Source of the DNA: a virus
DNA: 64,000 bases
Reading direction: 5' to 3' (one strand)
Virus record (IMG/VR): IMGVR_UViG_3300037516_000306
Location: 49,563-113,562 of that record
Shown here one piece after another: positions 1-64,000 of this stretch. Below the pieces are notes generated by a model. It was not told where the DNA came from and did no database searches. It worked only from the letters and a program-made list of their open reading frames with translations. Both the position numbers and the translations under genes were made by a program. Numbering within the stretch: position 1 is the stretch's first letter; each line of letters opens with the position of its first letter.

Positions 1-437
1 GTTGGATGTACTCTTAACCATGAAAAGGCTATCTCTTGAAAAGGAACTGATAGATCAAAGTAATTATCACCATCTAATAACTTAACTGGTTGTACATGTG
101 TTTGATCATCTGTAGAAGTTGATAACCCATAATTCCAAAACTTTGAACGAGGTCCTAAATCAATATCACCTAATTCATTTTCAAGTCTTGCTTTAAGTTT
201 AGTTACTCTTTCTATTTCTAACTCTCTTTCAGTTTGATCTGCAATTCTTCTGATGTAAGTAGAGTCTGGATCTAATCCTGTTCTATACTTTCCATCTAAT
301 TCTTTATAAGGATACTTGAATACTCCTGTTCCAGGAATTCTTGTAAATCCTTTTTGCGATAGTCCACTGTCCATTGTCTGCAGTTGAGAACTGTTATACT
401 CACGTTTTATCGTAGAGATTTTGCCTGTTTTACCCAT
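1..437 (-). CDS. Conserved crAss-like virion gene downstream of major capsid; truncated at window edge
   Basis: ATG at 437, open frame MGKTGKISTIKREYNSSQLQTMDSGLSQKGFTRIPGTGVFKYPYKELDGKYRTGLDP running off the window; follows MCP. Confidence 0.7.
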   Translation of the reverse strand, partial: MGKTGKISTIKREYNSSQLQTMDSGLSQKGFTRIPGTGVFKYPYKELDGKYRTGLDPDSTYIRRIADQTERELEIERVTKLKARLENELGDIDLGPRSKFWNYGLSTSTDDQTHVQPVKLLDGDNYFDLSVPFQEIAFSWLRVHP

Positions 438-469
438 AATGTAGTTTAATTAAATATTTGGTTTATTTT

Positions 470-665
470 AGAAGAGTGTCCCCATTGAAGGGAATGCGAC
501 TGGGAAACCCAATCCATCACTCTAAAACTTAGTTACGTTGCTGTGCAAGAGGCTTGACTAAGTAGGGTTGAGATCAATCCCCTCTGGGAGGGAGAGGAGG
601 TGAGGGGATCTTTCTCGGAAAAAAGAGATGTGTGCTGTTCTATTATGGGAAGCATCACATCTACG
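470..665 (-). ncRNA. GC-rich structured intergenic element after the capsid gene (terminator-like hairpin plus further stems)
   Basis: Minus-strand stems AGATGTG..CACATCT followed by CTTTTTT, GATCCCCTC..GAGGGGATT, ACTTAGT..ACTAAGT, AGAGTG..CACTCT; much higher GC than flanks. Confidence 0.4.
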
Positions 666-673
666 TTTTATTA

Positions 674-2236
674 TTAGAATTGTGGGATTTCCTCGATCAA
701 CACAGTTCTAGATAAATCTTCAATAAATACATCACATCTGTCTTTCATCCAGATTTCGTATCCTGGGAATTTATTAGCAGAACTCATACCTTGAGATTTA
801 GCAAAACCTAAGTGGTGACGAGTACCATCAATATAACCCCATGTCATAGAAGGAGCACCTTTCATACGTACTTCTCTAATGTTGTTTACCATTGATCCAT
901 CAGACATTGGAGAAACATCAAACACCATAAATACTGGAGTAGATTTTTTGTTTTGTCCAAACTCTAAGTTAGATTGTGGTAAATCTAATTCTTTTAAGTG
1001 AATCAATTCAACACGTCCAGTCTCACGAGTTACCATTGCATCAAATGCAAAGTTGTAAGTGATGTGTTGTCCTTCTCCTTGCATATATCTGTTTCCAGAA
1101 TCAGCCATGAAAGTAAGACCTGAATTTAATGCATCTGTTTTTAAAGCTTGTTGGAATACATCGAATCCAGCTTCATTAGTATACATCTTAACACTTCTAT
1201 CTTTTACATCCACTCTTCTGTAGAATAAATCTCCAAATACAGAACGGATTAAGTTAGCAGAGAATTCACCTCTGTTATATTGTACTAAGTTTCCATTGTT
1301 TCTCATTCTGTGGTATACACCAGCAGATGTTCTTTTCAATTCTTGTTTAGAACCATTAGTTTTAACTGTACCTGGTTTAGCCCAGATCATACGTTTAACT
1401 TTCAACTCTAACATAGATTTACGCATCCAGAACTCAATGAACGGTTCCCATTTAACATCATTACGAGTTAAAGGTAATTGGTTACGTCTTTGTGGAGCAT
1501 AAACTAAGATGTCTAATGGTTTACCAGAAGAATCTCTCATCATTTTATCATCAGCCCATTCAGTGATTTTGTGCTCATATCCATATGCAGAACCTAAAGA
1601 TTCGAACATTGTGATTTGCTCACCTAATCTTGGAAGACCTAATAAGTCTTGATCAAACTCACCAATAGCAGCATCAACTAATTCTAGTTCTACACCATAT
1701 TGTAAGAAGATAGGATTAACAAAATCAACTTGTGGATTATCACTTACTAATGTAAATGTATACAAGTAACCCATGTTCCATGGCTGAGGATCTTTGATTA
1801 CATAGAATCTAGGACCGTACTGACGAGTACCTACAGAAATGATTGCATTTTTAGAGAACTCATTAGTATCTAATATTAAAGAGAACTCTTGACCATCAAT
1901 ACCAGTTTTTCCAGCTAAGATAAGATCTTGCGTAGAAGTAGGGATGTCAATGATTTTTGGGAATTTGTAAGGAACAGCGATTTGCCATTTCCATGCATCA
2001 CTATTATTATCAATGTAATAAGGTGTGCTTTTGTTGATCATGTCTAGGAAGTCATTACTATACAATGAGCTCTGAGTATATAAAGAAATGATTTTCTTGT
2101 CATAATCAGCAGGCTCAGTAGAGTGAAAACTTTCCAAGTGATTTGAGTCAGTAAGTTTTCCTACCGCACGTTTGTCCATAGACGCTACACGAGCATAAGT
2201 AAAACCTGTTAAACCTGGGATTGTTTGAATTGCCAT
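674..2236 (-). CDS. Major capsid protein (crAss-like)
   Basis: 520 aa; position in terminase-portal-scaffold-MCP order; size and sequence character resemble crAss-like MCPs. Confidence 0.88.
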   Translation of the reverse strand: MAIQTIPGLTGFTYARVASMDKRAVGKLTDSNHLESFHSTEPADYDKKIISLYTQSSLYSNDFLDMINKSTPYYIDNNSDAWKWQIAVPYKFPKIIDIPTSTQDLILAGKTGIDGQEFSLILDTNEFSKNAIISVGTRQYGPRFYVIKDPQPWNMGYLYTFTLVSDNPQVDFVNPIFLQYGVELELVDAAIGEFDQDLLGLPRLGEQITMFESLGSAYGYEHKITEWADDKMMRDSSGKPLDILVYAPQRRNQLPLTRNDVKWEPFIEFWMRKSMLELKVKRMIWAKPGTVKTNGSKQELKRTSAGVYHRMRNNGNLVQYNRGEFSANLIRSVFGDLFYRRVDVKDRSVKMYTNEAGFDVFQQALKTDALNSGLTFMADSGNRYMQGEGQHITYNFAFDAMVTRETGRVELIHLKELDLPQSNLEFGQNKKSTPVFMVFDVSPMSDGSMVNNIREVRMKGAPSMTWGYIDGTRHHLGFAKSQGMSSANKFPGYEIWMKDRCDVFIEDLSRTVLIEEIPQF

Positions 2237-2272
2237 TGTTTATTCGTTTTTGTTATTAATTAATTATTTTTG

Positions 2273-3550
2273 TTATAAGAACCATGAATTAGGATTAGAT
2301 TTAGAACCACCAGTAGCAGCAGCTGTTTTAGCTTTTGTTACTTGTCTTGCAACTTCTCCGAACAATTGGTTAGACTTTTTAGTCACACCTGTTCTTTGTA
2401 TAGTTGATAATGTAGGATCTTTTTCTAACATTTTAAGCAGAAGTCCAATCTTAACTTTTTGTGCATGATTCTCTGGTCTTTTCAAATCCAGGATAGCACG
2501 ATCAAAGTCAGTTAGTGTTTCTCCTGAAGGAGTTTTCCACTTATCAACTAATAAGAAGTCTTGTAGTTCTGTTGCTAATTTTGGATTGATAGGTATACCA
2601 TCAAACTCTTTTTCTTTCACCTTATCTTGTAAGATGGATTGTACGTTATTTATATACTGATTTTTAACAGCTTGTTTTTGTTGTAATTCTTGTTGAGCAC
2701 TAGTTTCCATTTGTTGTAACTTAGATGCTTCTTTTTTAACCAACACTTTGTGATGTTTAGCAGCTACATTTTCAAGATCACCGTAGTTTTTAAGTCTTTC
2801 AACTTCTGTCTCTACATCTTCTGGATCAAATCCTTGATCTGATAAAGCTTGCTTCATTATCTTTACTTGATTGTCTTCATTTGAAAGATCCATCTCAGCA
2901 AAGTTTACTACTTGATTATAAACACTAAAGTAATCTTTTGGATTAACTCCTTTTACAAATATGGCATCAAAAGCTTCTTGGTAATCTTCTCCAAATTGTC
3001 CAATGAAATTTTGTACTAATTCAGAAGCACCTTTTTTCTTTTCTTCATTAAATCTTTCTAAGAACTCTTCTGCTGTAGATATAGGTTGTTGATCTTCTTC
3101 TTCATCATTGGTGAATACACCTAGTTTATAAAGATCATTTGCAAGAGCAGTGAATTGTGTTCCTTCAGGAGCATCCTCATCACTATCATCTGCATCATCA
3201 TCAGTAGCTGCAGCTTTTGCAGGTTTTGATACTGGAGCAGGTGTGTCATCTTCTTCTTCATCTTCATCATCACTTAAGAAGTCAGAGATCATTGATTGTC
3301 CATCTAGTTTCTCTTCATCTGTTTTACCATCAACGCTTTTAGGAGGAACAATATCCTTACCTTTTTTAACCGCTGGTGCTTCAGGAGCATCAGGAGCATT
3401 AGCATCTTTAATAATTGCAGTTACATCCTCTGGATTAGAAGATGCTGTTTCAGGAGAAAACAAGTCATTTAATAGTTCTTGGTTACCCATTCCCATGTCC
3501 ATAGTATCTTGGATACTAAAGTTACTTAGGTTATCTAAATTATCAGCCAT
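2273..3550 (-). CDS. Acidic putative scaffolding/head assembly protein
   Basis: Very acidic, disordered N-half and coiled-coil C-half; between portal and MCP. Confidence 0.65.
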   Translation of the reverse strand: MADNLDNLSNFSIQDTMDMGMGNQELLNDLFSPETASSNPEDVTAIIKDANAPDAPEAPAVKKGKDIVPPKSVDGKTDEEKLDGQSMISDFLSDDEDEEEDDTPAPVSKPAKAAATDDDADDSDEDAPEGTQFTALANDLYKLGVFTNDEEEDQQPISTAEEFLERFNEEKKKGASELVQNFIGQFGEDYQEAFDAIFVKGVNPKDYFSVYNQVVNFAEMDLSNEDNQVKIMKQALSDQGFDPEDVETEVERLKNYGDLENVAAKHHKVLVKKEASKLQQMETSAQQELQQKQAVKNQYINNVQSILQDKVKEKEFDGIPINPKLATELQDFLLVDKWKTPSGETLTDFDRAILDLKRPENHAQKVKIGLLLKMLEKDPTLSTIQRTGVTKKSNQLFGEVARQVTKAKTAAATGGSKSNPNSWFL

Positions 3551-3692
3551 ATGTAGTTGTATTTATGTTTGGTTTATTTATGTAAAAGTATAATAAGAGT
3601 TTCTAATATCAAAGTGTTATAGATCAATGTGATCCAATTTTCTTGATAATATAGCATTAACATTTTTATCTCCTCTTTCGAGAAGAATTTTT

Positions 3693-6278
3693 TTAACCTT
3701 TTTTGTTATTTCTGCCCTTAGCATTCTCTTTTGCAACAGCAAGATCGTTTGCCATATTCTCTCTTTGTACTTGTAATTTCTCTTTTTCTATAGACATTTT
3801 ATCAGCAGCTTGTTTATTTTTAGATTGAACATCAGCCATCTTTAATCCATAATCTTTAGCAGCTTTATCTTGATCATTAGCTAATCTACTCATTTCTAGT
3901 ACATCAGGAACAGAATTAGAATTTTCATCTTCACTTGCAACATTACCATATCCTGTAGCAGAAATGATAGCAATCTTCTCTTTAGACAATCTATCAAGTT
4001 CTCTTTGATAATCATCATTAGCTTGTTTCTCTTGTTGTAACTGAGCAGCTTGTTGTAATGCAGCTTGAGCTTGTTCACCTTGTTGCTGTATTTGTTGTTG
4101 CTGTAATTGGTTAGCTTGTTCTTGTTGAGCAATCTGTCTATCTCTAAGATCTTTAAATGTTTTCTTAAGTTCTCTTTGAGACTTAGAACTATACAGTTCC
4201 ACTACATCATAAAGCGTGCCACCATTCTGAATAATAGCTTGAGAAAGTTGTCTAAGCTCATTAAACATTTGAGTATCTTCAGGTCTATTAGTAAGGAACA
4301 CTTTTAAATCACGTAATGAAAGATCATCTCCATTTACTTGTACAAATGCAGACTCACCCTCATTTGTAATATATGATAGTGTACTCTGTGGTTTTGAACT
4401 TTGTATATATTGAGCAGCATCTACAATACCTTGATACAACTGTCCAAGTACATACTCGTGAGCTATAAATAAAGGCTCTGTTTGAGAGTAACTCTGTTGC
4501 ATAGCAGCATTGGTACCTGTAGCACTTTCAGAAGCAGAAATGTTACCCATACGTTGTCTAGACATACCTACAAGTTCCCAACATTCAGTTTTAAGTTGTT
4601 GTGCTAATGTATATCTTGATTGTATCTCTTGTGTACGTGTAAGATCAAGAGCTGTAAATTGATTGAATGAACTAGGAGATTTTAAGTTCTCTGGAGAGTC
4701 ATCAATAAATACTACACCTCTATTACGTGCTTCCATTTCCCAGATATCAAGAGCATCTTGTGCATCTCCATCTTTAGGAATAGGAATATGTCTTAATGAC
4801 ATAAGCTGAACCTTACCTACCTCTTTCTCTAGAAGTTTGTATAATTGGTTCATACATACGTTATATAGCACTTGGAAAGGTTTCATTAAATCTACAAGAG
4901 ATTTAGATTCTGTGTTCTTCACCTCATATGTTGTACCTATAATAGGACAATAGTTTAATAACTTAAATGGTTTAATGTGATAGATATCTGGACCAATTTT
5001 AGTTCCTTGATACCATTGATTAATCCATCCCCATTCTAATGATTGTTGTGTAGGTATTGTGCCTGATTTGTAGTCTTCAGTTACAAGAGTAGATTGCTCA
5101 TTACCCATATCATCTAAATAGATAAGTTTACCTATTTTCTTTTTAGATATCCAATAGCTTCTAACCACTACATACTTATATCCAAATGAGCTTACATTGT
5201 TTGTAAGTCCTAAGAAGTCTTTTAATCCATCATTGTTTTCTTTCATTTCTGATTCAATGATCATTCTTGTTTGTAACACAAGAGGGTCAAATGTATCATA
5301 CATTACAGAGTCTTGTCCAGGAATAGCATCTGGATTACCAAGGTTTGATTCTCTAACATTAATCAATCCATAATCCTGTAATGAACTACGTAAGTGATCT
5401 ATCTCTTCTTTAGTAAGATCTGGAATGCTTTCGATGATTTCTGAAAGTTCCATAACCTGTACTGTACCAGCAGCATATGCTCCTTGTGCTCTACCTGTTG
5501 GATCTGATATAAACTTTCTATCAGGAGTAGTAAGAAACCAAGTGTTCTTTGGGTTAGCCACCTCAATGTTAAATCCAGTTTTTGAATTATCTTCATATAT
5601 ATGATAGAACTCTCTACCAGAAATTAGAAGATCTCTAAAAGCATCTTCTGATTTTTCTTTAAGAACAAATTCAGCTTTTTGACATGTAAGAACATGATTA
5701 GCCCATTTCTCTGCAACAGATGTATAGCTATCTAACTGATCCTTAACTTGTTCCATTGACATCTTCTCTAGATCTTCATCAGGGATATCAATTCCTTCTA
5801 TTGAAGCCTTTTCAATAATTTGTTGTTTAGCTTGTGAGATGACATATTTCTGAAGAGTTTCTGTTTTAAATTGTAGCTCTTCTGCTTGACTATCATCATC
5901 AAAAGCTTTCACTCTAAATGTATCAGGTCTTTTACTGATCTCTCCTACTAATTCATTTACAGGAGTGGTAACAATAGAATACATCTTCACGTATGCAGGA
6001 AGTTCTAGATCTGCTGTAAGTACATCTGTGAAGCTTCTCACTTCAGGCTCCTGATAGAAATCTTCCATACGTAGGATTCCTTTCATAAGATCGTAGTTCT
6101 TAACAAATGTATCTCTATTCTTTACATACTCAGCATATGCTTTATTGGAGAAATAATCCATTGTATTCTTTATCCAACTCTCATCTTGTTTTTCCTTATC
6201 TGTTTTGAACTGATCTGGGAAGATGTTAAGATAGGCATACCTGATGGTTGCGTCTTTTGTATATCTAATTATTGCCAT
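3693..6278 (-). CDS. Portal protein (crAss-like)
   Basis: 861 aa directly after large terminase; Gln-rich C-terminal coiled coil typical of podovirus portals. Confidence 0.88.
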   Translation of the reverse strand: MAIIRYTKDATIRYAYLNIFPDQFKTDKEKQDESWIKNTMDYFSNKAYAEYVKNRDTFVKNYDLMKGILRMEDFYQEPEVRSFTDVLTADLELPAYVKMYSIVTTPVNELVGEISKRPDTFRVKAFDDDSQAEELQFKTETLQKYVISQAKQQIIEKASIEGIDIPDEDLEKMSMEQVKDQLDSYTSVAEKWANHVLTCQKAEFVLKEKSEDAFRDLLISGREFYHIYEDNSKTGFNIEVANPKNTWFLTTPDRKFISDPTGRAQGAYAAGTVQVMELSEIIESIPDLTKEEIDHLRSSLQDYGLINVRESNLGNPDAIPGQDSVMYDTFDPLVLQTRMIIESEMKENNDGLKDFLGLTNNVSSFGYKYVVVRSYWISKKKIGKLIYLDDMGNEQSTLVTEDYKSGTIPTQQSLEWGWINQWYQGTKIGPDIYHIKPFKLLNYCPIIGTTYEVKNTESKSLVDLMKPFQVLYNVCMNQLYKLLEKEVGKVQLMSLRHIPIPKDGDAQDALDIWEMEARNRGVVFIDDSPENLKSPSSFNQFTALDLTRTQEIQSRYTLAQQLKTECWELVGMSRQRMGNISASESATGTNAAMQQSYSQTEPLFIAHEYVLGQLYQGIVDAAQYIQSSKPQSTLSYITNEGESAFVQVNGDDLSLRDLKVFLTNRPEDTQMFNELRQLSQAIIQNGGTLYDVVELYSSKSQRELKKTFKDLRDRQIAQQEQANQLQQQQIQQQGEQAQAALQQAAQLQQEKQANDDYQRELDRLSKEKIAIISATGYGNVASEDENSNSVPDVLEMSRLANDQDKAAKDYGLKMADVQSKNKQAADKMSIEKEKLQVQRENMANDLAVAKENAKGRNNKKG

Positions 6279-8302
6279 TATGTAAACAATTTATTTTTTG
6301 GTGTGTTAAACATTGGTCTGCTTTCTGTAAACAGCTTATTCTTTTTGTTCTTAGTGAACATTGATTTGATTCTTACATCTTGTTCTCCTCCTATTTTTCC
6401 CATAATGGGATCTAGTTTCATAGCAAGAGCTATTGCAAGCTCTGCAGCAATGATTCTATCAAAGTTACCTGATTCATTATACTGAATCATTTCTTCTAGT
6501 AATACAGGATCAAATATCTTTGCTATACCTTTTATCTCAGACTTGATGTTTCCATCTTCATCTTTCTCTGTATGTACCACTTCTTCTGAATACTTCTTAA
6601 GACATCCATGTAAGAAGTCTCGTATTTTTTCAGATGATCTATGTATTCCGTAATCCCTTCTAACTGTGGTATTTGGAACTATTTCTTTCAACCAGTCTGG
6701 TTGTCTTTCTAAATAATGAGCATCTCCTTTAGCTATCATGTAATCAATGAATGATATTTCATCATTCTCACATAGAGCTCTAGCATTATAATACTTAATA
6801 AGATAGCGAGCTTGTTCTTCCCATGTTTCTTTTTTATCTGGTCTAGCACAATAGCTAGCTACAAACATATCTTGATACTTCTCTCCAGAAATAGCATGCA
6901 TACGTTTGTATATATAGACAGATCCTAATGAGCTAGAATAAGCAGATTTACCTTGTCTATAAGGGTCAATTCCTGCAACATACAATCCATATGGAGGATC
7001 TGCTATAGGAAACTCATATATCACTACAGGAGCATCTTTCTGATCACTATTCTTAAGAGGAAAGTTTGATATAGGAAGTTTATCTGTAAACTCATGTCTC
7101 ACACCATCACCATCATCATATAAAACAACAGGTGTTCCTGTTCTTTCTTGTGCTAATAGTCTACTCTTCTGACGTTTAGCTGCTTCTATATCAAATATGT
7201 TTGTATCTTCATTCAAGAATATATCATCCACTTCTTGTGGGTAATACATTTTCTCTTTTAAATAAGCTAGTCTATCACCAGCTTTCTTTAATCTTTCAAG
7301 ATTATCATTTGTAATCTTATCTGCTGTCTCTTGATTAGAGACTAACATCTTTACATTATGTAACTCAGAATCTGCTGGTTGTTCTAGAAAAGCTCCAAGA
7401 GTGGAATCTTCTTTAGCTTCCATTCTATACTTATGTGAAATAAATAGTCCATGGATTCTTTGATCATCCTTAGCACTATTGTATTCCAGAAAGTTAAAGT
7501 TCTGAACGTCAAACATTAAGCTCTTTGCGTCCATGAAGTTTTGCATATCTCCACCTGTACCTGTAAGAATTGGAGAACATCCCCAACCAAATGGTGTGGT
7601 GAAACCTGGTGTAGCAGCTTGTAATCCTCTGAGGAAATTACCCTTACCTATCTCATCAATAATAAGCCTTCTTGGTTTTGTACCTGCAATAGCCTCTTCA
7701 TTGTTACCACCATCTAAGTTACGAATAAGGATCTGAGAAAAGGGGATTCTCTCTCCTGCTTTTGTCTTGATCCCTAATGTAACTTGGTTTTTCCAGTTGT
7801 CTTCTACCCTCTGCCATCTCCAGGCTTCTGGTAAGAAGTTTAATCCTTTGTCAATCTTATCTGTGATAAGCTTTATATCGGGAGCATTTAGTCCTGCAAT
7901 AATGTTCTGGGAGTTCTCATCGAACGTTGCACCATGACCTATATAGGAGCTCTCAATTACTGACTTAGCTAAACGACGAATACCTAGTATTACTAGGCCT
8001 TTCTTTTCTGTATGTGCTCTATCTATTTCGTTTGTTATAATCCACTCGTTATCACGTAGATATGGATTAGCATATTTCTGTGATATTCTACCTCTGTCAT
8101 CTATCATATCTACCTCTGTATTCCAGAAGTTTAAATGCCAATATAGAAAAGGATTGATATAAACTCCTCCCATTGTACAACCATCGATGCACAGTTGTTT
8201 ATGAAAAGCATAGAATTCCCTATACTCCTCTGAATCTTTTGAGGGAACTCTCTTCTGGTTGATAAACCAGTCTTTATAATCAATACTTTGTAATCCATCC
8301 AT
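6278..8302 (-). CDS. terL: Terminase large subunit
   Basis: Walker A-like RRLAKS, Walker B LIIDEIG, motif III TGT, RNase H-like nuclease YVAGIDPY and FDRIIA. Confidence 0.92.
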   Translation of the reverse strand: MDGLQSIDYKDWFINQKRVPSKDSEEYREFYAFHKQLCIDGCTMGGVYINPFLYWHLNFWNTEVDMIDDRGRISQKYANPYLRDNEWIITNEIDRAHTEKKGLVILGIRRLAKSVIESSYIGHGATFDENSQNIIAGLNAPDIKLITDKIDKGLNFLPEAWRWQRVEDNWKNQVTLGIKTKAGERIPFSQILIRNLDGGNNEEAIAGTKPRRLIIDEIGKGNFLRGLQAATPGFTTPFGWGCSPILTGTGGDMQNFMDAKSLMFDVQNFNFLEYNSAKDDQRIHGLFISHKYRMEAKEDSTLGAFLEQPADSELHNVKMLVSNQETADKITNDNLERLKKAGDRLAYLKEKMYYPQEVDDIFLNEDTNIFDIEAAKRQKSRLLAQERTGTPVVLYDDGDGVRHEFTDKLPISNFPLKNSDQKDAPVVIYEFPIADPPYGLYVAGIDPYRQGKSAYSSSLGSVYIYKRMHAISGEKYQDMFVASYCARPDKKETWEEQARYLIKYYNARALCENDEISFIDYMIAKGDAHYLERQPDWLKEIVPNTTVRRDYGIHRSSEKIRDFLHGCLKKYSEEVVHTEKDEDGNIKSEIKGIAKIFDPVLLEEMIQYNESGNFDRIIAAELAIALAMKLDPIMGKIGGEQDVRIKSMFTKNKKNKLFTESRPMFNTPKNKLFT

Positions 8303-8634
8303 TATTTTCTACCCTTTAAGAAATCTTCTGCCATACTTCCTAGCTCAGCACCACCTCTTACAGGTACCACCTTTGCTTCTTCTTTCTCTCTGAGTTTCTC
8401 AACTTGCTCTAATAGAGCTAGATAGTTTTTCATTGTCTCTTGTACAAACTTACCTTGTGCTTCAATAGATGCAATCACCATAGGCATTGCTCCACCAGCT
8501 TTGGTTTCTTTCCATTTGATTCTATCCTCTAATGTATGTAAAGGATTAGCATCAACGTATTGCTTCCAGGTTGATAATTGTTCTTCAGCCCATTCAAGTT
8601 CTGCTGCTATATATGTAGTTTTCTTTAATGCCAT
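8302..8634 (-). CDS. Helical protein upstream of terL, possible terminase small subunit
   Basis: 110 aa, translationally coupled to terL; position only. Confidence 0.35.
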   Translation of the reverse strand: MALKKTTYIAAELEWAEEQLSTWKQYVDANPLHTLEDRIKWKETKAGGAMPMVIASIEAQGKFVQETMKNYLALLEQVEKLREKEEAKVVPVRGGAELGSMAEDFLKGRK

Positions 8635-8645
8635 TGTTTTGTTTT

Positions 8646-8921
8646 TTAGTATTCCTCCTCTTCAAACATGCTGTCTAAATTCATGCCATCTTTTATTATC
8701 TCCTCTATTTCTTCATCATCTAGATGAGGCCCATCTATATTGAGTTCTATTTCATACTTCTGTATAGCATATAAAAACTCTCTGTCACTCACTCCCCATA
8801 CATCTGTATATTCATCCAATGCTGTGGAAATGTGTCTTCCCATATTATACGTAGGATAGGCTTTTTGTAAGCGTACCAATGTCTGTATAATTTGACGATA
8901 ATAGTTAGGTTGTTTTGCCAT
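8646..8921 (-). CDS. Hypothetical protein
   Basis: Coupled ORF in operon. Confidence 0.6.
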   Translation of the reverse strand: MAKQPNYYRQIIQTLVRLQKAYPTYNMGRHISTALDEYTDVWGVSDREFLYAIQKYEIELNIDGPHLDDEEIEEIIKDGMNLDSMFEEEEY

Positions 8922-9181
8922 TATATTAATTCATTTATATCATCTTCAGATAGAGAAGGTTTGTCTTCTTCCTCTTCTTCTCCTTGCATATCCACTTCTA
9001 TCTCTATTTCACTATCATCTGACATGTACTCAGGCTTCACTGTTATCTTTATAACATCCATTGATCCTTCTTCTCTTTCATCTTGCTGTCCTGATATATC
9101 AATAAAATCAGCTCCTTCTTCAAATAGATTTGTAAGAATTTGTATAAGTCCCTCTAGTGGTATTTTACGTAGTGAGTTCAT
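8921..9181 (-). CDS. Acidic hypothetical protein
   Basis: Coupled ORF, Asp/Glu rich. Confidence 0.6.
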   Translation of the reverse strand: MNSLRKIPLEGLIQILTNLFEEGADFIDISGQQDEREEGSMDVIKITVKPEYMSDDSEIEIEVDMQGEEEEEDKPSLSEDDINELI

Positions 9182-9440
9182 CTGGTAATGATTGTGCTAC
9201 CCATTTCTTGAATGGGCATTCGCATGTTAAACATTTTGTTTTTGCAGATAGTGTACATCCGCATTCTGCACAATGTGCATCTGGTCTCATACTCTTATAA
9301 TCCTTCTTATTAGAAGAATGCTCTTCACATGCATTACATATAGCTAGTCTTTCTTGACTAACATGTTCTATAAAAGCTTTTTCTTTTTCTTCAGGGAGAA
9401 GGTGATTCTTCCATCCCTCATATATCTGTTTTAGACTCAT
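9165..9440 (-). CDS. Small Cys-rich putative Zn-binding protein
   Basis: RLAICNAC, CAECGC, CLTCECP..KW. Confidence 0.6.
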   Translation of the reverse strand: MSLKQIYEGWKNHLLPEEKEKAFIEHVSQERLAICNACEEHSSNKKDYKSMRPDAHCAECGCTLSAKTKCLTCECPFKKWVAQSLPDELTT

Positions 9441-9780
9441 TCATTTTTGGTTTTAATGTTTTGATATCTGTTAACGCTGTATTCAATCTTAGTTGTGTAG
9501 AATGTTTCTTCTTATCTGTAACATCTGGATCAGCTAATGTATTCTCATAAGCTTGTTTCATTTGTAAAAGCTTATTATATTGTGTAAGTGCTTTCTTCTT
9601 ATTAAACAAAAACTTACCAAACCCCGAAATCTCTATTGTATCATTTGTATTAAGAGCATCATTGGCAGAATCAAACTGATGGTTCACTACTTGGTCAATT
9701 GTCTTTTCTGATATGACCATGTTAATCGACATCTTCTTAATTATCCACTCCTTCACTGACATTGTTGATGGCTTCTCCAT
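9418..9780 (-). CDS. HU/IHF-like DNA-binding protein
   Basis: IEISGFGKF matches the HU/IHF signature; IHF-like genes are typical near crAss terminases. Confidence 0.7.
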   Translation of the reverse strand: MEKPSTMSVKEWIIKKMSINMVISEKTIDQVVNHQFDSANDALNTNDTIEISGFGKFLFNKKKALTQYNKLLQMKQAYENTLADPDVTDKKKHSTQLRLNTALTDIKTLKPKMNESKTDI

Positions 9781-10111
9781 GTAATAGTTTTATTTCTAAC
9801 GTTATATCTTTCTTGAAATCAATAGTGATGATTGGATTAACCTTCACCTTACCATTCTCTTTAATGAATATACCTATCTTCTTAAGCTTAGAGATGATGT
9901 TGTTAATAGATGGAGATGTACTATTATATGTCTTACAGAATTCTTCTCTTACATTAGCATATGTAATGTTACCTTTAATAGCTGTAAAAGATATGAGTTG
10001 TATTTCTCTCTCTGTTAGATGTAGATTGTTTATAGCAGATAGTATAGAATAGTATTTCTCTGCTAATTGTATATCAGTCTGTACATCTTTTTTAAGTCTT
10101 TGTACTATCAT
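9737..10111 (-). CDS. Winged HTH DNA-binding protein
   Basis: LTEREIQL, SINNIISKLKKIG, VKVNP pattern. Confidence 0.55.
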   Translation of the reverse strand: MIVQRLKKDVQTDIQLAEKYYSILSAINNLHLTEREIQLISFTAIKGNITYANVREEFCKTYNSTSPSINNIISKLKKIGIFIKENGKVKVNPIITIDFKKDITLEIKLLHGEAINNVSEGVDN

Positions 10112-10524
10112 AATTTAGTTTTCTATTTTACAAAGATAGAAAATAAAAATATACAATCAACATATATAGATAAAATATTTATTCCAATGCTATATTATGA
10201 AATATTTCTCTATAGATGTATAGAAGATAACCAGGCCCAACCACCACCCCAAAGGTATGACATATTTTATATATCTACCAAACTTTTTTTCTAAAATTTT
10301 TTTCAAAACTTAGAAACCCTTTGTGTGTATGGGTGTGTAGACCTATCCATACCAAGACCCCCCATAACAAATTGAGAGTTGGGACTACCCCCCATCAATC
10401 AGGTGTTGTGAGCCTAAAATCATCCACGTAAAATCATTACTTTACAGAAAGTAATAGTTCTACGTAGGCAGGGAGTGCAAGCCCTGTCTTATTATTATTA
10501 TTATTAATCTAATACATAAACATT
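10112..10524. other. Non-coding divergent strand switch (candidate genome end/packaging/origin region)
   Basis: Separates minus-strand late module from plus-strand early genes; C-tracts, hairpin, TATCTTTG box on minus strand near 10131-10138. Confidence 0.5.
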
Positions 10525-10767
10525 ATGAAACTATTTGCTTACTACAGACAAGACCACAATGGTTTTGCTTTATTCTTTAACCATTGTAACACAGTACAAA
10601 GAGTGGTTGTGGAAGATGTTAGTGGTCTTAAACATCTATTGTTGACTAATCCTTTATTACTACAACTTAATAGTGATAGTATGAAAGAGGCTACAGAAAC
10701 ATTGATAGACATAACTCTTTTTAATATAATACCACAAAAGGACATTGAAGGAATGATAGCGTTGTAA
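10525..10767 (+). CDS. Early hypothetical protein
   Basis: A-rich leader, ATG, ends within a hairpin. Confidence 0.55.
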   Translation: MKLFAYYRQDHNGFALFFNHCNTVQRVVVEDVSGLKHLLLTNPLLLQLNSDSMKEATETLIDITLFNIIPQKDIEGMIAL

Positions 10768-10903
10768 CAAACGCTATTGGTTCTCTCCTATAAGGAGTCT
10801 TCATCCAACCAAAACCTATTCTCTTTGAGTATCATCCATCCCAAAACCTTTTTCACACATCGAGTACATAAATCATTAATAACAATTAAAAACAGAAAAC
10901 AAA

Positions 10904-11305
10904 ATGAAAAATTACGTAATCAACAATGGTGCTTTTACAGCAAATGGTAACTTCAGTGGATACACCGCTCTTGGTGTTAGAGTTCACTTACACAAACGTC
11001 AAATGAATGCATTAGGCTGGGAACAAACAGCAGACGTTGCTTTTCCTTTCTTCTGCATTGCAGAGACTAAACAAATTGGTTCACTAGACGCTAGTGGTAA
11101 TCCTGTTATGGACAACAATGGTGTTGAAATCAAATCAGACAGACTAACTGCTTTGAGTGCTTTCAAAACTAAAGGGGAAATCACACAGGCTCATGCTGAC
11201 AGTTCTTTACTAGACGTTGAAATTCAACAAGCTATTAGAACACAGGCTAGTTCTGCAGGATTAAGCGAGAATGCAATCAACACACTTGCTAACGCATCAT
11301 TCTAA
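10904..11305 (+). CDS. Early hypothetical protein
   Basis: Long A-rich leader; followed by strong terminator. Confidence 0.7.
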   Translation: MKNYVINNGAFTANGNFSGYTALGVRVHLHKRQMNALGWEQTADVAFPFFCIAETKQIGSLDASGNPVMDNNGVEIKSDRLTALSAFKTKGEITQAHADSSLLDVEIQQAIRTQASSAGLSENAINTLANASF

Positions 11306-11315
11306 TGTAACACAC

Positions 11316-11350
11316 AGAGAGGCTATTCACAACGAATAGCTTCTCTTTGT
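11316..11350 (+). terminator. Rho-independent terminator
   Basis: AGAGAGGCTATTC-ACAAC-GAATAGCTTCTCT followed by T-rich run. Confidence 0.7.
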
Positions 11351-11655
11351 TATTATATATAAGGGTGGGATTATAAAATTGGGTGGGCTTAATATAAAAA
11401 CAAACTTTCTTCCTATATATATAGGTAAAAACTTGCTATTGATATGCGAGTTGTATAATAAACTATTAAGTCAAAGGTACATTGGATTGTATCATTTACT
11501 GAATACCTATATATATATAGAATAAAACTTTTTACGAGGGAGAAAAAAACTTTTTGTGTGTATAATATTATAGCAGTGGATACATAAGCAACATAAAAGG
11601 CCTTGGATAACAAAAGGAAAAATCAACCAACATAAATAATATATATAGCATTACA

Positions 11656-11856
11656 ATGGAAATAACAATCAACAAAGGTACAAATGATGTCATTATGGAC
11701 ATAGAAGATCTTATAGTCTTATTAGAATATAAACTTATTGCTCTTAATAGATATAAAGATGATGGGTTAGATGTTTCTTTACAAATTATAAATACACAGA
11801 AGAGTCATATACATTTACAAGAATATCTTTTATCTCTATATAAAGAAGAAGAATAA
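11656..11856 (+). CDS. Hypothetical protein
   Basis: ORF track, A-rich leader. Confidence 0.5.
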   Translation: MEITINKGTNDVIMDIEDLIVLLEYKLIALNRYKDDGLDVSLQIINTQKSHIHLQEYLLSLYKEEE

Positions 11857-11975
11857 TTAGCTCTCTTACGGGCTTAACCAAAATACACATCACATGTTCG
11901 CAGGCTATAAACCTACATTCTGTAAAGCATGGTTTAGTGGTGTGTATATTTTTAACCTCCTTAATAATAAACAAT

Positions 11976-12293
11976 ATGAGAAACGCTAAAGAAGAATTTT
12001 TAAGTATGGTAGGTAGCACTGAATTGTTATGTGCTGAGATATCTTACCAAGATTGTTGGGATCGTGAATCACCAGGTTCTGAACATAAATTACCTGTTGG
12101 ATATACAGAAGAACAATACAATAGTTTTGTTGAGTCATTAGATTTTGAATATGATTCAGGATATGGTGGACAAGAACTATTTGGTTGTATTTGGTTCAAA
12201 GATGGTACATGGGCAGATAGAGGTGAATATGATGGAAGTGAATGGTGGCAACATCATGAATGTCCTGTTGTTCCTAAGTCATTACTATTTTAA
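11976..12293 (+). CDS. Hypothetical phage protein (YDSGYGGQEL..GEYDGSEWW family)
   Basis: Start moved to ATG 11976; motif recalled as recurring in phage proteins. Confidence 0.65.
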   Translation: MRNAKEEFLSMVGSTELLCAEISYQDCWDRESPGSEHKLPVGYTEEQYNSFVESLDFEYDSGYGGQELFGCIWFKDGTWADRGEYDGSEWWQHHECPVVPKSLLF

Positions 12294-12600
12294 CAATACT
12301 AGTACACAATGTAGAGAACATTCTTTCACATTTATATTGTGTTAACAACCAGCCACTGTATAATCCAAGGATTAGGTGTGGAGAAAGATGCAACGTATAA
12401 ATGATATTAGCTTACCCATCGTGGTCCAATAAACAGCTATTATCAATGTGCAATTACGTTGTAAAAAGAACTTGCTTTATATAATATCATCTGAGATGAA
12501 GAATGCGCTTAGTACTGAGCAAGCAAGCTGTTCATATAAAACAGGTAGCAGATGATCTTATATAACAAACGTTTAAATATTAATCCTTAATAACAAACAA

Positions 12601-12720
12601 ATGAAAAATTCAAAAACTTATGCTATTGTAGCATTATTACTTATTGCTCTTGCATTAGAGAGCTGTGCATCACGTTGTGGTCAACAAAGAAGATATTGGT
12701 CTAAACATAGAGCAGTATGA
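12601..12720 (+). CDS. 39-aa putative lipoprotein
   Basis: MKNSKTYAIVALLLIALALESCASRCGQQRRYWSKHRAV; signal peptide with lipobox-like LES-C. Confidence 0.55.
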   Translation: MKNSKTYAIVALLLIALALESCASRCGQQRRYWSKHRAV

Positions 12721-12843
12721 TAACGATATGCATCATGCCTAATTTCAAAGGCACAAGACAGGAACATTGTCAAGCACTATTTATATGTCTATTCTTAGAT
12801 ATGGTATACTTAGTGCCATTATTAATCTTATAACTTATACATT

Positions 12844-13008
12844 ATGATTACATTGTATATTATTATCACATACCTGGTTAATCTGGGTATGATGATAGCA
12901 TCATTTAAAGATGCTTCAAGAATATCAGCAGAATCTTGGTTCGTATTATTTATTAGTCCAATCACATGTCCAATCATCATTGGTATGACAATAGCAGATA
13001 AAGAATAA
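12844..13008 (+). CDS. Small membrane protein
   Basis: MITLYIIITYLVNLGMMIASF...WFVLFISPITCPIIIG; two hydrophobic segments. Confidence 0.5.
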   Translation: MITLYIIITYLVNLGMMIASFKDASRISAESWFVLFISPITCPIIIGMTIADKE

Positions 13009-13223
13009 TGAGTGAGTCAAGTAGAATACTAGTAGAACTTGTAGAAGCTCAGGAGAGTGCATTACAAACAGCAAATGAGTTGTTAACTGTAAAAGATGAA
13101 CTAATAGAACTATTACAAGATGAGATTACATTACGTAAGAAACAAAATGTTGCTCTATGTGGTGTAATGATAACATGTTTTGTTGTATTTGGATTTATCG
13201 CTTCAATATATCGTATATTATGA
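13008..13223 (+). CDS. Coiled-coil protein with C-terminal TM helix
   Basis: ORF track; coupled to upstream ORF. Confidence 0.55.
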   Translation: MSESSRILVELVEAQESALQTANELLTVKDELIELLQDEITLRKKQNVALCGVMITCFVVFGFIASIYRIL

Positions 13224-13543
13224 GACGTAGAATACAGAGAGGCACATTAGTTGGTTCAACTGACAGGTTTAGAGCAATCAAGTCTAGAAGAATGATTGTT
13301 GAAGTGTTATATAATTTCAGACATGGGATTATAAAAGAACGTACAATAGATGTACGAGAAAGTATTGAACAGTAAATAATTTGGTTAATTGTTTGTTTTA
13401 TTTATCCCTGTAGATTATATTTGCAGGGATATTTATTAAAAAGGTGCTTGTAACTAATCTTACAAATGATTATATGTCGTACAAGCTAAGTACTATTCGT
13501 GAAGCCTTAGTGGTCTTGCATCCACATTAAACTTGCAAGATTT

Positions 13544-13865
13544 GGGGGTGACTGGTTTTGACAGGTTACCAATAATTAGTACAATCAGCCAGAGAGATAA
13601 CTGTAAACTAAGGTGAATTGATTAAATGGCAAAAACACAAGTCGTGTAGTGTCTCTAGGAGATAACGCACAAGTAGAAGCTAACATGAACAAAGTATTCT
13701 CTCTATTGGGAGAAGAAGTTGCTGTAGCAGCCTAAATTAATGAGATTTCTCTATTAGATTAAATAGAGTGGTGGATTATCTCAAGCCTAGCTTGACCCTA
13801 AATAAGCTGTATAAATTGTATTAATGAACGTAGTTTGGACAGGAGTTCGACTCTCCTCACCTCCA
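13544..13865 (+). ncRNA. ssrA: tmRNA; tag frame 13628-13735 encodes GKNTSRVVSLGDNAQVEANMNKVFSLLGEEVAVAA
   Basis: 5' GGGGGTGACTGGTTTTGAC; 3' GGAC-AGGAGTTCGACTCTCCT-CACCTCCA with T-arm and acceptor stem containing G3-U alanine identity pair; tag ends in AA-stop; CCA not encoded. Confidence 0.93.
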
Positions 13866-13869
13866 CAAT

Positions 13870-13895
13870 AAGCCTCTGTAACAAGAGGCTTTTTT
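13870..13895 (+). terminator. Terminator hairpin after tmRNA (GTAACA loop)
   Basis: AAGCCTCT-GTAACA-AGAGGCTT followed by T run. Confidence 0.75.
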
Positions 13896-14419
13896 ATTTA
13901 TAAATCCTTAATAATTAAAAAACATGAAGACAATCACATTAAAACCAACTGAGTTCTATCAGTTCAGACAATTAGCATTTGCAATGAGTATTGCATTTGC
14001 ATGTACAATAGCACAAGGTGTGTATATTGTAGAAGCCAATATAGACCAACTTAAACAGTTGGGTTATTAAGGAGGAGAATTATGGGCTCTGTAACAGGAG
14101 CCCTTATTCTTTAATCTAAAGCAAATAATATTATGGTAGATATATCAATTATTGAACAGTTAGGATTAACTGATGACCAAGTACGTAATATTGTACTAGA
14201 GTGGTATACAAATGGTATGTGTTCTTGCATTTTTCAAAATGAAGAAGGAGAAGACCTAGAAGAATATCTTGAACAATGAAACAACTAATCATTAAACATA
14301 AGAAACCTATAGTGATAATTATAGGTCTTATAGCATTGAATCTATATTTTGGCTTTGATGCCAGATTTACAATCATTAACTTATTATGGTTATTATTATA
14401 AACAATAAAAAATAAAACT

Positions 14420-14662
14420 ATGGAAAAAGAAATCACAAAGAAAAGAATGATGAAAAGAAAAAAAGGTAGAGCTATAAGAGAAGCTTTAGAACAATTAAAC
14501 ATAGGAGAAGGATTTAATAAACAACAATTCATTGTATCTGTATGGGGAGATGTTGATTATTTCTTAGAGCGTGCTTTTGATGCTATGTTCTGTGAAATTA
14601 AAAAAGAGTTTGCTGATAGAAAATTTAAATCTATAAAGAAAGTAGTAACTAGAATATCATGA
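14420..14662 (+). CDS. Basic hypothetical protein
   Basis: ORF track. Confidence 0.55.
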   Translation: MEKEITKKRMMKRKKGRAIREALEQLNIGEGFNKQQFIVSVWGDVDYFLERAFDAMFCEIKKEFADRKFKSIKKVVTRIS

Positions 14663-14919
14663 ACAAGAAAGAAAGAATCTTATTTCACAAAATAGCAGCA
14701 TTAACTAATCTATTGATAATGGAATTAGATGAGATGAAACCAACAGCAGAGATTGGTGCAAACATGCATCAGAAAGCTAAAGAGTTCATTAATACATTAG
14801 AACCATTCATTGAAGCAACATTTGATAGTGAACAAATAAAGAATGGTACATATCTAATAGATCTGTGTCACAAGGTTGATACAGTGATAAGAAAGAATTA
14901 CGAACTAATAACAGATTAG
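14659..14919 (+). CDS. Hypothetical protein
   Basis: ATGA-coupled ORF. Confidence 0.6.
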   Translation: MNKKERILFHKIAALTNLLIMELDEMKPTAEIGANMHQKAKEFINTLEPFIEATFDSEQIKNGTYLIDLCHKVDTVIRKNYELITD

Positions 14920-14921
14920 CA

Positions 14922-15302
14922 ATGAAAAAACTATTATTAGGAGCTCTACTACTATTGAGCACATTAATGTTCTCTCAATCAGAGACATTTGTTAAGAAAT
15001 ACACCTCTATGGTGTCAAAGAAAGAAGGTGTATTACAACCATGGGAACAAGTGGATGTAACTGTTGTATTCAATGCTAAAGGAGGAAAAGATATAGTGTT
15101 TTATTATACTAATGGTAATACACGTTCATTTCATCAGATCAGTTCAGTTACACAAAGTAAAACTGAAAATGGTCAAGGTTATCAATTCATTGACTGTGTT
15201 GATCAAGATGGTACTAAGGTTGGTATACAGCTATTTGATGATGACACATGTTTAAGAATATTGATAGCTAAAGGCTATATGGTTGAATTTCATAACGATT
15301 AA
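14922..15302 (+). CDS. Secreted protein with Bacteroidota-type signal peptide
   Basis: MKKLLLGALLLLSTLMFS-Q, Gln at +1. Confidence 0.65.
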   Translation: MKKLLLGALLLLSTLMFSQSETFVKKYTSMVSKKEGVLQPWEQVDVTVVFNAKGGKDIVFYYTNGNTRSFHQISSVTQSKTENGQGYQFIDCVDQDGTKVGIQLFDDDTCLRILIAKGYMVEFHND

Positions 15303-15309
15303 AAGAACT

Positions 15310-15543
15310 ATGAAAAAACAAACATTAAGACTATATATCGATGATATACTTCTAGAGGTTACAGGATATTACATTCCAGAAGAACCAACAGAATGGTATG
15401 ATGATAACATGAGTGGTCATCCAGGATATGCTGCTGATTTTGAAATAGAATCAGTAAAGGTAGAAGGAATAGATATACTTCAAATCATTAGTAGTGAAGT
15501 ATACAGTGAAATAATAAAAAAATCAATAGAACAACAATCATGA
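15310..15543 (+). CDS. Hypothetical protein
   Basis: Likely start ATG 15310. Confidence 0.55.
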   Translation: MKKQTLRLYIDDILLEVTGYYIPEEPTEWYDDNMSGHPGYAADFEIESVKVEGIDILQIISSEVYSEIIKKSIEQQS

Positions 15544-15773
15544 AAATAGAAAACGGAAAATGGGTAGACCAATATGGTGACCCTGTAACAGTATTTACTT
15601 ATGATAAGATGAGAGAGATTGGAGACAATCTTGTAAACTTATATGGTGAAGATATCACCTATAGTAGAATCAATTTGATATCTACTATCAAAACTCTTAC
15701 ACCTAAACAAGAAGATGATCTTGCTTATGTATTGAGTCAAGATGGTGCAATATCTAGATTAGCAGGCTATTAA
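15540..15773 (+). CDS. Hypothetical protein
   Basis: Coupled ORF. Confidence 0.55.
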   Translation: MKIENGKWVDQYGDPVTVFTYDKMREIGDNLVNLYGEDITYSRINLISTIKTLTPKQEDDLAYVLSQDGAISRLAGY

Positions 15774-15792
15774 TCATTAAAACAAACAAACA

Positions 15793-16149
15793 ATGGCAAA
15801 ATTAAACGAAGAAATCCAGAAAGTAATTGATAACGCTAGTGATGTGTTATACAGAGAAGAAATCTATATCAATGATAGACATGAATATGATTATCATAAG
15901 CTACAAGCTACACCAGATGTAACAGTTCATACACTATATTTTAGTGATGATGATTCATGGGCAGAGCATATCAAGAAACAAGTTGCAATGCAATTAGTAG
16001 ATGATGGTAATGGTGTAGAGATCATTGGTGCTTGTAATAAAAAACACATTAGTTATCTAGAAGCTGAACAATTACATATATTGTTAAGACTGTCTAGTTC
16101 ACACAGTGTATATCAAATCACTGAACCTGCAGTTAAAAAAGAGTTCTAA
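15793..16149 (+). CDS. Hypothetical protein
   Basis: ORF track. Confidence 0.6.
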   Translation: MAKLNEEIQKVIDNASDVLYREEIYINDRHEYDYHKLQATPDVTVHTLYFSDDDSWAEHIKKQVAMQLVDDGNGVEIIGACNKKHISYLEAEQLHILLRLSSSHSVYQITEPAVKKEF

Positions 16150-16613
16150 TGTGGTATCCAGCAGAAATATCATTATCAAGCTACATGCCTCCAGAATTGG
16201 AGGTAGGTATGCTTTTCATCAATAGAATATCTGTTGGTGTGATAGAACCATACATTGAGCTCTTTGAGCTTGAAGAGGTTCCTGAAGATGCTGATGTATT
16301 TATGTCCAAACATGGTGCACCTGTACAATTAGTAATCAATGATGATGAAGCAAATATAATTGCTACACATAATCAAATAGGTTGGTGGGATGATGGAGAT
16401 GATACAGATGAATATAGAGATGTCACACTAGATGATATAAATTATATATTTAGAGAACTTGATGGTTATGTTGATATTGAAATGGATGAGTATGGTGCAT
16501 TTTTAGTAGAAGATAGAATAGTTTTATCACTTGTAGATGAATACTATTATGATTATGAAGATCCTGATGAGATATGGGATGAAACATTAAACGATGGACT
16601 AGAAGAATTATGA
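16149..16613 (+). CDS. Very acidic hypothetical protein
   Basis: Asp/Glu-rich 154 aa. Confidence 0.6.
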   Translation: MWYPAEISLSSYMPPELEVGMLFINRISVGVIEPYIELFELEEVPEDADVFMSKHGAPVQLVINDDEANIIATHNQIGWWDDGDDTDEYRDVTLDDINYIFRELDGYVDIEMDEYGAFLVEDRIVLSLVDEYYYDYEDPDEIWDETLNDGLEEL

Positions 16614-16852
16614 TATCAGAGAAAAGATTCAAAGATGAAAGACTAATTGCATACAGTGCAATAGATAAGATTAAATCAGCTGCTAAAGTAATACCATCAG
16701 ATGATCCAACACATAAGAACGGTGTTAACTATCTTATATCAAAGAAAGAGTATCATGCTATTATTGAGACTGTGTTTGAACAGAGATGTGCTAAACATAT
16801 GAATCGAGAATCTATTAGACAGTTTATTGACAAACAATTGAAAAAGTTGTAA
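16610..16852 (+). CDS. Hypothetical protein
   Basis: Coupled ORF. Confidence 0.55.
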   Translation: MISEKRFKDERLIAYSAIDKIKSAAKVIPSDDPTHKNGVNYLISKKEYHAIIETVFEQRCAKHMNRESIRQFIDKQLKKL

Positions 16853-16885
16853 CCAAATTTGTTAGAATAATATAACTATTTTAAT

Positions 16886-16893
16886 TATCTTTG
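16886..16893 (+). promoter_or_regulatory. Bacteroidota-type -7 promoter box (TATCTTTG)
   Basis: TAnnTTTG ahead of the replication operon; similar boxes near 32433, 35605, 54508 (-), 56670 and 60314 (-). Confidence 0.55.
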
Positions 16894-16899
16894 TAGGCT

Positions 16900-17097
16900 A
16901 TGAAATTTATAAATTATTTAGTAAGATGGATATCAAATAATCTCGCTATTCCTTTCTGGATGGTGGGACATATCCATCTTACTACTAACGTATATGAGGA
17001 CATATATGAGATAATAGCTTCATTTGGAATGAATATTATTGTAGCAATTGGCTTTTGGCTAGATTGGAGAGACCACAAAAACACAACAAGACAATGA
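16900..17097 (+). CDS. Small two-TM membrane protein
   Basis: Hydrophobic segments; coupled to polB. Confidence 0.55.
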   Translation: MKFINYLVRWISNNLAIPFWMVGHIHLTTNVYEDIYEIIASFGMNIIVAIGFWLDWRDHKNTTRQ

Positions 17098-19058
17098 AAG
17101 ATAACGTAATTATTTATGACATAGAAACCATGCAAGAACTATTCTTAGTTGTATGTATGGTGCCTGGTAAAGCTGGTAAGAGCTTTCAAGTATCTAAATG
17201 GAAGAACGAACTAGATAAGTTTGTTAGATACACAGAAGCTAATGCTGATGCTTATTGGGTAGGATATAATAATCTACGCTTTGATAGTCAAGTTGTTGAA
17301 TGGATCTTAAGAAACTGTGACAACTGGCATGAACTATCTAATCTAGAGATCACTGCTAGAATAGCACAGAAAGCTGCTGATGTTATCCATGATGCTAACT
17401 ATGATGTATTCCCAGAATACAGAGAGCACGAGCTATCATTGAAACAACTTGATTTGTTTAAGATACATCATTATGATAATAAGAATCGTATGGTGTCATT
17501 AAAAAGATTAGAGTTTGAGATGGACCTAGAGAACATTGAAGAGATGCCTATACATCACACCAAGACTAACATGACCAAGGAAGAGATAGAACTCACAATT
17601 GATTATTGTTATAATGATGTTGATGCTACATATGAATTCTACAAGATAACTATAGGTAAGACTGATCACCCATTATACAAGGGTAACAATCAAATAGAGC
17701 TGAGACAAGATATTGAAGCTGAGTTTGGTATACCCTGTCTGAACTATTCAGATAGTAAGATAGGTGATGAGATGATTAAGAAGTATTACTGTTCTGAGAA
17801 AGGAATAGACTACAGAGAGCTTCCTAAGAAAGGATATTTCAGGAAGAGTATTAACGTAAAGAATTGTATTGCTAAGTATGTAACATTTGAAACTGATCAA
17901 CTAAAAGATTTCTTGAAGAAGATTACAAAGATGCAGCTTGGCTTACAAGATGATTTCAAAGAGCATATAGATTTCTATGGAAATGTATATTCTTTTATGA
18001 AAGGTGGTCTTCATACAGAGAACAAACCATATGTGTTTGAAGCTGATGAAGAGTGTGAGATAATCGATTGGGATGTGTCTAGTTACTATCCAGCTATCAT
18101 CATCAACAATGGGCAGTTTCCTGCTCATTTAGGTAAAGAATTCCTTAGGGGATACAAACAGATGTTTGATAAGAGATTGGAGCTTAAACCGCTTGCAAAG
18201 AAAGATAAAAAGATTAAGGGAATTGTAGGAGCTCTTAAACTTGCAGTTAACTCTGTGTATGGTAAATCATCTGATATGCTAAATTGGATCTATGATAGGC
18301 AATTAACTATGTTCACCACTATAACTGGTGAGCTTAGCTTGATGATGCTTATTGAAAAATATGAAACCAATGGCATACATGTGATCTCTGCAAACACAGA
18401 TGGTGTAACTATCAAGATTAAGAAAGAACTCATTCCCTTAATGCATGATATCAATGCATGGTGGTGTGACATAACTCAATATGAGTTGGAGAGAACAGAC
18501 TACTCTAAGATTATCTTTAGTACTGTTAATGATTACTTAGCAATTATGACCAATGGTGAAATTAAGAAAAAAGGTGATTTCCTTACTGACTTTGAGTTAC
18601 ACAAGAATAAATCAGCACGAGTGGTTCCGATTGCTCTTGAGCAGTGGTTTGTTCATGGTGTACCTGTTGATGTTACGATACGTAATCATCAAAATCTATA
18701 TGACTTTTGTCTAAGACAAAAAGCAACCAGAAGCTTCCATTATGAAGGTACTGATAGAATAACAGGAGAAGTTACAGTGTATGATAAGTTAATTCGTTAT
18801 TATATATCTAACCATGGTAAAAAGATACTAAAGATAAAGAATGCTGAGTGTCAGACTAGAGCTGCTGCTGTGAGCCAAGTGGAAGCTGGTGAATGGTTAG
18901 CAACAGTTTGTAACTACTTACCAAAAGGTAGTGTTGTTGATAATGTAAATTATAATTACTATATTGAGAAAGCCAACAGAATCATTACAAAGATTCAGAC
19001 TGAGGGTAAGAGAATTAAAACAGTATATATTCCTAATCAATTAAATCTATTTGAATGA
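17094..19058 (+). CDS. polB: Family B DNA polymerase
   Basis: Exo I YDIE, Exo II YNNLRFD, Exo III YCYND; pol motifs DVSSYYP, KLAVNSVYG, ANTDG; start moved to ATG 17094. Confidence 0.93.
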   Translation: MKDNVIIYDIETMQELFLVVCMVPGKAGKSFQVSKWKNELDKFVRYTEANADAYWVGYNNLRFDSQVVEWILRNCDNWHELSNLEITARIAQKAADVIHDANYDVFPEYREHELSLKQLDLFKIHHYDNKNRMVSLKRLEFEMDLENIEEMPIHHTKTNMTKEEIELTIDYCYNDVDATYEFYKITIGKTDHPLYKGNNQIELRQDIEAEFGIPCLNYSDSKIGDEMIKKYYCSEKGIDYRELPKKGYFRKSINVKNCIAKYVTFETDQLKDFLKKITKMQLGLQDDFKEHIDFYGNVYSFMKGGLHTENKPYVFEADEECEIIDWDVSSYYPAIIINNGQFPAHLGKEFLRGYKQMFDKRLELKPLAKKDKKIKGIVGALKLAVNSVYGKSSDMLNWIYDRQLTMFTTITGELSLMMLIEKYETNGIHVISANTDGVTIKIKKELIPLMHDINAWWCDITQYELERTDYSKIIFSTVNDYLAIMTNGEIKKKGDFLTDFELHKNKSARVVPIALEQWFVHGVPVDVTIRNHQNLYDFCLRQKATRSFHYEGTDRITGEVTVYDKLIRYYISNHGKKILKIKNAECQTRAAAVSQVEAGEWLATVCNYLPKGSVVDNVNYNYYIEKANRIITKIQTEGKRIKTVYIPNQLNLFE

Positions 19059-19321
19059 AAGCTAAAGTAAATCGTACAAACATCTCTGAGCATCTAGTTC
19101 AATACCAATTAAAAATGATTGGTAAAACAATGTTAGATGTTGAGGGTGATGAAGAGTGGTATACAAACAATACCATGACACAAGAACAACATGAGGAATT
19201 CAAGCGTTATGCTATTCCTCTATTAAAGAAGATTTTTAAATTTAACAAAGGGAAGGCTGAAGAAACATTTGGTTGGTTCAACCTACAGTTTGGCCTTCGC
19301 ATTAAAAAAGAAGAATTATGA
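19055..19321 (+). CDS. Hypothetical protein
   Basis: Coupled ORF. Confidence 0.6.
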   Translation: MKAKVNRTNISEHLVQYQLKMIGKTMLDVEGDEEWYTNNTMTQEQHEEFKRYAIPLLKKIFKFNKGKAEETFGWFNLQFGLRIKKEEL

Positions 19322-19590
19322 ATGTATTTATTATTATTATCTGTGTAGCTGTTATTGCAGTGGCTGTGTTATATTTCTCAGCAAAGAATGCTCAAGAGAT
19401 TAAAGAAGAAGAACCTAGATTTCAACCTAGAAAGGTGTCTTACATCCCTAAGAAAGATGTTATTGATTCTACAGACAAGCCTAAGAGAAAGTATTACAAG
19501 AAGAGAAACAAGAAGAAGAAACCAACTGTTGCAGATAATGCAACACCTGTTGAGAAAAGACCTGTTGGAAGACCTAGAAAAACTGAATAG
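19318..19590 (+). CDS. Membrane-anchored basic protein with AT-hook-like GRPRK
   Basis: N-terminal TM helix, Lys/Arg cluster, KRPVGRPRK. Confidence 0.55.
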   Translation: MNVFIIIICVAVIAVAVLYFSAKNAQEIKEEEPRFQPRKVSYIPKKDVIDSTDKPKRKYYKKRNKKKKPTVADNATPVEKRPVGRPRKTE

Positions 19591-19805
19591 TGGACTGGGG
19601 AATAGAAGATTGGGAATATCCCAATGACCACATCTATGCTATAGAAAGACAGAAAGATGTTGAAGCTTCTTGGCAACAGTGGGAGGAAGAGCAGATGTCT
19701 AAGAATAGACTACCTGCAATTATTAAAATACAAACACCAATATTAAACGATGAAGCTAGCTGTAACACCAGAACAGTTCGAAGAGCTCATCAAGAGAGGT
19801 TATAA
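19590..19805 (+). CDS. Hypothetical protein
   Basis: GTG start coupled to upstream stop. Confidence 0.4.
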   Translation: MDWGIEDWEYPNDHIYAIERQKDVEASWQQWEEEQMSKNRLPAIIKIQTPILNDEASCNTRTVRRAHQERL

Positions 19806-20379
19806 TTTAGATGTTATATTCTTATTGAAGTTGATAGACGAGCAGTATGATGTTTCTCCACTATGTGAGGGAAGTATGAAGATTGCTTCTGTCTATCAAA
19901 CTTTGATAAGGAAAGCACTGATAACCAACACTGATGAAAAGCTCACAACATTAGGTAGAGACCTATTAGAATTCATGAATGCTAAAAGTACAGGAAGACT
20001 GATAAAGAGAAAACCTGCAACTACAGACTTTGAAGAGTGGTGGAAGAACTACCCAGGTACTGATTCATTTGAGTATAAAGGTAAAACATTTAAAGGTACC
20101 AGAGCTATTAGAAAAGGTAAAGATGAATGTAGACTTAAGTTTGATAAGATTATACTGGAGGGAGAATATACAGCTCAACAGCTTATAGCTGCTCTTGAAT
20201 ATGAACTCTTGCAGAAGAAAGAATCTTCTATTGTTAATAATGATAATAGAATGACATTCATGCAGAACAGTGTAACTTATTTAAATCAGAGAGCTTTTGA
20301 GGCTTACATAGAACTAATTAATGAAGGAGCTAAGGTAGACATAGCACCACAGAAACCAAGAGGAGGTACAGACATATGA
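19750..20379 (+). CDS. Putative replication initiator/helicase-loader-like protein
   Basis: FEEWWKNYP and TYLNQRAFE resemble phage replisome organiser C-termini; upstream of DnaB. Confidence 0.5.
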   Translation: MKLAVTPEQFEELIKRGYNLDVIFLLKLIDEQYDVSPLCEGSMKIASVYQTLIRKALITNTDEKLTTLGRDLLEFMNAKSTGRLIKRKPATTDFEEWWKNYPGTDSFEYKGKTFKGTRAIRKGKDECRLKFDKIILEGEYTAQQLIAALEYELLQKKESSIVNNDNRMTFMQNSVTYLNQRAFEAYIELINEGAKVDIAPQKPRGGTDI

Positions 20380-20594
20380 AACAACGAGTTATTACATTTG
20401 ATGATAGAACAGTTGAACTGTATGATGAATTAGAACTAAAAGATGCACCAGACATTTACATTTATGAAGATGGATGTGGTTATGAGCCAAAAGGAGTTTT
20501 TACTGAGTATGAGTCATTAAAAGAAGCTATGAAAGAAAATCGTAGATCAAGAATAAGTAGATATCCATCTAAAAACATAAACAATGAGTTTTGA
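20376..20594 (+). CDS. Hypothetical protein
   Basis: Coupled ORF. Confidence 0.5.
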   Translation: MKQRVITFDDRTVELYDELELKDAPDIYIYEDGCGYEPKGVFTEYESLKEAMKENRRSRISRYPSKNINNEF

Positions 20595-21651
20595 ACTATT
20601 AAATGCAGAGGTTGAGAAAGGTCTTAATGATCTAAACAGAGGGATACCAATGGGATTTGATCGCTTGACTAGATATGTAGGTATTCGTAAGAGTATGTAT
20701 TATCTTGTAGGTGGACTAACTGGTTCAGGTAAAACTTCGTTCATTGATGATGCTTTTGTTCTTAATCCTGTTGATTGGGCTCTTTCTAAAGAAGGCCTAG
20801 CTTCAGGTATAAAGGTGAAAGTGTGGTATAGGTCCATGGAGAGAAGTAGAACTTATAAGATGGCCAAATGGGTATCTCGTAAAATATTTCTAGACCAGGG
20901 TATTATTATTCCTGTAGGTAAGTTGCTTGGTTGGACTGAGAAGATGACTAAAGATGAACATGACTTGTTTCTACACTACAGAGATTATGTAGAACAACTA
21001 AGTGAAATCGTTACAATCATTGATGGACCAGAGAACCCTGTAGGTATAGCTAAAGAACTAAAAGACTATGCTCTACAGAATGGTGAAATACAGCAGCTTG
21101 ACAAGTGGAATAAAATATATGTTCCTAATGATCCAAGTCAAATAACTATTGTGGTTATTGACCACATTGGTTTACTTAAGCTTACTAAAGATCAACCTAC
21201 CAAGAAGCAAGCCATTGATAAGATGTCTGATGAGCTGAGATATGCTAGAGACTTCTATGGTTATTCACCAGTGGTTGTTAGTCAGTTCAATCGTGACATC
21301 TCTAATCCTGCAAGGATAAAGAATGGTGATGTAGAACCTCAACTAGAGGATTTTGCAGACAGTTCTGCAACACAGAATGATGCTGATGTTGTTATGGCAT
21401 TATTTGATCCTATGAGATACAAGGTTGCAGACCCATCAGGTTATGATCTAGATAAACTAAAGGATGAGTTCGGTGCTAAGTATTTCAGAAGCTTAAGACT
21501 AATCAAGAATTCTTATGGTGAAGATGATGTGCGTATTGGTTTGGGCTTCTTAGGCCAGATTGGTATGTTCAAAGAGCTTCCTAGAAAGAAAGACATCACA
21601 GACAGTGATTATGAATCTATTACTAACAAATCATATTTCCTAAGAGAATGA
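20584..21651 (+). CDS. dnaB: DnaB-like replicative helicase
   Basis: GLTGSGKT, SME, VVIDHIGL, SQFNR, QNDADVVM. Confidence 0.88.
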   Translation: MSFELLNAEVEKGLNDLNRGIPMGFDRLTRYVGIRKSMYYLVGGLTGSGKTSFIDDAFVLNPVDWALSKEGLASGIKVKVWYRSMERSRTYKMAKWVSRKIFLDQGIIIPVGKLLGWTEKMTKDEHDLFLHYRDYVEQLSEIVTIIDGPENPVGIAKELKDYALQNGEIQQLDKWNKIYVPNDPSQITIVVIDHIGLLKLTKDQPTKKQAIDKMSDELRYARDFYGYSPVVVSQFNRDISNPARIKNGDVEPQLEDFADSSATQNDADVVMALFDPMRYKVADPSGYDLDKLKDEFGAKYFRSLRLIKNSYGEDDVRIGLGFLGQIGMFKELPRKKDITDSDYESITNKSYFLRE

Positions 21652-21860
21652 TAAGAAAAGAAAAACCAGAAGGATTTGTTCCTCTCTTTAAAGAGCAGAG
21701 CAATGAAGAACAATTCATGTTTAAGAATGATGAATGGGTTAGAACTAACGAAACAAACATTAGTGGAATGTGGTTTAATTGGGGAAGACGTGAAGATCAA
21801 TCTAAATATGAAGATGAAGATAAATTTGTTGTTTATGGATATATAAAGAAAGAAGAATGA
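21648..21860 (+). CDS. Hypothetical protein
   Basis: Coupled ORF. Confidence 0.5.
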   Translation: MIRKEKPEGFVPLFKEQSNEEQFMFKNDEWVRTNETNISGMWFNWGRREDQSKYEDEDKFVVYGYIKKEE

Positions 21861-22072
21861 AATTAGATGACTTAATACAAGTTAAATCTGAATTGAAAAG
21901 ATTTTCAGATACAGTGGATGAAGCTATTAAGTTAGCTAAAACTACAGAAGGTTGGAAGAGCTCAATAGATAATACTATTTTTGGCAAACATGATATCTCT
22001 GGTACCAGAATGTCTGGTGCTGTTAAGAGAAGAGCTTTAGATCTTAGATATTATTTAACAAAGAAGCTATGA
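21857..22072 (+). CDS. Hypothetical protein
   Basis: Coupled ORF. Confidence 0.5.
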   Translation: MKLDDLIQVKSELKRFSDTVDEAIKLAKTTEGWKSSIDNTIFGKHDISGTRMSGAVKRRALDLRYYLTKKL

Positions 22073-23148
22073 CAAAATCAAAAGATGAAATACAACAAGA
22101 AATAATAAATACAATTGTAAATGCTAATTGTAAAGGAATTGTATTATCTTCTGTTAGAAGTGGAAAAACAAGAATGATTTTAGAATCTATTAGAAAACAT
22201 TCTTTAGAAGATGCCCCATTAATATTCTTAGCCTATCCCAATATAGATATCAAAAATTCTTGGGAAAAGGAATGTGAATTGATTGATTATCATCCAGAGT
22301 TTATATTCTCTACATTTATGTCTTTAGAAAAAATGAAGAGTGTAAAAGCATCATATTATATATTTGATGAAGCTCATTTGCTTGGAGAAGAAAATCAATT
22401 ACCAATAGCAGGAAAAATAGCTAAGAACAATAAACATGTAATATTTGCTTCTGGTACATATAACAAAGAAACTCTTTCTGATATTAAACTATATACAGGA
22501 ATGAAAATGATAGTTAACTATAGTACAGAAGAAGCAATTAAAGATGGAATTGTAAGTGATTTTAGTATTTTTATTCATCAGTATGATTTAGACAATTCTA
22601 ATTATATACAATTTGGAAAATTTAAAAAATGGAACTCTACAGAAAAAAAAGAATGTAATAGACTTGGTAATAGAATTCTTAAAACTTATGGACAACAAAA
22701 AATGTTTGCTGCTTTAGAAAGAATGAGATTTATAAATTCTACAAATTCTTTATTTAATGCAGTAAATAATTGGATAAAATCTAATTCCAATGAAAGGTTT
22801 ATATTGTTTAGCTCTAGTGAAAAAACAGGAGAGAGATACGAACTTCCTATGTTTAACAGTAAAAGTAAAGATGATAGTGTATTGAAAGCATTTCAAGATG
22901 GTGATATAAATAAACTTTGTCTTATCAAGAAAGCATCTGCAGGTGTTACATTTCCTAATCTTTCTAATATTCTTATTACAGCTATTAATAGTAATGGTGA
23001 GAATCTAGAACAGATGATAGGTAGATCATTATTAGATGATACAGAACATTCTAACATACATATATTTGTTAGCAATGAAACATTTCAACAGAATTGGCTT
23101 AAAAAAAGCTTAGAATCAATTAGTAAAAACAAAATAAAATACATATAA
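22069..23148 (+). CDS. Superfamily 2 (DEAH) helicase
   Basis: SGKT, FDEAH, SGT, QMIGR. Confidence 0.8.
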   Translation: MTKSKDEIQQEIINTIVNANCKGIVLSSVRSGKTRMILESIRKHSLEDAPLIFLAYPNIDIKNSWEKECELIDYHPEFIFSTFMSLEKMKSVKASYYIFDEAHLLGEENQLPIAGKIAKNNKHVIFASGTYNKETLSDIKLYTGMKMIVNYSTEEAIKDGIVSDFSIFIHQYDLDNSNYIQFGKFKKWNSTEKKECNRLGNRILKTYGQQKMFAALERMRFINSTNSLFNAVNNWIKSNSNERFILFSSSEKTGERYELPMFNSKSKDDSVLKAFQDGDINKLCLIKKASAGVTFPNLSNILITAINSNGENLEQMIGRSLLDDTEHSNIHIFVSNETFQQNWLKKSLESISKNKIKYI

Positions 23149-23222
23149 AACTTGACTTTGTTGAGAATTTGTTGTATCTTTATAGAATAAAATTAAATAA
23201 TTAATAACTAAAGCAAAAAACA

Positions 23223-23894
23223 ATGGCAAGTAAATTAGTAGGGATTGTTGGTGCAACAGGTACAGGTAAATCAACTAGTATCAAACATCTAAATCCAGAA
23301 GAAACGTACATTATTAATGTTGCAAAGAAGGAGCTTCCTTTTAAGGGCTCTGAGAAACTTTACAACGCAGAAAAGAAGAATTACAAGGAAGTAGATGATG
23401 CAAATGAGATCTCTCGTTTGTTGAAGACTATTTCTGAAAAAGCTCCTCACATTAAGAACATTATTATCGAAGACTCTAATTACATTATGGGATTCAATAT
23501 AGTGGCAAAAGCAACTGAAGTGGGATTCACCAAGTTTAGCGTTATGGCTAGAGATATGGTTGATCTGTTTAGAACTGCTAGACAATTACGTGATGACATC
23601 ACTGTGTTCTATTTAACTCACCCAGAAACTATTGAAGATGGTGGAGAGATTATAGGATACAAAATCAAAACTGCAGGTAAATTGATTGATAACCAAGTGT
23701 TATTAGAAGGACTGTTAACTGTTTGTCTTTACACTAACGTAGAGGAAACAAAAGATGGTGGTGCTACATATACATTTGTAACCAATCGATATAAGAAAAT
23801 GCCTGCAAAGAGTCCAGATGGTATGTTTGCAGAAACAAAAATACCAAATGACTTACAACTAGTAGTGAATACATTAAATGAATATTATAACTAA
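23223..23894 (+). CDS. AAA (Sak4-like) ATPase
   Basis: GATGTGKS, IIIEDS; common crAss replication-module ATPase. Confidence 0.75.
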   Translation: MASKLVGIVGATGTGKSTSIKHLNPEETYIINVAKKELPFKGSEKLYNAEKKNYKEVDDANEISRLLKTISEKAPHIKNIIIEDSNYIMGFNIVAKATEVGFTKFSVMARDMVDLFRTARQLRDDITVFYLTHPETIEDGGEIIGYKIKTAGKLIDNQVLLEGLLTVCLYTNVEETKDGGATYTFVTNRYKKMPAKSPDGMFAETKIPNDLQLVVNTLNEYYN

Positions 23895-23906
23895 AATTAA
23901 ATTAAG

Positions 23907-24779
23907 ATGAGTAGTATCGGAGGAAAAAAGAGAGAAAACACAGGAAATAGTGATTTCGGAAAGAAAGTAGGTTTGTTTGAAGCAAACGTAATTGCAATTA
24001 ACCCAACAATAGAAGAGTTTAAAGATAAACTTGGAATGGAACTTAAAGAAGATAGCAAAGCTGCTGAGTATTTAGGTGAAACAAAAGATGGTAACAGCTA
24101 TCTACGTGTTGATTTCTGGTTAGAAGAAGTTAAAAATCAAGACAAATTTAAGGTGAGCTTCTTCTTGGAAGACAAGGAGAGAGAAAATAAAGATGGTACT
24201 AAGAATCAGTATATCAATTCTATTGGTATGTGTTCTTGGGCTGCTGATGAAAATGATCTGGCTGAATGGTTTACTAAAGGAAGAGATTATCGTGTAGCTT
24301 ATACAGGTGAAGAAGATCTTTACAACTTTATGAGAACTTGGTTAGCTGATCTTGACTATCGTGATGCTGACACTGTTCTACAATTAGAATGGAAGAAGTT
24401 AATGAGAGGTAATGTTAAAGATTTGAAAGATCAAATTGGTGGTGAGTGGGCTAAATCTGTTGTAGCTCTTGCAACTGTAATAGTTAAAGAGAGAGATGGA
24501 GAGTCTAAAGAGTATCAAGGAATTTATAATAAAGCTTTCTTAGGTGGATATGCACTAAAACAATTCAGACTTGTTGATTATGGAAGTAAAAGAATTCAAA
24601 CTGATCTTAAGAACAAGAAGCCTCGTGACTTAAAAGCACATGAGAAGTTTGTTGTGAATGTTGTAGGTGAGTATGGTTGTAAAGACTATTTCACATTTAA
24701 AGACCTTCAAGACTATAATGCAGATGATAACCTTGTGGCCTCTGATGCTTATATCTCTGATGATGGTAGCGATTATTAA
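23907..24779 (+). CDS. Putative single-stranded DNA-binding protein
   Basis: Follows the ATPase; acidic C-terminus ending in an aromatic residue (SDDGSDY); followed by terminator. Confidence 0.5.
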   Translation: MSSIGGKKRENTGNSDFGKKVGLFEANVIAINPTIEEFKDKLGMELKEDSKAAEYLGETKDGNSYLRVDFWLEEVKNQDKFKVSFFLEDKERENKDGTKNQYINSIGMCSWAADENDLAEWFTKGRDYRVAYTGEEDLYNFMRTWLADLDYRDADTVLQLEWKKLMRGNVKDLKDQIGGEWAKSVVALATVIVKERDGESKEYQGIYNKAFLGGYALKQFRLVDYGSKRIQTDLKNKKPRDLKAHEKFVVNVVGEYGCKDYFTFKDLQDYNADDNLVASDAYISDDGSDY

Positions 24780-24796
24780 TTCAATTAATTGTTAGT

Positions 24797-24833
24797 AAGA
24801 GCCCTCATCAGAAATGGTGAGGGTTTTTTATTT
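24797..24833 (+). terminator. Rho-independent terminator
   Basis: AAGAGCCCTCATCA-GAAA-TGGTGAGGGTTTTT. Confidence 0.75.
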
Positions 24834-24840
24834 TAAAGCT

Positions 24841-25842
24841 ATGATAAAAGGAAGAAAAAGAATAAACTTAACACCTGATGCTATACTAGATAAGATATCT
24901 GAATATGATATCTATAAGATGTATATGCCACATCAGAACTGGAAAATTAATGTAGTTACTTATTCTCCCTTTAGAAATGAAAAACATCCATCATTCATTA
25001 TAGGATATAGAGGAGGAGCATTGAGATTTATAGATTTTGGAGATTCCAGCAAGAAAGGTGGATGCTTTGATTTTATAATGATGCTCTTCAATATACCATT
25101 GCGTGAAGCATTGATGATGATTGATAGAGATTTTGACCTAGGGATTATGAATGCATCCTCTACAAAGAATTACGAGAGGATTATTTCTGATTATGCACAA
25201 CCAACTGCTACATCTAAACGTGAGTTCTTTATTCAAGTGAAAACAAGAAACTTCACACACGAAGAACTAGCATATTGGAATGGATATTATCAGGACATAG
25301 ATGATCTTAGAGCTAACAATGTATATTCAATTGATACAGTATTTCTTAACAAACAAAAGTTTCCTATAAAGGATACAGAGTTGAGATTTGGTTATCTATA
25401 TGAAGGACATTGGAAGATTTATAGACCATTTGCAGACAAGAAGAATAAGTGGATGCCTAATAATGTACCTATTACAATGATGGATGGACTACAAGATATC
25501 AAAGATTGTGATGTAGCATTTATCAATAAGAGTAAAAAGGATTACATGGTAATGAAAAAAGTATTTCCATGTTGTTGTGCTGTGCAGAATGAAGGACTTG
25601 GTTGTTTCTCTGAAGAGAACGTTGAGTACATTAAGGAAAATTCTGATGTCCAAATATTAAGCTTCGATAGTGATGAAACTGGTGTAAAGAATTCTCAACT
25701 GATAACTGAAAAGTTTGGGTTTGAGTATTGCAATGTACCTAGAATCTATCTAGATGAAGGAATTAAAGATTGGGCTGATTTAGCACGCATACATGGATTA
25801 AAGACAATTGAGAAATATTTAACACAAAGAGAACTAATATGA
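24841..25842 (+). CDS. DNA primase (crAss-type)
   Basis: SPFRNEKHPSF, TOPRIM-like SFDSDETG, KDWAD; start ATG 24841. Confidence 0.82.
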   Translation: MIKGRKRINLTPDAILDKISEYDIYKMYMPHQNWKINVVTYSPFRNEKHPSFIIGYRGGALRFIDFGDSSKKGGCFDFIMMLFNIPLREALMMIDRDFDLGIMNASSTKNYERIISDYAQPTATSKREFFIQVKTRNFTHEELAYWNGYYQDIDDLRANNVYSIDTVFLNKQKFPIKDTELRFGYLYEGHWKIYRPFADKKNKWMPNNVPITMMDGLQDIKDCDVAFINKSKKDYMVMKKVFPCCCAVQNEGLGCFSEENVEYIKENSDVQILSFDSDETGVKNSQLITEKFGFEYCNVPRIYLDEGIKDWADLARIHGLKTIEKYLTQRELI

Positions 25843-25996
25843 GTATAGAAGAATTAATTACAGAGATTCAAGATAACATCGAATGGTTAGAAACTATGGA
25901 TTTGCTTTTTGAAGTGGAATGCATTAGTGTAGAAAACTTAGAAGTTATACTTAGTAAATTTTTATCAAAAGAAATTAAATTAACATTAGAATAATT

Positions 25997-26755
25997 ATGG
26001 AAAATTACAACACAGCAAGAGGGATGCTGCTAGCTGCACCAGTTCCTCAACAGACACGCACTTACAAACCAGTGAGTCATTTAGAATTAATGGACCTAAC
26101 ACTTGAGAGTATTCATCAAGCAGGGTTTACCCTAGACCAAGAGCTTTACACCTCAGCAAGAGATGGTAAAGTTGCTAATGGTAAGTTCACAATTAAGAAT
26201 GTAGCTGATAGTGAGATGCAATTACAAATAGGATGGCAGAATAGCTATGATAAATCATTATCATTGAAGTTTGCTATTGGTACCAGAATATTCATTTGTG
26301 AGAATGGATGTGTTAGTGGTGATTATGGAGCTTTCAAACATAAACATGTTGGAGAGATTCAAACATTCACACCACAAGCTATCACAGATTACATTATGGA
26401 TGCTGGAGAAGCTTTCACTAGAATGCAAACAGAGAGAGAATCAATGAAACAAATCATTCTTGATAGAAGAGCTCAGGCTGAACTAATAGGACGTATGATC
26501 ATTGATGAACAATTCATTGAATCTACACAGCTTAACATCATCAGGAGAGAGCTTGAGAAGCCTACACATGATTATGGTGCAGAGAATAGCTTATGGGAAT
26601 TGTATCAGTTTACTACATTTAGTATGAAAGAGATGCACCCAAGCTTATGGATGGGTAATCACATTGAAGCTCATTCATTCTTCTTAGATGCTGCAGGTCT
26701 TGTTAGCAAGCCTATTCGTAAACCAAATGTTCAATTAGAATTATTTGCTGTGTAA
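25997..26755 (+). CDS. DUF932-like protein
   Basis: NSYD.S...RIFICENG, SLWELYQ..T. Confidence 0.7.
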   Translation: MENYNTARGMLLAAPVPQQTRTYKPVSHLELMDLTLESIHQAGFTLDQELYTSARDGKVANGKFTIKNVADSEMQLQIGWQNSYDKSLSLKFAIGTRIFICENGCVSGDYGAFKHKHVGEIQTFTPQAITDYIMDAGEAFTRMQTERESMKQIILDRRAQAELIGRMIIDEQFIESTQLNIIRRELEKPTHDYGAENSLWELYQFTTFSMKEMHPSLWMGNHIEAHSFFLDAAGLVSKPIRKPNVQLELFAV

Positions 26756-26937
26756 TGGAAGAGCTTGTGCAATGGGCTAGATCATTGAAGAATGAACACC
26801 CAGATAAGTTTGATGAAATATGGGACTTTGTTTCTCTATGTCATGATGAAATAGAAGAAGGAGGTTCTCCTACACACGAGATAGAATTATGTAAAGAATC
26901 AATTAGACAATTAATAGAAGATGACACAGAAAATTAA
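26755..26937 (+). CDS. Hypothetical protein
   Basis: Coupled ORF. Confidence 0.5.
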   Translation: MEELVQWARSLKNEHPDKFDEIWDFVSLCHDEIEEGGSPTHEIELCKESIRQLIEDDTEN

Positions 26938-27160
26938 AATAGGAAACCTTACTGTTGAAGTGTTCTTCAATGAGTATGACAAAAAGAATAAAACTCAAAG
27001 ACAAATTCCAGGTCATGATCTAACCATGAAAGATAGATATGCTATCAATAATGAATTAGATAATACTGATTTTGGAGAGTTTTATAAACATGAGAGTGGT
27101 GATATTGAAATCACAGGTATGTTCAATGTTGTAGATAGCAGAGGAGATGAATTGGACTAA
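26921..27160 (+). CDS. Hypothetical protein
   Basis: ORF track. Confidence 0.5.
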   Translation: MTQKIKIGNLTVEVFFNEYDKKNKTQRQIPGHDLTMKDRYAINNELDNTDFGEFYKHESGDIEITGMFNVVDSRGDELD

Positions 27161-27866
27161 TTTCAAATCACAATTTCATCCATCATGGCATGCTAAGATG
27201 AGGTCATTCATAGAGAGTGAACAGTGTGATAAGATTTATGCATTTCTAAAAGCAGAGAGTAAGAGGGGTAAAAGAGTTGCCCCTCTCTCTAATGCTGTTT
27301 GGAGATGTTTCTTTGAGACACCATTAGATGAAGTTAAAGTGGTGATGGTGGGCCTATGTCCTTATCACACACTTAGAGATGATGCTCCAGTAGCAGATGG
27401 ATTACTTATGGGTTGTTCTATAACAGGTAAATTACAACCTACACTAGAACAGTTCTATTCAGGTATTGAGAAAGAGTTGTATAATGGATTGAATCTAAAC
27501 TATAGACCAACACCAGATGTAACTTATCTATCAGCACAGGGAGTGTTAATGTTAAACGCAGCTCTAACCACAGAAATTAATAAAGCAGGCTCTCATTTAG
27601 ATATATGGGAACCATTTATGAAATATCTGTTTGAAGAGGTGATTAACTATTTAGGAGTGCCTATAGTGTTTCTTGGTAAAGATGCAGCTAGGTATAAGAA
27701 ATATACAGGAATCTTTGCTCATGTGTTTGAACTTAGTCATCCAGCAAGTGCTGCTTACAAGAACAGCGAATGGGATACAGAGGGAACATTTAGCAAGATA
27801 GATGTATTATTAGAAGAAAACAATGGATTTGGTGTACAATGGTTAGACATGGATACACCGTTTTAA
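27147..27866 (+). CDS. ung: Family 1 uracil-DNA glycosylase-like protein, atypical active site
   Basis: VKVVMVGLCPYH (canonical GQDPYH), QGVLMLNAALT, SHPAS. Confidence 0.8.
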   Translation: MNWTNFKSQFHPSWHAKMRSFIESEQCDKIYAFLKAESKRGKRVAPLSNAVWRCFFETPLDEVKVVMVGLCPYHTLRDDAPVADGLLMGCSITGKLQPTLEQFYSGIEKELYNGLNLNYRPTPDVTYLSAQGVLMLNAALTTEINKAGSHLDIWEPFMKYLFEEVINYLGVPIVFLGKDAARYKKYTGIFAHVFELSHPASAAYKNSEWDTEGTFSKIDVLLEENNGFGVQWLDMDTPF

Positions 27867-27885
27867 CAATTAAAAAATAGAAAAC

Positions 27886-28209
27886 ATGGCAGAAGCAACA
27901 ACAGGTCAATTAGATCAAATGATTGAAAGTAAAATCAATCAAAAAATAAATGATTTTACTCGAAGTCTAACAGATCAAATACAGAAGTTTCTTGAAGACA
28001 ATGGGGAATATTCTCCAACTAGAATTCAAGTGGCAGATGAATGGAAATCACAAGGTCATAATGGTAGCAAATCTCCAACTAGTTACACTAGTGTTTATTT
28101 AAGTGATTTTAATAAATCACTTTCTACTGGAATAGGTGATGCTGTTAAGAAAAAGATGATTGCTAGAGCAACAAAAGATTTATTAGATAAAGTATCATTA
28201 TTAAGTTAA
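27886..28209 (+). CDS. Hypothetical protein
   Basis: ORF track. Confidence 0.55.
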   Translation: MAEATTGQLDQMIESKINQKINDFTRSLTDQIQKFLEDNGEYSPTRIQVADEWKSQGHNGSKSPTSYTSVYLSDFNKSLSTGIGDAVKKKMIARATKDLLDKVSLLS

Positions 28210-28214
28210 GTATT

Positions 28215-28505
28215 ATGGAAAACAGAGAAATTACAATTGAAGAATTGGAAAAAGGAGATGAAGTGATCATTCATGGGAATGGTTACATCCAATATGTGAG
28301 AGTTCTTAGACCACTAAAATTAGGTAAGGTTCCTAATTGGAGAGGTGACACATATTATTCTAGAGTGAAATGTTCTTTTGTAGAACCTTCTACACATTCA
28401 TGGGATAGAAGAGGAACATTAACAGGAGAAGGACACAATAAAGAGAAATACGTAGATTTTAATTACAGAAACATTTGGTTAGTAAAAAGAGAAAATAACA
28501 ATTAA
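28215..28505 (+). CDS. Hypothetical protein
   Basis: ORF track. Confidence 0.55.
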   Translation: MENREITIEELEKGDEVIIHGNGYIQYVRVLRPLKLGKVPNWRGDTYYSRVKCSFVEPSTHSWDRRGTLTGEGHNKEKYVDFNYRNIWLVKRENNN

Positions 28506-28516
28506 ATTAAAGCAAG

Positions 28517-30814
28517 ATGATTTTAGAAAAACAGACAGAAGCAAACGTCCTAACAGAAGGACAATCACAAGAGAGTATAGGAATGTCACTAGACTTAGAT
28601 TCTGCACAGATATTGATGCAGATGTTAAGTAAGAATTTATATTCTGATGACATAGGTTCTGCTATCCGAGAATGTGCATCCAATGCACTAGATAGCCATA
28701 GAAGAGCTGGAGTGGACACTCCTATCATTGTATCATTTAAATCTTCTACAGATTACAACTATGAATTTTGTGTAGAGGATTTTGGTATTGGTCTAGATGC
28801 TGATGATGTGAAGAACATTATCAGTAAATATGGTAAATCAACTAAGCGTAACAGTAATACTGAGCTTGGTATGATGGGACTAGGTTTCAAAGCACCTCTT
28901 GCATACTCTAGTAGCTTTTACTTCGTATGTAGAAAAGATGGAATGGAACGTAAGTACATGATGTATGAAGGAGAAGATACTAACACTATCGATCTTTTGT
29001 ATGAAGCAGAAACATCAGAAGCTAACGGTGTAAAGATTATCATACCTGTTAAATACAGTGATGCATATCAGTTCCGTAAGAAGATTAAAGAGCAACTATG
29101 TTATTTCGAGAGTGTATATTTTGATGTACCAGATGATTCTACAATCACTAATGATTTTGTTATCTCTAGACATACACACTTCCAGTTCTCTGAGATGAGT
29201 ACAGATGATAAGTTACACATTTGTTTAGATAATGTGTATTATCCTCTAGACTTTGAGAAGGTGGGTATTGATAGAATTGAGTTCCCTGTAGCTCTTAGAT
29301 TTTCATTGAGTGATGGATTATATCCAACTCCTAATAGAGAGTCTCTTAGATACACTCAGGAAGCTAAACAAATCATCTTAAACAAACTTGCTGATGTAGC
29401 AGATTATTTTGTTACTAAGTATAATGAGCAATTAACAGAAGGAGGTGACATTAAATCTGTAGTTAATTATCTAGAGAAGAATGGTCATAAACTTACAATG
29501 GCTGATGGTAGTTCAAGAAGAATTGATGATTTCATGAAGTATTCTAAAATACAAATTGCTGTTCCAGAGATAGAAGGTGTTAACCTGATTAACTTTCCTT
29601 CTTTATACAAATTGCGTAAATCTGAGATGTTAAATTATGCATTTCCTTCTAAGTTCTTATTGAGATATAAAAGAATGCAAGATACAGATAAACATTATGT
29701 ATATGGATATACAATAGAAAGTATTTGTACTGGTCATGCTAAAGTGTGGGTATTTAATGATAGAATTCCTGGTATCAAGAAAGATTATCTAAGAGCTACA
29801 TGTGAAGAAGGTAAGTACAATTTTATGGTTAAAAGAAATGGTCCTATGAAACTAGGAATCCCTGCTAAATTTGACAGTAATACTTATTATCATTTACTAG
29901 AGCTTGCTAATTATTCAAAAGATCAGTGGAGAGCTGTTATCAAAGAATATCAACACATCATCTCTTTGATTGAAGCACAGTTTATTGATCTTGATGAAAT
30001 GGTTGTACCACAATCTTTTATTGATAGCAAGAAGAAAGCTAAAGTGGCTTCTACTACATCAACTGGTAAGAGACTTAAGATTCAGGGAGAGATTGTTTGT
30101 AAGAAAGCTGTTGAATTGATGCGATATAATGATGGTAGAAACTGTAAGTTTGATTCTCAATTATATAAGTTAGAAGATCTTGAGAGTGCTAAGCACCTGA
30201 AGGTTTATGCTCACCATGATGACTATTTGAAGCTTGATGCTTTGTATGGAATTATGGGTAAACAGAAGATGGAAGTAATTACATTTTCTGCTAGAGAACT
30301 TAAAATAGTAGAACAATTAGACATTCACAATTTAATATCATACGACAAATTTATGGAGGGGAAAACAGCACCATTTAAAAGAATAGTTACAGCAACACTT
30401 ATTGATAACTTAATGAGCAAATACAGATATGTGTTTGAGAAATCTCAAATGTTTAAACATACATCTACTGACTTTTATAAGAAGTTGGAAGAATTGGCTG
30501 ATTACAAGCGTGCTAATTATGTATGTGCAAACAGTGATTTGAACAAATCTATGTTAGCAGTGGCTGAAGAGCACAAACTATTTGATAATAACATCTATCC
30601 AGAGTATTTACAGATGATAGATATATTGAATAAACTTACATTTATTAATCCTTTAGCTAAGACTATGGGTTATTTTAATGAAGATGATCAGATGGTAGGT
30701 GTAGTGACTGATTTATTCAAGTATTACAAACACAGAGTAGATTTTAAACATTACAACATTAAAATTAATGATGAAGTGTTAACAGAAGAAACAATAGAAG
30801 ATTTAGTAGATTAA
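28517..30814 (+). CDS. rIIA: RIIA-like protein (N-terminal GHKL ATPase)
   Basis: LYSD..SAIRECASNALDSH, VEDFGIGL, GKSTK, GMMGLGFKAPLAY, PNRESL. Confidence 0.82.
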   Translation: MILEKQTEANVLTEGQSQESIGMSLDLDSAQILMQMLSKNLYSDDIGSAIRECASNALDSHRRAGVDTPIIVSFKSSTDYNYEFCVEDFGIGLDADDVKNIISKYGKSTKRNSNTELGMMGLGFKAPLAYSSSFYFVCRKDGMERKYMMYEGEDTNTIDLLYEAETSEANGVKIIIPVKYSDAYQFRKKIKEQLCYFESVYFDVPDDSTITNDFVISRHTHFQFSEMSTDDKLHICLDNVYYPLDFEKVGIDRIEFPVALRFSLSDGLYPTPNRESLRYTQEAKQIILNKLADVADYFVTKYNEQLTEGGDIKSVVNYLEKNGHKLTMADGSSRRIDDFMKYSKIQIAVPEIEGVNLINFPSLYKLRKSEMLNYAFPSKFLLRYKRMQDTDKHYVYGYTIESICTGHAKVWVFNDRIPGIKKDYLRATCEEGKYNFMVKRNGPMKLGIPAKFDSNTYYHLLELANYSKDQWRAVIKEYQHIISLIEAQFIDLDEMVVPQSFIDSKKKAKVASTTSTGKRLKIQGEIVCKKAVELMRYNDGRNCKFDSQLYKLEDLESAKHLKVYAHHDDYLKLDALYGIMGKQKMEVITFSARELKIVEQLDIHNLISYDKFMEGKTAPFKRIVTATLIDNLMSKYRYVFEKSQMFKHTSTDFYKKLEELADYKRANYVCANSDLNKSMLAVAEEHKLFDNNIYPEYLQMIDILNKLTFINPLAKTMGYFNEDDQMVGVVTDLFKYYKHRVDFKHYNIKINDEVLTEETIEDLVD

Positions 30815-30869
30815 AGAAAGGGGGGAGAAATCCCCTCTTATTAAAAAGTAACAATTAAAATTAAATACA

Positions 30870-32399
30870 ATGAGCAACAAATTTCTAAGTCTTGACTGGT
30901 TCAAGCAAACAGCAGAGAATGCAATAGCTAAAGTGGTAGCTAACAAATTGGAGAGTTTAATGGAACAAGAAGAACAACAAGCTCCTAATGAAGTGTTTGA
31001 GAAACCATTCTTAAACCTTAGATTAGTAAATGATACACTAACTGTAGTGTTGAGAGATGGAAGTGTATTGAGTAAGCCTGCAGCAACAGAAGAAGATTAT
31101 TATGCTATCTCTGAAGCAAAGAGTTTACATGAAATCTATGCTATCATTGCTTCTAAAGAAGTGGCAGCTGATGTAGAAGCACTAAGAGCTGAAACAGCTA
31201 GAATCAAAGCTTTACAACAGGGTATTCAGTTACTTGCAGTTCTTCCTGATTTTAGAGTGGAGGGAACAACAGTTTACTTAAATGGTACATCTAGAAGTCT
31301 TCCACAATTATTAGTAGAGAAGTTTATTGAAGTGGTAGATAAAGTTAGTAATGAACCTTCTCAAGAAGATTTTAATACACAATTAAATCAAGATGATGAG
31401 TATGTAGCATTGAAGAACTTCTTCATGTGGTGTTGTCTAAACCCAAGAGCTGAAGTGGCACATGAGTTATACAGATTCTTAGCAGAGAATTCATTTAGAA
31501 TTACTAGACAAGGATTTGTTGTAGCATTGAGAAATGTTGTAACTCTTCATGGATCTCCAGAGCTAGTTCACTTTATCAGTAATGCCTATAACAAGGTGAA
31601 AGCTGTATGGAAGAAGAATCCTTCTGAGTACACAGTGTTCTTAGAAGATGGTGAGTACAAACTTGTACATGATGACAAACTATTCAAAGAAGAAACTCAT
31701 ACAACAACAACATGTCCAGATTGCTTAGGTGATGGTGGATGGGAAGATGAAGATAGCTGGGAAGATGGTGAATGGATTGATTGTGAGACATGTGATGGTT
31801 CAGGAGAAGTGGAAGAATATACTTACACTGAAACATGGGCTGTTAATCATGGTGAGAAGATTGGTAGTCTTGTAGATCTTTATCTTGATTTACCTAATAG
31901 AGCAGAGAATAGATTTACAGATGATTGGACTAAAACATTTGATATCCGTATTGGACAAGTGACTAGTATGCCTAAAGAAGATTGTAACTGGAGTACACAA
32001 GATTGTGCTGCTGCAGGATTACACTTTACAGCAGACCAGATTCACTATGTTGGATGTGGTGATCAATCTGTTATTGTTCTTATCAATCCTATGAAAGTGG
32101 TTGGTATTGGTCAACACAAGGGTAGATGCTATGAGTATTTACCAATTATGACTGTACCAAGAGAAGAAGCTACCAGAATTCTTCATGATGCTCAGTTTGA
32201 TACAATACAACTAGATGAAGATTATGCTATTCGTGAATTAGAATTCCTTACAGAGAAAGTGAAAGATGGATTTGCAGCTGAGTCTAGAAAGTATGAGTTC
32301 AACTTACCAAGTATTTCTGCTGCAGAAATAACTAATATTGTTGCAAATCTTAGTGAGATGAAAGCTACGATAAGCAAACGTGTTAGTACAATTAAATAA
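30870..32399 (+). CDS. rIIB: RIIB-like protein with inserted DnaJ-type Zn finger
   Basis: Follows rIIA; NP..EV..ELYRFL, DCAAAGLH, VLINPMKVV, KGRCYEY; CPDCLGDG/CETCDGSG insert. Confidence 0.75.
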   Translation: MSNKFLSLDWFKQTAENAIAKVVANKLESLMEQEEQQAPNEVFEKPFLNLRLVNDTLTVVLRDGSVLSKPAATEEDYYAISEAKSLHEIYAIIASKEVAADVEALRAETARIKALQQGIQLLAVLPDFRVEGTTVYLNGTSRSLPQLLVEKFIEVVDKVSNEPSQEDFNTQLNQDDEYVALKNFFMWCCLNPRAEVAHELYRFLAENSFRITRQGFVVALRNVVTLHGSPELVHFISNAYNKVKAVWKKNPSEYTVFLEDGEYKLVHDDKLFKEETHTTTTCPDCLGDGGWEDEDSWEDGEWIDCETCDGSGEVEEYTYTETWAVNHGEKIGSLVDLYLDLPNRAENRFTDDWTKTFDIRIGQVTSMPKEDCNWSTQDCAAAGLHFTADQIHYVGCGDQSVIVLINPMKVVGIGQHKGRCYEYLPIMTVPREEATRILHDAQFDTIQLDEDYAIRELEFLTEKVKDGFAAESRKYEFNLPSISAAEITNIVANLSEMKATISKRVSTIK

Positions 32400-32462
32400 A
32401 TAATTAATATAGTTTTGTCGCAAATGTTTACTATATTTGCGACAGAACTTAATTATAACTAT

Positions 32463-32852
32463 ATGGCAAAGAGAGTGTTAGTCCCAAAGACAAGATGTAA
32501 TGGTACAATGAGTGAAGCAGCCTTCTGGAGCTTCATAAGAAGTGCTTTGAGACAGAAGAGTAGATGGTGGAAACCCATATCAGTATGTAAACTAAATGCA
32601 CGTAGAGACTATAAAGGAATCAATAAACGTCAGAAGTATGAGTATCAGTGTAAGAAATGTAAGAAGTGGCATCCAGAGAAACAAATTAACGTGGACCACA
32701 TCATCCCAGCAGGGAGTTTAAACTGTGCACAAGACTTACCTCTGTTTGTTGAAAGATTGTTTTGTGAACAAGATAATCTACAGGTGCTATGTACAACGTG
32801 TCATGATAAAAAGACACTTAAAGAGAAAAAATCTAAAACTAAAACAAAATGA
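32463..32852 (+). CDS. HNH endonuclease
   Basis: CKKC, VDHIIP, NLQVLCTTCH; start ATG 32463. Confidence 0.8.
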   Translation: MAKRVLVPKTRCNGTMSEAAFWSFIRSALRQKSRWWKPISVCKLNARRDYKGINKRQKYEYQCKKCKKWHPEKQINVDHIIPAGSLNCAQDLPLFVERLFCEQDNLQVLCTTCHDKKTLKEKKSKTKTK

Positions 32853-33009
32853 TAAAAAATCTTATAAGTAGATGGACAATGGTGAAATTAGCAAGAGCAC
32901 CATTTTATGATAAAGTGTTAGGTAATACAGTATATTACTGGCAAGACTGCTATTTTGAACAATACATGGCTGCATCAAGATGGGGCTTTAGAATTAAATT
33001 ATATCAATT

Positions 33010-33240
33010 ATGAAAAACGCAATTACAATAAATAGAACACCTGCATTTAATGAGGTGTGGCATGAAGGGCACATAGAGCATGAAGGTAAATACCATTACT
33101 TCTGGTTAATACATCCTCAGGGATTAGATAACGGAGGAGAAGAATATGAACTAGAGGTTAGATGGTTCTTTGCTAGAGTACCAAGGGAGATACGAGCTTT
33201 GTATCCACAAATCATTGAAGCATTTAAACAAACACTATGA
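33010..33240 (+). CDS. Hypothetical protein
   Basis: ORF track. Confidence 0.55.
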   Translation: MKNAITINRTPAFNEVWHEGHIEHEGKYHYFWLIHPQGLDNGGEEYELEVRWFFARVPREIRALYPQIIEAFKQTL

Positions 33241-33397
33241 TAAAAGGAAAATCACAATCTAGTAAATCTGTAAAGTTTTTACCTTGTGATGAAAACTCAC
33301 AAGTGTATAGTTGGCAAAGAACCAACAAGAAATCTATGCAGGTTCCTAAAAAGGAATTTCAAAGACAATTAAAAACATTCAATATAAAAACATTCAG

Positions 33398-34453
33398 ATG
33401 ATAAAAGGAACAGCAAAAACAGAAGCTCAATACAGAGCAGTGGTTATGGATTCATCCAGTAGCCTAAAAGATTTCTCTACAGATAGAAAGAAGTATTACA
33501 AGAAGTATTTCCTTGGAGAGAAGGTAGAAGACAAAGATAGCTCAGCAGCTAATATGGGACGCATAGTCGAAACCCTACTTATGGAACCACATCTATTTGA
33601 TGATAAGTTCTATATGTCATCTTGTGCTTCTACACCAACAGGACTTATGTTAGATTTTGTTGAAGCGTTGTATCGTGTAACAAGAGATGCTACAGATGAA
33701 GAAGGTAAAATTACTAGAGACTTTGCAGACATATCTTTAGAAGCTTATAATATATCAGGATTCAAGATTAAGTATGAAGCTGTTATTGGTAAGTTCATAG
33801 GAAGTGAAGCTGAGATCTATTATAATGAAATCAGAAGAGTGAGAACACTTAATCTAACTGTGGTTAACACTACAGAGATATCAGTAGCTGAGAAGATTGT
33901 AGAAAGACTTAAGACTAATAGTACTACAGGACCAATTGTAAACATGGTTAATAGTTCTAGATATGAAGTGATTGATCAAATGCAAGTAGAAGGATATACA
34001 ATTGATGGACATAAGTTCAAGAGTATGTTAGATAAAGTGGTGATTGATCATGATAAGAAGATTATTCAACCTTACGATCTTAAGTGCACATGGAGTGTAG
34101 AGAACTTCTATGAAGAGTATTACTTGTACAGAAGAGCGTACATTCAAGCGTACTTATATTACTTTGCAATGTTACATCTTGTAAAAGATGAAGATAGTCC
34201 TTATCATGGATATGTAGTAGAATATCTAAAGTTTATTGTATGTGATAGCACTAATTACTATCAACCTCTTATATATACATTAGGCATTGATGATATGGGA
34301 GATGCGTACAAAGGATTTGTACACAAAGGAAGAACTTATCCTGGTGTACAAGATTTAATAGCTGCATTGAGTTGGTGTATTGAAACAGGAACATGGGATA
34401 TAAGCCACAAAAATTATTTGTCTAACGGAGTAGTTAATATTAAAGGAGCATAA
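33398..34453 (+). CDS. PD-(D/E)xK exonuclease (RecE/ExoVIII-like)
   Basis: SSSSLKDF, KSMLDKV, YDLKCT, YIQAYLY. Confidence 0.75.
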   Translation: MIKGTAKTEAQYRAVVMDSSSSLKDFSTDRKKYYKKYFLGEKVEDKDSSAANMGRIVETLLMEPHLFDDKFYMSSCASTPTGLMLDFVEALYRVTRDATDEEGKITRDFADISLEAYNISGFKIKYEAVIGKFIGSEAEIYYNEIRRVRTLNLTVVNTTEISVAEKIVERLKTNSTTGPIVNMVNSSRYEVIDQMQVEGYTIDGHKFKSMLDKVVIDHDKKIIQPYDLKCTWSVENFYEEYYLYRRAYIQAYLYYFAMLHLVKDEDSPYHGYVVEYLKFIVCDSTNYYQPLIYTLGIDDMGDAYKGFVHKGRTYPGVQDLIAALSWCIETGTWDISHKNYLSNGVVNIKGA

Positions 34454-35016
34454 TGATAAAGAAAACAATAACTAGCATATTTATAGTTCCAACACTAAAG
34501 TTTCCAAAAGATTCTTTGAAGAGTAATGGATTTATAAATGGCTATATTAAAGATGATAGAAGAGATGCACAGTATGAAAATGCTGTGTACATTCTATTTA
34601 AACCTGATGATCTGGATAAGTTTAGAGAGTTTCTTGATAGTGAATATGAACGAACAAAGAATGTCATAGAAGATTATGATTATGAAGATGGATTTGTTGT
34701 AGTGGTATATGAACTAGATAAGAAATACAAGAAAGATTATGAACTTGTAAGAGCAGGTAAATATTCCCAAACATCAAAAGCATTTCAAAATGAATTCCCA
34801 AAGTCTGTCAAGATTGTAAAATCAGGACTTAGTAAAGATGAAATCTCTTTGCAAACTAGAATATTTAAAAAGAGTCAAGATCTTGTAGAATTCTGGGAAG
34901 ATAAATTAGGTATTACATTTGAAGATGATTATGAGGTGTGGGATGGATTCGATGAATCAAAGGAAATTTTAGAAATTGATAAAATAAAAGAATTATGTCT
35001 AACAGAGAAATCTTAG
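34453..35016 (+). CDS. Hypothetical protein
   Basis: Coupled to nuclease; GKYS motif. Confidence 0.6.
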   Translation: MIKKTITSIFIVPTLKFPKDSLKSNGFINGYIKDDRRDAQYENAVYILFKPDDLDKFREFLDSEYERTKNVIEDYDYEDGFVVVVYELDKKYKKDYELVRAGKYSQTSKAFQNEFPKSVKIVKSGLSKDEISLQTRIFKKSQDLVEFWEDKLGITFEDDYEVWDGFDESKEILEIDKIKELCLTEKS

Positions 35017-35198
35017 AATTAATAATAGAAGAGTTTGGAGTGGAGAAAGCCACTCAGTTTTGTGAAATAGCTGCAACAATGTATGATATAAAATACAATG
35101 CGGCTAAAGAGTTAGAACCACTAAGTGAATATGACTTTGAAAGAGTTTGGTGGTTAGATACGTATATAGAACTTAATAAAGAATTAGAAATAGAATAA
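34995..35198 (+). CDS. Hypothetical protein
   Basis: ORF track. Confidence 0.5.
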   Translation: MSNREILELIIEEFGVEKATQFCEIAATMYDIKYNAAKELEPLSEYDFERVWWLDTYIELNKELEIE

Positions 35199-35199
35199 T

Positions 35200-35583
35200 A
35201 TGAAAGGATTAGAATTATTAGAAAAACATGCACTATCTGCTGAAATTGTTAGAGCTTGGTTTATGGAGAGAATGATTGAATCATTTAAAGATGAAAATGT
35301 ACCTGATGAATTTAAAGATTTCATGCGTGAGCAAGGAATAGATAATGATAAGTTAGGAACTATGATTGATGTTAATCCTAGAATGTTATTAGATGTGTTT
35401 GATGCTAATGATATAATAATAGAAACTTCATTATATCCTAATGGAGAATTCACAATTAAAATTGGTAATCAAGCAACAACTAACTCTTGGAAGACAAGAA
35501 AGGAAGCAGAGATATTTGCTATAGATGTTGCATTTGATATCTTAGAGAACAAATTATCTCCAAAAGAAGAAGAAATAAATTAG
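35200..35583 (+). CDS. Hypothetical protein
   Basis: ORF track. Confidence 0.6.
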   Translation: MKGLELLEKHALSAEIVRAWFMERMIESFKDENVPDEFKDFMREQGIDNDKLGTMIDVNPRMLLDVFDANDIIIETSLYPNGEFTIKIGNQATTNSWKTRKEAEIFAIDVAFDILENKLSPKEEEIN

Positions 35584-35632
35584 GAATAATCAGGGAGATG
35601 AATTATATTTGTCTCCCTAAAATTAAAAAACC

Positions 35633-35968
35633 ATGAGAACAACAAAAGAATTTAATGAGAAGTACAAAGCATATTTAGATGGTGAATCTGGAATGCTTAT
35701 AGAACTTCCATCTGTATTAGCATATGTTGACCAAATATTTAATGACCTTACGTGGATCCCTGGATTTCTATATAATGAAATCACTACAAGACATGGGTTA
35801 GCTAAAGTGCATACAAATCTACAAGAGGTTATGCCATTTGCTGGAAGAATATTAGAACAAGAACTTGAAGAAAAAATCAATTTTATTCTGAAAGTGGAAT
35901 ACGAGATAGAACATAGATTAGCAAGCTTAAACCTAGACAGAGATGGAAAAAGTATTCAACAAGTATAA
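35633..35968 (+). CDS. Hypothetical protein
   Basis: ORF track. Confidence 0.55.
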   Translation: MRTTKEFNEKYKAYLDGESGMLIELPSVLAYVDQIFNDLTWIPGFLYNEITTRHGLAKVHTNLQEVMPFAGRILEQELEEKINFILKVEYEIEHRLASLNLDRDGKSIQQV

Positions 35969-36188
35969 GAAAATGCTAATAGTGCACCCAAAGTATCAAG
36001 GATACGTTTGTGGATACACAGATGCTCACATCATTCTAGCTATAGAAACTACTAGTAAAGACTTCTTTAGAAAACTAGAAAATCCAAACATCTTAGAAGA
36101 GTATAAAGATGTTAAATACAGATATGTACTAGAAGATGAAAGAGAACTAATTAAACAATCTATCAATGAAAGGAATAAAAGAAGTTAG
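35943..36188 (+). CDS. Hypothetical protein
   Basis: ORF track. Confidence 0.5.
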   Translation: MEKVFNKYKKMLIVHPKYQGYVCGYTDAHIILAIETTSKDFFRKLENPNILEEYKDVKYRYVLEDERELIKQSINERNKRS

Positions 36189-36459
36189 GTATTATAATAT
36201 TCCTGAAATGGCTTTTATGTTAAGTATGTCTGAAAAATCTGTAAGAAACAAAATTAGTAAGTTCAGGATAAAAAGAGATAGAACTAATGGACCAAAAGGA
36301 ATTGGTTTATATACGTATGAACAACTAGAATTGTTACGTGGTGATAGAAGATTAAAAAGTTTAGAACGTGATTTTTCATATGAAAGACTATTATATCAAC
36401 GTCATCAAACACCAGTAGTAATAACCTATCATATTTATGAATCTAAAATGAATAAGTAA
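36166..36459 (+). CDS. HTH (excisionase/MerR-like) DNA-binding protein
   Basis: YNIPEMAFMLSMSEKSVRN, LYTYEQL. Confidence 0.5.
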   Translation: MKGIKEVRYYNIPEMAFMLSMSEKSVRNKISKFRIKRDRTNGPKGIGLYTYEQLELLRGDRRLKSLERDFSYERLLYQRHQTPVVITYHIYESKMNK

Positions 36460-36460
36460 A

Positions 36461-36634
36461 ATGGCTAATAAAAAAGAATTTATATTAGGAAGAGATTATT
36501 ATCTAGAAGATGGTAGAATACATTTTACTAAAGAGTATTTAATAAAGAGAGGTCCATGTTGTGGAAATGAATGTAGACATTGTCCTTATGATAAAAGTGA
36601 AAAAGGAAATACATCACTTAGAACAAGTGAATAA
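36461..36634 (+). CDS. Small Cys-rich protein (DUF5522-like)
   Basis: DYYLEDGRIHFTKEYLIKRGPCCGNECRHCPY; below ORF-track cutoff. Confidence 0.7.
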   Translation: MANKKEFILGRDYYLEDGRIHFTKEYLIKRGPCCGNECRHCPYDKSEKGNTSLRTSE

Positions 36635-36664
36635 AGAGTTCTGTTCTGTTTTTTAATTGTGGAG

Positions 36665-36693
36665 AAGGCCCTGGAGAAATCTGGGGCTTTTTT
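36665..36693 (+). terminator. Rho-independent terminator
   Basis: AAGGCCCTGGA-GAAA-TCTGGGGCTT followed by T run. Confidence 0.7.
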
Positions 36694-36816
36694 ATCCTTA
36701 AGTGGTATGTAAGGATTTCTTACACACTAGTCAAGTAAATGATGGAAAAAACCTGACATTTTACTTGCAAAAAAGCAGAAAAATCATTAACTTTAAACAA
36801 TTAAAAATCAATAAAA

Positions 36817-37866
36817 ATGGCAGTAAAAAAAGTAGTAAAAGAGGCTGATAGCAAATGTCTAGCAGCAATCGAAAGTTTAAACAAGAAGTATGGTGTTGGT
36901 TCAATTCTAGCACTAGACTCTAAAGCAGGAGGAGATTATGATGTAATCAGTACAGGTAGTATTGGATTTGATCATATCACTCTTGGTGTAGGAGGATTTG
37001 TAAAAGGTAAGCTATATGAGCTTATGGGATGGGAAGGTACAGGTAAATCTACAATTTGTGGTCATGCTGCTGCAGAATGTCAGAAAGCTGGTGGTACTGT
37101 ATTGTACATCGATGGTGAGCACGCTGTTGATAAGAACTATTTCAAGAAACTAGGAGTGGATACAACTAAGATGTTGATTGCTCAACCATCATGTGGTGAG
37201 GAGGGTTTCAACATTGCTATGGAGATGATTAATACTGGAGAGATTGATCTTGTGATCATCGATTCAGATAGCTCATTGATCCCTAAGAAGATGCTTGATG
37301 GTGATGTAGGTGATTCTACTATCGGTAGAAAAGCTTTATTAAACAGTAATGCATATCCAAAACTAAAGGGAGCTCTATCACAACATAATGTATGTGTGAT
37401 TGTAATCTCTCAGTATCGTGAGAAGATTGGTGTTATGTTTGGTAATCCTACAACAACTCAGGGAGGTCATGCTCTTAAGTTCTACAGTGATGTAAGAATA
37501 GAAGTGAGCAGAACTCTTGCTAAAGATGGTGATGTAAACTACGGTAATATCACTAAGCTAAAAGCTATCAAGAATAAGATGTCTCCTCCGTATAGAAAAT
37601 CAGAATTTGAGATAGTGTATGGTAAGGGTATAGATGTTCTTGATGAGATGATGAGTCTTCTTAATGAGTTTGAGTTAGGACGTAAGTATGGTAAAACTAT
37701 GACTGTAGATGGAACTAAGTATGACTTAGAAGAATTCAAACAGCTTGTTGTAGACAATCCAGAGTTCTATGATGAACTAAGAGAGAAGATTGTAGCTGCA
37801 ATCAATCAAACTGATCTTCCTGTTGAGGAAGTGGAAGTGGAAGAAGAAATTGAGGACGAACTATAA
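36817..37866 (+). CDS. recA: RecA recombinase
   Basis: ISTGS, GWEGTGKS, IDGEHA, REKIGVMFGNPTTTQGGHALKFYS, KNKMSPP. Confidence 0.95.
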   Translation: MAVKKVVKEADSKCLAAIESLNKKYGVGSILALDSKAGGDYDVISTGSIGFDHITLGVGGFVKGKLYELMGWEGTGKSTICGHAAAECQKAGGTVLYIDGEHAVDKNYFKKLGVDTTKMLIAQPSCGEEGFNIAMEMINTGEIDLVIIDSDSSLIPKKMLDGDVGDSTIGRKALLNSNAYPKLKGALSQHNVCVIVISQYREKIGVMFGNPTTTQGGHALKFYSDVRIEVSRTLAKDGDVNYGNITKLKAIKNKMSPPYRKSEFEIVYGKGIDVLDEMMSLLNEFELGRKYGKTMTVDGTKYDLEEFKQLVVDNPEFYDELREKIVAAINQTDLPVEEVEVEEEIEDEL

Positions 37867-38072
37867 TGGAAGATAAAATAGTTGAAGCGGTAAGAGCTGA
37901 TCTATTGCAGAGATCTCAAGTGGGTATTAAGAAATATAATACTACACTTGAGAGAACTGATTTAGATCTCAAAGATTGGTTACAGCATTCCTATGAAGAA
38001 TGCTTAGACATGTGTAATTACTTAAAGAGAAGTATAATAGAACTAGAGAACAATGAGAGAGTACAAAAATAG
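37866..38072 (+). CDS. Small all-alpha phage protein
   Basis: RSQVGIKKYNTTL..WLQH..EE.LD...YL motif. Confidence 0.55.
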   Translation: MEDKIVEAVRADLLQRSQVGIKKYNTTLERTDLDLKDWLQHSYEECLDMCNYLKRSIIELENNERVQK

Positions 38073-38832
38073 ATATGGTGATCTATTCACCTTTACAGAA
38101 GATGATAACCATGATGTATTATGGGAAGGTAACTTTGAATTCTGTAGAATAGGTATGCCTAATGATTACACTAGAGCATATGAAGCATATTTAAAAGATA
38201 ATGAGGGTAAGCAGTCGCTTATGACATTAACTCAATTTAAAAGTGCTGTACATCATTATGATGATGAAACTCTTAGCTATGACTATCCTGAATACATTCA
38301 GATGGTTGATTGTTTAAGAGATGAAATAGAGATGGTTGATCCTAGTGGTGGGCCCTATTTAAGTAGAGGTATGTCTTTAGATAGTCTTGTATTTAAAAAG
38401 TTTACAATCAAAGACTTTGAAAAGATTGATACTGGATACAAGATTATTACAGAGAAATGTCCTTATTGCAATCAAGCAAATGGTCATAAAATGAGTTGTT
38501 CAACACAAAAAATACAAATACATATGAGAAATTACGGTGAATTAGAAGCTCTTGTTATAGCATGGGCAACCCAGAAGGGTATTATAGAGAATGGTACAGC
38601 AATAGCTCAAGCTAGTAAAACAATTGAGGAAGTGAATGAACTTGTTCAGGCTATCACTGTTGATGATAGAGAAGAGATAATTGATGCTCTGGGTGATATA
38701 CTTGTTACAATCATTATACAAGCAGAGATGCAAGGATTGAAGCTTACAGACTGTTTAGAGAGTGCATACAATGTAATCTCTAAGCGTACAGGTAAGATGG
38801 TTAATGGTCAATTTGTGAAAGATGCAAAGTAA
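38053..38832 (+). CDS. Unknown N-terminal domain fused to MazG-like NTP pyrophosphohydrolase
   Basis: C-terminal EEVNEL..DALGDILVT..R.GK.VNG.FVK. Confidence 0.7.
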   Translation: MREYKNRYGDLFTFTEDDNHDVLWEGNFEFCRIGMPNDYTRAYEAYLKDNEGKQSLMTLTQFKSAVHHYDDETLSYDYPEYIQMVDCLRDEIEMVDPSGGPYLSRGMSLDSLVFKKFTIKDFEKIDTGYKIITEKCPYCNQANGHKMSCSTQKIQIHMRNYGELEALVIAWATQKGIIENGTAIAQASKTIEEVNELVQAITVDDREEIIDALGDILVTIIIQAEMQGLKLTDCLESAYNVISKRTGKMVNGQFVKDAK

Positions 38833-39005
38833 TCTAACACTAAATGATATATGTAAGAAATGTGGGGGGTACAAGTTTGCTCCCTACAATTCTAATCTAT
38901 CAGCTACAGTGAGACTGTGTCATTGTACAGAGATTAAAAAAGAACCATTGCTGTTTCCTAAAGCAATATTACTAGAGCCAAAAGTAACTAAGCTTAATAC
39001 AGAAG

Positions 39006-39404
39006 ATGATGAAATGTAAAACTTGTGGAAAGAATTCTGATAGCGACTATTGCTTTCAGCATAAACCCAGAAAACCATTATCAAGTGGGATAAAACCATC
39101 ATTAACTACAAAAAAGAAGGTTAGTGATGGAACTTCCTATCAAATGAGAGAAATGTTTCTGGATATATGGAAGAAGAAGCCACATAAATCAGAGGTGAGT
39201 GGTGTATATTTAGGGAAAGAACCTATGTCTACATACTTCCATCATATTTTAGCAAAAGAAAAATACCCAGAAGCTTGTTTAGATGAAGAAAATATTATAC
39301 TTTTGACACTTGAGGAGCATTCTAACGTTGAAAATGATATGTATAGATATGAGGAGGTTAACAATAGACGTAACCAATTAAACCTTAAATATGAAAGAAC
39401 CTAA
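39006..39404 (+). CDS. HNH-like/Zn-binding nuclease-like protein
   Basis: CKTCG..CFQH; FHHIL..ENIILL...EH. Confidence 0.5.
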   Translation: MMKCKTCGKNSDSDYCFQHKPRKPLSSGIKPSLTTKKKVSDGTSYQMREMFLDIWKKKPHKSEVSGVYLGKEPMSTYFHHILAKEKYPEACLDEENIILLTLEEHSNVENDMYRYEEVNNRRNQLNLKYERT

Positions 39405-40038
39405 CAGGGAACGTAAGAGTGACATTAAATATGCTGTCACACTTAATGAAGAACAGAAGCTCGCTAAACAGTTAATAATAGATAACCAAATAGTTATTGT
39501 TACTGGTAGAGCAGGAAGTGGTAAGTCCTTAGTATGTGCTCAAGCAGCTTTAGATTTCTTAATGAAGAAGCAATGTAACCACATCTATGTTACAAGAGCT
39601 ACAATCGAAGTGGGAAGTTCATTAGGGTTCTTACCTGGTGATTTAGAAGATAAGTTTAATCCATATCTTGAGGCCTTTCAAGAAAACTTAGAGAAATGTT
39701 ATGATAAAGTTAAGATTCAGGAGCTGGTTAAGGCAAAAAAAGTGGTCGCTTATCCTGTGCAGTTTATACGTGGTAAGACTATTGATGATGTGTTGGTGGT
39801 GGAAGAAGCACAGAACCTGTCAAAAGGGGAAATGCTCGCTATACTAACAAGACTTGGTAAAACTGGAAAGATTATTATCAACGGTGATAATGAACAGAAA
39901 GACATTAAGGAATCATACACTGGTCTATCATATGCTATAGATATTTCAAAAAAAATAGAAGGTATAGAATGGATCAAACTTAAAGCTAATCACAGAAGTG
40001 ATCTTGTAGGTAAAATATTAGATAACGAATACAATTAA
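39391..40038 (+). CDS. phoH: PhoH-family ATPase
   Basis: GRAGSGKS, LGFLPGD, IRGKT, EEAQN, LTRLG, GD..QKD, HRS. Confidence 0.92.
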   Translation: MKEPNRERKSDIKYAVTLNEEQKLAKQLIIDNQIVIVTGRAGSGKSLVCAQAALDFLMKKQCNHIYVTRATIEVGSSLGFLPGDLEDKFNPYLEAFQENLEKCYDKVKIQELVKAKKVVAYPVQFIRGKTIDDVLVVEEAQNLSKGEMLAILTRLGKTGKIIINGDNEQKDIKESYTGLSYAIDISKKIEGIEWIKLKANHRSDLVGKILDNEYN

Positions 40039-40042
40039 AATA

Positions 40043-40306
40043 ATGAGTATAGAAGTATTAAAATTTAGTGCAACATGGTGTGGCCCATGTAGAGTGTTAG
40101 CTAACACATTAAAAGATGTTGAAGGAATTACAGCTATTGATATAGAGAAAGATCAAGAAACTGCAAGAAAGTATGGAATCAGAAGTGTACCTACTCTTGT
40201 ATTCCTAAAAGATGGTAAAGAAGTACATAGACAATCTGGTAATATGCCATTGAGTATGTACGAGAACATCTTGAATGATATTAAATTTTCCAAAGAACTT
40301 AAATAA
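40043..40306 (+). CDS. trxA: Thioredoxin
   Basis: WCGPC, SVPT. Confidence 0.9.
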   Translation: MSIEVLKFSATWCGPCRVLANTLKDVEGITAIDIEKDQETARKYGIRSVPTLVFLKDGKEVHRQSGNMPLSMYENILNDIKFSKELK

Positions 40307-40320
40307 TTAAAACAACAAAT

Positions 40321-40596
40321 ATGAAAAACCAATTTTTTTACACAGCTACTATTAACAATAAGGAGTATATAGCTTCCTTAAATGTTAACAAGGTGATTAG
40401 AACCTTAGAGAATGATGCAGCAGGGCTTATTATCATTCTAGATGATTTCAATGAAAGAGTTACACAACAACCAGACATTGATATCAAGACTAACAAGATG
40501 AAGGGATTCAAGAGTGTTAGAGAAACAGTTCAGTCAGAGATTGAATTGAATGCAGAAGATGCAGAAAGATTTATTAAACTATTTGAAATTTTATAA
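40321..40596 (+). CDS. Hypothetical protein
   Basis: ORF track. Confidence 0.55.
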   Translation: MKNQFFYTATINNKEYIASLNVNKVIRTLENDAAGLIIILDDFNERVTQQPDIDIKTNKMKGFKSVRETVQSEIELNAEDAERFIKLFEIL

Positions 40597-40600
40597 AACC

Positions 40601-40882
40601 ATGGCTAAATTATTAGGAAACCGCATCTATTTAGAGATGCCAAAGAAAGAAGAGAGTAAGCTTATCGTAGATGAGAATACAAAAGAATCTCTAGAAAAAG
40701 AAATGTTAAAGAAAATGAACAAGCTTAAAGTTCACAGTGTTGGTACAGCTAACATGGATGTTAAAGTGGGTGATGTTGTTCTTGTAGATCCAGCAGCTTT
40801 ATCAAAAGCTCCATTAATCCCTTTATCAGATGATGAGCAAGTGTTACTTGTATCTCCATTTGATATTATTCAAATCTGGTAA
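40601..40882 (+). CDS. groES: GroES-like co-chaperonin
   Basis: LLGNRIYL, VHSVG, VKVGDVVL, DII; start ATG 40601. Confidence 0.65.
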   Translation: MAKLLGNRIYLEMPKKEESKLIVDENTKESLEKEMLKKMNKLKVHSVGTANMDVKVGDVVLVDPAALSKAPLIPLSDDEQVLLVSPFDIIQIW

Positions 40883-40883
40883 T

Positions 40884-41648
40884 ATGGAACAGAAAAAAGT
40901 AGGTATAGTAATTCTTGCAACTAACGCATACTTTGTGTTAGGTGTAAACTTTATGAGAAAGTTCTCGCATCATTATAAGGGTGATGCAAAGATCACTTTT
41001 TATTTCTTCTCAGACACAGACCCTAAAGAGTATATAACAGATGACATGGATGTGCAATATATACATCAGACACATGATACCTGGATGAATGCTACTAATT
41101 CTAAATTTATTAATATGCTGTCATTAGAAAACTGTGATAGTGACTATTTAATATATGTAGATGCAGATACTAGTGTATCTAAAGATTTTACTGAAGAATG
41201 GTTCATTGGTGATACTGTAGGACTAGAACATTTTGGAAACAATGGATGGATGAAAGACGTGAAGGGTTATGATAGAAATCCAAGATCTAAAGCTTATGTT
41301 CCTTATGACACTCAATTATTCCAGATGTATTATCATGGATGTTTGTTTGGAGGTAAGAAAGATAAGATGATGGAAGTGTGCAAAGTGCTACGTGATAATC
41401 AAATTGAAGACAAAAAGATTCCATACGAACCAGGAGTGAATGATGAGAGTTACATCAACCAGTATTATCACTACAATCCACCTACACTAACTGTATATTT
41501 AGACAAGTATATGTTTAATGTTAGTGATAAATGTGGAATTGAGCATAACAGAGATGTTAATTTCAGTGTAGAGGATTTGAAAAAAGAGATGTTAGCTAAT
41601 AGAAACAACTTATATGACTTACAAAATGGTAAGTTAATAGTGAGATGA
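40884..41648 (+). CDS. Glycosyltransferase, GT6-like (ABO/alpha-1,3-Gal transferase family)
   Basis: IVILATNAY, YFFSD, DADT (DxD), DRNPRSKAYVP, YYHGCLFGG, NDESYINQY; start ATG 40884. Confidence 0.8.
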   Translation: MEQKKVGIVILATNAYFVLGVNFMRKFSHHYKGDAKITFYFFSDTDPKEYITDDMDVQYIHQTHDTWMNATNSKFINMLSLENCDSDYLIYVDADTSVSKDFTEEWFIGDTVGLEHFGNNGWMKDVKGYDRNPRSKAYVPYDTQLFQMYYHGCLFGGKKDKMMEVCKVLRDNQIEDKKIPYEPGVNDESYINQYYHYNPPTLTVYLDKYMFNVSDKCGIEHNRDVNFSVEDLKKEMLANRNNLYDLQNGKLIVR

Positions 41649-42958
41649 TATCAAGTTATAGAACTATAGATAATGGTACTAGTATAGAGTATAAAAACTT
41701 ATATTCTATACAGGGTACCATTTATTTTTTAGCACTAGATGATGTAGATTTACCATACGTAAAGAAGTTTACTATATCATATCATTGGAAACCAACTGTC
41801 ATGAAGTTTAATTCTGAAGAAGAGCTTAATGCTTATGTTCAGAACTTACATAATGTGACAAGTATAGATCTATCAGTGCTATCTGACAACTTATGGTATG
41901 GAAATGTAGGACATGGATTATTTGATTGTCTTTATCCTATCTACTTATCACTATTGAAGTTTGGATATGTAGATGAACCATTCACTTATCTTTCTACAGA
42001 TTGGTCTTGGAGAGAGAACATGATGTATGATACAATCAAAGCATTTACTAAACAAGACTTATTAGAATACCCAAAGCTAGATAAAGACTATCATTTTAAA
42101 ACGTTAATTGCAGGAACAGAACCTGCAGGTAATAGAGTACAGAATAAAGAAGTCTTTATATATGGTAAGGAGTGGGATGGTTTACAGCAGTTCAAAAGAA
42201 GAATTTTTGAAGTGCACAACATTGCTATTGATAAACCTATCAATGAGATTCCCAAAGTTATAGTTATTAACAACAAACGTTTTGATCATAATAATCTAGA
42301 AGTAATAAATACAGTGGTTAAACGTATGTCTAGTGTATGTGATATAAAGTTTGTCGATTGGTATCATGACTACAGACGTTCTGGAAATCCAAAATTTGTA
42401 GATCAGATGAGAGATTTCCAAGATGTAGATATACAAGTAACTTCACCTGGAACAGCAATAATGTATTTACCACTAATGAAGAAAGGAGCAGTGAGTGTTA
42501 ACCTTGGATTCATAGAGCATACACAAACCAATGGTGTTAGAGGAAATCTTAAGATATTAGAATCTAAACATGCAGATCATTTAATTCCTGCATATATGGA
42601 ACAACCTATATGTGCTGGAACTTATTATGTTACATCGTTATATTACGATAGATATAAACATAATAATTTAGAAGTTGAGCCCCTAATAGATATAATCAAT
42701 GAGGCAATTCAAACACTTAAGTCTGGACAAATTACTGAAGGTAATGTAGCAAAAGATGGTGAAGTGTTTAGAGAGTATTGTAAAAGAGCACAAGATGGTG
42801 ATGCGTTATGTAAATTCTTAACAGAAGCATCTTTACATGTTGAATTCTTTGTTAATGAACATCCTTATGCAATGCTACCTAGTACAGACATAGAATTACT
42901 TAGATTAATAAAAAATGAATTAAATTATGACAGAAATTACGAAATCCACTTGGACTAA
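41645..42958 (+). CDS. Glycosyltransferase, GT61-like
   Basis: NVGHGLFD, FVDQMRDFQDVDIQVTSPGTA resembling GT61 Q..F...D.....HGA motif; ATGA-coupled to GT6. Confidence 0.55.
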   Translation: MISSYRTIDNGTSIEYKNLYSIQGTIYFLALDDVDLPYVKKFTISYHWKPTVMKFNSEEELNAYVQNLHNVTSIDLSVLSDNLWYGNVGHGLFDCLYPIYLSLLKFGYVDEPFTYLSTDWSWRENMMYDTIKAFTKQDLLEYPKLDKDYHFKTLIAGTEPAGNRVQNKEVFIYGKEWDGLQQFKRRIFEVHNIAIDKPINEIPKVIVINNKRFDHNNLEVINTVVKRMSSVCDIKFVDWYHDYRRSGNPKFVDQMRDFQDVDIQVTSPGTAIMYLPLMKKGAVSVNLGFIEHTQTNGVRGNLKILESKHADHLIPAYMEQPICAGTYYVTSLYYDRYKHNNLEVEPLIDIINEAIQTLKSGQITEGNVAKDGEVFREYCKRAQDGDALCKFLTEASLHVEFFVNEHPYAMLPSTDIELLRLIKNELNYDRNYEIHLD

Positions 42959-43583
42959 TACTGTAGGAGGTATTGAATTAACATTCGAAGACATAGCTAC
43001 ATCAAACACTGTACCTTTTGTTTTTGGAGAACTAATATCAGATTATTATGGATTAGAAAAAATCCAGTTATCTGAGAACGATATTGTTTTAGATATAGGT
43101 GCTAACGTAGGAATGTTTTCTATATACGCAAAGAAAAAGTTTGGATGTAGAGTTATTGCATTTGAACCAGTGCTATCTAACTTTGAGCAGTTTCAGAAGA
43201 ACATCATCTTAAATGGTTTATCTCTATCAGATATTGAGCTACACAATACAGCTATAACAGATGTAGAAGGTGGTGAGATTAAAATAGGTACTCCAAAAGA
43301 TAATACAGGAGGATCTTCTGCATTCTACCATACACATGATATGCCTATATGCAAGACAGAAACAATTAACAAGTACATAACAGAAGGTTGTGTGTACTTA
43401 AAGATAGATTGTGAAGGAGGGGAATATGCTATCATCCCTACAATATTAGATAAGCTTAATCAGTTTAAATATATAGGAATTGAATATCATAAATTCTCTG
43501 CAGAACAAGATCCAATAGCTTTACATAAGTCAATAGAATCTGCATTCAATGGAGAGATATTCTACAAAGAATATGGTACATAA
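42927..43583 (+). CDS. FkbM-family SAM methyltransferase
   Basis: VLDIGANVG, IAFEP, LKIDCEGGE, IEYH. Confidence 0.9.
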   Translation: MTEITKSTWTNTVGGIELTFEDIATSNTVPFVFGELISDYYGLEKIQLSENDIVLDIGANVGMFSIYAKKKFGCRVIAFEPVLSNFEQFQKNIILNGLSLSDIELHNTAITDVEGGEIKIGTPKDNTGGSSAFYHTHDMPICKTETINKYITEGCVYLKIDCEGGEYAIIPTILDKLNQFKYIGIEYHKFSAEQDPIALHKSIESAFNGEIFYKEYGT

Positions 43584-43610
43584 AAAAAGCCCCAATCAAG
43601 GGGCTTTATT
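43582..43610. terminator. Bidirectional terminator at convergent gene junction
   Basis: AAAAAAAGCCCC-AATCAA-GGGGCTTT. Confidence 0.75.
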
Positions 43611-43758
43611 ATTTTGATATTCTTTTCTTTTTAAATAAAGGTCTTTTTGTACCTTCACTTCCAGCTTCCTTCATATAATTCCCATTGATTGGGTTAGGAG
43701 GAGCTACCTTAGGAGCCATTCTAGGCTTACCACTCTTCTTAGCTTTGCCAGAAGTCAT
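43609..43758 (-). CDS. 49-aa basic peptide
   Basis: MTSGKAKKSGKPRMAPKVAPPNPINGNYMKEAGSEGTKRPLFKKKRISK. Confidence 0.5.
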   Translation of the reverse strand: MTSGKAKKSGKPRMAPKVAPPNPINGNYMKEAGSEGTKRPLFKKKRISK

Positions 43759-43762
43759 TGAT

Positions 43763-44440
43763 TTACTTGCAGCCATACTTGCATTTTTTCATTGATCCAC
43801 CAGATTTCATAGTTTGTTTTTTAGGTGCTAATTTATCAATACGTTTTTTTAATTGCTCTTTTTTTGATTTAATTAATTTTTCTCCAGTCTGAGCTTTCAT
43901 AGTACCACCAGACTTCATATTGAACTGAACATCACCATTCATTCTAGGATTTTCTGCTCCTCTTGCATTTCTTCTATTACTAATTCTATTAGCTACTTTA
44001 TTAGCTCGTTCTCTAGAAGTTTCATTAATTCTAGTAACTCTTTCATATTGACGTTTATTAAGATTTCTTGGAACAACGTTATTTCCATCTTGAGCTTTTT
44101 TCATTTTACCACCAGATTTAGCTGTTTTAGGAAGAACACCTCTTCCAATTAATACATCTTTAAAAGTGGTTTTACCATCTTTGTTAAGATCAAACTTAGC
44201 ACCAGATTTAGCTTTCTTCATAGTACCACCAGATTTCATACCAGTTAACTCTTTAATTTTTTTCTTTGCAACTCCATATCCACCAAGAGTAGAAAGATTA
44301 AGAGCTGTTTCACCAGCATCTTTAACATCTCTTAATGTTAAGTCTCCAATTCTTTCAGAAGCACTCTTAGATTTTTTTGGTTTAGTTGTAACAGTAGTTT
44401 TCTTTTCTACTACCTTAACAGGTTTTTTAGGTTGTAACAT
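43763..44440 (-). CDS. Lys-rich protein with four KSGG repeats
   Basis: MKSGGTMKKAKSG, AKSGGKMKKAQDG, MKSGGTMKAQTG, MKSGGSMKK; EF-hand-like DLNKDGK. Confidence 0.7.
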   Translation of the reverse strand: MLQPKKPVKVVEKKTTVTTKPKKSKSASERIGDLTLRDVKDAGETALNLSTLGGYGVAKKKIKELTGMKSGGTMKKAKSGAKFDLNKDGKTTFKDVLIGRGVLPKTAKSGGKMKKAQDGNNVVPRNLNKRQYERVTRINETSRERANKVANRISNRRNARGAENPRMNGDVQFNMKSGGTMKAQTGEKLIKSKKEQLKKRIDKLAPKKQTMKSGGSMKKCKYGCK

Positions 44441-44459
44441 GATTATATATTTTTAAGGG

Positions 44460-44738
44460 TTAACAGTTCCACTTACGTAGACTTTTATTGATTCTTGAGT
44501 TAGGATCTTTTGCTGTCTTAGCACTAGTAAGCTTCTTCTTCATACCAGACATTCTACTGCAGAAAGACTTACGTCTACCAGCAGCTTTACTTCCAGGTTT
44601 AAGCTTAGAAGGTTTAGTGGTTACAGCTGTTTTAAGTTTGCTACCAGGGTTAGCTTTTCTATATGAAGCCACACCTTTAGCATTTAGTCCTCCAGAAGGA
44701 TTCTTTCCTTCTTTTCTTTGCCATGCTGCACTTGCCAT
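44460..44738 (-). CDS. Basic phage protein (DUF6321-like)
   Basis: AWQRKEGKNPSGGLNAKG, RRKSFCSRM, SLRKWNC. Confidence 0.7.
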   Translation of the reverse strand: MASAAWQRKEGKNPSGGLNAKGVASYRKANPGSKLKTAVTTKPSKLKPGSKAAGRRKSFCSRMSGMKKKLTSAKTAKDPNSRINKSLRKWNC

Positions 44739-45262
44739 TATTTCTTAGATTTAGCTTTAATTTTCTTCTCTTGTACTAACATTTGTTTAGTAGGTTTTTT
44801 TCCACTACCTTTATTAGCTCTTATGTTATCCCATAATCCACGTTTAGAATATGAACCATCAGCACGCTTTAACATACCGCCATTCTTTTTTGCTGTTCTT
44901 AAAGAATCAGCTGGACGAGTTAGAGCTTTATCATTTGCTAATTCTTGAGCAAAATTCATATTAGGAGAAAGAGCTTCATATGTTGCATTTCTACCACCTA
45001 CATTTTTAGTAACTTGAGCTTTATAATTTTTTCCTTCTTTAAAGAATTTTACTCCTATAGGATTAGTAGTCTTTGTTGTTGTTGTTGAAGCAGCTCCAGA
45101 TTTAGCTTTCTTTATCTTACCACCAGATTTTAATGTGCTTCCTTTAAATGGACCTTTCTTCTTAATAAGAGGACCATTAGGAACAGGTGTTATCTTACCA
45201 CCCTGTTTTAATACACCAGGGCCTACATAAGCTACAGCTTTTTGAGGATTTAACTTAGACAT
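44738..45262 (-). CDS. Lys-rich protein with KxGG repeats
   Basis: LKQGGKI, LKSGGKIKKAKSG, KKNGGML. Confidence 0.65.
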   Translation of the reverse strand: MSKLNPQKAVAYVGPGVLKQGGKITPVPNGPLIKKKGPFKGSTLKSGGKIKKAKSGAASTTTTKTTNPIGVKFFKEGKNYKAQVTKNVGGRNATYEALSPNMNFAQELANDKALTRPADSLRTAKKNGGMLKRADGSYSKRGLWDNIRANKGSGKKPTKQMLVQEKKIKAKSKK

Positions 45263-45864
45263 TATTTCTTTTTATTAGATTTAGCAATCTTCTTGAATGT
45301 TTTAGCAAGAGCTTTAGCTCTACCAGTACAACCAGGTTTAGTGATTGGTGTACATTTACCAGCAGTACCACGCTTCTTAATAGAAGCTGCAGCTTTCTGC
45401 ATCCACATACCATCTTTAGCTTTTGATACAGTTGCTCCTGATTTAGCTTTCTTAACTGTACCACCTGCACGTTTAGAACATGCTCCTCCTTTACAAGGAG
45501 ATTTAGGTCCATTATCTTTAGCCCAAAAAGTTCTTTCACTTTTAGGTTCAGGATTGTTACGAGCATTTTTCATCCCTCTTTCTGATTCAGCATTCATCCA
45601 TTCATCAAAACTCAAACCAGGTTTTTGGAATCCTTTTGAAGGATCTTTAACATAACTGTTATAACTACCTAATTGTACAGCTCTAACATTTTCTCTTTTT
45701 GTTTTAGGAACACTTGTTAAACGTGTTTTATCTGAAGAAGTAAGTTCACGAGCAATTGGCTTCATCTCTACTGTAGTTCCAGCTGGAGTAAGTGTTGATA
45801 CAGATTTTACAGGAACTCTTTTACCAGTCTGTGCTTTCTTAATAGGTTTCTTAACAGTAGCCAT
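45262..45864 (-). CDS. Lys-rich protein with KKAQ/xGG motifs
   Basis: KKAQTG, KRAGGTVKKAKSG, KAKDG. Confidence 0.65.
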   Translation of the reverse strand: MATVKKPIKKAQTGKRVPVKSVSTLTPAGTTVEMKPIARELTSSDKTRLTSVPKTKRENVRAVQLGSYNSYVKDPSKGFQKPGLSFDEWMNAESERGMKNARNNPEPKSERTFWAKDNGPKSPCKGGACSKRAGGTVKKAKSGATVSKAKDGMWMQKAAASIKKRGTAGKCTPITKPGCTGRAKALAKTFKKIAKSNKKK

Positions 45865-45866
45865 GA

Positions 45867-46193
45867 TTACTTCTTTTTAGACATCTTGGTAGCACCAAGT
45901 TGTTTGTCTGCTGTAAGCTTAGCTTTACCTTTAGCACCAGCTAATGTTTTCTTTTGTACTTTAGTCCAAGCACCTTTAGGATCGATGCCCTTATCTCTTT
46001 TATTAGAAGCTGTAAGTCCAGTTAAAGAACCACCGTTCTTCATTTTCTTTTTAAGAGGTGCTAATGTAGTAATTCCTCTTTTTAATTTTTCATTTTCAGT
46101 TAATTGAAGTCCTCCTTTTTTAAGATTATCTTCTTTAGCTTTTTTAACTGGATTAGTTTGATAACTGTTCTGTGCTTTTTTAATTGTTGCCAT
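45867..46193 (-). CDS. Lys-rich protein
   Basis: MATIKKAQ, MKNGGSL. Confidence 0.6.
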   Translation of the reverse strand: MATIKKAQNSYQTNPVKKAKEDNLKKGGLQLTENEKLKRGITTLAPLKKKMKNGGSLTGLTASNKRDKGIDPKGAWTKVQKKTLAGAKGKAKLTADKQLGATKMSKKK

Positions 46194-46383
46194 AGCGTTT
46201 AAATGTTATATTGGGTTTAACAATAATTTGTGAGTGAGTGTATTGCCACATCTCACCTGTTTGATTAAGTATAATTGTATAGATGGTATCTGTTTCATGA
46301 CCATAATCAGTCACAAAAAGAATCACACCATCTCCCTTGGGTGTTGTAACATCTATTCTATTCTTTGGTTCGTATATTCTCAT
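46180..46383 (-). CDS. Hypothetical protein
   Basis: ORF track. Confidence 0.55.
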   Translation of the reverse strand: MRIYEPKNRIDVTTPKGDGVILFVTDYGHETDTIYTIILNQTGEMWQYTHSQIIVKPNITFKRYGNN

Positions 46384-46440
46384 AGAGAAGTGCTTTTGTT
46401 CGAGAACACCTGTTTTTCGTCACCCAACAGGTATGTTGAT

Positions 46441-46689
46441 TTAAAGATCTTTAGAAGAAACTTCTTCTATAGGAGCTTCTGCTTCTTTAATGGTATCATT
46501 TTCAACACCCTCAATCATCAATTTCTCAATAACTTCGTTAGCTTGCATCATTAATTGAAACCTCGCAGCTTCTTCTGATGATAAATAAGCTCTAACTGTG
46601 TTTAGAAATAATCCAAACTGTTGCCCTGTTAATGTGAATGAATCTTCAGGAGTCCAAGTGTACCTTTTTGCAGGATCGTACTGTGCCAT
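46441..46689 (-). CDS. Hypothetical protein
   Basis: ORF track. Confidence 0.6.
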   Translation of the reverse strand: MAQYDPAKRYTWTPEDSFTLTGQQFGLFLNTVRAYLSSEEAARFQLMMQANEVIEKLMIEGVENDTIKEAEAPIEEVSSKDL

Positions 46690-46736
46690 AATGTAAATTG
46701 TTTTTTGATTTATGTAACAAATTTAGTATATATTTG

Positions 46737-47024
46737 TTACATATCCAAATTTATTTCAAATGTTATTACACTTGTTGTTTTAATACTCTTACTCATATCA
46801 AGTTTGATATGGAATAGATTACAGAACTTAAGTATTTCTTCTATAAGCATATTGTTATATTTAGGAAGACTTGCTGCTATTCTAAATCTATAACTATCAG
46901 AGTTCTTTGTAATCTCTAGACTACATAATTCATCAACAGAAGATATTACACCTTCCAAGTGTGCAAGAAAAACTTCATCGTTATCTTGCATCACTCTAGG
47001 AAAATGTTTTCTGTTTATCTCCAT
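46737..47024 (-). CDS. Hypothetical protein
   Basis: Coupled ORF. Confidence 0.55.
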   Translation of the reverse strand: MEINRKHFPRVMQDNDEVFLAHLEGVISSVDELCSLEITKNSDSYRFRIAASLPKYNNMLIEEILKFCNLFHIKLDMSKSIKTTSVITFEINLDM

Positions 47025-47437
47025 TATGACAATGTTAATAGATATTTAGTTTTTGCTGCTTCTCCTGATAGTGCATCAGCTAAGTTGCACACATCGTGGA
47101 AGCTATTCTTCTCACCATACATCTTTAAAGCAGATGCAAAAGACATAAGATCTGATACACATTGCTCAGGTTTGCAGTTGGTAAGAGGTTCAATCTTATA
47201 AATACCAGGTCTTTTTCCTGTATATCCCATGATCTTCTCAACAACACCATCTTTGAAATCTTGCACATATTCATACAATTTTCCAAGAGCTTTATGTTCT
47301 GCATATGAAGTTGATTGCCAATGTAACAGATGTAACTGCTCATGAAAGTAAGTAAGCTTAGCAGCAATACTTTCTAACGTTAAGCCTTCAGATGATGATT
47401 TCATCATATCATCTGGAAATAGAGATTTTACTGCCAT
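47024..47437 (-). CDS. Ferritin/Dps-like protein (DUF5856-like)
   Basis: LHLLHWQ..SYAEHKALGKLYE, D..VE..MG, KYLLTL. Confidence 0.75.
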   Translation of the reverse strand: MAVKSLFPDDMMKSSSEGLTLESIAAKLTYFHEQLHLLHWQSTSYAEHKALGKLYEYVQDFKDGVVEKIMGYTGKRPGIYKIEPLTNCKPEQCVSDLMSFASALKMYGEKNSFHDVCNLADALSGEAAKTKYLLTLS

Positions 47438-47442
47438 GATTA

Positions 47443-47676
47443 TTAAACTGTTGTAGTTGTAGTTGTGGTAGGTGCTACCGTAGTACTAGTTGTAGTAGTA
47501 GGAGCAGCTGTTGTTGTTGTTGTTGTTGTGTAATTACAACACTCTTTAGCATCTATTTCTTGATAGTTACCAACCTTTGGTTTAAATGCTTGTACAATTA
47601 AACTACTTGGTATAATACGTCCTGAACCATCAAAACGTACAAAAGCTTTTAGCTTGTTATTATTATTACTTCTCAT
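47443..47676 (-). CDS. Tag-A + poly-Thr micro-protein (77 aa)
   Basis: MRSNNNNKLKAFVRFDGSGRIIPSSLIVQAFKPKVGNYQEIDAKECC followed by Thr-rich tail; start ATG 47676. Confidence 0.75.
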   Translation of the reverse strand: MRSNNNNKLKAFVRFDGSGRIIPSSLIVQAFKPKVGNYQEIDAKECCNYTTTTTTTAAPTTTTSTTVAPTTTTTTTV

Positions 47677-47678
47677 GA

Positions 47679-47858
47679 TTACGCAGGTGTTGTGGTTGTT
47701 GTTGTTGTGGTAAGGAAACAGCACTCATATGCTTGTATCTCTTTCCATTTTCCTACTTTTGGCTTATTTTTTCTGAGGATTAAGCTTCCTGCAACTATTC
47801 TGCCAGATCCATCGAATCTAACATAAGCCTTTAAAGGTCTTGAATTAATGCTTCCCAT
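47679..47858 (-). CDS. Tag-A + poly-Thr micro-protein (59 aa), not in ORF track
   Basis: MGSINSRPLKAYVRFDGSGRIVAGSLILRKNKPKVGKWKEIQAYECCFLTTTTTTTTPA. Confidence 0.75.
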   Translation of the reverse strand: MGSINSRPLKAYVRFDGSGRIVAGSLILRKNKPKVGKWKEIQAYECCFLTTTTTTTTPA

Positions 47859-47892
47859 TTCTTTTTTTTAATTTATGGTTAATAGTTTAGGT

Positions 47893-49179
47893 TTAACAAG
47901 GGTTATTTAATGTGGTTAGTCCTACTTGCCAGTAGTTTGTACCACCACAGTTTAATATTTTATTTGAGCTACCATTGGTAGTAGTTTTATATGTAATAGA
48001 TGCTGGATCTACATAGCCTTTAGCTGTTCCATCCCAAGCTTCTATACCTAGTTCTGATGCCACTCTATCAATTCTATTTGCATATCCATAAAACAGTATA
48101 TCAGGAATAGGAGGACTTTGTGCTCCAGCAAATACTAATCCAATTATTTTTCTTACACCACCAAAATCAGCAATCAATGCAGATCCTGAATCACCACCTG
48201 CTACTGGATAAGCACAAATAGTTGATAAACTAGGATCATTCTCTGGTTTAACATATACTATTTGATCATTAAACTGGCAAACCCCAATTCCTCCTTGTAA
48301 CTTATATTGTAAATATGTTGATGAAAATAAAGAAAATATTCTCATTGGACAACTAACACCACCTTTAGGTCCTGTAGTTCTACCAGAACTATATATCATT
48401 GGGTTATAATAAGGTGATCCTACAGTAAGCATTCCATCAATCTCTGCTGTAGAAGCAAATGGAAGAGGTTGATTGTAACTAACTCCAGCCTGTTGATATG
48501 ATGTTGCTATATTAACATCTGCAGCTTCTAAAGAGAATATTGCACCATCTACATAATTAATTCCAGTGGTTTGTTTAACAATAGGAACATATCTTAATGA
48601 TTGTCCTACTATATAAGCAGGGTCAGTAGGAATAGATAAGAACTCACCATTTTGATATACATAATCTATTGGAGAATATTCATTCTTAATAACACCAGTT
48701 AAATTTCTTTCTGATGTATAGAATGCATCTTGTATTATAACGTGGTTATTAGTAACACCTACTAATGTTTGTGTTTCTGTATGCACTCCTATGAATCCCA
48801 TAGTTCCTACAAAACCAGCTAGATTAGTTGATGTAATTGACAACCCACCTTTTAATGGTCTTGTGAAAGCTCTATTAACAGCTGAATTAGGTCCAGCTAT
48901 TTGTCCACATACAGCATTACATGCTAATAATTCTGCCTTACCTATTCTAAATACATCTGTTTTTAACACTTGATCTCCTACAGTTATCTCACTAGGTAAG
49001 ATTTCTTCAGGAGATAATTCAGATAGGGGTTTTTTCTCTTCAACACCATATATAATACAAAGCTCATTGGTTTGTTCACCACCAATAAACTTGAATCCAT
49101 AAGAAACATTGTTAATACCAGGAGTTGTTTCAGCTAATTCCTGTACTTTTAATTTTATATTTTCAATATTATTTTCCAT
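47893..49179 (-). CDS. Trypsin-like serine protease, paralog 2
   Basis: TNNHV, VDGAIF, GRTTG, GDSGS. Confidence 0.8.
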   Translation of the reverse strand: MENNIENIKLKVQELAETTPGINNVSYGFKFIGGEQTNELCIIYGVEEKKPLSELSPEEILPSEITVGDQVLKTDVFRIGKAELLACNAVCGQIAGPNSAVNRAFTRPLKGGLSITSTNLAGFVGTMGFIGVHTETQTLVGVTNNHVIIQDAFYTSERNLTGVIKNEYSPIDYVYQNGEFLSIPTDPAYIVGQSLRYVPIVKQTTGINYVDGAIFSLEAADVNIATSYQQAGVSYNQPLPFASTAEIDGMLTVGSPYYNPMIYSSGRTTGPKGGVSCPMRIFSLFSSTYLQYKLQGGIGVCQFNDQIVYVKPENDPSLSTICAYPVAGGDSGSALIADFGGVRKIIGLVFAGAQSPPIPDILFYGYANRIDRVASELGIEAWDGTAKGYVDPASITYKTTTNGSSNKILNCGGTNYWQVGLTTLNNPC

Positions 49180-49192
49180 TGAAGTTATTTTT

Positions 49193-50461
49193 TTAACAAG
49201 GATTATTTAGTGTTCCAGTAAATCCTACTTGCCAGTATTCTTTTGTATCGCACGTTAGTGTTTTGTTTGAACTTCCTCCAGGCACTGTTTTATATTCAAT
49301 AGATGGAAGATCTACAACAGTTTTTGGTAATGTATTGTCCCATCGTTCAATTCCTAATTGAGTTGCTATTTCATCTATTCTACAAGCCCATCCATATATT
49401 GTATTTCCATTAGCATCTTCACCACCAGCAAAATTTAATCCTATCACTTTGATAGTACCATCTATATCTGCTAATAATAAAGATCCTGAATCTCCAGGTC
49501 TAATTGGATTAAAACATTGAGGAACTTGAGCAGTTGGTGTAGCTGGATCAGGTTTAACAAATACGATGCAATTAGTAAATACACATTGTGTAGGTACACC
49601 TTGTAATTTAAAATTAACTAATGTGTTTCCACCAACTTGATAAATAGTTAATGGACACAAAGGACCACCTTTAGGACCTGTTGTTCTTCCTGAACTATAT
49701 AGTTGTGGATTAGTAGAATATAAATTATTGATTTCTGCTGTTGTAGCAAAAGGAGGATTTTGTGTTAGTGATAAACCAACTTGATCCCAAGAAGAATCTA
49801 AATCAATTACATCTGCACTTAATGAAAATATTGCAGCATCCACTTGATTTGTTCCTGTACCAAATTTTACAATTGGTACATATCCTAAACTTTGTCCAAT
49901 TACATCAGCTGAATTAGGCACGTTTGGTTCAGTGTTTTGATAAACAACATTAGCAGGAGTGTATTCATTCTTTAATATACCACTTTGATTTCTCTGTGAT
50001 GTATAAAATGCATCCTGTATAGTTACGTGGTTGTTTGTAAGACCTACAATAGCTCCACTTTGAGTGTGTTTAACTAAACAACCTATTGTTCCTCTTTCTG
50101 GATATTTATTAGATGTTGTTATAGATAGAGCTCCTTTGATTGGTCTTGTATAAGTTCTATTAGGAATAGAATTTACACCATTATCTTCACCACATCCAAC
50201 ATTACAAACAAGTGAGTTCACTGCAAAGATTTCAACTATATCAGTTTTAATTACATCTTCACCTATTTGAATTTCTGAAGGAATTATTTCTTCTGGAGAC
50301 AAATCAACAATAGCTTTTTTCTCTTTTAATTGATAAATTATAGCTGAGTCTCCTGTAACTTCACCATTTGAAATCTTAGGCCCATAACCAATAGATATAG
50401 CATCAGGATATAAATCCCTTAACTCATCTATCTTATTTAATATTTCATTTGTTAATTGCAT
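49193..50461 (-). CDS. Trypsin-like serine protease, paralog 1
   Basis: TNNHV, VDAAIF, GRTTG, GDSGS; colinear with paralog 2. Confidence 0.8.
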   Translation of the reverse strand: MQLTNEILNKIDELRDLYPDAISIGYGPKISNGEVTGDSAIIYQLKEKKAIVDLSPEEIIPSEIQIGEDVIKTDIVEIFAVNSLVCNVGCGEDNGVNSIPNRTYTRPIKGALSITTSNKYPERGTIGCLVKHTQSGAIVGLTNNHVTIQDAFYTSQRNQSGILKNEYTPANVVYQNTEPNVPNSADVIGQSLGYVPIVKFGTGTNQVDAAIFSLSADVIDLDSSWDQVGLSLTQNPPFATTAEINNLYSTNPQLYSSGRTTGPKGGPLCPLTIYQVGGNTLVNFKLQGVPTQCVFTNCIVFVKPDPATPTAQVPQCFNPIRPGDSGSLLLADIDGTIKVIGLNFAGGEDANGNTIYGWACRIDEIATQLGIERWDNTLPKTVVDLPSIEYKTVPGGSSNKTLTCDTKEYWQVGFTGTLNNPC

Positions 50462-50472
50462 ATTATTTTATA

Positions 50473-52149
50473 TTATGGTGTTACTCCTTGAAAATACGTA
50501 AATATTGTATTAACGCCTGGTACTATCGTTGTGGTGCTAGTAGTTGGAGGGAAAAGTGTAGTAGTTGATGTAGTTACTGCAGGATCATCAAAACATCCTA
50601 ACCATATTGGTCCACCGTTTCCACAATTTGTACCTGATAATGTCACTTGAGTATAGTCAGATGGAGCAGTTATAACAAACTCTCCACTTCCTCCACCATA
50701 GAATTGACCATCAACTGTAAATAATTCATTTCCAATAATGTTTACAAAACAACTTGTATTTGCTGTAATAGTTGGTGTACCACCATTTGTTGTAAATCTA
50801 AAATCATCATTTCCATCTAACACACCAAATCTAAATGCAACGTTATTAACTGGAACTGGGAACGTTAATGTATAATCAAATGCTGGAGTGTCTAATGTAC
50901 AACTTCCTGTATTTCCACCAGCAACCATAGTAGGTGTACTTCCTATAGAAACTCCACTACAAGAATAAGTTTCATTAGCATATCCTGCAGGTCTAGTACC
51001 TTGAAAAATAACACTACTAGCTTGAACAGTCATTCCTGAATAAGTAAAATTAACTGGACCAATATATGGACCATTAAGAGTTGTTCTTAATTCTGGTAAT
51101 GATGTAGGTGTACAATTAGGAGCAAACCCTTCGAAGTCTATATTTGCACAACCTCTTGATGACCAGAAAGTTTGTGTATCAGAATATCCTAAATTACTTT
51201 GTAATAAACTAATACCATATGTTGAACTTTGAGCAACTTCATATATATCAGAAGTTTCTGGATTAACTAAATATGCAATTCCGTTCCATCCAAATAAATC
51301 AAATGCTTTTCTTCCAGTATAACCAGGGGTGAAATCAATTGTATTTTGTATACGAATTGCACCTATCATCGGTTGCCAATAAACAGCATTAATAGGATTA
51401 GGTAATCCTGCATATTGTCTAATGAAATTACCAACATTAACATTATTAGTTACGAAATTCTGTCTAGCACTAAGTATAACATTTCCTGAATTTGTATAAA
51501 TAATACCTGTAATTTGTGAATCTGCACCAAAATCATTACCAAGAGTTAAACTTCTACTAGCTATTGCATTATCACGTATAATTTCAACAGAAGGACTACT
51601 TATATCCCAATAACCAACTCTTATTAGAGAAGCAGTAATGAAATTATCTCCTAATAATATAGTGGTATCATCTATAGCAGCAATTACACTTGGAGTACTT
51701 TCACTAGCACCAAAGCTATTAACACGAATATTTCTAACAAAGGTAAGACCTAATGTATCTTGCATTATATCCCACTCCTTAATTGTATTTGCTCCATCAC
51801 CAATCCACAATTTATTATTTGTGGAAGCTTGCATTGTAATTCCTGTAGGTGTAGCAAAGTCATTTGGTACTGATATACTAACTGTTGTATTTGATACAAC
51901 ATCATAAACATCTATTGAACCAACTGTATCTATATCTCTAGACCAGACACAAGGTGATGCGCTTGGGAAAGCCAATGTAGTTGTAGTAGTAGTAGTAGAT
52001 GAAGTAGATGTGGTACTACTAGATGTTGTACTAGTGGTAGATCCACAACCTCCACTTCTAATACAGATTAGTTCTTCTAATTGCTTAGAGATCTGCCAAA
52101 GAAGATTGGTTCTTGTACTTCCACCTATTTGTCTACTTGGTATAGCCAT
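50473..52149 (-). CDS. Tag-B + Ser/Thr linker + large beta-rich domain(s)
   Basis: MAIPSRQIGGSTRTNLLWQISKQLEEL, then STTSTTSSSTTSTSSTTTTTTT; second Thr-rich tract near C-terminus. Confidence 0.75.
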   Translation of the reverse strand: MAIPSRQIGGSTRTNLLWQISKQLEELICIRSGGCGSTTSTTSSSTTSTSSTTTTTTTLAFPSASPCVWSRDIDTVGSIDVYDVVSNTTVSISVPNDFATPTGITMQASTNNKLWIGDGANTIKEWDIMQDTLGLTFVRNIRVNSFGASESTPSVIAAIDDTTILLGDNFITASLIRVGYWDISSPSVEIIRDNAIASRSLTLGNDFGADSQITGIIYTNSGNVILSARQNFVTNNVNVGNFIRQYAGLPNPINAVYWQPMIGAIRIQNTIDFTPGYTGRKAFDLFGWNGIAYLVNPETSDIYEVAQSSTYGISLLQSNLGYSDTQTFWSSRGCANIDFEGFAPNCTPTSLPELRTTLNGPYIGPVNFTYSGMTVQASSVIFQGTRPAGYANETYSCSGVSIGSTPTMVAGGNTGSCTLDTPAFDYTLTFPVPVNNVAFRFGVLDGNDDFRFTTNGGTPTITANTSCFVNIIGNELFTVDGQFYGGGSGEFVITAPSDYTQVTLSGTNCGNGGPIWLGCFDDPAVTTSTTTLFPPTTSTTTIVPGVNTIFTYFQGVTP

Positions 52150-52159
52150 TATTAATATT

Positions 52160-52954
52160 TTAAATGTCTTTTATAAATCGAATTGATAGTCCATACCCAT
52201 TGTATCCATTAACTTTAAGTAAATCGGAACGATTGGTATTTAATGAGTAAATATAAGAATCTCCTTGACCAAATGGAGTAGGATCTAAAGGATTATCTGG
52301 TGTATTAGTAGTTGCACTCCAGTATTGTCCTATTACATTAATCAACTCAAAATTTATCCATCCAGGTGCTGGAATAGTTTGCCAATAATAATCTTTTCTA
52401 CCACCAGGAATACCTGAAAAACCACTAGTATTTGTACCATTTATAAAAGGAACAAAAGGTACAGTATTAGTTGACCAATAACCTGTATTATCTGTTAAAT
52501 TTCCTGTCATTCTCATAGGAAGTCCAGCTATAGCCATACCACCTAAACATTCAGCTAATGCTTCCCAATCATCATTAGTTGGAACACGATATCCTTCAGG
52601 TGCAAGACCTCTTGGATCAGTTACAGCATAGTGATTATATAGTTTACCATATATAGGACCATTAGCAGGATCGTTATTATAATAGCACCAAGCACCTGTT
52701 CTTAAATAAGCCCAAGCTGCAGGATCTGTTACTTGTGGAATAGGATCTCCATTTCTATATGTTGTACCATCAAAGTTTTCAAATGTCCAGTTCTCCATAC
52801 AAAACGTTGAAGGTTGAGGACATAAATTATCACAGCATAAGTCATAAGGTATTTGTTCCCAAACTCCTACTTTAGGAGATTGTTTTTGAAGAACAAGGCT
52901 TCCTGCTACTGCTTTATTATTTGCATAGCGGACATATGCTTTTAAATTTCCCAT
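52160..52954 (-). CDS. Tag-A + Fibrobacter succinogenes major paralogous (FISUMP-like) domain
   Basis: LKAYVRY..GSLVL..PKVGVWEQI..LCC, then W..EN..YRNGDPIP, YGKLYN, LAPEGYRVPT, GLSIRFIKD. Confidence 0.78.
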   Translation of the reverse strand: MGNLKAYVRYANNKAVAGSLVLQKQSPKVGVWEQIPYDLCCDNLCPQPSTFCMENWTFENFDGTTYRNGDPIPQVTDPAAWAYLRTGAWCYYNNDPANGPIYGKLYNHYAVTDPRGLAPEGYRVPTNDDWEALAECLGGMAIAGLPMRMTGNLTDNTGYWSTNTVPFVPFINGTNTSGFSGIPGGRKDYYWQTIPAPGWINFELINVIGQYWSATTNTPDNPLDPTPFGQGDSYIYSLNTNRSDLLKVNGYNGYGLSIRFIKDI

Positions 52955-53970
52955 TAATAGTCTAATTTATATTTGTCTTTTATTTCTTTTAGCTTAGTAG
53001 CATAAAAAGATGTGCAATATTTCTTTGATTCTTCATGATCAATGATCATTTCTAAGTTAGGATCTTTTGTAGGATCAGTTCCCATGTGATACTTCCCTTT
53101 ATAGAAAGCTGGGTAACCATTTCCTGTTTCAGAAACTATTCCTGCATTATGAAAGATTGTATGTGTATCAAGTTTTGTGATAGGATCTGTAGCCCATGCA
53201 AAAGCCATTTCAGGAACCACCTTTGTTTCTTGGTCTCTCAACCAAATGTTCCAAAGAACAGCCCACATATCAGCACACCAGCTTTGGTATCCAGCATTTT
53301 CATCTTTAAAGTATTCTCTATTCACTGTTTGTAAATAGCTTCTTATAAGAATGCAATCATTCATCACCTTACTCCAGAAGTCACCATCTACATTCTTTAA
53401 TAGATATTGTGCTCCTCCTGAATGATCATTATTAGCTTCGCAAACTTCTCTGCTTATTCCTACAACACTTGCAATTTCTGCAAGGATGTCTCTGTTTTTA
53501 TATTCTTCCAGTTTCTCTGGTAAGACTTGATTAATTTTACTATCAAAATACTTAGCGTTTATATAACTATTTGTATCTGATAGATAGTTAACATCATCTT
53601 CCAAAAATTGATCCACATTGAAATCTTTCATAAAAAGAATATCTGAATCACAATAGAAGATTGCTTTCTCACTTAGCTCTGGGTGTTTCTTGAAGTGTTT
53701 CCAAAGAACATAAGGTCTAAGTACAGGAATATAAATTCCTAACAATCGATTTAAATCATCCTCATCCTCGTAGTAATGAAACTCACCTTCTGGATATAGG
53801 TCTTCTATCTGTTTCCATTTATTTCTATTCTCTCTTCCTTTAGGAGTGAATATCAAATTGATTGCTTTATCAGAATGTCCTATTTCTTTTAGGCTTTCCA
53901 TCCAAAGGTTCACTTGCCATGTGTAATAAACGTCGCTAGGGCAAGCTTGTACAAATTTTAAATCTTTCAT
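52954..53970 (-). CDS. GT-A glycosyltransferase, candidate peptide O-glycosyltransferase
   Basis: YYTWQ, RPYVL, FYCDSDIL (DxD), GGAQY, WCADMWA, IFHNAG; start ATG 53970. Confidence 0.65.
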   Translation of the reverse strand: MKDLKFVQACPSDVYYTWQVNLWMESLKEIGHSDKAINLIFTPKGRENRNKWKQIEDLYPEGEFHYYEDEDDLNRLLGIYIPVLRPYVLWKHFKKHPELSEKAIFYCDSDILFMKDFNVDQFLEDDVNYLSDTNSYINAKYFDSKINQVLPEKLEEYKNRDILAEIASVVGISREVCEANNDHSGGAQYLLKNVDGDFWSKVMNDCILIRSYLQTVNREYFKDENAGYQSWCADMWAVLWNIWLRDQETKVVPEMAFAWATDPITKLDTHTIFHNAGIVSETGNGYPAFYKGKYHMGTDPTKDPNLEMIIDHEESKKYCTSFYATKLKEIKDKYKLDY

Positions 53971-54001
53971 AATGTAGTTGGTTTTAATTTTGATTTTATT
54001 A

Positions 54002-54331
54002 TTATAGACAAGGTCCATCTAGTATCAATGTTCCTAATGAAACAATAGGAACAGTTGAAGAACAAAAAACGCTAGGTTGGAATTCAGCTGGTAGAGTTTG
54101 TATTGTAGGTATATACACTTCACATTCAGTATATTCTAAAGTTACTATAGTAGATGGGTCAATAAGACTAATATCATAAATCCATCGATCACAAGTAGCT
54201 ATAGTGGTAGTAGTTGTTGTTGTACCACATCCACCAGCAGTTACACAAGTTAAATGTTGTAACTGTTTAGATATTTGCCAAAGCAAGTTAGCTCTTCCAC
54301 TCCATCCAATCTGTCTACTAGGTATTGCCAT
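54002..54331 (-). CDS. Tag-B + poly-Thr + small Cys-containing domain
   Basis: MAIPSRQIGWSGRANLLWQISKQLQHLTCVTAGGCGTTTTTTT. Confidence 0.75.
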   Translation of the reverse strand: MAIPSRQIGWSGRANLLWQISKQLQHLTCVTAGGCGTTTTTTTIATCDRWIYDISLIDPSTIVTLEYTECEVYIPTIQTLPAEFQPSVFCSSTVPIVSLGTLILDGPCL

Positions 54332-54343
54332 TTCTTTAAATAA

Positions 54344-54484
54344 TTATGGAGTTGTAGTAGTTGTAGTGGTAGTAGAATTTAAACTCTTAGCAGTTACATT
54401 AATAAGTAACTCTAATTGTTTAGAGATTTGCCACAACAGATTTTCTTCTGTTCCCCAGCCTATCTGTCTTGATGGTATAGCCAT
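54344..54484 (-). CDS. Tag-B + poly-Thr micro-protein (46 aa), not in ORF track
   Basis: MAIPSRQIGWGTEENLLWQISKQLELLINVTAKSLNSTTTTTTTTP. Confidence 0.75.
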   Translation of the reverse strand: MAIPSRQIGWGTEENLLWQISKQLELLINVTAKSLNSTTTTTTTTP

Positions 54485-54507
54485 GACTTTAAATTTTATT
54501 TATTATA

Positions 54508-54515
54508 CAAAAATA
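54508..54515 (-). promoter_or_regulatory. TAnnTTTG promoter box at head of the tag/poly-Thr operon
   Basis: Minus-strand TATTTTTG about 24 nt upstream of ATG 54484. Confidence 0.45.
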
Positions 54516-54590
54516 AGTATTTTTTTACTATAAGTAAGTATTTTTCACCAAATTAAAATAACAAAAATAGTTAGAACGAGTCTAACTAAA

Positions 54591-54740
54591 TTAATTATTT
54601 ATGTCTAATGTTATTGTAAGTATTCCTAAATACAATATATATGTGTTGTAATTATATACTTCATCAGCATGTAGAATATCCCATCCTACAGCAAATCTAT
54701 CGTGAGGCCAATAGAGAGCGAATGTTAATTCCCAATCCAT
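54591..54740 (-). CDS. 49-aa hypothetical protein
   Basis: MDWELTFALYWPHDRFAVGWDIL...; TAATG-coupled to upstream gene. Confidence 0.5.
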   Translation of the reverse strand: MDWELTFALYWPHDRFAVGWDILHADEVYNYNTYILYLGILTITLDINN

Positions 54741-54874
54741 TACCCCTGTCCTTTATAAAGCTTCTTGTAATTCTTAGAAGTTTTAAGTTTAGATGTTCTA
54801 GTTTTAGCGTGCACACCTGGTCTGCTCACTTTAATTTTAATGCGTTTTTCTGAAGTGTTGGTTTGTTTTGCCAT
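54740..54874 (-). CDS. 44-aa basic peptide ending YKGQG
   Basis: MAKQTNTSEKRIKIKVSRPGVHAKTRTSKLKTSKNYKKLYKGQG. Confidence 0.6.
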   Translation of the reverse strand: MAKQTNTSEKRIKIKVSRPGVHAKTRTSKLKTSKNYKKLYKGQG

Positions 54875-54875
54875 G

Positions 54876-55352
54876 TTAAAATAAGTTATATTCTAGAATG
54901 ATTCCATACCCTGGTAGGTTACTAGGTTGTACAAAGTATTGTGCTCCTATACTAAATCTTGTGAATTCAAACATTAAGTTTGTATATAACATAGGTTCTC
55001 TTAATGTGAACTGTGTTGATTGAACACCAACATATCCATGTATCTCAAAAGGTTTCTTACTCTTGATAATCTCCTTTTGTATATCAATCATGCCCTTCTG
55101 ATGGAATATGATAGAATCTTTTATATCTAGTTTGTTTTTGAATTCAATCTCTTTCTTCTGAAAGTTTTTGATTCTTATCTCTTGCTCTTTGAGAATATTC
55201 TTAGCAAAATCATAACGTACAAGATCAGAAACAACCTTCCTAGAAACAGTTTCACTAAGGGTAACGACAGAATCATTTTTCTGAGTAACGATCTGTGAAG
55301 TACTTTTGAAGCCCACTAACAGGCAAGCTATCAATAATCCTAATTTGTACAT
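54876..55352 (-). CDS. Secreted coiled-coil protein, possible outer spanin-like lysis component
   Basis: Signal peptide MYKLGLLIACLLVGFKSTS-Q; overlaps upstream TM protein; beta-rich C-terminus ending in Phe. Confidence 0.45.
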   Translation of the reverse strand: MYKLGLLIACLLVGFKSTSQIVTQKNDSVVTLSETVSRKVVSDLVRYDFAKNILKEQEIRIKNFQKKEIEFKNKLDIKDSIIFHQKGMIDIQKEIIKSKKPFEIHGYVGVQSTQFTLREPMLYTNLMFEFTRFSIGAQYFVQPSNLPGYGIILEYNLF

Positions 55353-55605
55353 ATTCTTTTTGTTTAATGGTTTTAATTCTATTGACAATAACTGTGTCCA
55401 CTTTAGATAAGCTATCAATCACCTTAGCAGATTCAACGTCTTTCTTCTCAAGCTCAATCACTTTAACTTCTAAATATTTAGTTTGTTCAAGCAATGCATT
55501 ATTCTTTTCTTGAGATGCAGTGTAAGTGAATAACCACAACGCAGCAACAATTATTGCTAACCATTGTTTTTCAAGACTATCAAGTAACCTATTTAATAGT
55601 ATCAT
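55273..55605 (-). CDS. TM + coiled-coil protein, possible inner spanin
   Basis: N-terminal TM helix, coiled coil, directly after endolysin candidate. Confidence 0.45.
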   Translation of the reverse strand: MILLNRLLDSLEKQWLAIIVAALWLFTYTASQEKNNALLEQTKYLEVKVIELEKKDVESAKVIDSLSKVDTVIVNRIKTIKQKEYVQIRIIDSLPVSGLQKYFTDRYSEK

Positions 55606-55997
55606 TTGGTTATATTGATAAATATTTTCTCTTTCTTTTCTACCTTCTTCATTCTTGCAAACAAGCTAGCATATGTAACTCTTGAGCCACCAATAAAGTT
55701 TAATGACTTAGAACTTCCTACAAGTATACAGCCTTCTGTGTCACCAGATTTATTTCCTGGGTGAATTCTTACTCCTTCATAGTTAGGTACCTTAAGAAGT
55801 AGAGGCATGTATTTTTGGAAGCGATTTGAGAAGTTTATAATCACTTCATACTTTCCATAAGGAATAGCTGTAATAGCTTTTATTTTTACATCTCTTACTT
55901 TATCCTCTAATGTAAAACATACAAATTCTCCATCAATAGAAAGTTCTCCTATTGTAGAGTCATCTGTAAATATCTTTCTTTTTAATTCTAAGATCAT
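55602..55997 (-). CDS. DUF5675-family protein, candidate endolysin
   Basis: STIGEL..FTLED, AIPYGKY, VRIHPGN..DTEGCILVG. Confidence 0.7.
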   Translation of the reverse strand: MILELKRKIFTDDSTIGELSIDGEFVCFTLEDKVRDVKIKAITAIPYGKYEVIINFSNRFQKYMPLLLKVPNYEGVRIHPGNKSGDTEGCILVGSSKSLNFIGGSRVTYASLFARMKKVEKKEKIFINITK

Positions 55998-56197
55998 AAT
56001 ATACCTCCTTTAGCTTTCATTAATTTTTCTACAATAGTTGTTATTCCTTCTATAGTTATATATGCTGTTGCAATAATAACCCAATCAGATGATGTTAAAT
56101 TTCCAGAGAAAAGACCAACAGAACCTACAACAAATACAGTAAGCTTTCTGCTCACCCATTTGTTTAAATAAAAATCTATCTTCTCTTTTGTACTCAT
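55994..56197 (-). CDS. Putative holin
   Basis: 67 aa, two TM helices, SRKL motif, next to endolysin candidate. Confidence 0.55.
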   Translation of the reverse strand: MSTKEKIDFYLNKWVSRKLTVFVVGSVGLFSGNLTSSDWVIIATAYITIEGITTIVEKLMKAKGGIL

Positions 56198-56514
56198 TAC
56201 TTAATATTTCTATATAGTGTAGATGCGTATTGTAATAAGACACCAAGTCCTATGATTATACCTACAGTCCAGGTAAATCTTTTCTTAAACTCTTCTTGTT
56301 TCTGAAGCTTACTTTCTAAATCTTTGATTCGTTCTTTAAGCTCAGCAATGTCTGCAACAAATCCACCAGTTTTTGTTAGTGCATTTCCTAATATTGCATC
56401 TACCACTTGCGTTAATTTGCTATCTATAGAAGTCATCTTCTCCTCTAGATCGTAAAGTCTTTGATCCATACTTTTTAATTCTCTTTCCACTTGTGATTCA
56501 AATGCGTTTTCCAT
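56197..56514 (-). CDS. Coiled-coil protein with C-terminal TM (holin/antiholin-like)
   Basis: Heptad repeats plus terminal TM helix. Confidence 0.45.
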   Translation of the reverse strand: MENAFESQVERELKSMDQRLYDLEEKMTSIDSKLTQVVDAILGNALTKTGGFVADIAELKERIKDLESKLQKQEEFKKRFTWTVGIIIGLGVLLQYASTLYRNIK

Positions 56515-56695
56515 AATAATTTTAAGGATATTTTTATAACATACAGGAAGTTTTAAAAATTCAATAGGGTATAACTATTTACGTACAAATATAAAATTTA
56601 TATTTGGAATAATGAAAGACTGAAAATATATTTCCAACATAATATAGCATAATATAAATATATTTTTTATACCTTTGATTTCAAAATCAAATACC

Positions 56696-59600
56696 ATGCC
56701 TTATAGTTTTACCTACTTCAAAGAAGAAGTAAAAGAATGGTTCGTACAAAACGTTCCAACTAGTAAAAGAATACTAGATGTAGGCCCAGGAATAGGGACC
56801 TATTCAAATCTATTGCGTTCATTAGGATATAGAATGGATGCTGTAGAAATCTATGAACCATACATAGATAAGTATGAACTCAGAGATAAATATGATAATG
56901 TCTTTATAGGAAGCATTATTACATTTGATATCAATGATTATGACTTCATTATTCTAGGAGATGTGTTAGAACATATTCCTACAAACTATGCAAAGGAGTT
57001 AATCAGAGATATTGTAACTGCTAAGAAAGAATGTTTGGTAGCTATACCATATGAAATGGAACAGGGAGAACATGAAGGTAATATTCATGAGACTCACTAC
57101 CAACCAGATCTTACACACGAAGTGATGTTCGAGAGATATCCTGATCTATCTTGTATATATAGAAATGAATACTATGGGTATTATACGTACACACATATAA
57201 AAGAGGAAAAAATGTACGTATTATATGCAACTGCATCTTATTATGATGTTGTATGTATGGCTGTAAAGAGTCTTAATAAGGTGAGTGATATTCCTGTGCT
57301 AGTGTATATGCTAGATGATTATAGAGAAGTGCCTGGTGCATACACTGTATGGTGGAAGTGTGATATTGAAGACTTACCCAAAGGAACTTACATAGATAGA
57401 AACAAGAGTGATGTATATAAGTTATTGATCCAAAGACCTCTTATAGTTAAAGATGCTCTTGAAAGATTTGCAAAGACTATTTGTTATGTAGATTCTGATT
57501 CTATAGCTACTAAGTATGTAGATAGAATATTCAACTACTATCCTAAAGATTCTAAGTATCCATATTTTACTGAAGGTATTTATGATTACTTACACAATAA
57601 TGGTAGAGGAGGAGCTGAGAGTGTACAAGATCTTTCTACAACATTAGAACATCCAGCATGTGAGTTGTTTGGTGTAAATCAATACATAAGAAATAGATAC
57701 AGACAAACTGGTTACTTTGTAGCTGGTCAAAACACTATACCATTCTTAGATGAGTGGAGCTGGATGTGTAATCACCCAGAGGTGTTAAAGAATCCTCAAT
57801 ACTATGCTCCCTATCACGAAGAGACAATAGTTAATGTTCTTCTATGGAAATATAAATGCTTAAAGGGTCTTCCTTATATATACACTAATGCTAGCTATGA
57901 TAAGTTAGATAGGATATATAATGAAGATAATTGGGGTAAACATGTAGAGTCTTGGTTTAAGTTACCAGAGACTGAACAAGATCTATTGTTCTTACATGGA
58001 GAGAAACATCCTGTTATAATGTCTAAAATGATATCTAAAATGTCTAAACGTTTGAGAATAATGTTTCTTGCTCCTCACCTGTCAACAGGCGGTATGCCTC
58101 AGTTTCTTCTTAAAAGGATAGAGACATTGAAGGATTATACAGACGTAGAAATCTTTGTTGTAGAATATCAATGCCATAGTTTAGACTTTGTTGTACAGAG
58201 AGATCAGATCATGGACATTGTACCTGTACATACATTATATGAAGATAAGATGGAACTGTTTACAATTATAGATCATTTTAAACCTGATGTTATCCATATA
58301 GATGAAATGTCTGAGAGACTTGATAGAGAGATGATCGTATCATTATACAATCATAACAGATCATATCGTATCATTGAAACTTGTCATGATGTATCTTTTG
58401 TACCAGAAACTAAGATGTTTACACCAGATGCTTATGCATTCTGTAGTTCTTATCATTTAGATACATTTGCTAACCTTGATGGATATAAACAAGTAGTTGA
58501 GTATCCTATAGATTATAATCCTATAAATGATATTCAGAAAGTTGGTGGACAGATAGCACTTGGAATGGATAGATCAAAGAAGCATGTTGTAAACATAGGA
58601 CTTTGGACTAGAGGAAAGAACCAGGGAGAAGGACTAGAAGTAGCTAGACAGATGCCAGATGTACATTTCCACTTTGTAGGTAACCAAGCTGGAAACTTCA
58701 AAGACTATTGGGAACCACTAATGAAAGATGTTCCTGAGAATGTTACTATATGGGGAGAGAGAAATGATGCAGATGTATTTATGAAAGCTGCAGACTTGTT
58801 TATGTTTAACTCTACATGGGAATGTAATCCGCTAGTGTTAAGAGAAGCTATCAGCTATGGTAAACCTATACTAGCTAGAAACCTTCCTCAATATAAAGAC
58901 ATGTTCACTAAGTATATAACTAATCTAAATCCTATTATGATAGTACCACAGATAACAAGTATATTAGCAACTCCTGTAAATTATCCTATACCAATTGATA
59001 ATCCATCTATATTCTTTGCTAAGAATAACTTAAACTTGTATAAGCATGCAATGTCTGTTATTCCACACAAAAACATTGTAAATGATTATAATATCATACA
59101 GCACTTTGTAGGCCAACCATTCTTAGAAATAACTGGTACATCTACTAGTGACTTTCGTGTAGAGTTTTATGATGGTGAACAATTAGTTCATTCTGATGCT
59201 ATCAAATGTAACCACTGGATAAAACTTGCTAGAGAGTATTACACACAGTGGAGAACTGTTGTGTATAAAGATGGAGAAAAGGTGTATGATAAACTTCTAG
59301 ATCTAGAAGGTAAGAGAGTGTACATCGCTTTTGAGAGCTCTTCTTTAGGAGATACAATAGCTTGGATGCCATATGTATTAGACTTCAAAGTGAAGCATCG
59401 CTGTGATGTGATTGTAAGTACATTCAAGAACTTCTTATTTGAATCTGCATATCCAGAGCTTGAGTTTGTTGATCCAGGAACCAATGTAACTAATATATAT
59501 GCTATGTATAAGATTGGTTGGTTTTATAATGTAAACAGAGAACCAGAACTACCAAATACTATTCCTCTTCAGCAGACAGCTACAAACATTCTAGGTCTTC

Positions 59601-60136
59601 CTTATGAAGAAGTTAAACCAAGAATTGTAAACAGTAGAGTGTGTCTTACATTAAAGCAAGTTGCAATAGCTACTAATTCCACTGCAGGATGTAAGTTCTG
59701 GACCAGAGAAGCTTGGCAAGAGGTAATTAACTACTTACATGGAGAAGGATACAAAGTGATAAATACATCATTAGAAAAGAATCCATTTGACAACTGTCAA
59801 GGATTACTTGACAACTCAATGACTAACACTATGACTACTATATACAATAGTAGATTCTTTATAGGACTATCTAGTGGACTAAGCTGGTTAGCTTGGGCAT
59901 TAGATGTACCAGTGATTATGATTGCTAACTTCACTGATGCCAATCATGAGTTTGAATGCCATAGGCCAGTGAATACAAATGTGTGCCATGGATGTTGGAA
60001 TGATCCACAATATACATTTGATAAAGGAGATTGGGATTGGTGTCCTGTATTTAAAGGAACAGAGAGGCAATTTGAATGTCAGAAAAGTATAACACCAAAC
60101 ATGGTAATAGAACAAATAAAAAAGCTCCTTAAATAG
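56696..60136 (+). CDS. Four-domain enzyme: SAM methyltransferase + GT-A + GT-B (GT4-like) + TibC/Aah-like protein O-glycosyltransferase
   Basis: ILDVGPGIG; YVDSDS; FLAPHLSTGGMPQ and ECNPLVLREA; SSSLGDTIAW, FIGLSSGLSWLAWA, CHGCWN..WCP..FECQKSIT. Confidence 0.8.
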   Translation: MPYSFTYFKEEVKEWFVQNVPTSKRILDVGPGIGTYSNLLRSLGYRMDAVEIYEPYIDKYELRDKYDNVFIGSIITFDINDYDFIILGDVLEHIPTNYAKELIRDIVTAKKECLVAIPYEMEQGEHEGNIHETHYQPDLTHEVMFERYPDLSCIYRNEYYGYYTYTHIKEEKMYVLYATASYYDVVCMAVKSLNKVSDIPVLVYMLDDYREVPGAYTVWWKCDIEDLPKGTYIDRNKSDVYKLLIQRPLIVKDALERFAKTICYVDSDSIATKYVDRIFNYYPKDSKYPYFTEGIYDYLHNNGRGGAESVQDLSTTLEHPACELFGVNQYIRNRYRQTGYFVAGQNTIPFLDEWSWMCNHPEVLKNPQYYAPYHEETIVNVLLWKYKCLKGLPYIYTNASYDKLDRIYNEDNWGKHVESWFKLPETEQDLLFLHGEKHPVIMSKMISKMSKRLRIMFLAPHLSTGGMPQFLLKRIETLKDYTDVEIFVVEYQCHSLDFVVQRDQIMDIVPVHTLYEDKMELFTIIDHFKPDVIHIDEMSERLDREMIVSLYNHNRSYRIIETCHDVSFVPETKMFTPDAYAFCSSYHLDTFANLDGYKQVVEYPIDYNPINDIQKVGGQIALGMDRSKKHVVNIGLWTRGKNQGEGLEVARQMPDVHFHFVGNQAGNFKDYWEPLMKDVPENVTIWGERNDADVFMKAADLFMFNSTWECNPLVLREAISYGKPILARNLPQYKDMFTKYITNLNPIMIVPQITSILATPVNYPIPIDNPSIFFAKNNLNLYKHAMSVIPHKNIVNDYNIIQHFVGQPFLEITGTSTSDFRVEFYDGEQLVHSDAIKCNHWIKLAREYYTQWRTVVYKDGEKVYDKLLDLEGKRVYIAFESSSLGDTIAWMPYVLDFKVKHRCDVIVSTFKNFLFESAYPELEFVDPGTNVTNIYAMYKIGWFYNVNREPELPNTIPLQQTATNILGLPYEEVKPRIVNSRVCLTLKQVAIATNSTAGCKFWTREAWQEVINYLHGEGYKVINTSLEKNPFDNCQGLLDNSMTNTMTTIYNSRFFIGLSSGLSWLAWALDVPVIMIANFTDANHEFECHRPVNTNVCHGCWNDPQYTFDKGDWDWCPVFKGTERQFECQKSITPNMVIEQIKKLLK

Positions 60137-60150
60137 GAGCTTCTTCTTTT
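60120..60150. terminator. Bidirectional terminator-like hairpin over convergent stops
   Basis: AAGCTCCT-TAAAT-AGGAGCTT flanked by A and T runs. Confidence 0.6.
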
Positions 60151-60296
60151 TCTTCTTTTTCTAATTTTTCAACAAGATCTTTTAAAGAATCAATAGACTC
60201 TTTAACAAGAACAGCCTCATCTAAATTTAAGACACCTTTAGCTTGAGCAGCAATAGCTACTTGCATTAAAATTTTAATTGCTTCTGAATTTTTCAT
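60129..60296 (-). CDS. 55-aa helical protein
   Basis: MKNSEAIKILMQVAIAAQAKGVLNLDEAVLVKESIDSL... Confidence 0.55.
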   Translation of the reverse strand: MKNSEAIKILMQVAIAAQAKGVLNLDEAVLVKESIDSLKDLVEKLEKEEKEEAPI

Positions 60297-60352
60297 AAGT
60301 TATATATTTTTTACAAATATATAAATTATTCTATAAAAATACAACTGATTTT

Positions 60353-60724
60353 TTAATTTTTAATAGTAGGTATAACTGGTGTAGGTGTTGTACCAATTGT
60401 TAATGTTATAGATGTAGGATTTAATATAAGAAAAATTTGATCTGCAATATTAGCTTCTATTTCCACTACTCTTTCTTCACCCATTGCTGATTGTGTCCAA
60501 GCTACAACTTCTTCATTTGTAAGATCCTCAACAGGTATAAAATTTGTAATGTCACTTGTGTTTAAAGTTTGTGTACCATATACACTTCCTTGTACTGGTG
60601 GAACAGATTCATCTGATCCTGTTACTATCCAGTGTACGTTGTACACTACGTCTGTGTATTCTCCTTCTGTTGGATATACATCCACCGTTTTACAATTCCA
60701 ATTGTAAGTAATTAATGATTTCAT
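60353..60724 (-). CDS. Tail-fibre-associated protein
   Basis: DVVYNVHW, FIP.EDLT.E.V..W motif typical of genes following tail fibres. Confidence 0.6.
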   Translation of the reverse strand: MKSLITYNWNCKTVDVYPTEGEYTDVVYNVHWIVTGSDESVPPVQGSVYGTQTLNTSDITNFIPVEDLTNEEVVAWTQSAMGEERVVEIEANIADQIFLILNPTSITLTIGTTPTPVIPTIKN

Positions 60725-60740
60725 TTTTATTTTTGTTTAG

Positions 60741-63700
60741 TTATTGATACATAGGTATAAAAAAGAATGCTCCAGTGTCTTCATCCCAGATTCTAATCCA
60801 TTTTGCAGGAACAGATGAATCTAAAGGTGTAAATGAGTTCTGTATTAAATGTTTTGCTACTAAGAAATCTTGATCTCCTGTATTACTATTATAAGCTTGT
60901 ATACCTAATTTTGGTGATCTAGCATAAGCTGCTGAATAAGATTGTATAAATGCTTGACCATCATTGCTATTAATAGAAGAATATGATGCTCCAGCATAAC
61001 TATAATCATAATTACCTTGATAACCCGCGTACGCTGTTGATCCACTTACATTTAATGCCGCTCCTGAATCAGATGCATTAAAGGTTCCTTGCACATCAAG
61101 AACAGCTCCTGGGGAGGTAGTGTTTATACCTATATTTGAACCACTAGCATAAATTGTAGAGTTACCTATAGATGTAGCTCCTGTAAATTGAGGTATGTAG
61201 TTTGTTGTTCCAGAACCACTAATTCCACCACCACCTCCACCAGTAACCCAAGCAGTTCCTGTAACTGTAGATGATAACACTTGTCCTGATGTTCCTGGTG
61301 AATTAGCCGAATCATATACAGCTCCTGTGATTCTAGCACTTCCTGATACGTGCAGCTTCTGTGAAGGGCTTGCTGTTCCAATCCCTACATTACCAGTACG
61401 TGCAACAATACGTAAGTTTTCAACTATACTATATGAGCCACTAAATCTAAAACTAGAGAACAACATGTCTCCTTCATATGGATAAGTTATAGCATCAGGA
61501 ACAACTGTTTTTATAGATCCAAATCCAAAAGTGACATCAGCTGTTGCAAGAGTGATTCCATCACCTATAATGTGCAACTTACTTTGAGGAGAACTTGTCC
61601 CAATACCTACTAATCCTGCACCTGTAATACGCATTCTTTCAGATGCTCCAGTATATATCATTAAAGGTGATGAAGAAGGTCCTCCAGCTATTAAATAAGA
61701 GTTTGCTGCTTGTTGATATAATGATATATAATTGTTATTAGTATTTTCTGAAGCTCTAATTTCTGTATCAGTTGTTGCTGCTACGTGAAGTTCTGTTAGC
61801 GGAGCAGTTATGCCTATACCCACAAATCCAGCTGATGTGATACGCATTTTTTCAGTAATAGCTGAACTGGTATTAGTAGTTCCAAATAATAAAGCTCCAT
61901 TATAAGTACTTGCACTTCCTTCTTTTATCCCTTGAATTTTAGCAAATGGATAAGGGCTTGTTCCTCCTGAAGAATTTACTCCTCCTAATCCAATTGATCC
62001 ACCTATATTTGTAGCTGCAGAATCTGTAGTAAAAACATTTAAATTTCCGTAATTATCAAAAACTCTATTAGCTTCTCTAACATCTAATCTACCGTTTGGA
62101 GTAGTCGTTCCAATACCTACATTACCTGTTGTTGTGATACGAACTTTTTCAGTTCCAGAGGTAAGAAGCGCTAAGTCAGAAGCACTGTATGTACCTACTC
62201 TTCCGAATGTGTCTGCTGAAAATCTAATATCACCACCACTTGCAGACTGAATACGAGCTTGAACTGTACCTGTACCATAAATATCAAGGTTAACTGCAGG
62301 ACTCACATTTCCAATACCTAATCTATTATTATAATAAGGGAACTGTTTTGTTAAAGCTGTTAGCGTATAATTACTACTTATAGAAATAGCATCAAATACA
62401 GCCTTAGCCCCAGCCTGCTCAGTAAGCATTCTAACTTTAACAGTATATGAATTACCAGTTGATACTATATGAGATATTGGTATTCTAAATCTTGAATTGG
62501 TAGCATCCCATGACATATCACCTATAGCAACATTATCAGGAACTGTTCCCATAGAATCAACAACTCTTGATTCGTTTGTATATATTAAGTTACCTGGATT
62601 TGTACCTACAGCAAAAAGTTTTGTTAATTTACCAACTGAACTTTGATCACTATAATAACCTGTTACTTCAACTTCTATATATCCCCAAAATGATACATTA
62701 CCAAGTATTACATCTGCTGCTAAGTTAGCAGTTCCATTTGGAAAATTAATTCCTGATGGAAACACTCTTTCAAAGCAATTATTAGAATTTAAATACCCTG
62801 TTGTAAATCTTAAATTTCCTGATATGTCTGCTTTATAAGCAGGAGTGCTTGTTCCAATACCTACATTACCAGCTGAGGTGATACGCATACGTTCTGAAGT
62901 ATCAGTATAAAATGTATGATAACCGCCCCAACTAACTGAAGGCCCAATACTATATCTTTGTTCACCTGTAGCTGAGTTTGATATTATAGATCCTACTGGA
63001 TTTCCACTCGCTTTAAAATCTATTGTATTTGTAAATGAACCCGAAGTTCTATTCATTGTTAATACTGGTGCAGATCCAGCAATCTCTAATAAAGAAGTCG
63101 GACTACTTGTCCCAATACCTACATTACCATTATCTTGTATTACAAACTGATCTGTTACAGTTCCTGATTGATTTTTACCAATAGCGAACTTCCAGCCCGT
63201 ACCATCTGTACTATAAGTAATTCTATTATTTATTGGAGATGTTCCGCCTGTTAATAGTTGTATTGTACCATAAGTTGAAAAAACCCCAGGTCCAATAGTG
63301 GTTGTTCCAGTTGTGTGTAGCTTTGATATAGGACTTGATGTCCCAATTCCCAAGTTACCTGTTGAAGTAAGACGCATTCTTTCAGATCCAGCCTCTGGCT
63401 TAAAAATAACATCATTACCACCAATCTGTATATTTGTTGAATCTCCCCAAGTAAATAAAGAAAGTACTCCAGCTAATGATTTTATTAATCCAGTTCCAGT
63501 TCCTGCATAAATAGATCCTATTCTAAATTCACCGTTGGTATATAGGTTTCCAATAACATCAAGTTTTCCACTTGGGGCTATTGTTCCAATACCAACATTA
63601 GTACCATTGTCAAATATCATAGCACCTGTGTTACCAATAGTGGTTGCTGATGTAAACTTAGCAACATAATTAGTTGTTCCACTTACAGTTACTGATGTAC

Positions 63701-64000
63701 CACTAGTACCACTTGTTCCTGAACTACCTGTGGTACCACTAGTACCATTCACTCCTGAAGTACCACTAGTTCCATTTACCCCACTTGTACCATTGATACC
63801 AGATGTACCAGATGTTCCTGATGTAGCTGAAGTACCAGAGGTGCCACTAGTTGCAGATGTACCACTAGTACCCGAAGTACCTGTAGTACCACTAGTTCCT
63901 GTGGTTCCACTAGTTCCTGTGGTTCCACTTGTACCAGAAGATCCATTTATTCCTGATGTACCATTTGTACCATTGATTCCTGACGTTCCACTAGTACCAT
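60741..64000 (-). CDS. Tail fibre/adhesin with about 10 GNVGIGT repeats and (Gly-Thr-Ser)n segment; start lies beyond window
   Basis: Frame stays open from 64000; GTG 63752 is internal; repeated RMRIT..GNVGIGT..P units. Confidence 0.8.
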   Translation of the reverse strand, partial: GTSGTSGINGTNGTSGINGSSGTSGTTGTSGTTGTSGTTGTSGTSGTSATSGTSGTSATSGTSGTSGINGTSGVNGTSGTSGVNGTSGTTGSSGTSGTSGTSVTVSGTTNYVAKFTSATTIGNTGAMIFDNGTNVGIGTIAPSGKLDVIGNLYTNGEFRIGSIYAGTGTGLIKSLAGVLSLFTWGDSTNIQIGGNDVIFKPEAGSERMRLTSTGNLGIGTSSPISKLHTTGTTTIGPGVFSTYGTIQLLTGGTSPINNRITYSTDGTGWKFAIGKNQSGTVTDQFVIQDNGNVGIGTSSPTSLLEIAGSAPVLTMNRTSGSFTNTIDFKASGNPVGSIISNSATGEQRYSIGPSVSWGGYHTFYTDTSERMRITSAGNVGIGTSTPAYKADISGNLRFTTGYLNSNNCFERVFPSGINFPNGTANLAADVILGNVSFWGYIEVEVTGYYSDQSSVGKLTKLFAVGTNPGNLIYTNESRVVDSMGTVPDNVAIGDMSWDATNSRFRIPISHIVSTGNSYTVKVRMLTEQAGAKAVFDAISISSNYTLTALTKQFPYYNNRLGIGNVSPAVNLDIYGTGTVQARIQSASGGDIRFSADTFGRVGTYSASDLALLTSGTEKVRITTTGNVGIGTTTPNGRLDVREANRVFDNYGNLNVFTTDSAATNIGGSIGLGGVNSSGGTSPYPFAKIQGIKEGSASTYNGALLFGTTNTSSAITEKMRITSAGFVGIGITAPLTELHVAATTDTEIRASENTNNNYISLYQQAANSYLIAGGPSSSPLMIYTGASERMRITGAGLVGIGTSSPQSKLHIIGDGITLATADVTFGFGSIKTVVPDAITYPYEGDMLFSSFRFSGSYSIVENLRIVARTGNVGIGTASPSQKLHVSGSARITGAVYDSANSPGTSGQVLSSTVTGTAWVTGGGGGGISGSGTTNYIPQFTGATSIGNSTIYASGSNIGINTTSPGAVLDVQGTFNASDSGAALNVSGSTAYAGYQGNYDYSYAGASYSSINSNDGQAFIQSYSAAYARSPKLGIQAYNSNTGDQDFLVAKHLIQNSFTPLDSSVPAKWIRIWDEDTGAFFFIPMYQ
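63693..64000 (-). repeat. 9-bp tandem repeats encoding collagen-like Gly-X-Y (GTS/GTT/GIN)
   Basis: ggt act agt / gga acc aca / ggt aca tct units, more than 30 triplets in window. Confidence 0.85.

Follow-up and report, generated by a model that had tools for sequence, protein, structure and literature searches.

The T4 Hoc protein and other Ig-like capsid decoration proteins are non-essential and display adhesion domains on the capsid; Hoc is a single protein with a C-terminal capsid-binding domain. In the serine-rich-repeat adhesins of Gram-positive bacteria, which are exported by the accessory Sec system, soluble GtfA/B and GT8-type enzymes O-glycosylate long Ser/Thr tracts (hundreds of residues) in the cytoplasm. 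Closer to the locus described here are the fibres of phage PhicrAss001, in which the head fibres gp21 (HFT; residues 1-38, trimer) and gp29 (HFD; residues 1-58, dimer) bind two hexon pockets and the tail fibre gp22 docks via residues 1-26 (Bayfield et al. 2023, PMC10172136). The gp29 gene sits in the lysis cassette. Virion glycosylation has been described in the mycobacteriophages Che8, Rita, Corndog, and Myrna (Freeman et al. 2023, Cell Host Microbe 31:1216, as summarised in PMC11256854 and PMC12619734). According to these summaries, the C termini of capsid and tail-tube subunits carry the glycans, which make up a glycan shield, with several glycosyltransferases encoded per genome.

We analysed a window of 64,000 nucleotides (positions 49,563 to 113,562 of IMG/VR record IMGVR_UViG_3300037516_000306) from the 113.5-kb genome of a crAss-like phage. 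Nine tightly packed genes run along its minus strand from 54484 to 47443. Three encode proteins that start with one short module (TagB) and three encode proteins that start with another (TagA), and the remaining three encode a 338-aa enzyme and two probable serine peptidases. All nine open reading frames of an earlier sequence-only reading were found at the coordinates it gave, and three of the six tagged proteins (46, 59, and 77 aa) indeed consist of a tag and a run of seven or eight Thr with nothing else. The features are, in window positions:

54508-54515, minus strand: candidate Bacteroidota -7 box TATTTTTG, in AT-rich intergenic DNA of ~100 nt, 24 nt upstream of gene one
54344-54484, minus strand: 46-aa mini-protein, TagB (36 aa) followed by S-T8-P, with dozens of orthologues of near-identical format
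54002-54331, minus strand: 109-aa protein, TagB, T7, and a small Cys-containing (Cys-rich) domain
52954-53970, minus strand: 338-aa soluble glycosyltransferase (GT), phrog_4417, predicted GT-A fold, invariant D108-S109-D110
52160-52954, minus strand: 264-aa protein, TagA (41 aa, CC end) and a FISUMP lectin-like domain (PF09603, E 9e-32)
50473-52149, minus strand: 558-aa protein, TagB, a 22-residue S/T linker, a large domain, and a C-terminal T-rich stretch
49193-50461, minus strand: 422-aa probable chymotrypsin-fold serine peptidase, untagged, accessory (phrog_20754 'protease')
47893-49179, minus strand: 428-aa paralogue of the 422-aa peptidase, untagged, accessory (phrog_20754; H146, D211, S331 in GDSGS)
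47679-47858, minus strand: 59-aa mini-protein, TagA (47 aa, ECC end) followed by T8 and PA
47443-47676, minus strand: 77-aa mini-protein, TagA followed by T7-AAP-T4ST2-VAP-T7-V (three T-runs)

The TAnnTTTG box said to head this run is present, but the window holds 94 copies of the motif against 88 expected, no enrichment, and the box is thus weak evidence for a promoter. The 109-aa TagB protein had no match in Pfam or PHROG, and no signal peptide was seen by eye on the tagged proteins. The cassette is located just after the lysis genes.

The gene order is highly conserved. All 63 complete related clusters contain a single GT gene and are laid out as [TagB]n-GT-[TagA]n, and the minimal cassette among them comprises a TagB-T7 gene, the GT, and two TagA-T7 genes. 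A tagged protein with at least six consecutive Thr is present in 48 of the 50 non-identical clusters, and the median gap between genes is 17 nt.

TagB comprises 36 aa and includes a short heptad-patterned helix, and TagA is a beta-strand-like module of 41-47 aa with two Cys at its end. Each occurs three times in the genome, always inside the cassette, with 20 invariant residues across 36 columns among the TagB copies and 15 across 48 among the TagA copies. In IMG/VR, we confirmed 174 matches to TagB and 227 to TagA, far beyond chance, and in nearly all of the ~390 unique proteins the tag starts at residue 1-3. The dN/dS of the tags (0.18-0.29 over short and long forms; 0.29 for TagB in short forms) indicates purifying selection. 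The 215 unique long tagged proteins reach 1295 aa, and at least 55 cargo families are headed by tags, eight of them by either tag. None of the cultured phages searched carries TagA or TagB, the open reading frames of PhicrAss001 gave no score above noise against the tag profiles (166 and 167 sequences), and no PDB chain matched either profile below E 0.07. The tags always accompany the GT, a co-occurrence within one syntenic phage family that is not independent evidence.

The tags had been proposed as docking modules for the virion or for each other. That they are conserved, reusable N-terminal modules is borne out, and docking to the virion is suggested by analogy with PhicrAss001, by the collagen repeats behind TagB, and by cargo domains that recur in structural-module proteins. 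We consider the PhicrAss001 head fibres the closest precedent for these putative anchors. Both phages belong to the same virus order and share one capsid protein family, represented in the window by one gene:

674-2236, minus strand: crassvirus-type major capsid protein (Crass_capsid, PF23898, E 3e-28), which defines the virion type

In both, a fibre or cassette location lies beside the lysis genes and there are two kinds of short N-terminal anchor (26-58 residues in PhicrAss001; 36 and 41-47 here). The two anchor types of PhicrAss001 serve two hexon pockets, one of them trimeric. Here, 14 of the 118 long TagB proteins and none of the 97 long TagA proteins have collagen repeats behind the tag, and collagen in this place implies that TagB proteins form homotrimers. 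In contrast to PhicrAss001, each anchor recurs in several genes of one genome and across its many cargo families, and the cassette contains genes for an anchor and a Thr run only as well as an embedded GT, whereas PhicrAss001 has neither a GT nor T7 tracts. The tags also have no detectable sequence similarity to gp21, gp29, or gp22. By this analogy, TagB and TagA would be N-terminal anchors that plug proteins into fixed sites on the particle, most likely the trimer and dimer pockets at the hexon centres of the T=9 capsid and less likely the tail-fibre hub.

The tags could instead bind each other (hetero-oligomerisation) or target cargo into the prohead for ejection. The capsid-targeting sequences of T4, where targeting proceeds through a short N-terminal signal, are a precedent for the latter, and both tags are found together in 62 of the 63 complete clusters. 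Crassviruses moreover package cargo proteins (PMC10172136). However, one complete cluster holds TagA only, the collagen behind TagB implies homotrimers, and the cargo domains (collagen, C1q, ConA-like lectin, FISUMP, LRR, and PKD-like) are of extracellular adhesion and fibre types. Glycan-type Thr tails would also make little sense within a capsid, and we consider both variants distinctly improbable.

The 338-aa enzyme had been proposed as a GT-A glycosyltransferase, in agreement with its structural model (AF2, pLDDT 87.9; Foldseek structure search, E ~1e-6). With VIA-align, the model aligned to glycogenin with Z 14.8 and an rmsd of 3.7 A across 230 residues, to LgtC with Z 14.0, and to the UGGT catalytic domain with Z 13.9. 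The modelled fold, one Rossmann-like GT-A domain, is that of the metal-dependent retaining glycosyltransferases (GT8/GT24/GT6-like). All GT homologues have the same length, and the DxD motif D108-S109-D110, of the type that binds metal and nucleotide sugar, is invariant in 25 close homologues; together with 25 other residues, it is also invariant from the crAss-like phages to nine homologues in cultured phages (28-35% identity). Searching 25 members against Pfam up to E 10 gave no match to a GT family (Glyco_transf_8, HPAT PF23452, and DUF7164 were considered), and the ESM Atlas leads were HPAT, on 10% of one cluster, and DUF7164. The family, phrog_4417, matches 837 clusters at 50% identity.

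Homologues of the GT are also encoded next to Thr-run genes where no tags are present. In four unrelated phage groups, the GT lies in the same structural module as a Thr-run gene, mostly directly adjoining it, and GT homologues adjoin genes of Thr-run virion proteins in all ten cultured phages sampled and at eight tag-free metagenomic loci. In three of these phages (phiFL1A, R9.1, and bIL285), no open reading frame in the whole genome has a Thr run except those of the major head protein, the major tail protein, or both; the GT is located inside the head-tail module, directly after a major head or tail gene. In the seven others, the adjacent gene has Thr-rich tracts. Among 80 random T9-coding viral loci from IMG/VR, five contain a GT gene, which in every case follows immediately downstream in the same orientation, with no tags present; the 75 others have no GT nearby, so poly-Thr does not require the phrog_4417 enzyme. 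Two further, distant GT lineages (three loci) are arranged like the five. Because the GT accompanies poly-Thr without tags in other phages, the Thr run rather than the tag is likely to be its recognition element.

These data also bear on whether the Thr runs are unmodified flexible or rigid spacers, or joints for domain-shuffling recombination, with a GT whose target is a small molecule, phage DNA bases, or a surface polysaccharide of the host. Linkers of poly-Thr or PT commonly occur with no GT dedicated to them, as at the 75 T9 loci, cargo families swap between tags as shuffling at linkers would produce, and a GT-A fold by itself leaves room for an enzyme that acts on DNA or on host polysaccharide; DNA and O-antigen are frequent targets of phage GTs, as outlined in PMC12619734. 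Many Thr runs, however, are terminal and join nothing (those of the 46-, 59-, and 77-aa proteins, the muzzle end, and the head and tail proteins of Firmicutes phages), and the GT shares a module with a Thr-run gene in unrelated phages. Run length peaks sharply at 7 (held at 7-8) and the Thr codons within runs are mixed, which makes the runs poor substrates for recombination or slippage. Several cargos are also fused straight to tags with no linker at all. Such a spacer or joint role appears unlikely to us.

The 422- and 428-aa proteins are probable chymotrypsin-fold (PA clan) serine peptidases, based on the PHROG match and on H146, D211, and S331, which occur in His-Asp-Ser order and are invariant in seven homologues. 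The phrog_20754 match spans only the N-terminal half of the peptidase, a peptidase profile matched 3C-type peptidases weakly around the nucleophile (E 0.04), and no Pfam match was found at E 0.1. The peptidases, the FISUMP protein, and the 558-aa protein had been counted as parts of the system but are accessory; the peptidases are found in only 5 of 68 loci. Their rarity also argues against reading the short tagged genes as RiPP-like or secreted glycopeptide precursors, for which the GT would recognise the tag as a leader, the two peptidases would remove it, and the Thr run would form the modified core. Short peptides with a conserved 'leader' and a low-complexity 'core' do flank a modifying enzyme, and two peptidases are encoded in this operon. 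Yet proteins of 100-1295 aa that carry collagen, lectin, and LRR domains begin with these tags too, the cluster encodes no transporter or cyclase, the 'core' is invariant rather than variable, and the GT pairs with leaderless Thr tails on capsid and tail proteins. A precursor role is very unlikely.

Our preferred reading, which we place slightly on the probable side, is a modular surface decoration cassette that combines virion-docking anchors, O-glycosylated Thr stalks, and variable adhesin tips. Behind the anchor, the stalk would be a run of ~7 Thr (in some cases several runs separated by xAP spacers) or, on TagB, collagen repeats, followed by an optional tip with FISUMP, ConA-like, C1q, LRR, or PKD-like domains. 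About two thirds of the long tagged proteins have no Thr-rich linker behind the tag. The GT, as a cytoplasmic retaining enzyme, would O-glycosylate the Thr runs before or during assembly, and the tag-only mini-proteins would be pure glycan carriers that occupy the same sites. Other virion proteins with T7-8 tails would be further substrates of the GT, for example a conserved 376-aa core protein and the muzzle protein. In the crAss muzzle homologue (PF25731), a member of a proven class of virion proteins, the C-terminal residues are TTSTTTTTTP, and a T7-8 tail also ends the 376-aa protein. Assignment of the latter as an auxiliary capsid protein failed (AF2 pLDDT 33; no match to PF25650). More tentatively, we see as possible a broader picture in which crass-like phages of aquatic Bacteroidota display the product of any cargo gene that gains one of two universal N-terminal anchors for the hexon pockets, and a dedicated poly-Thr-specific GT makes a mucin-like coat out of Thr7 stalks and anchor-only mini-proteins, the GT belonging to a pan-phage Thr-tag glycosylation system (phages of Bacteroidota, Firmicutes, and Actinobacteria).

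As in the mycobacteriophages, the phage encodes several glycosyltransferases. Compared with those phages as summarised in the sources above, the candidate acceptor is a near-pure Thr7-8 run and the GT belongs to another, unnamed family (phrog_4417), adjoins its presumed substrates, and comes from a phage of Bacteroidota. The Thr runs here are on anchor mini-proteins and on fibre-like and other structural-module proteins rather than on the major capsid protein (674-2236), in which no Thr run was found. In Firmicutes phages with the same GT family, the Thr tail is on major head or tail proteins, matching the acceptor placement those summaries give for mycobacteriophages. Like the serine-rich-repeat adhesins, the proposed system would use a cytoplasmic soluble GT (GT8-like GT-A enzymes are among theirs) on low-complexity Ser/Thr tracts that are later displayed on a surface, but the tracts here have ~7-30 residues and are on phage particle proteins without export. 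Relative to T4 Hoc, there are two N-terminal anchors, interchangeable cargo, and candidate glycan stalks.

To our knowledge, mycobacteriophages are so far the only phages whose own enzymes have been shown to glycosylate the virion. The cassette directs attention to another enzyme family, one that is very widespread and has a simple, recognisable candidate acceptor, a run of ~7 Thr. If the proposal is true, it would provide a sequence rule by which sugar-coated phages could be predicted in different phyla, natural substrates of minimal size (46-59 aa) for biochemical work, and a natural two-anchor display platform on crassvirus capsids, with relevance to adhesion, evasion of immunity or defence, and engineering. 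In that case phrog_4417 would also gain a function, as would hundreds of mini-proteins in aquatic viromes that are now labelled 'hypothetical'.

Cargos of the cassette have paralogues among structural-module proteins. The FISUMP domain of the 264-aa protein (residues 55-262; PF09603, 111 bits vs a cut-off of 33.9) shares 40% identity with the FISUMP tip of a structural-module protein of 537 aa, and one segment of the 558-aa protein is shared with a 525-aa muzzle-fragment protein (E 5e-7). Other glycosyl- and methyltransferases of the phage may extend the glycan:

40830-41648, plus strand: GT6-family glycosyltransferase (PF03414, E 9.5e-15), possible glycan extender
42927-43583, plus strand: FkbM-type methyltransferase (PF05050, E 3e-13), possible glycan capper
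56675-60136, plus strand: 1153-aa enzyme with methyltransferase, GT-B (Glycos_transf_1), and GT9-like domains, which may likewise act on the glycan

A 437-aa protein earlier called GT61-like had no Pfam match. The domain identities proposed for the GT6, FkbM, and 1153-aa (four-domain) enzymes were confirmed.

The window covers the last 64 kb of an IMG/VR virus record that is 113,562 bp long and was rated as 98% complete. It encodes a crassvirus major capsid protein (window 674-2236, Pfam PF23898), and further crassvirus-type proteins were recognised using Pfam, namely a P22-like portal, crassvirus ring proteins 1 and 2 and a crassvirus muzzle protein. On the minus strand, directly downstream of lysis-type genes that include a DUF5675 protein, nine genes with very short gaps run from 54484 to 47443. 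The sequence-only reading had described proteins made of a tag and poly-Thr around a glycosyltransferase (GT) candidate, and this is borne out: three of the nine proteins carry the N-terminal module TagB and three carry TagA, and the 46-, 59- and 77-aa proteins consist of a tag and Thr7-8 runs with no other part.

Genes of the minus-strand run, in order
Gene 1, minus strand: 46-aa protein, TagB and a Thr run only
Gene 2, minus strand: 109-aa protein
Gene 3, 52954-53970, minus strand: 338-aa enzyme (GT); the start at 53970 gives a length equal to that of all homologues
Gene 4, minus strand: 264-aa protein with a FISUMP domain (PF09603, E 9e-32)
Gene 5, minus strand: 558-aa protein
Genes 6 and 7, minus strand: paralogous 422-aa and 428-aa proteins (phrog_20754, 'protease')
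Gene 8, minus strand: 59-aa protein, tag and a Thr run only
Gene 9, minus strand: 77-aa protein, tag and Thr runs only

The TAnnTTTG box said to head the run is present at 54508-54515, but the window contains the motif no more often than shuffled sequence does, and scans for sigma-70 promoters and terminators gave nothing above shuffles. Because no such signal stands out, the operon reading rests on gene packing. Megablast of the locus against 50,697 cultured phage records found no match, and no Pfam family matched either tag, the GT, either peptidase or the 109-aa protein. Searches of PDB sequences (phmmer and profile searches) with the GT, one peptidase, the tags and a 376-aa core protein of the same genome returned only noise.

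The predicted co-occurrence of tags and GT in viral metagenomes was found in 67 of 68 IMG/VR loci of at least 15 kb, which carry TagA, TagB and the GT together. All 63 complete clusters have exactly one GT and the gene order [TagB genes]-GT-[TagA genes], and 48 of the 50 non-identical clusters encode a tagged protein with a run of at least six Thr (median gene gap 17 nt). In its minimal form the cassette encodes, besides the GT, a single TagB-T7 peptide and two TagA-T7 peptides. Since the conserved core is TagB, GT and TagA, the two peptidases (peptidases occur in 5 of the 68 loci), the FISUMP protein and the 558-aa protein of the window are accessory cargo outside that core.

TagB has 36 residues (MAIPSRQIG...NLLWQISKQLE..., with 20 invariant positions among the three copies) and TagA has 41-47 (...LKAYVRFDGSGR...PKVG.W.EI...CC; three copies); each is present three times in this genome and confined to the present locus. 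We confirmed 174 matches of TagB and 227 of TagA in IMG/VR, many on 100-119-kb contigs, and none by tblastn against the 50,697 cultured phage records. The sole TagA match in cellular genomes, among 185,579 species, is in a Sediminibacterium sp. MAG, on a contig of phage size (L297, JBBAJS010000010.1, 111,986 bp) with the same TagB-GT-TagA-TagA layout. This contig is probably a phage genome that was binned with its host or mis-binned, and it gives a weak lead to Sediminibacterium as the host; other freshwater Chitinophagaceae are candidates too. That the single cellular match lies on a phage-sized contig shows that the tags are phage-specific.

The tag starts at residue 1-3 in nearly all of ~390 unique proteins, and its dN/dS, computed on motif-anchored alignments, is 0.18-0.29, with mini-proteins and long proteins equal. 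By these sequence measures the tags are real modules under selection. The length of the pure-Thr run behind the tag peaks sharply at 7, with 8 next, and the mini-proteins usually stop 2-3 residues past it (xAP, P or V). The runs use mixed ACA, ACT and ACC codons, and selection therefore acts on the protein and not on a DNA repeat. A RiPP-like reading of the short tagged genes fails, as the same tags are found on large fibre and lectin proteins and peptidases are rare.

The GT is assigned to phrog_4417, annotated as 'unknown function'. Its AlphaFold model (pLDDT 87.9) resembles retaining GT-A glycosyltransferases, with Z scores of 14.8 to glycogenin, 14.0 to LgtC, 13.9 to the UGGT catalytic domain and 13.6 to the Skp1 alpha-galactosyltransferase; GT6 enzymes likewise match the model. 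D108-S109-D110 (the DxD motif) is unchanged between this enzyme and nine cultured-phage homologues (28-35% identity), as are 25 further residues. The fold and the invariant motif uphold the embedded enzyme as a glycosyltransferase candidate. The family is large, with 2,713 matching clusters when sequences are grouped at 90% identity and 837 when they are grouped at 50%. A likeness of the enzyme to the plant HPAT/SGT1 enzymes is possible but no more than a lead.

Using tblastn, we found the GT in 77 cultured phages, mostly of Firmicutes, and scanned three of their genomes in full for Thr runs. Enterococcus phage phiFL1A has two Thr-run ORFs and no others, the major head protein and the major tail protein; each ends in a C-terminal poly-Thr tail, and the tail protein gene is immediately followed by the GT gene. 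Lacticaseibacillus phage R9.1 likewise has only two, which are probably its capsid and tail proteins, and the capsid gene is the one that the GT immediately follows. Lactococcus bIL285 has just one, the major tail protein; here the GT comes after the gene for the major head protein and lies ~1.3 kb upstream of the tail gene. A Thr-rich tract was found in the gene or reading frame immediately before the GT in all seven further phages sampled (Lactococcus 1706, Lactobacillus Semele, Staphylococcus DH5, Arcanobacterium TPWB06, Chryseobacterium MA9V-3, Enterococcus Planchet and Levilactobacillus ENFP1). Among 80 random T9-coding IMG/VR loci, five carry the GT, which in every case is the gene immediately downstream in the same orientation; TagA and TagB are absent from all five. 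The arrangement recurs in two GT lineages that are more distant, one of them on a 365-kb contig, and the cultured crassvirus PhicrAss001 (102.7 kb) has neither a GT nor a T7-coding tract.

As the GT lies beside Thr-run genes in phages without tags, it is tied to the Thr run and not to the tags. The runs could be mere linkers that stay unmodified, with the GT acting elsewhere. We rank this explanation lower: many runs form terminal tails with nothing behind them to link, the adjacency of GT and Thr-run genes recurs in four unrelated phage groups, and codons are mixed and run length is fixed. Because so many of the runs are such tails, the simplest reading is that they are likely acceptors of the GT, and judging from gene neighbourhoods we consider it probable that the enzyme acts on them.

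In Enterococcus phage Planchet (L176:8773-9000), a Thr-rich peptide without a start codon is encoded in another frame, immediately behind the stop codon of the major capsid gene and close ahead of the GT gene. Frameshifting or read-through may thus extend some of the capsid subunits by a Thr tail. A similar Thr-rich frame follows the tail-tube gene in Staphylococcus DH5 and Arcanobacterium TPWB06.

The structural module of the crass-like genome holds seven more Thr-run proteins. The muzzle homologue ends in TTSTTTTTTP and a 525-aa muzzle-fragment protein in T7AP. The 376-aa core protein, two genes after the capsid gene (L169:17514-18644, minus strand, genome 47113-48243; L169 is a stretch of the same genome), ends in T8AP; more than 100 relatives share it at 83-95% identity, and homologues keep the T7-8 xAP tail. 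A crAss auxiliary capsid protein is weakly suggested by gene order and an ESM Atlas lead (0.83). BLASTP against gp36 of PhicrAss001 gave no match, PF25650 matched nothing in the genome, and the AF2 model (pLDDT 33) suffers from too shallow an alignment. We also detected a third shared N-terminal module, TagC (~73 aa, MTVLITLT...GPFNLYS.DGYV...), in two genes upstream of the window (genome 40464-42043).

Genes with TagC
L169:10865-11116, minus strand: 83-aa protein, module, T7 and LT only
L169:11134-12444, minus strand: 436-aa protein, module, long S/T linker and Cys-rich domains

The 215 unique long tagged proteins fall into 55 cargo families, and eight of these were seen with TagA as well as with TagB. 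Certain small cargo domains follow one or the other tag directly, with no linker between, such as a ~90-aa domain with a PKD-like WGDGTT motif and no Thr linker, on TagA or TagB depending on the phage (L023, L129, L074 and L077). Recognised cargos include collagen repeats, C1q, ConA-like lectin, FISUMP, Lcl_C, BspA-type LRR, ice-binding-like beta-solenoids, DUF4832/DUF4874 and a beta-carbonic-anhydrase-like domain. The last (LCIB_C_CA, E 8.6e-18; L016:5507-6487, plus strand) defines a TagA family of eight members and is an odd cargo for surface display. Binding of tag to tag, or internal packaging of the cargo, fits these cargo types poorly and is ranked lower than anchoring on the virion.

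Collagen-like (GXY)>=7 repeats are found behind TagB in 14 of 118 long proteins and behind TagA in none of 97; TagB is therefore predicted to head trimers, and the spacing of its conserved L17, I20, L24 and L27 is compatible with a short coiled coil. The FISUMP tip of the 264-aa protein is 40% identical to that of a 537-aa structural-module protein, and the 558-aa and muzzle-fragment proteins have a segment in common. N-terminal fibre anchors are established in PhicrAss001, whose T=9 capsid has two kinds of hexon-centre pocket, which hold a trimeric head fibre by residues 1-38 and a dimeric one by residues 1-58, and whose tail fibre docks in the hub by residues 1-26 (cryo-EM; PMC10172136). The dimeric head fibre gene of PhicrAss001 lies within the lysis cassette. 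The present locus likewise has two anchor types (36 and ~47 residues), one predicted to be trimeric, both in almost every genome and beside lysis genes. No sequence similarity of the tags to the PhicrAss001 anchors was found, so the tags may work like these anchors but are not called members of the same family. We consider it fairly likely that the tags are virion anchors; docking in the hexon pockets specifically, an analogy with PhicrAss001, is possible but rather doubtful.

The combined mechanism, in which virion anchors would carry displayed cargo and Thr runs glycosylated by the GT, is in our view somewhat better than an even bet. Virion glycosylation is reported as established in mycobacteriophages (Freeman 2023), and our literature searches turned up no account of poly-Thr or virion glycosylation for phages other than actinobacterial ones. 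In the literature searched, the link of this GT family to Thr7-10 tags, the anchor-plus-Thr-run mini-proteins and the combinatorial display of cargo on two anchors appear to be undescribed.

The 558-aa tagged protein and a 387-aa structural-module protein have similar C-terminal ends (window 50473-50520 and L169:15590-15640, both minus strand), with the motif G-V/I-x-T-I-F/Y-T-Y/H-F after a Thr-rich stretch; the motif may be a docking or strand-insertion element. Just downstream of the operon (window 44738-46193, minus strand), three adjacent Lys-rich basic proteins of 174, 200 and 108 aa have KKAKSG-type motifs in common.
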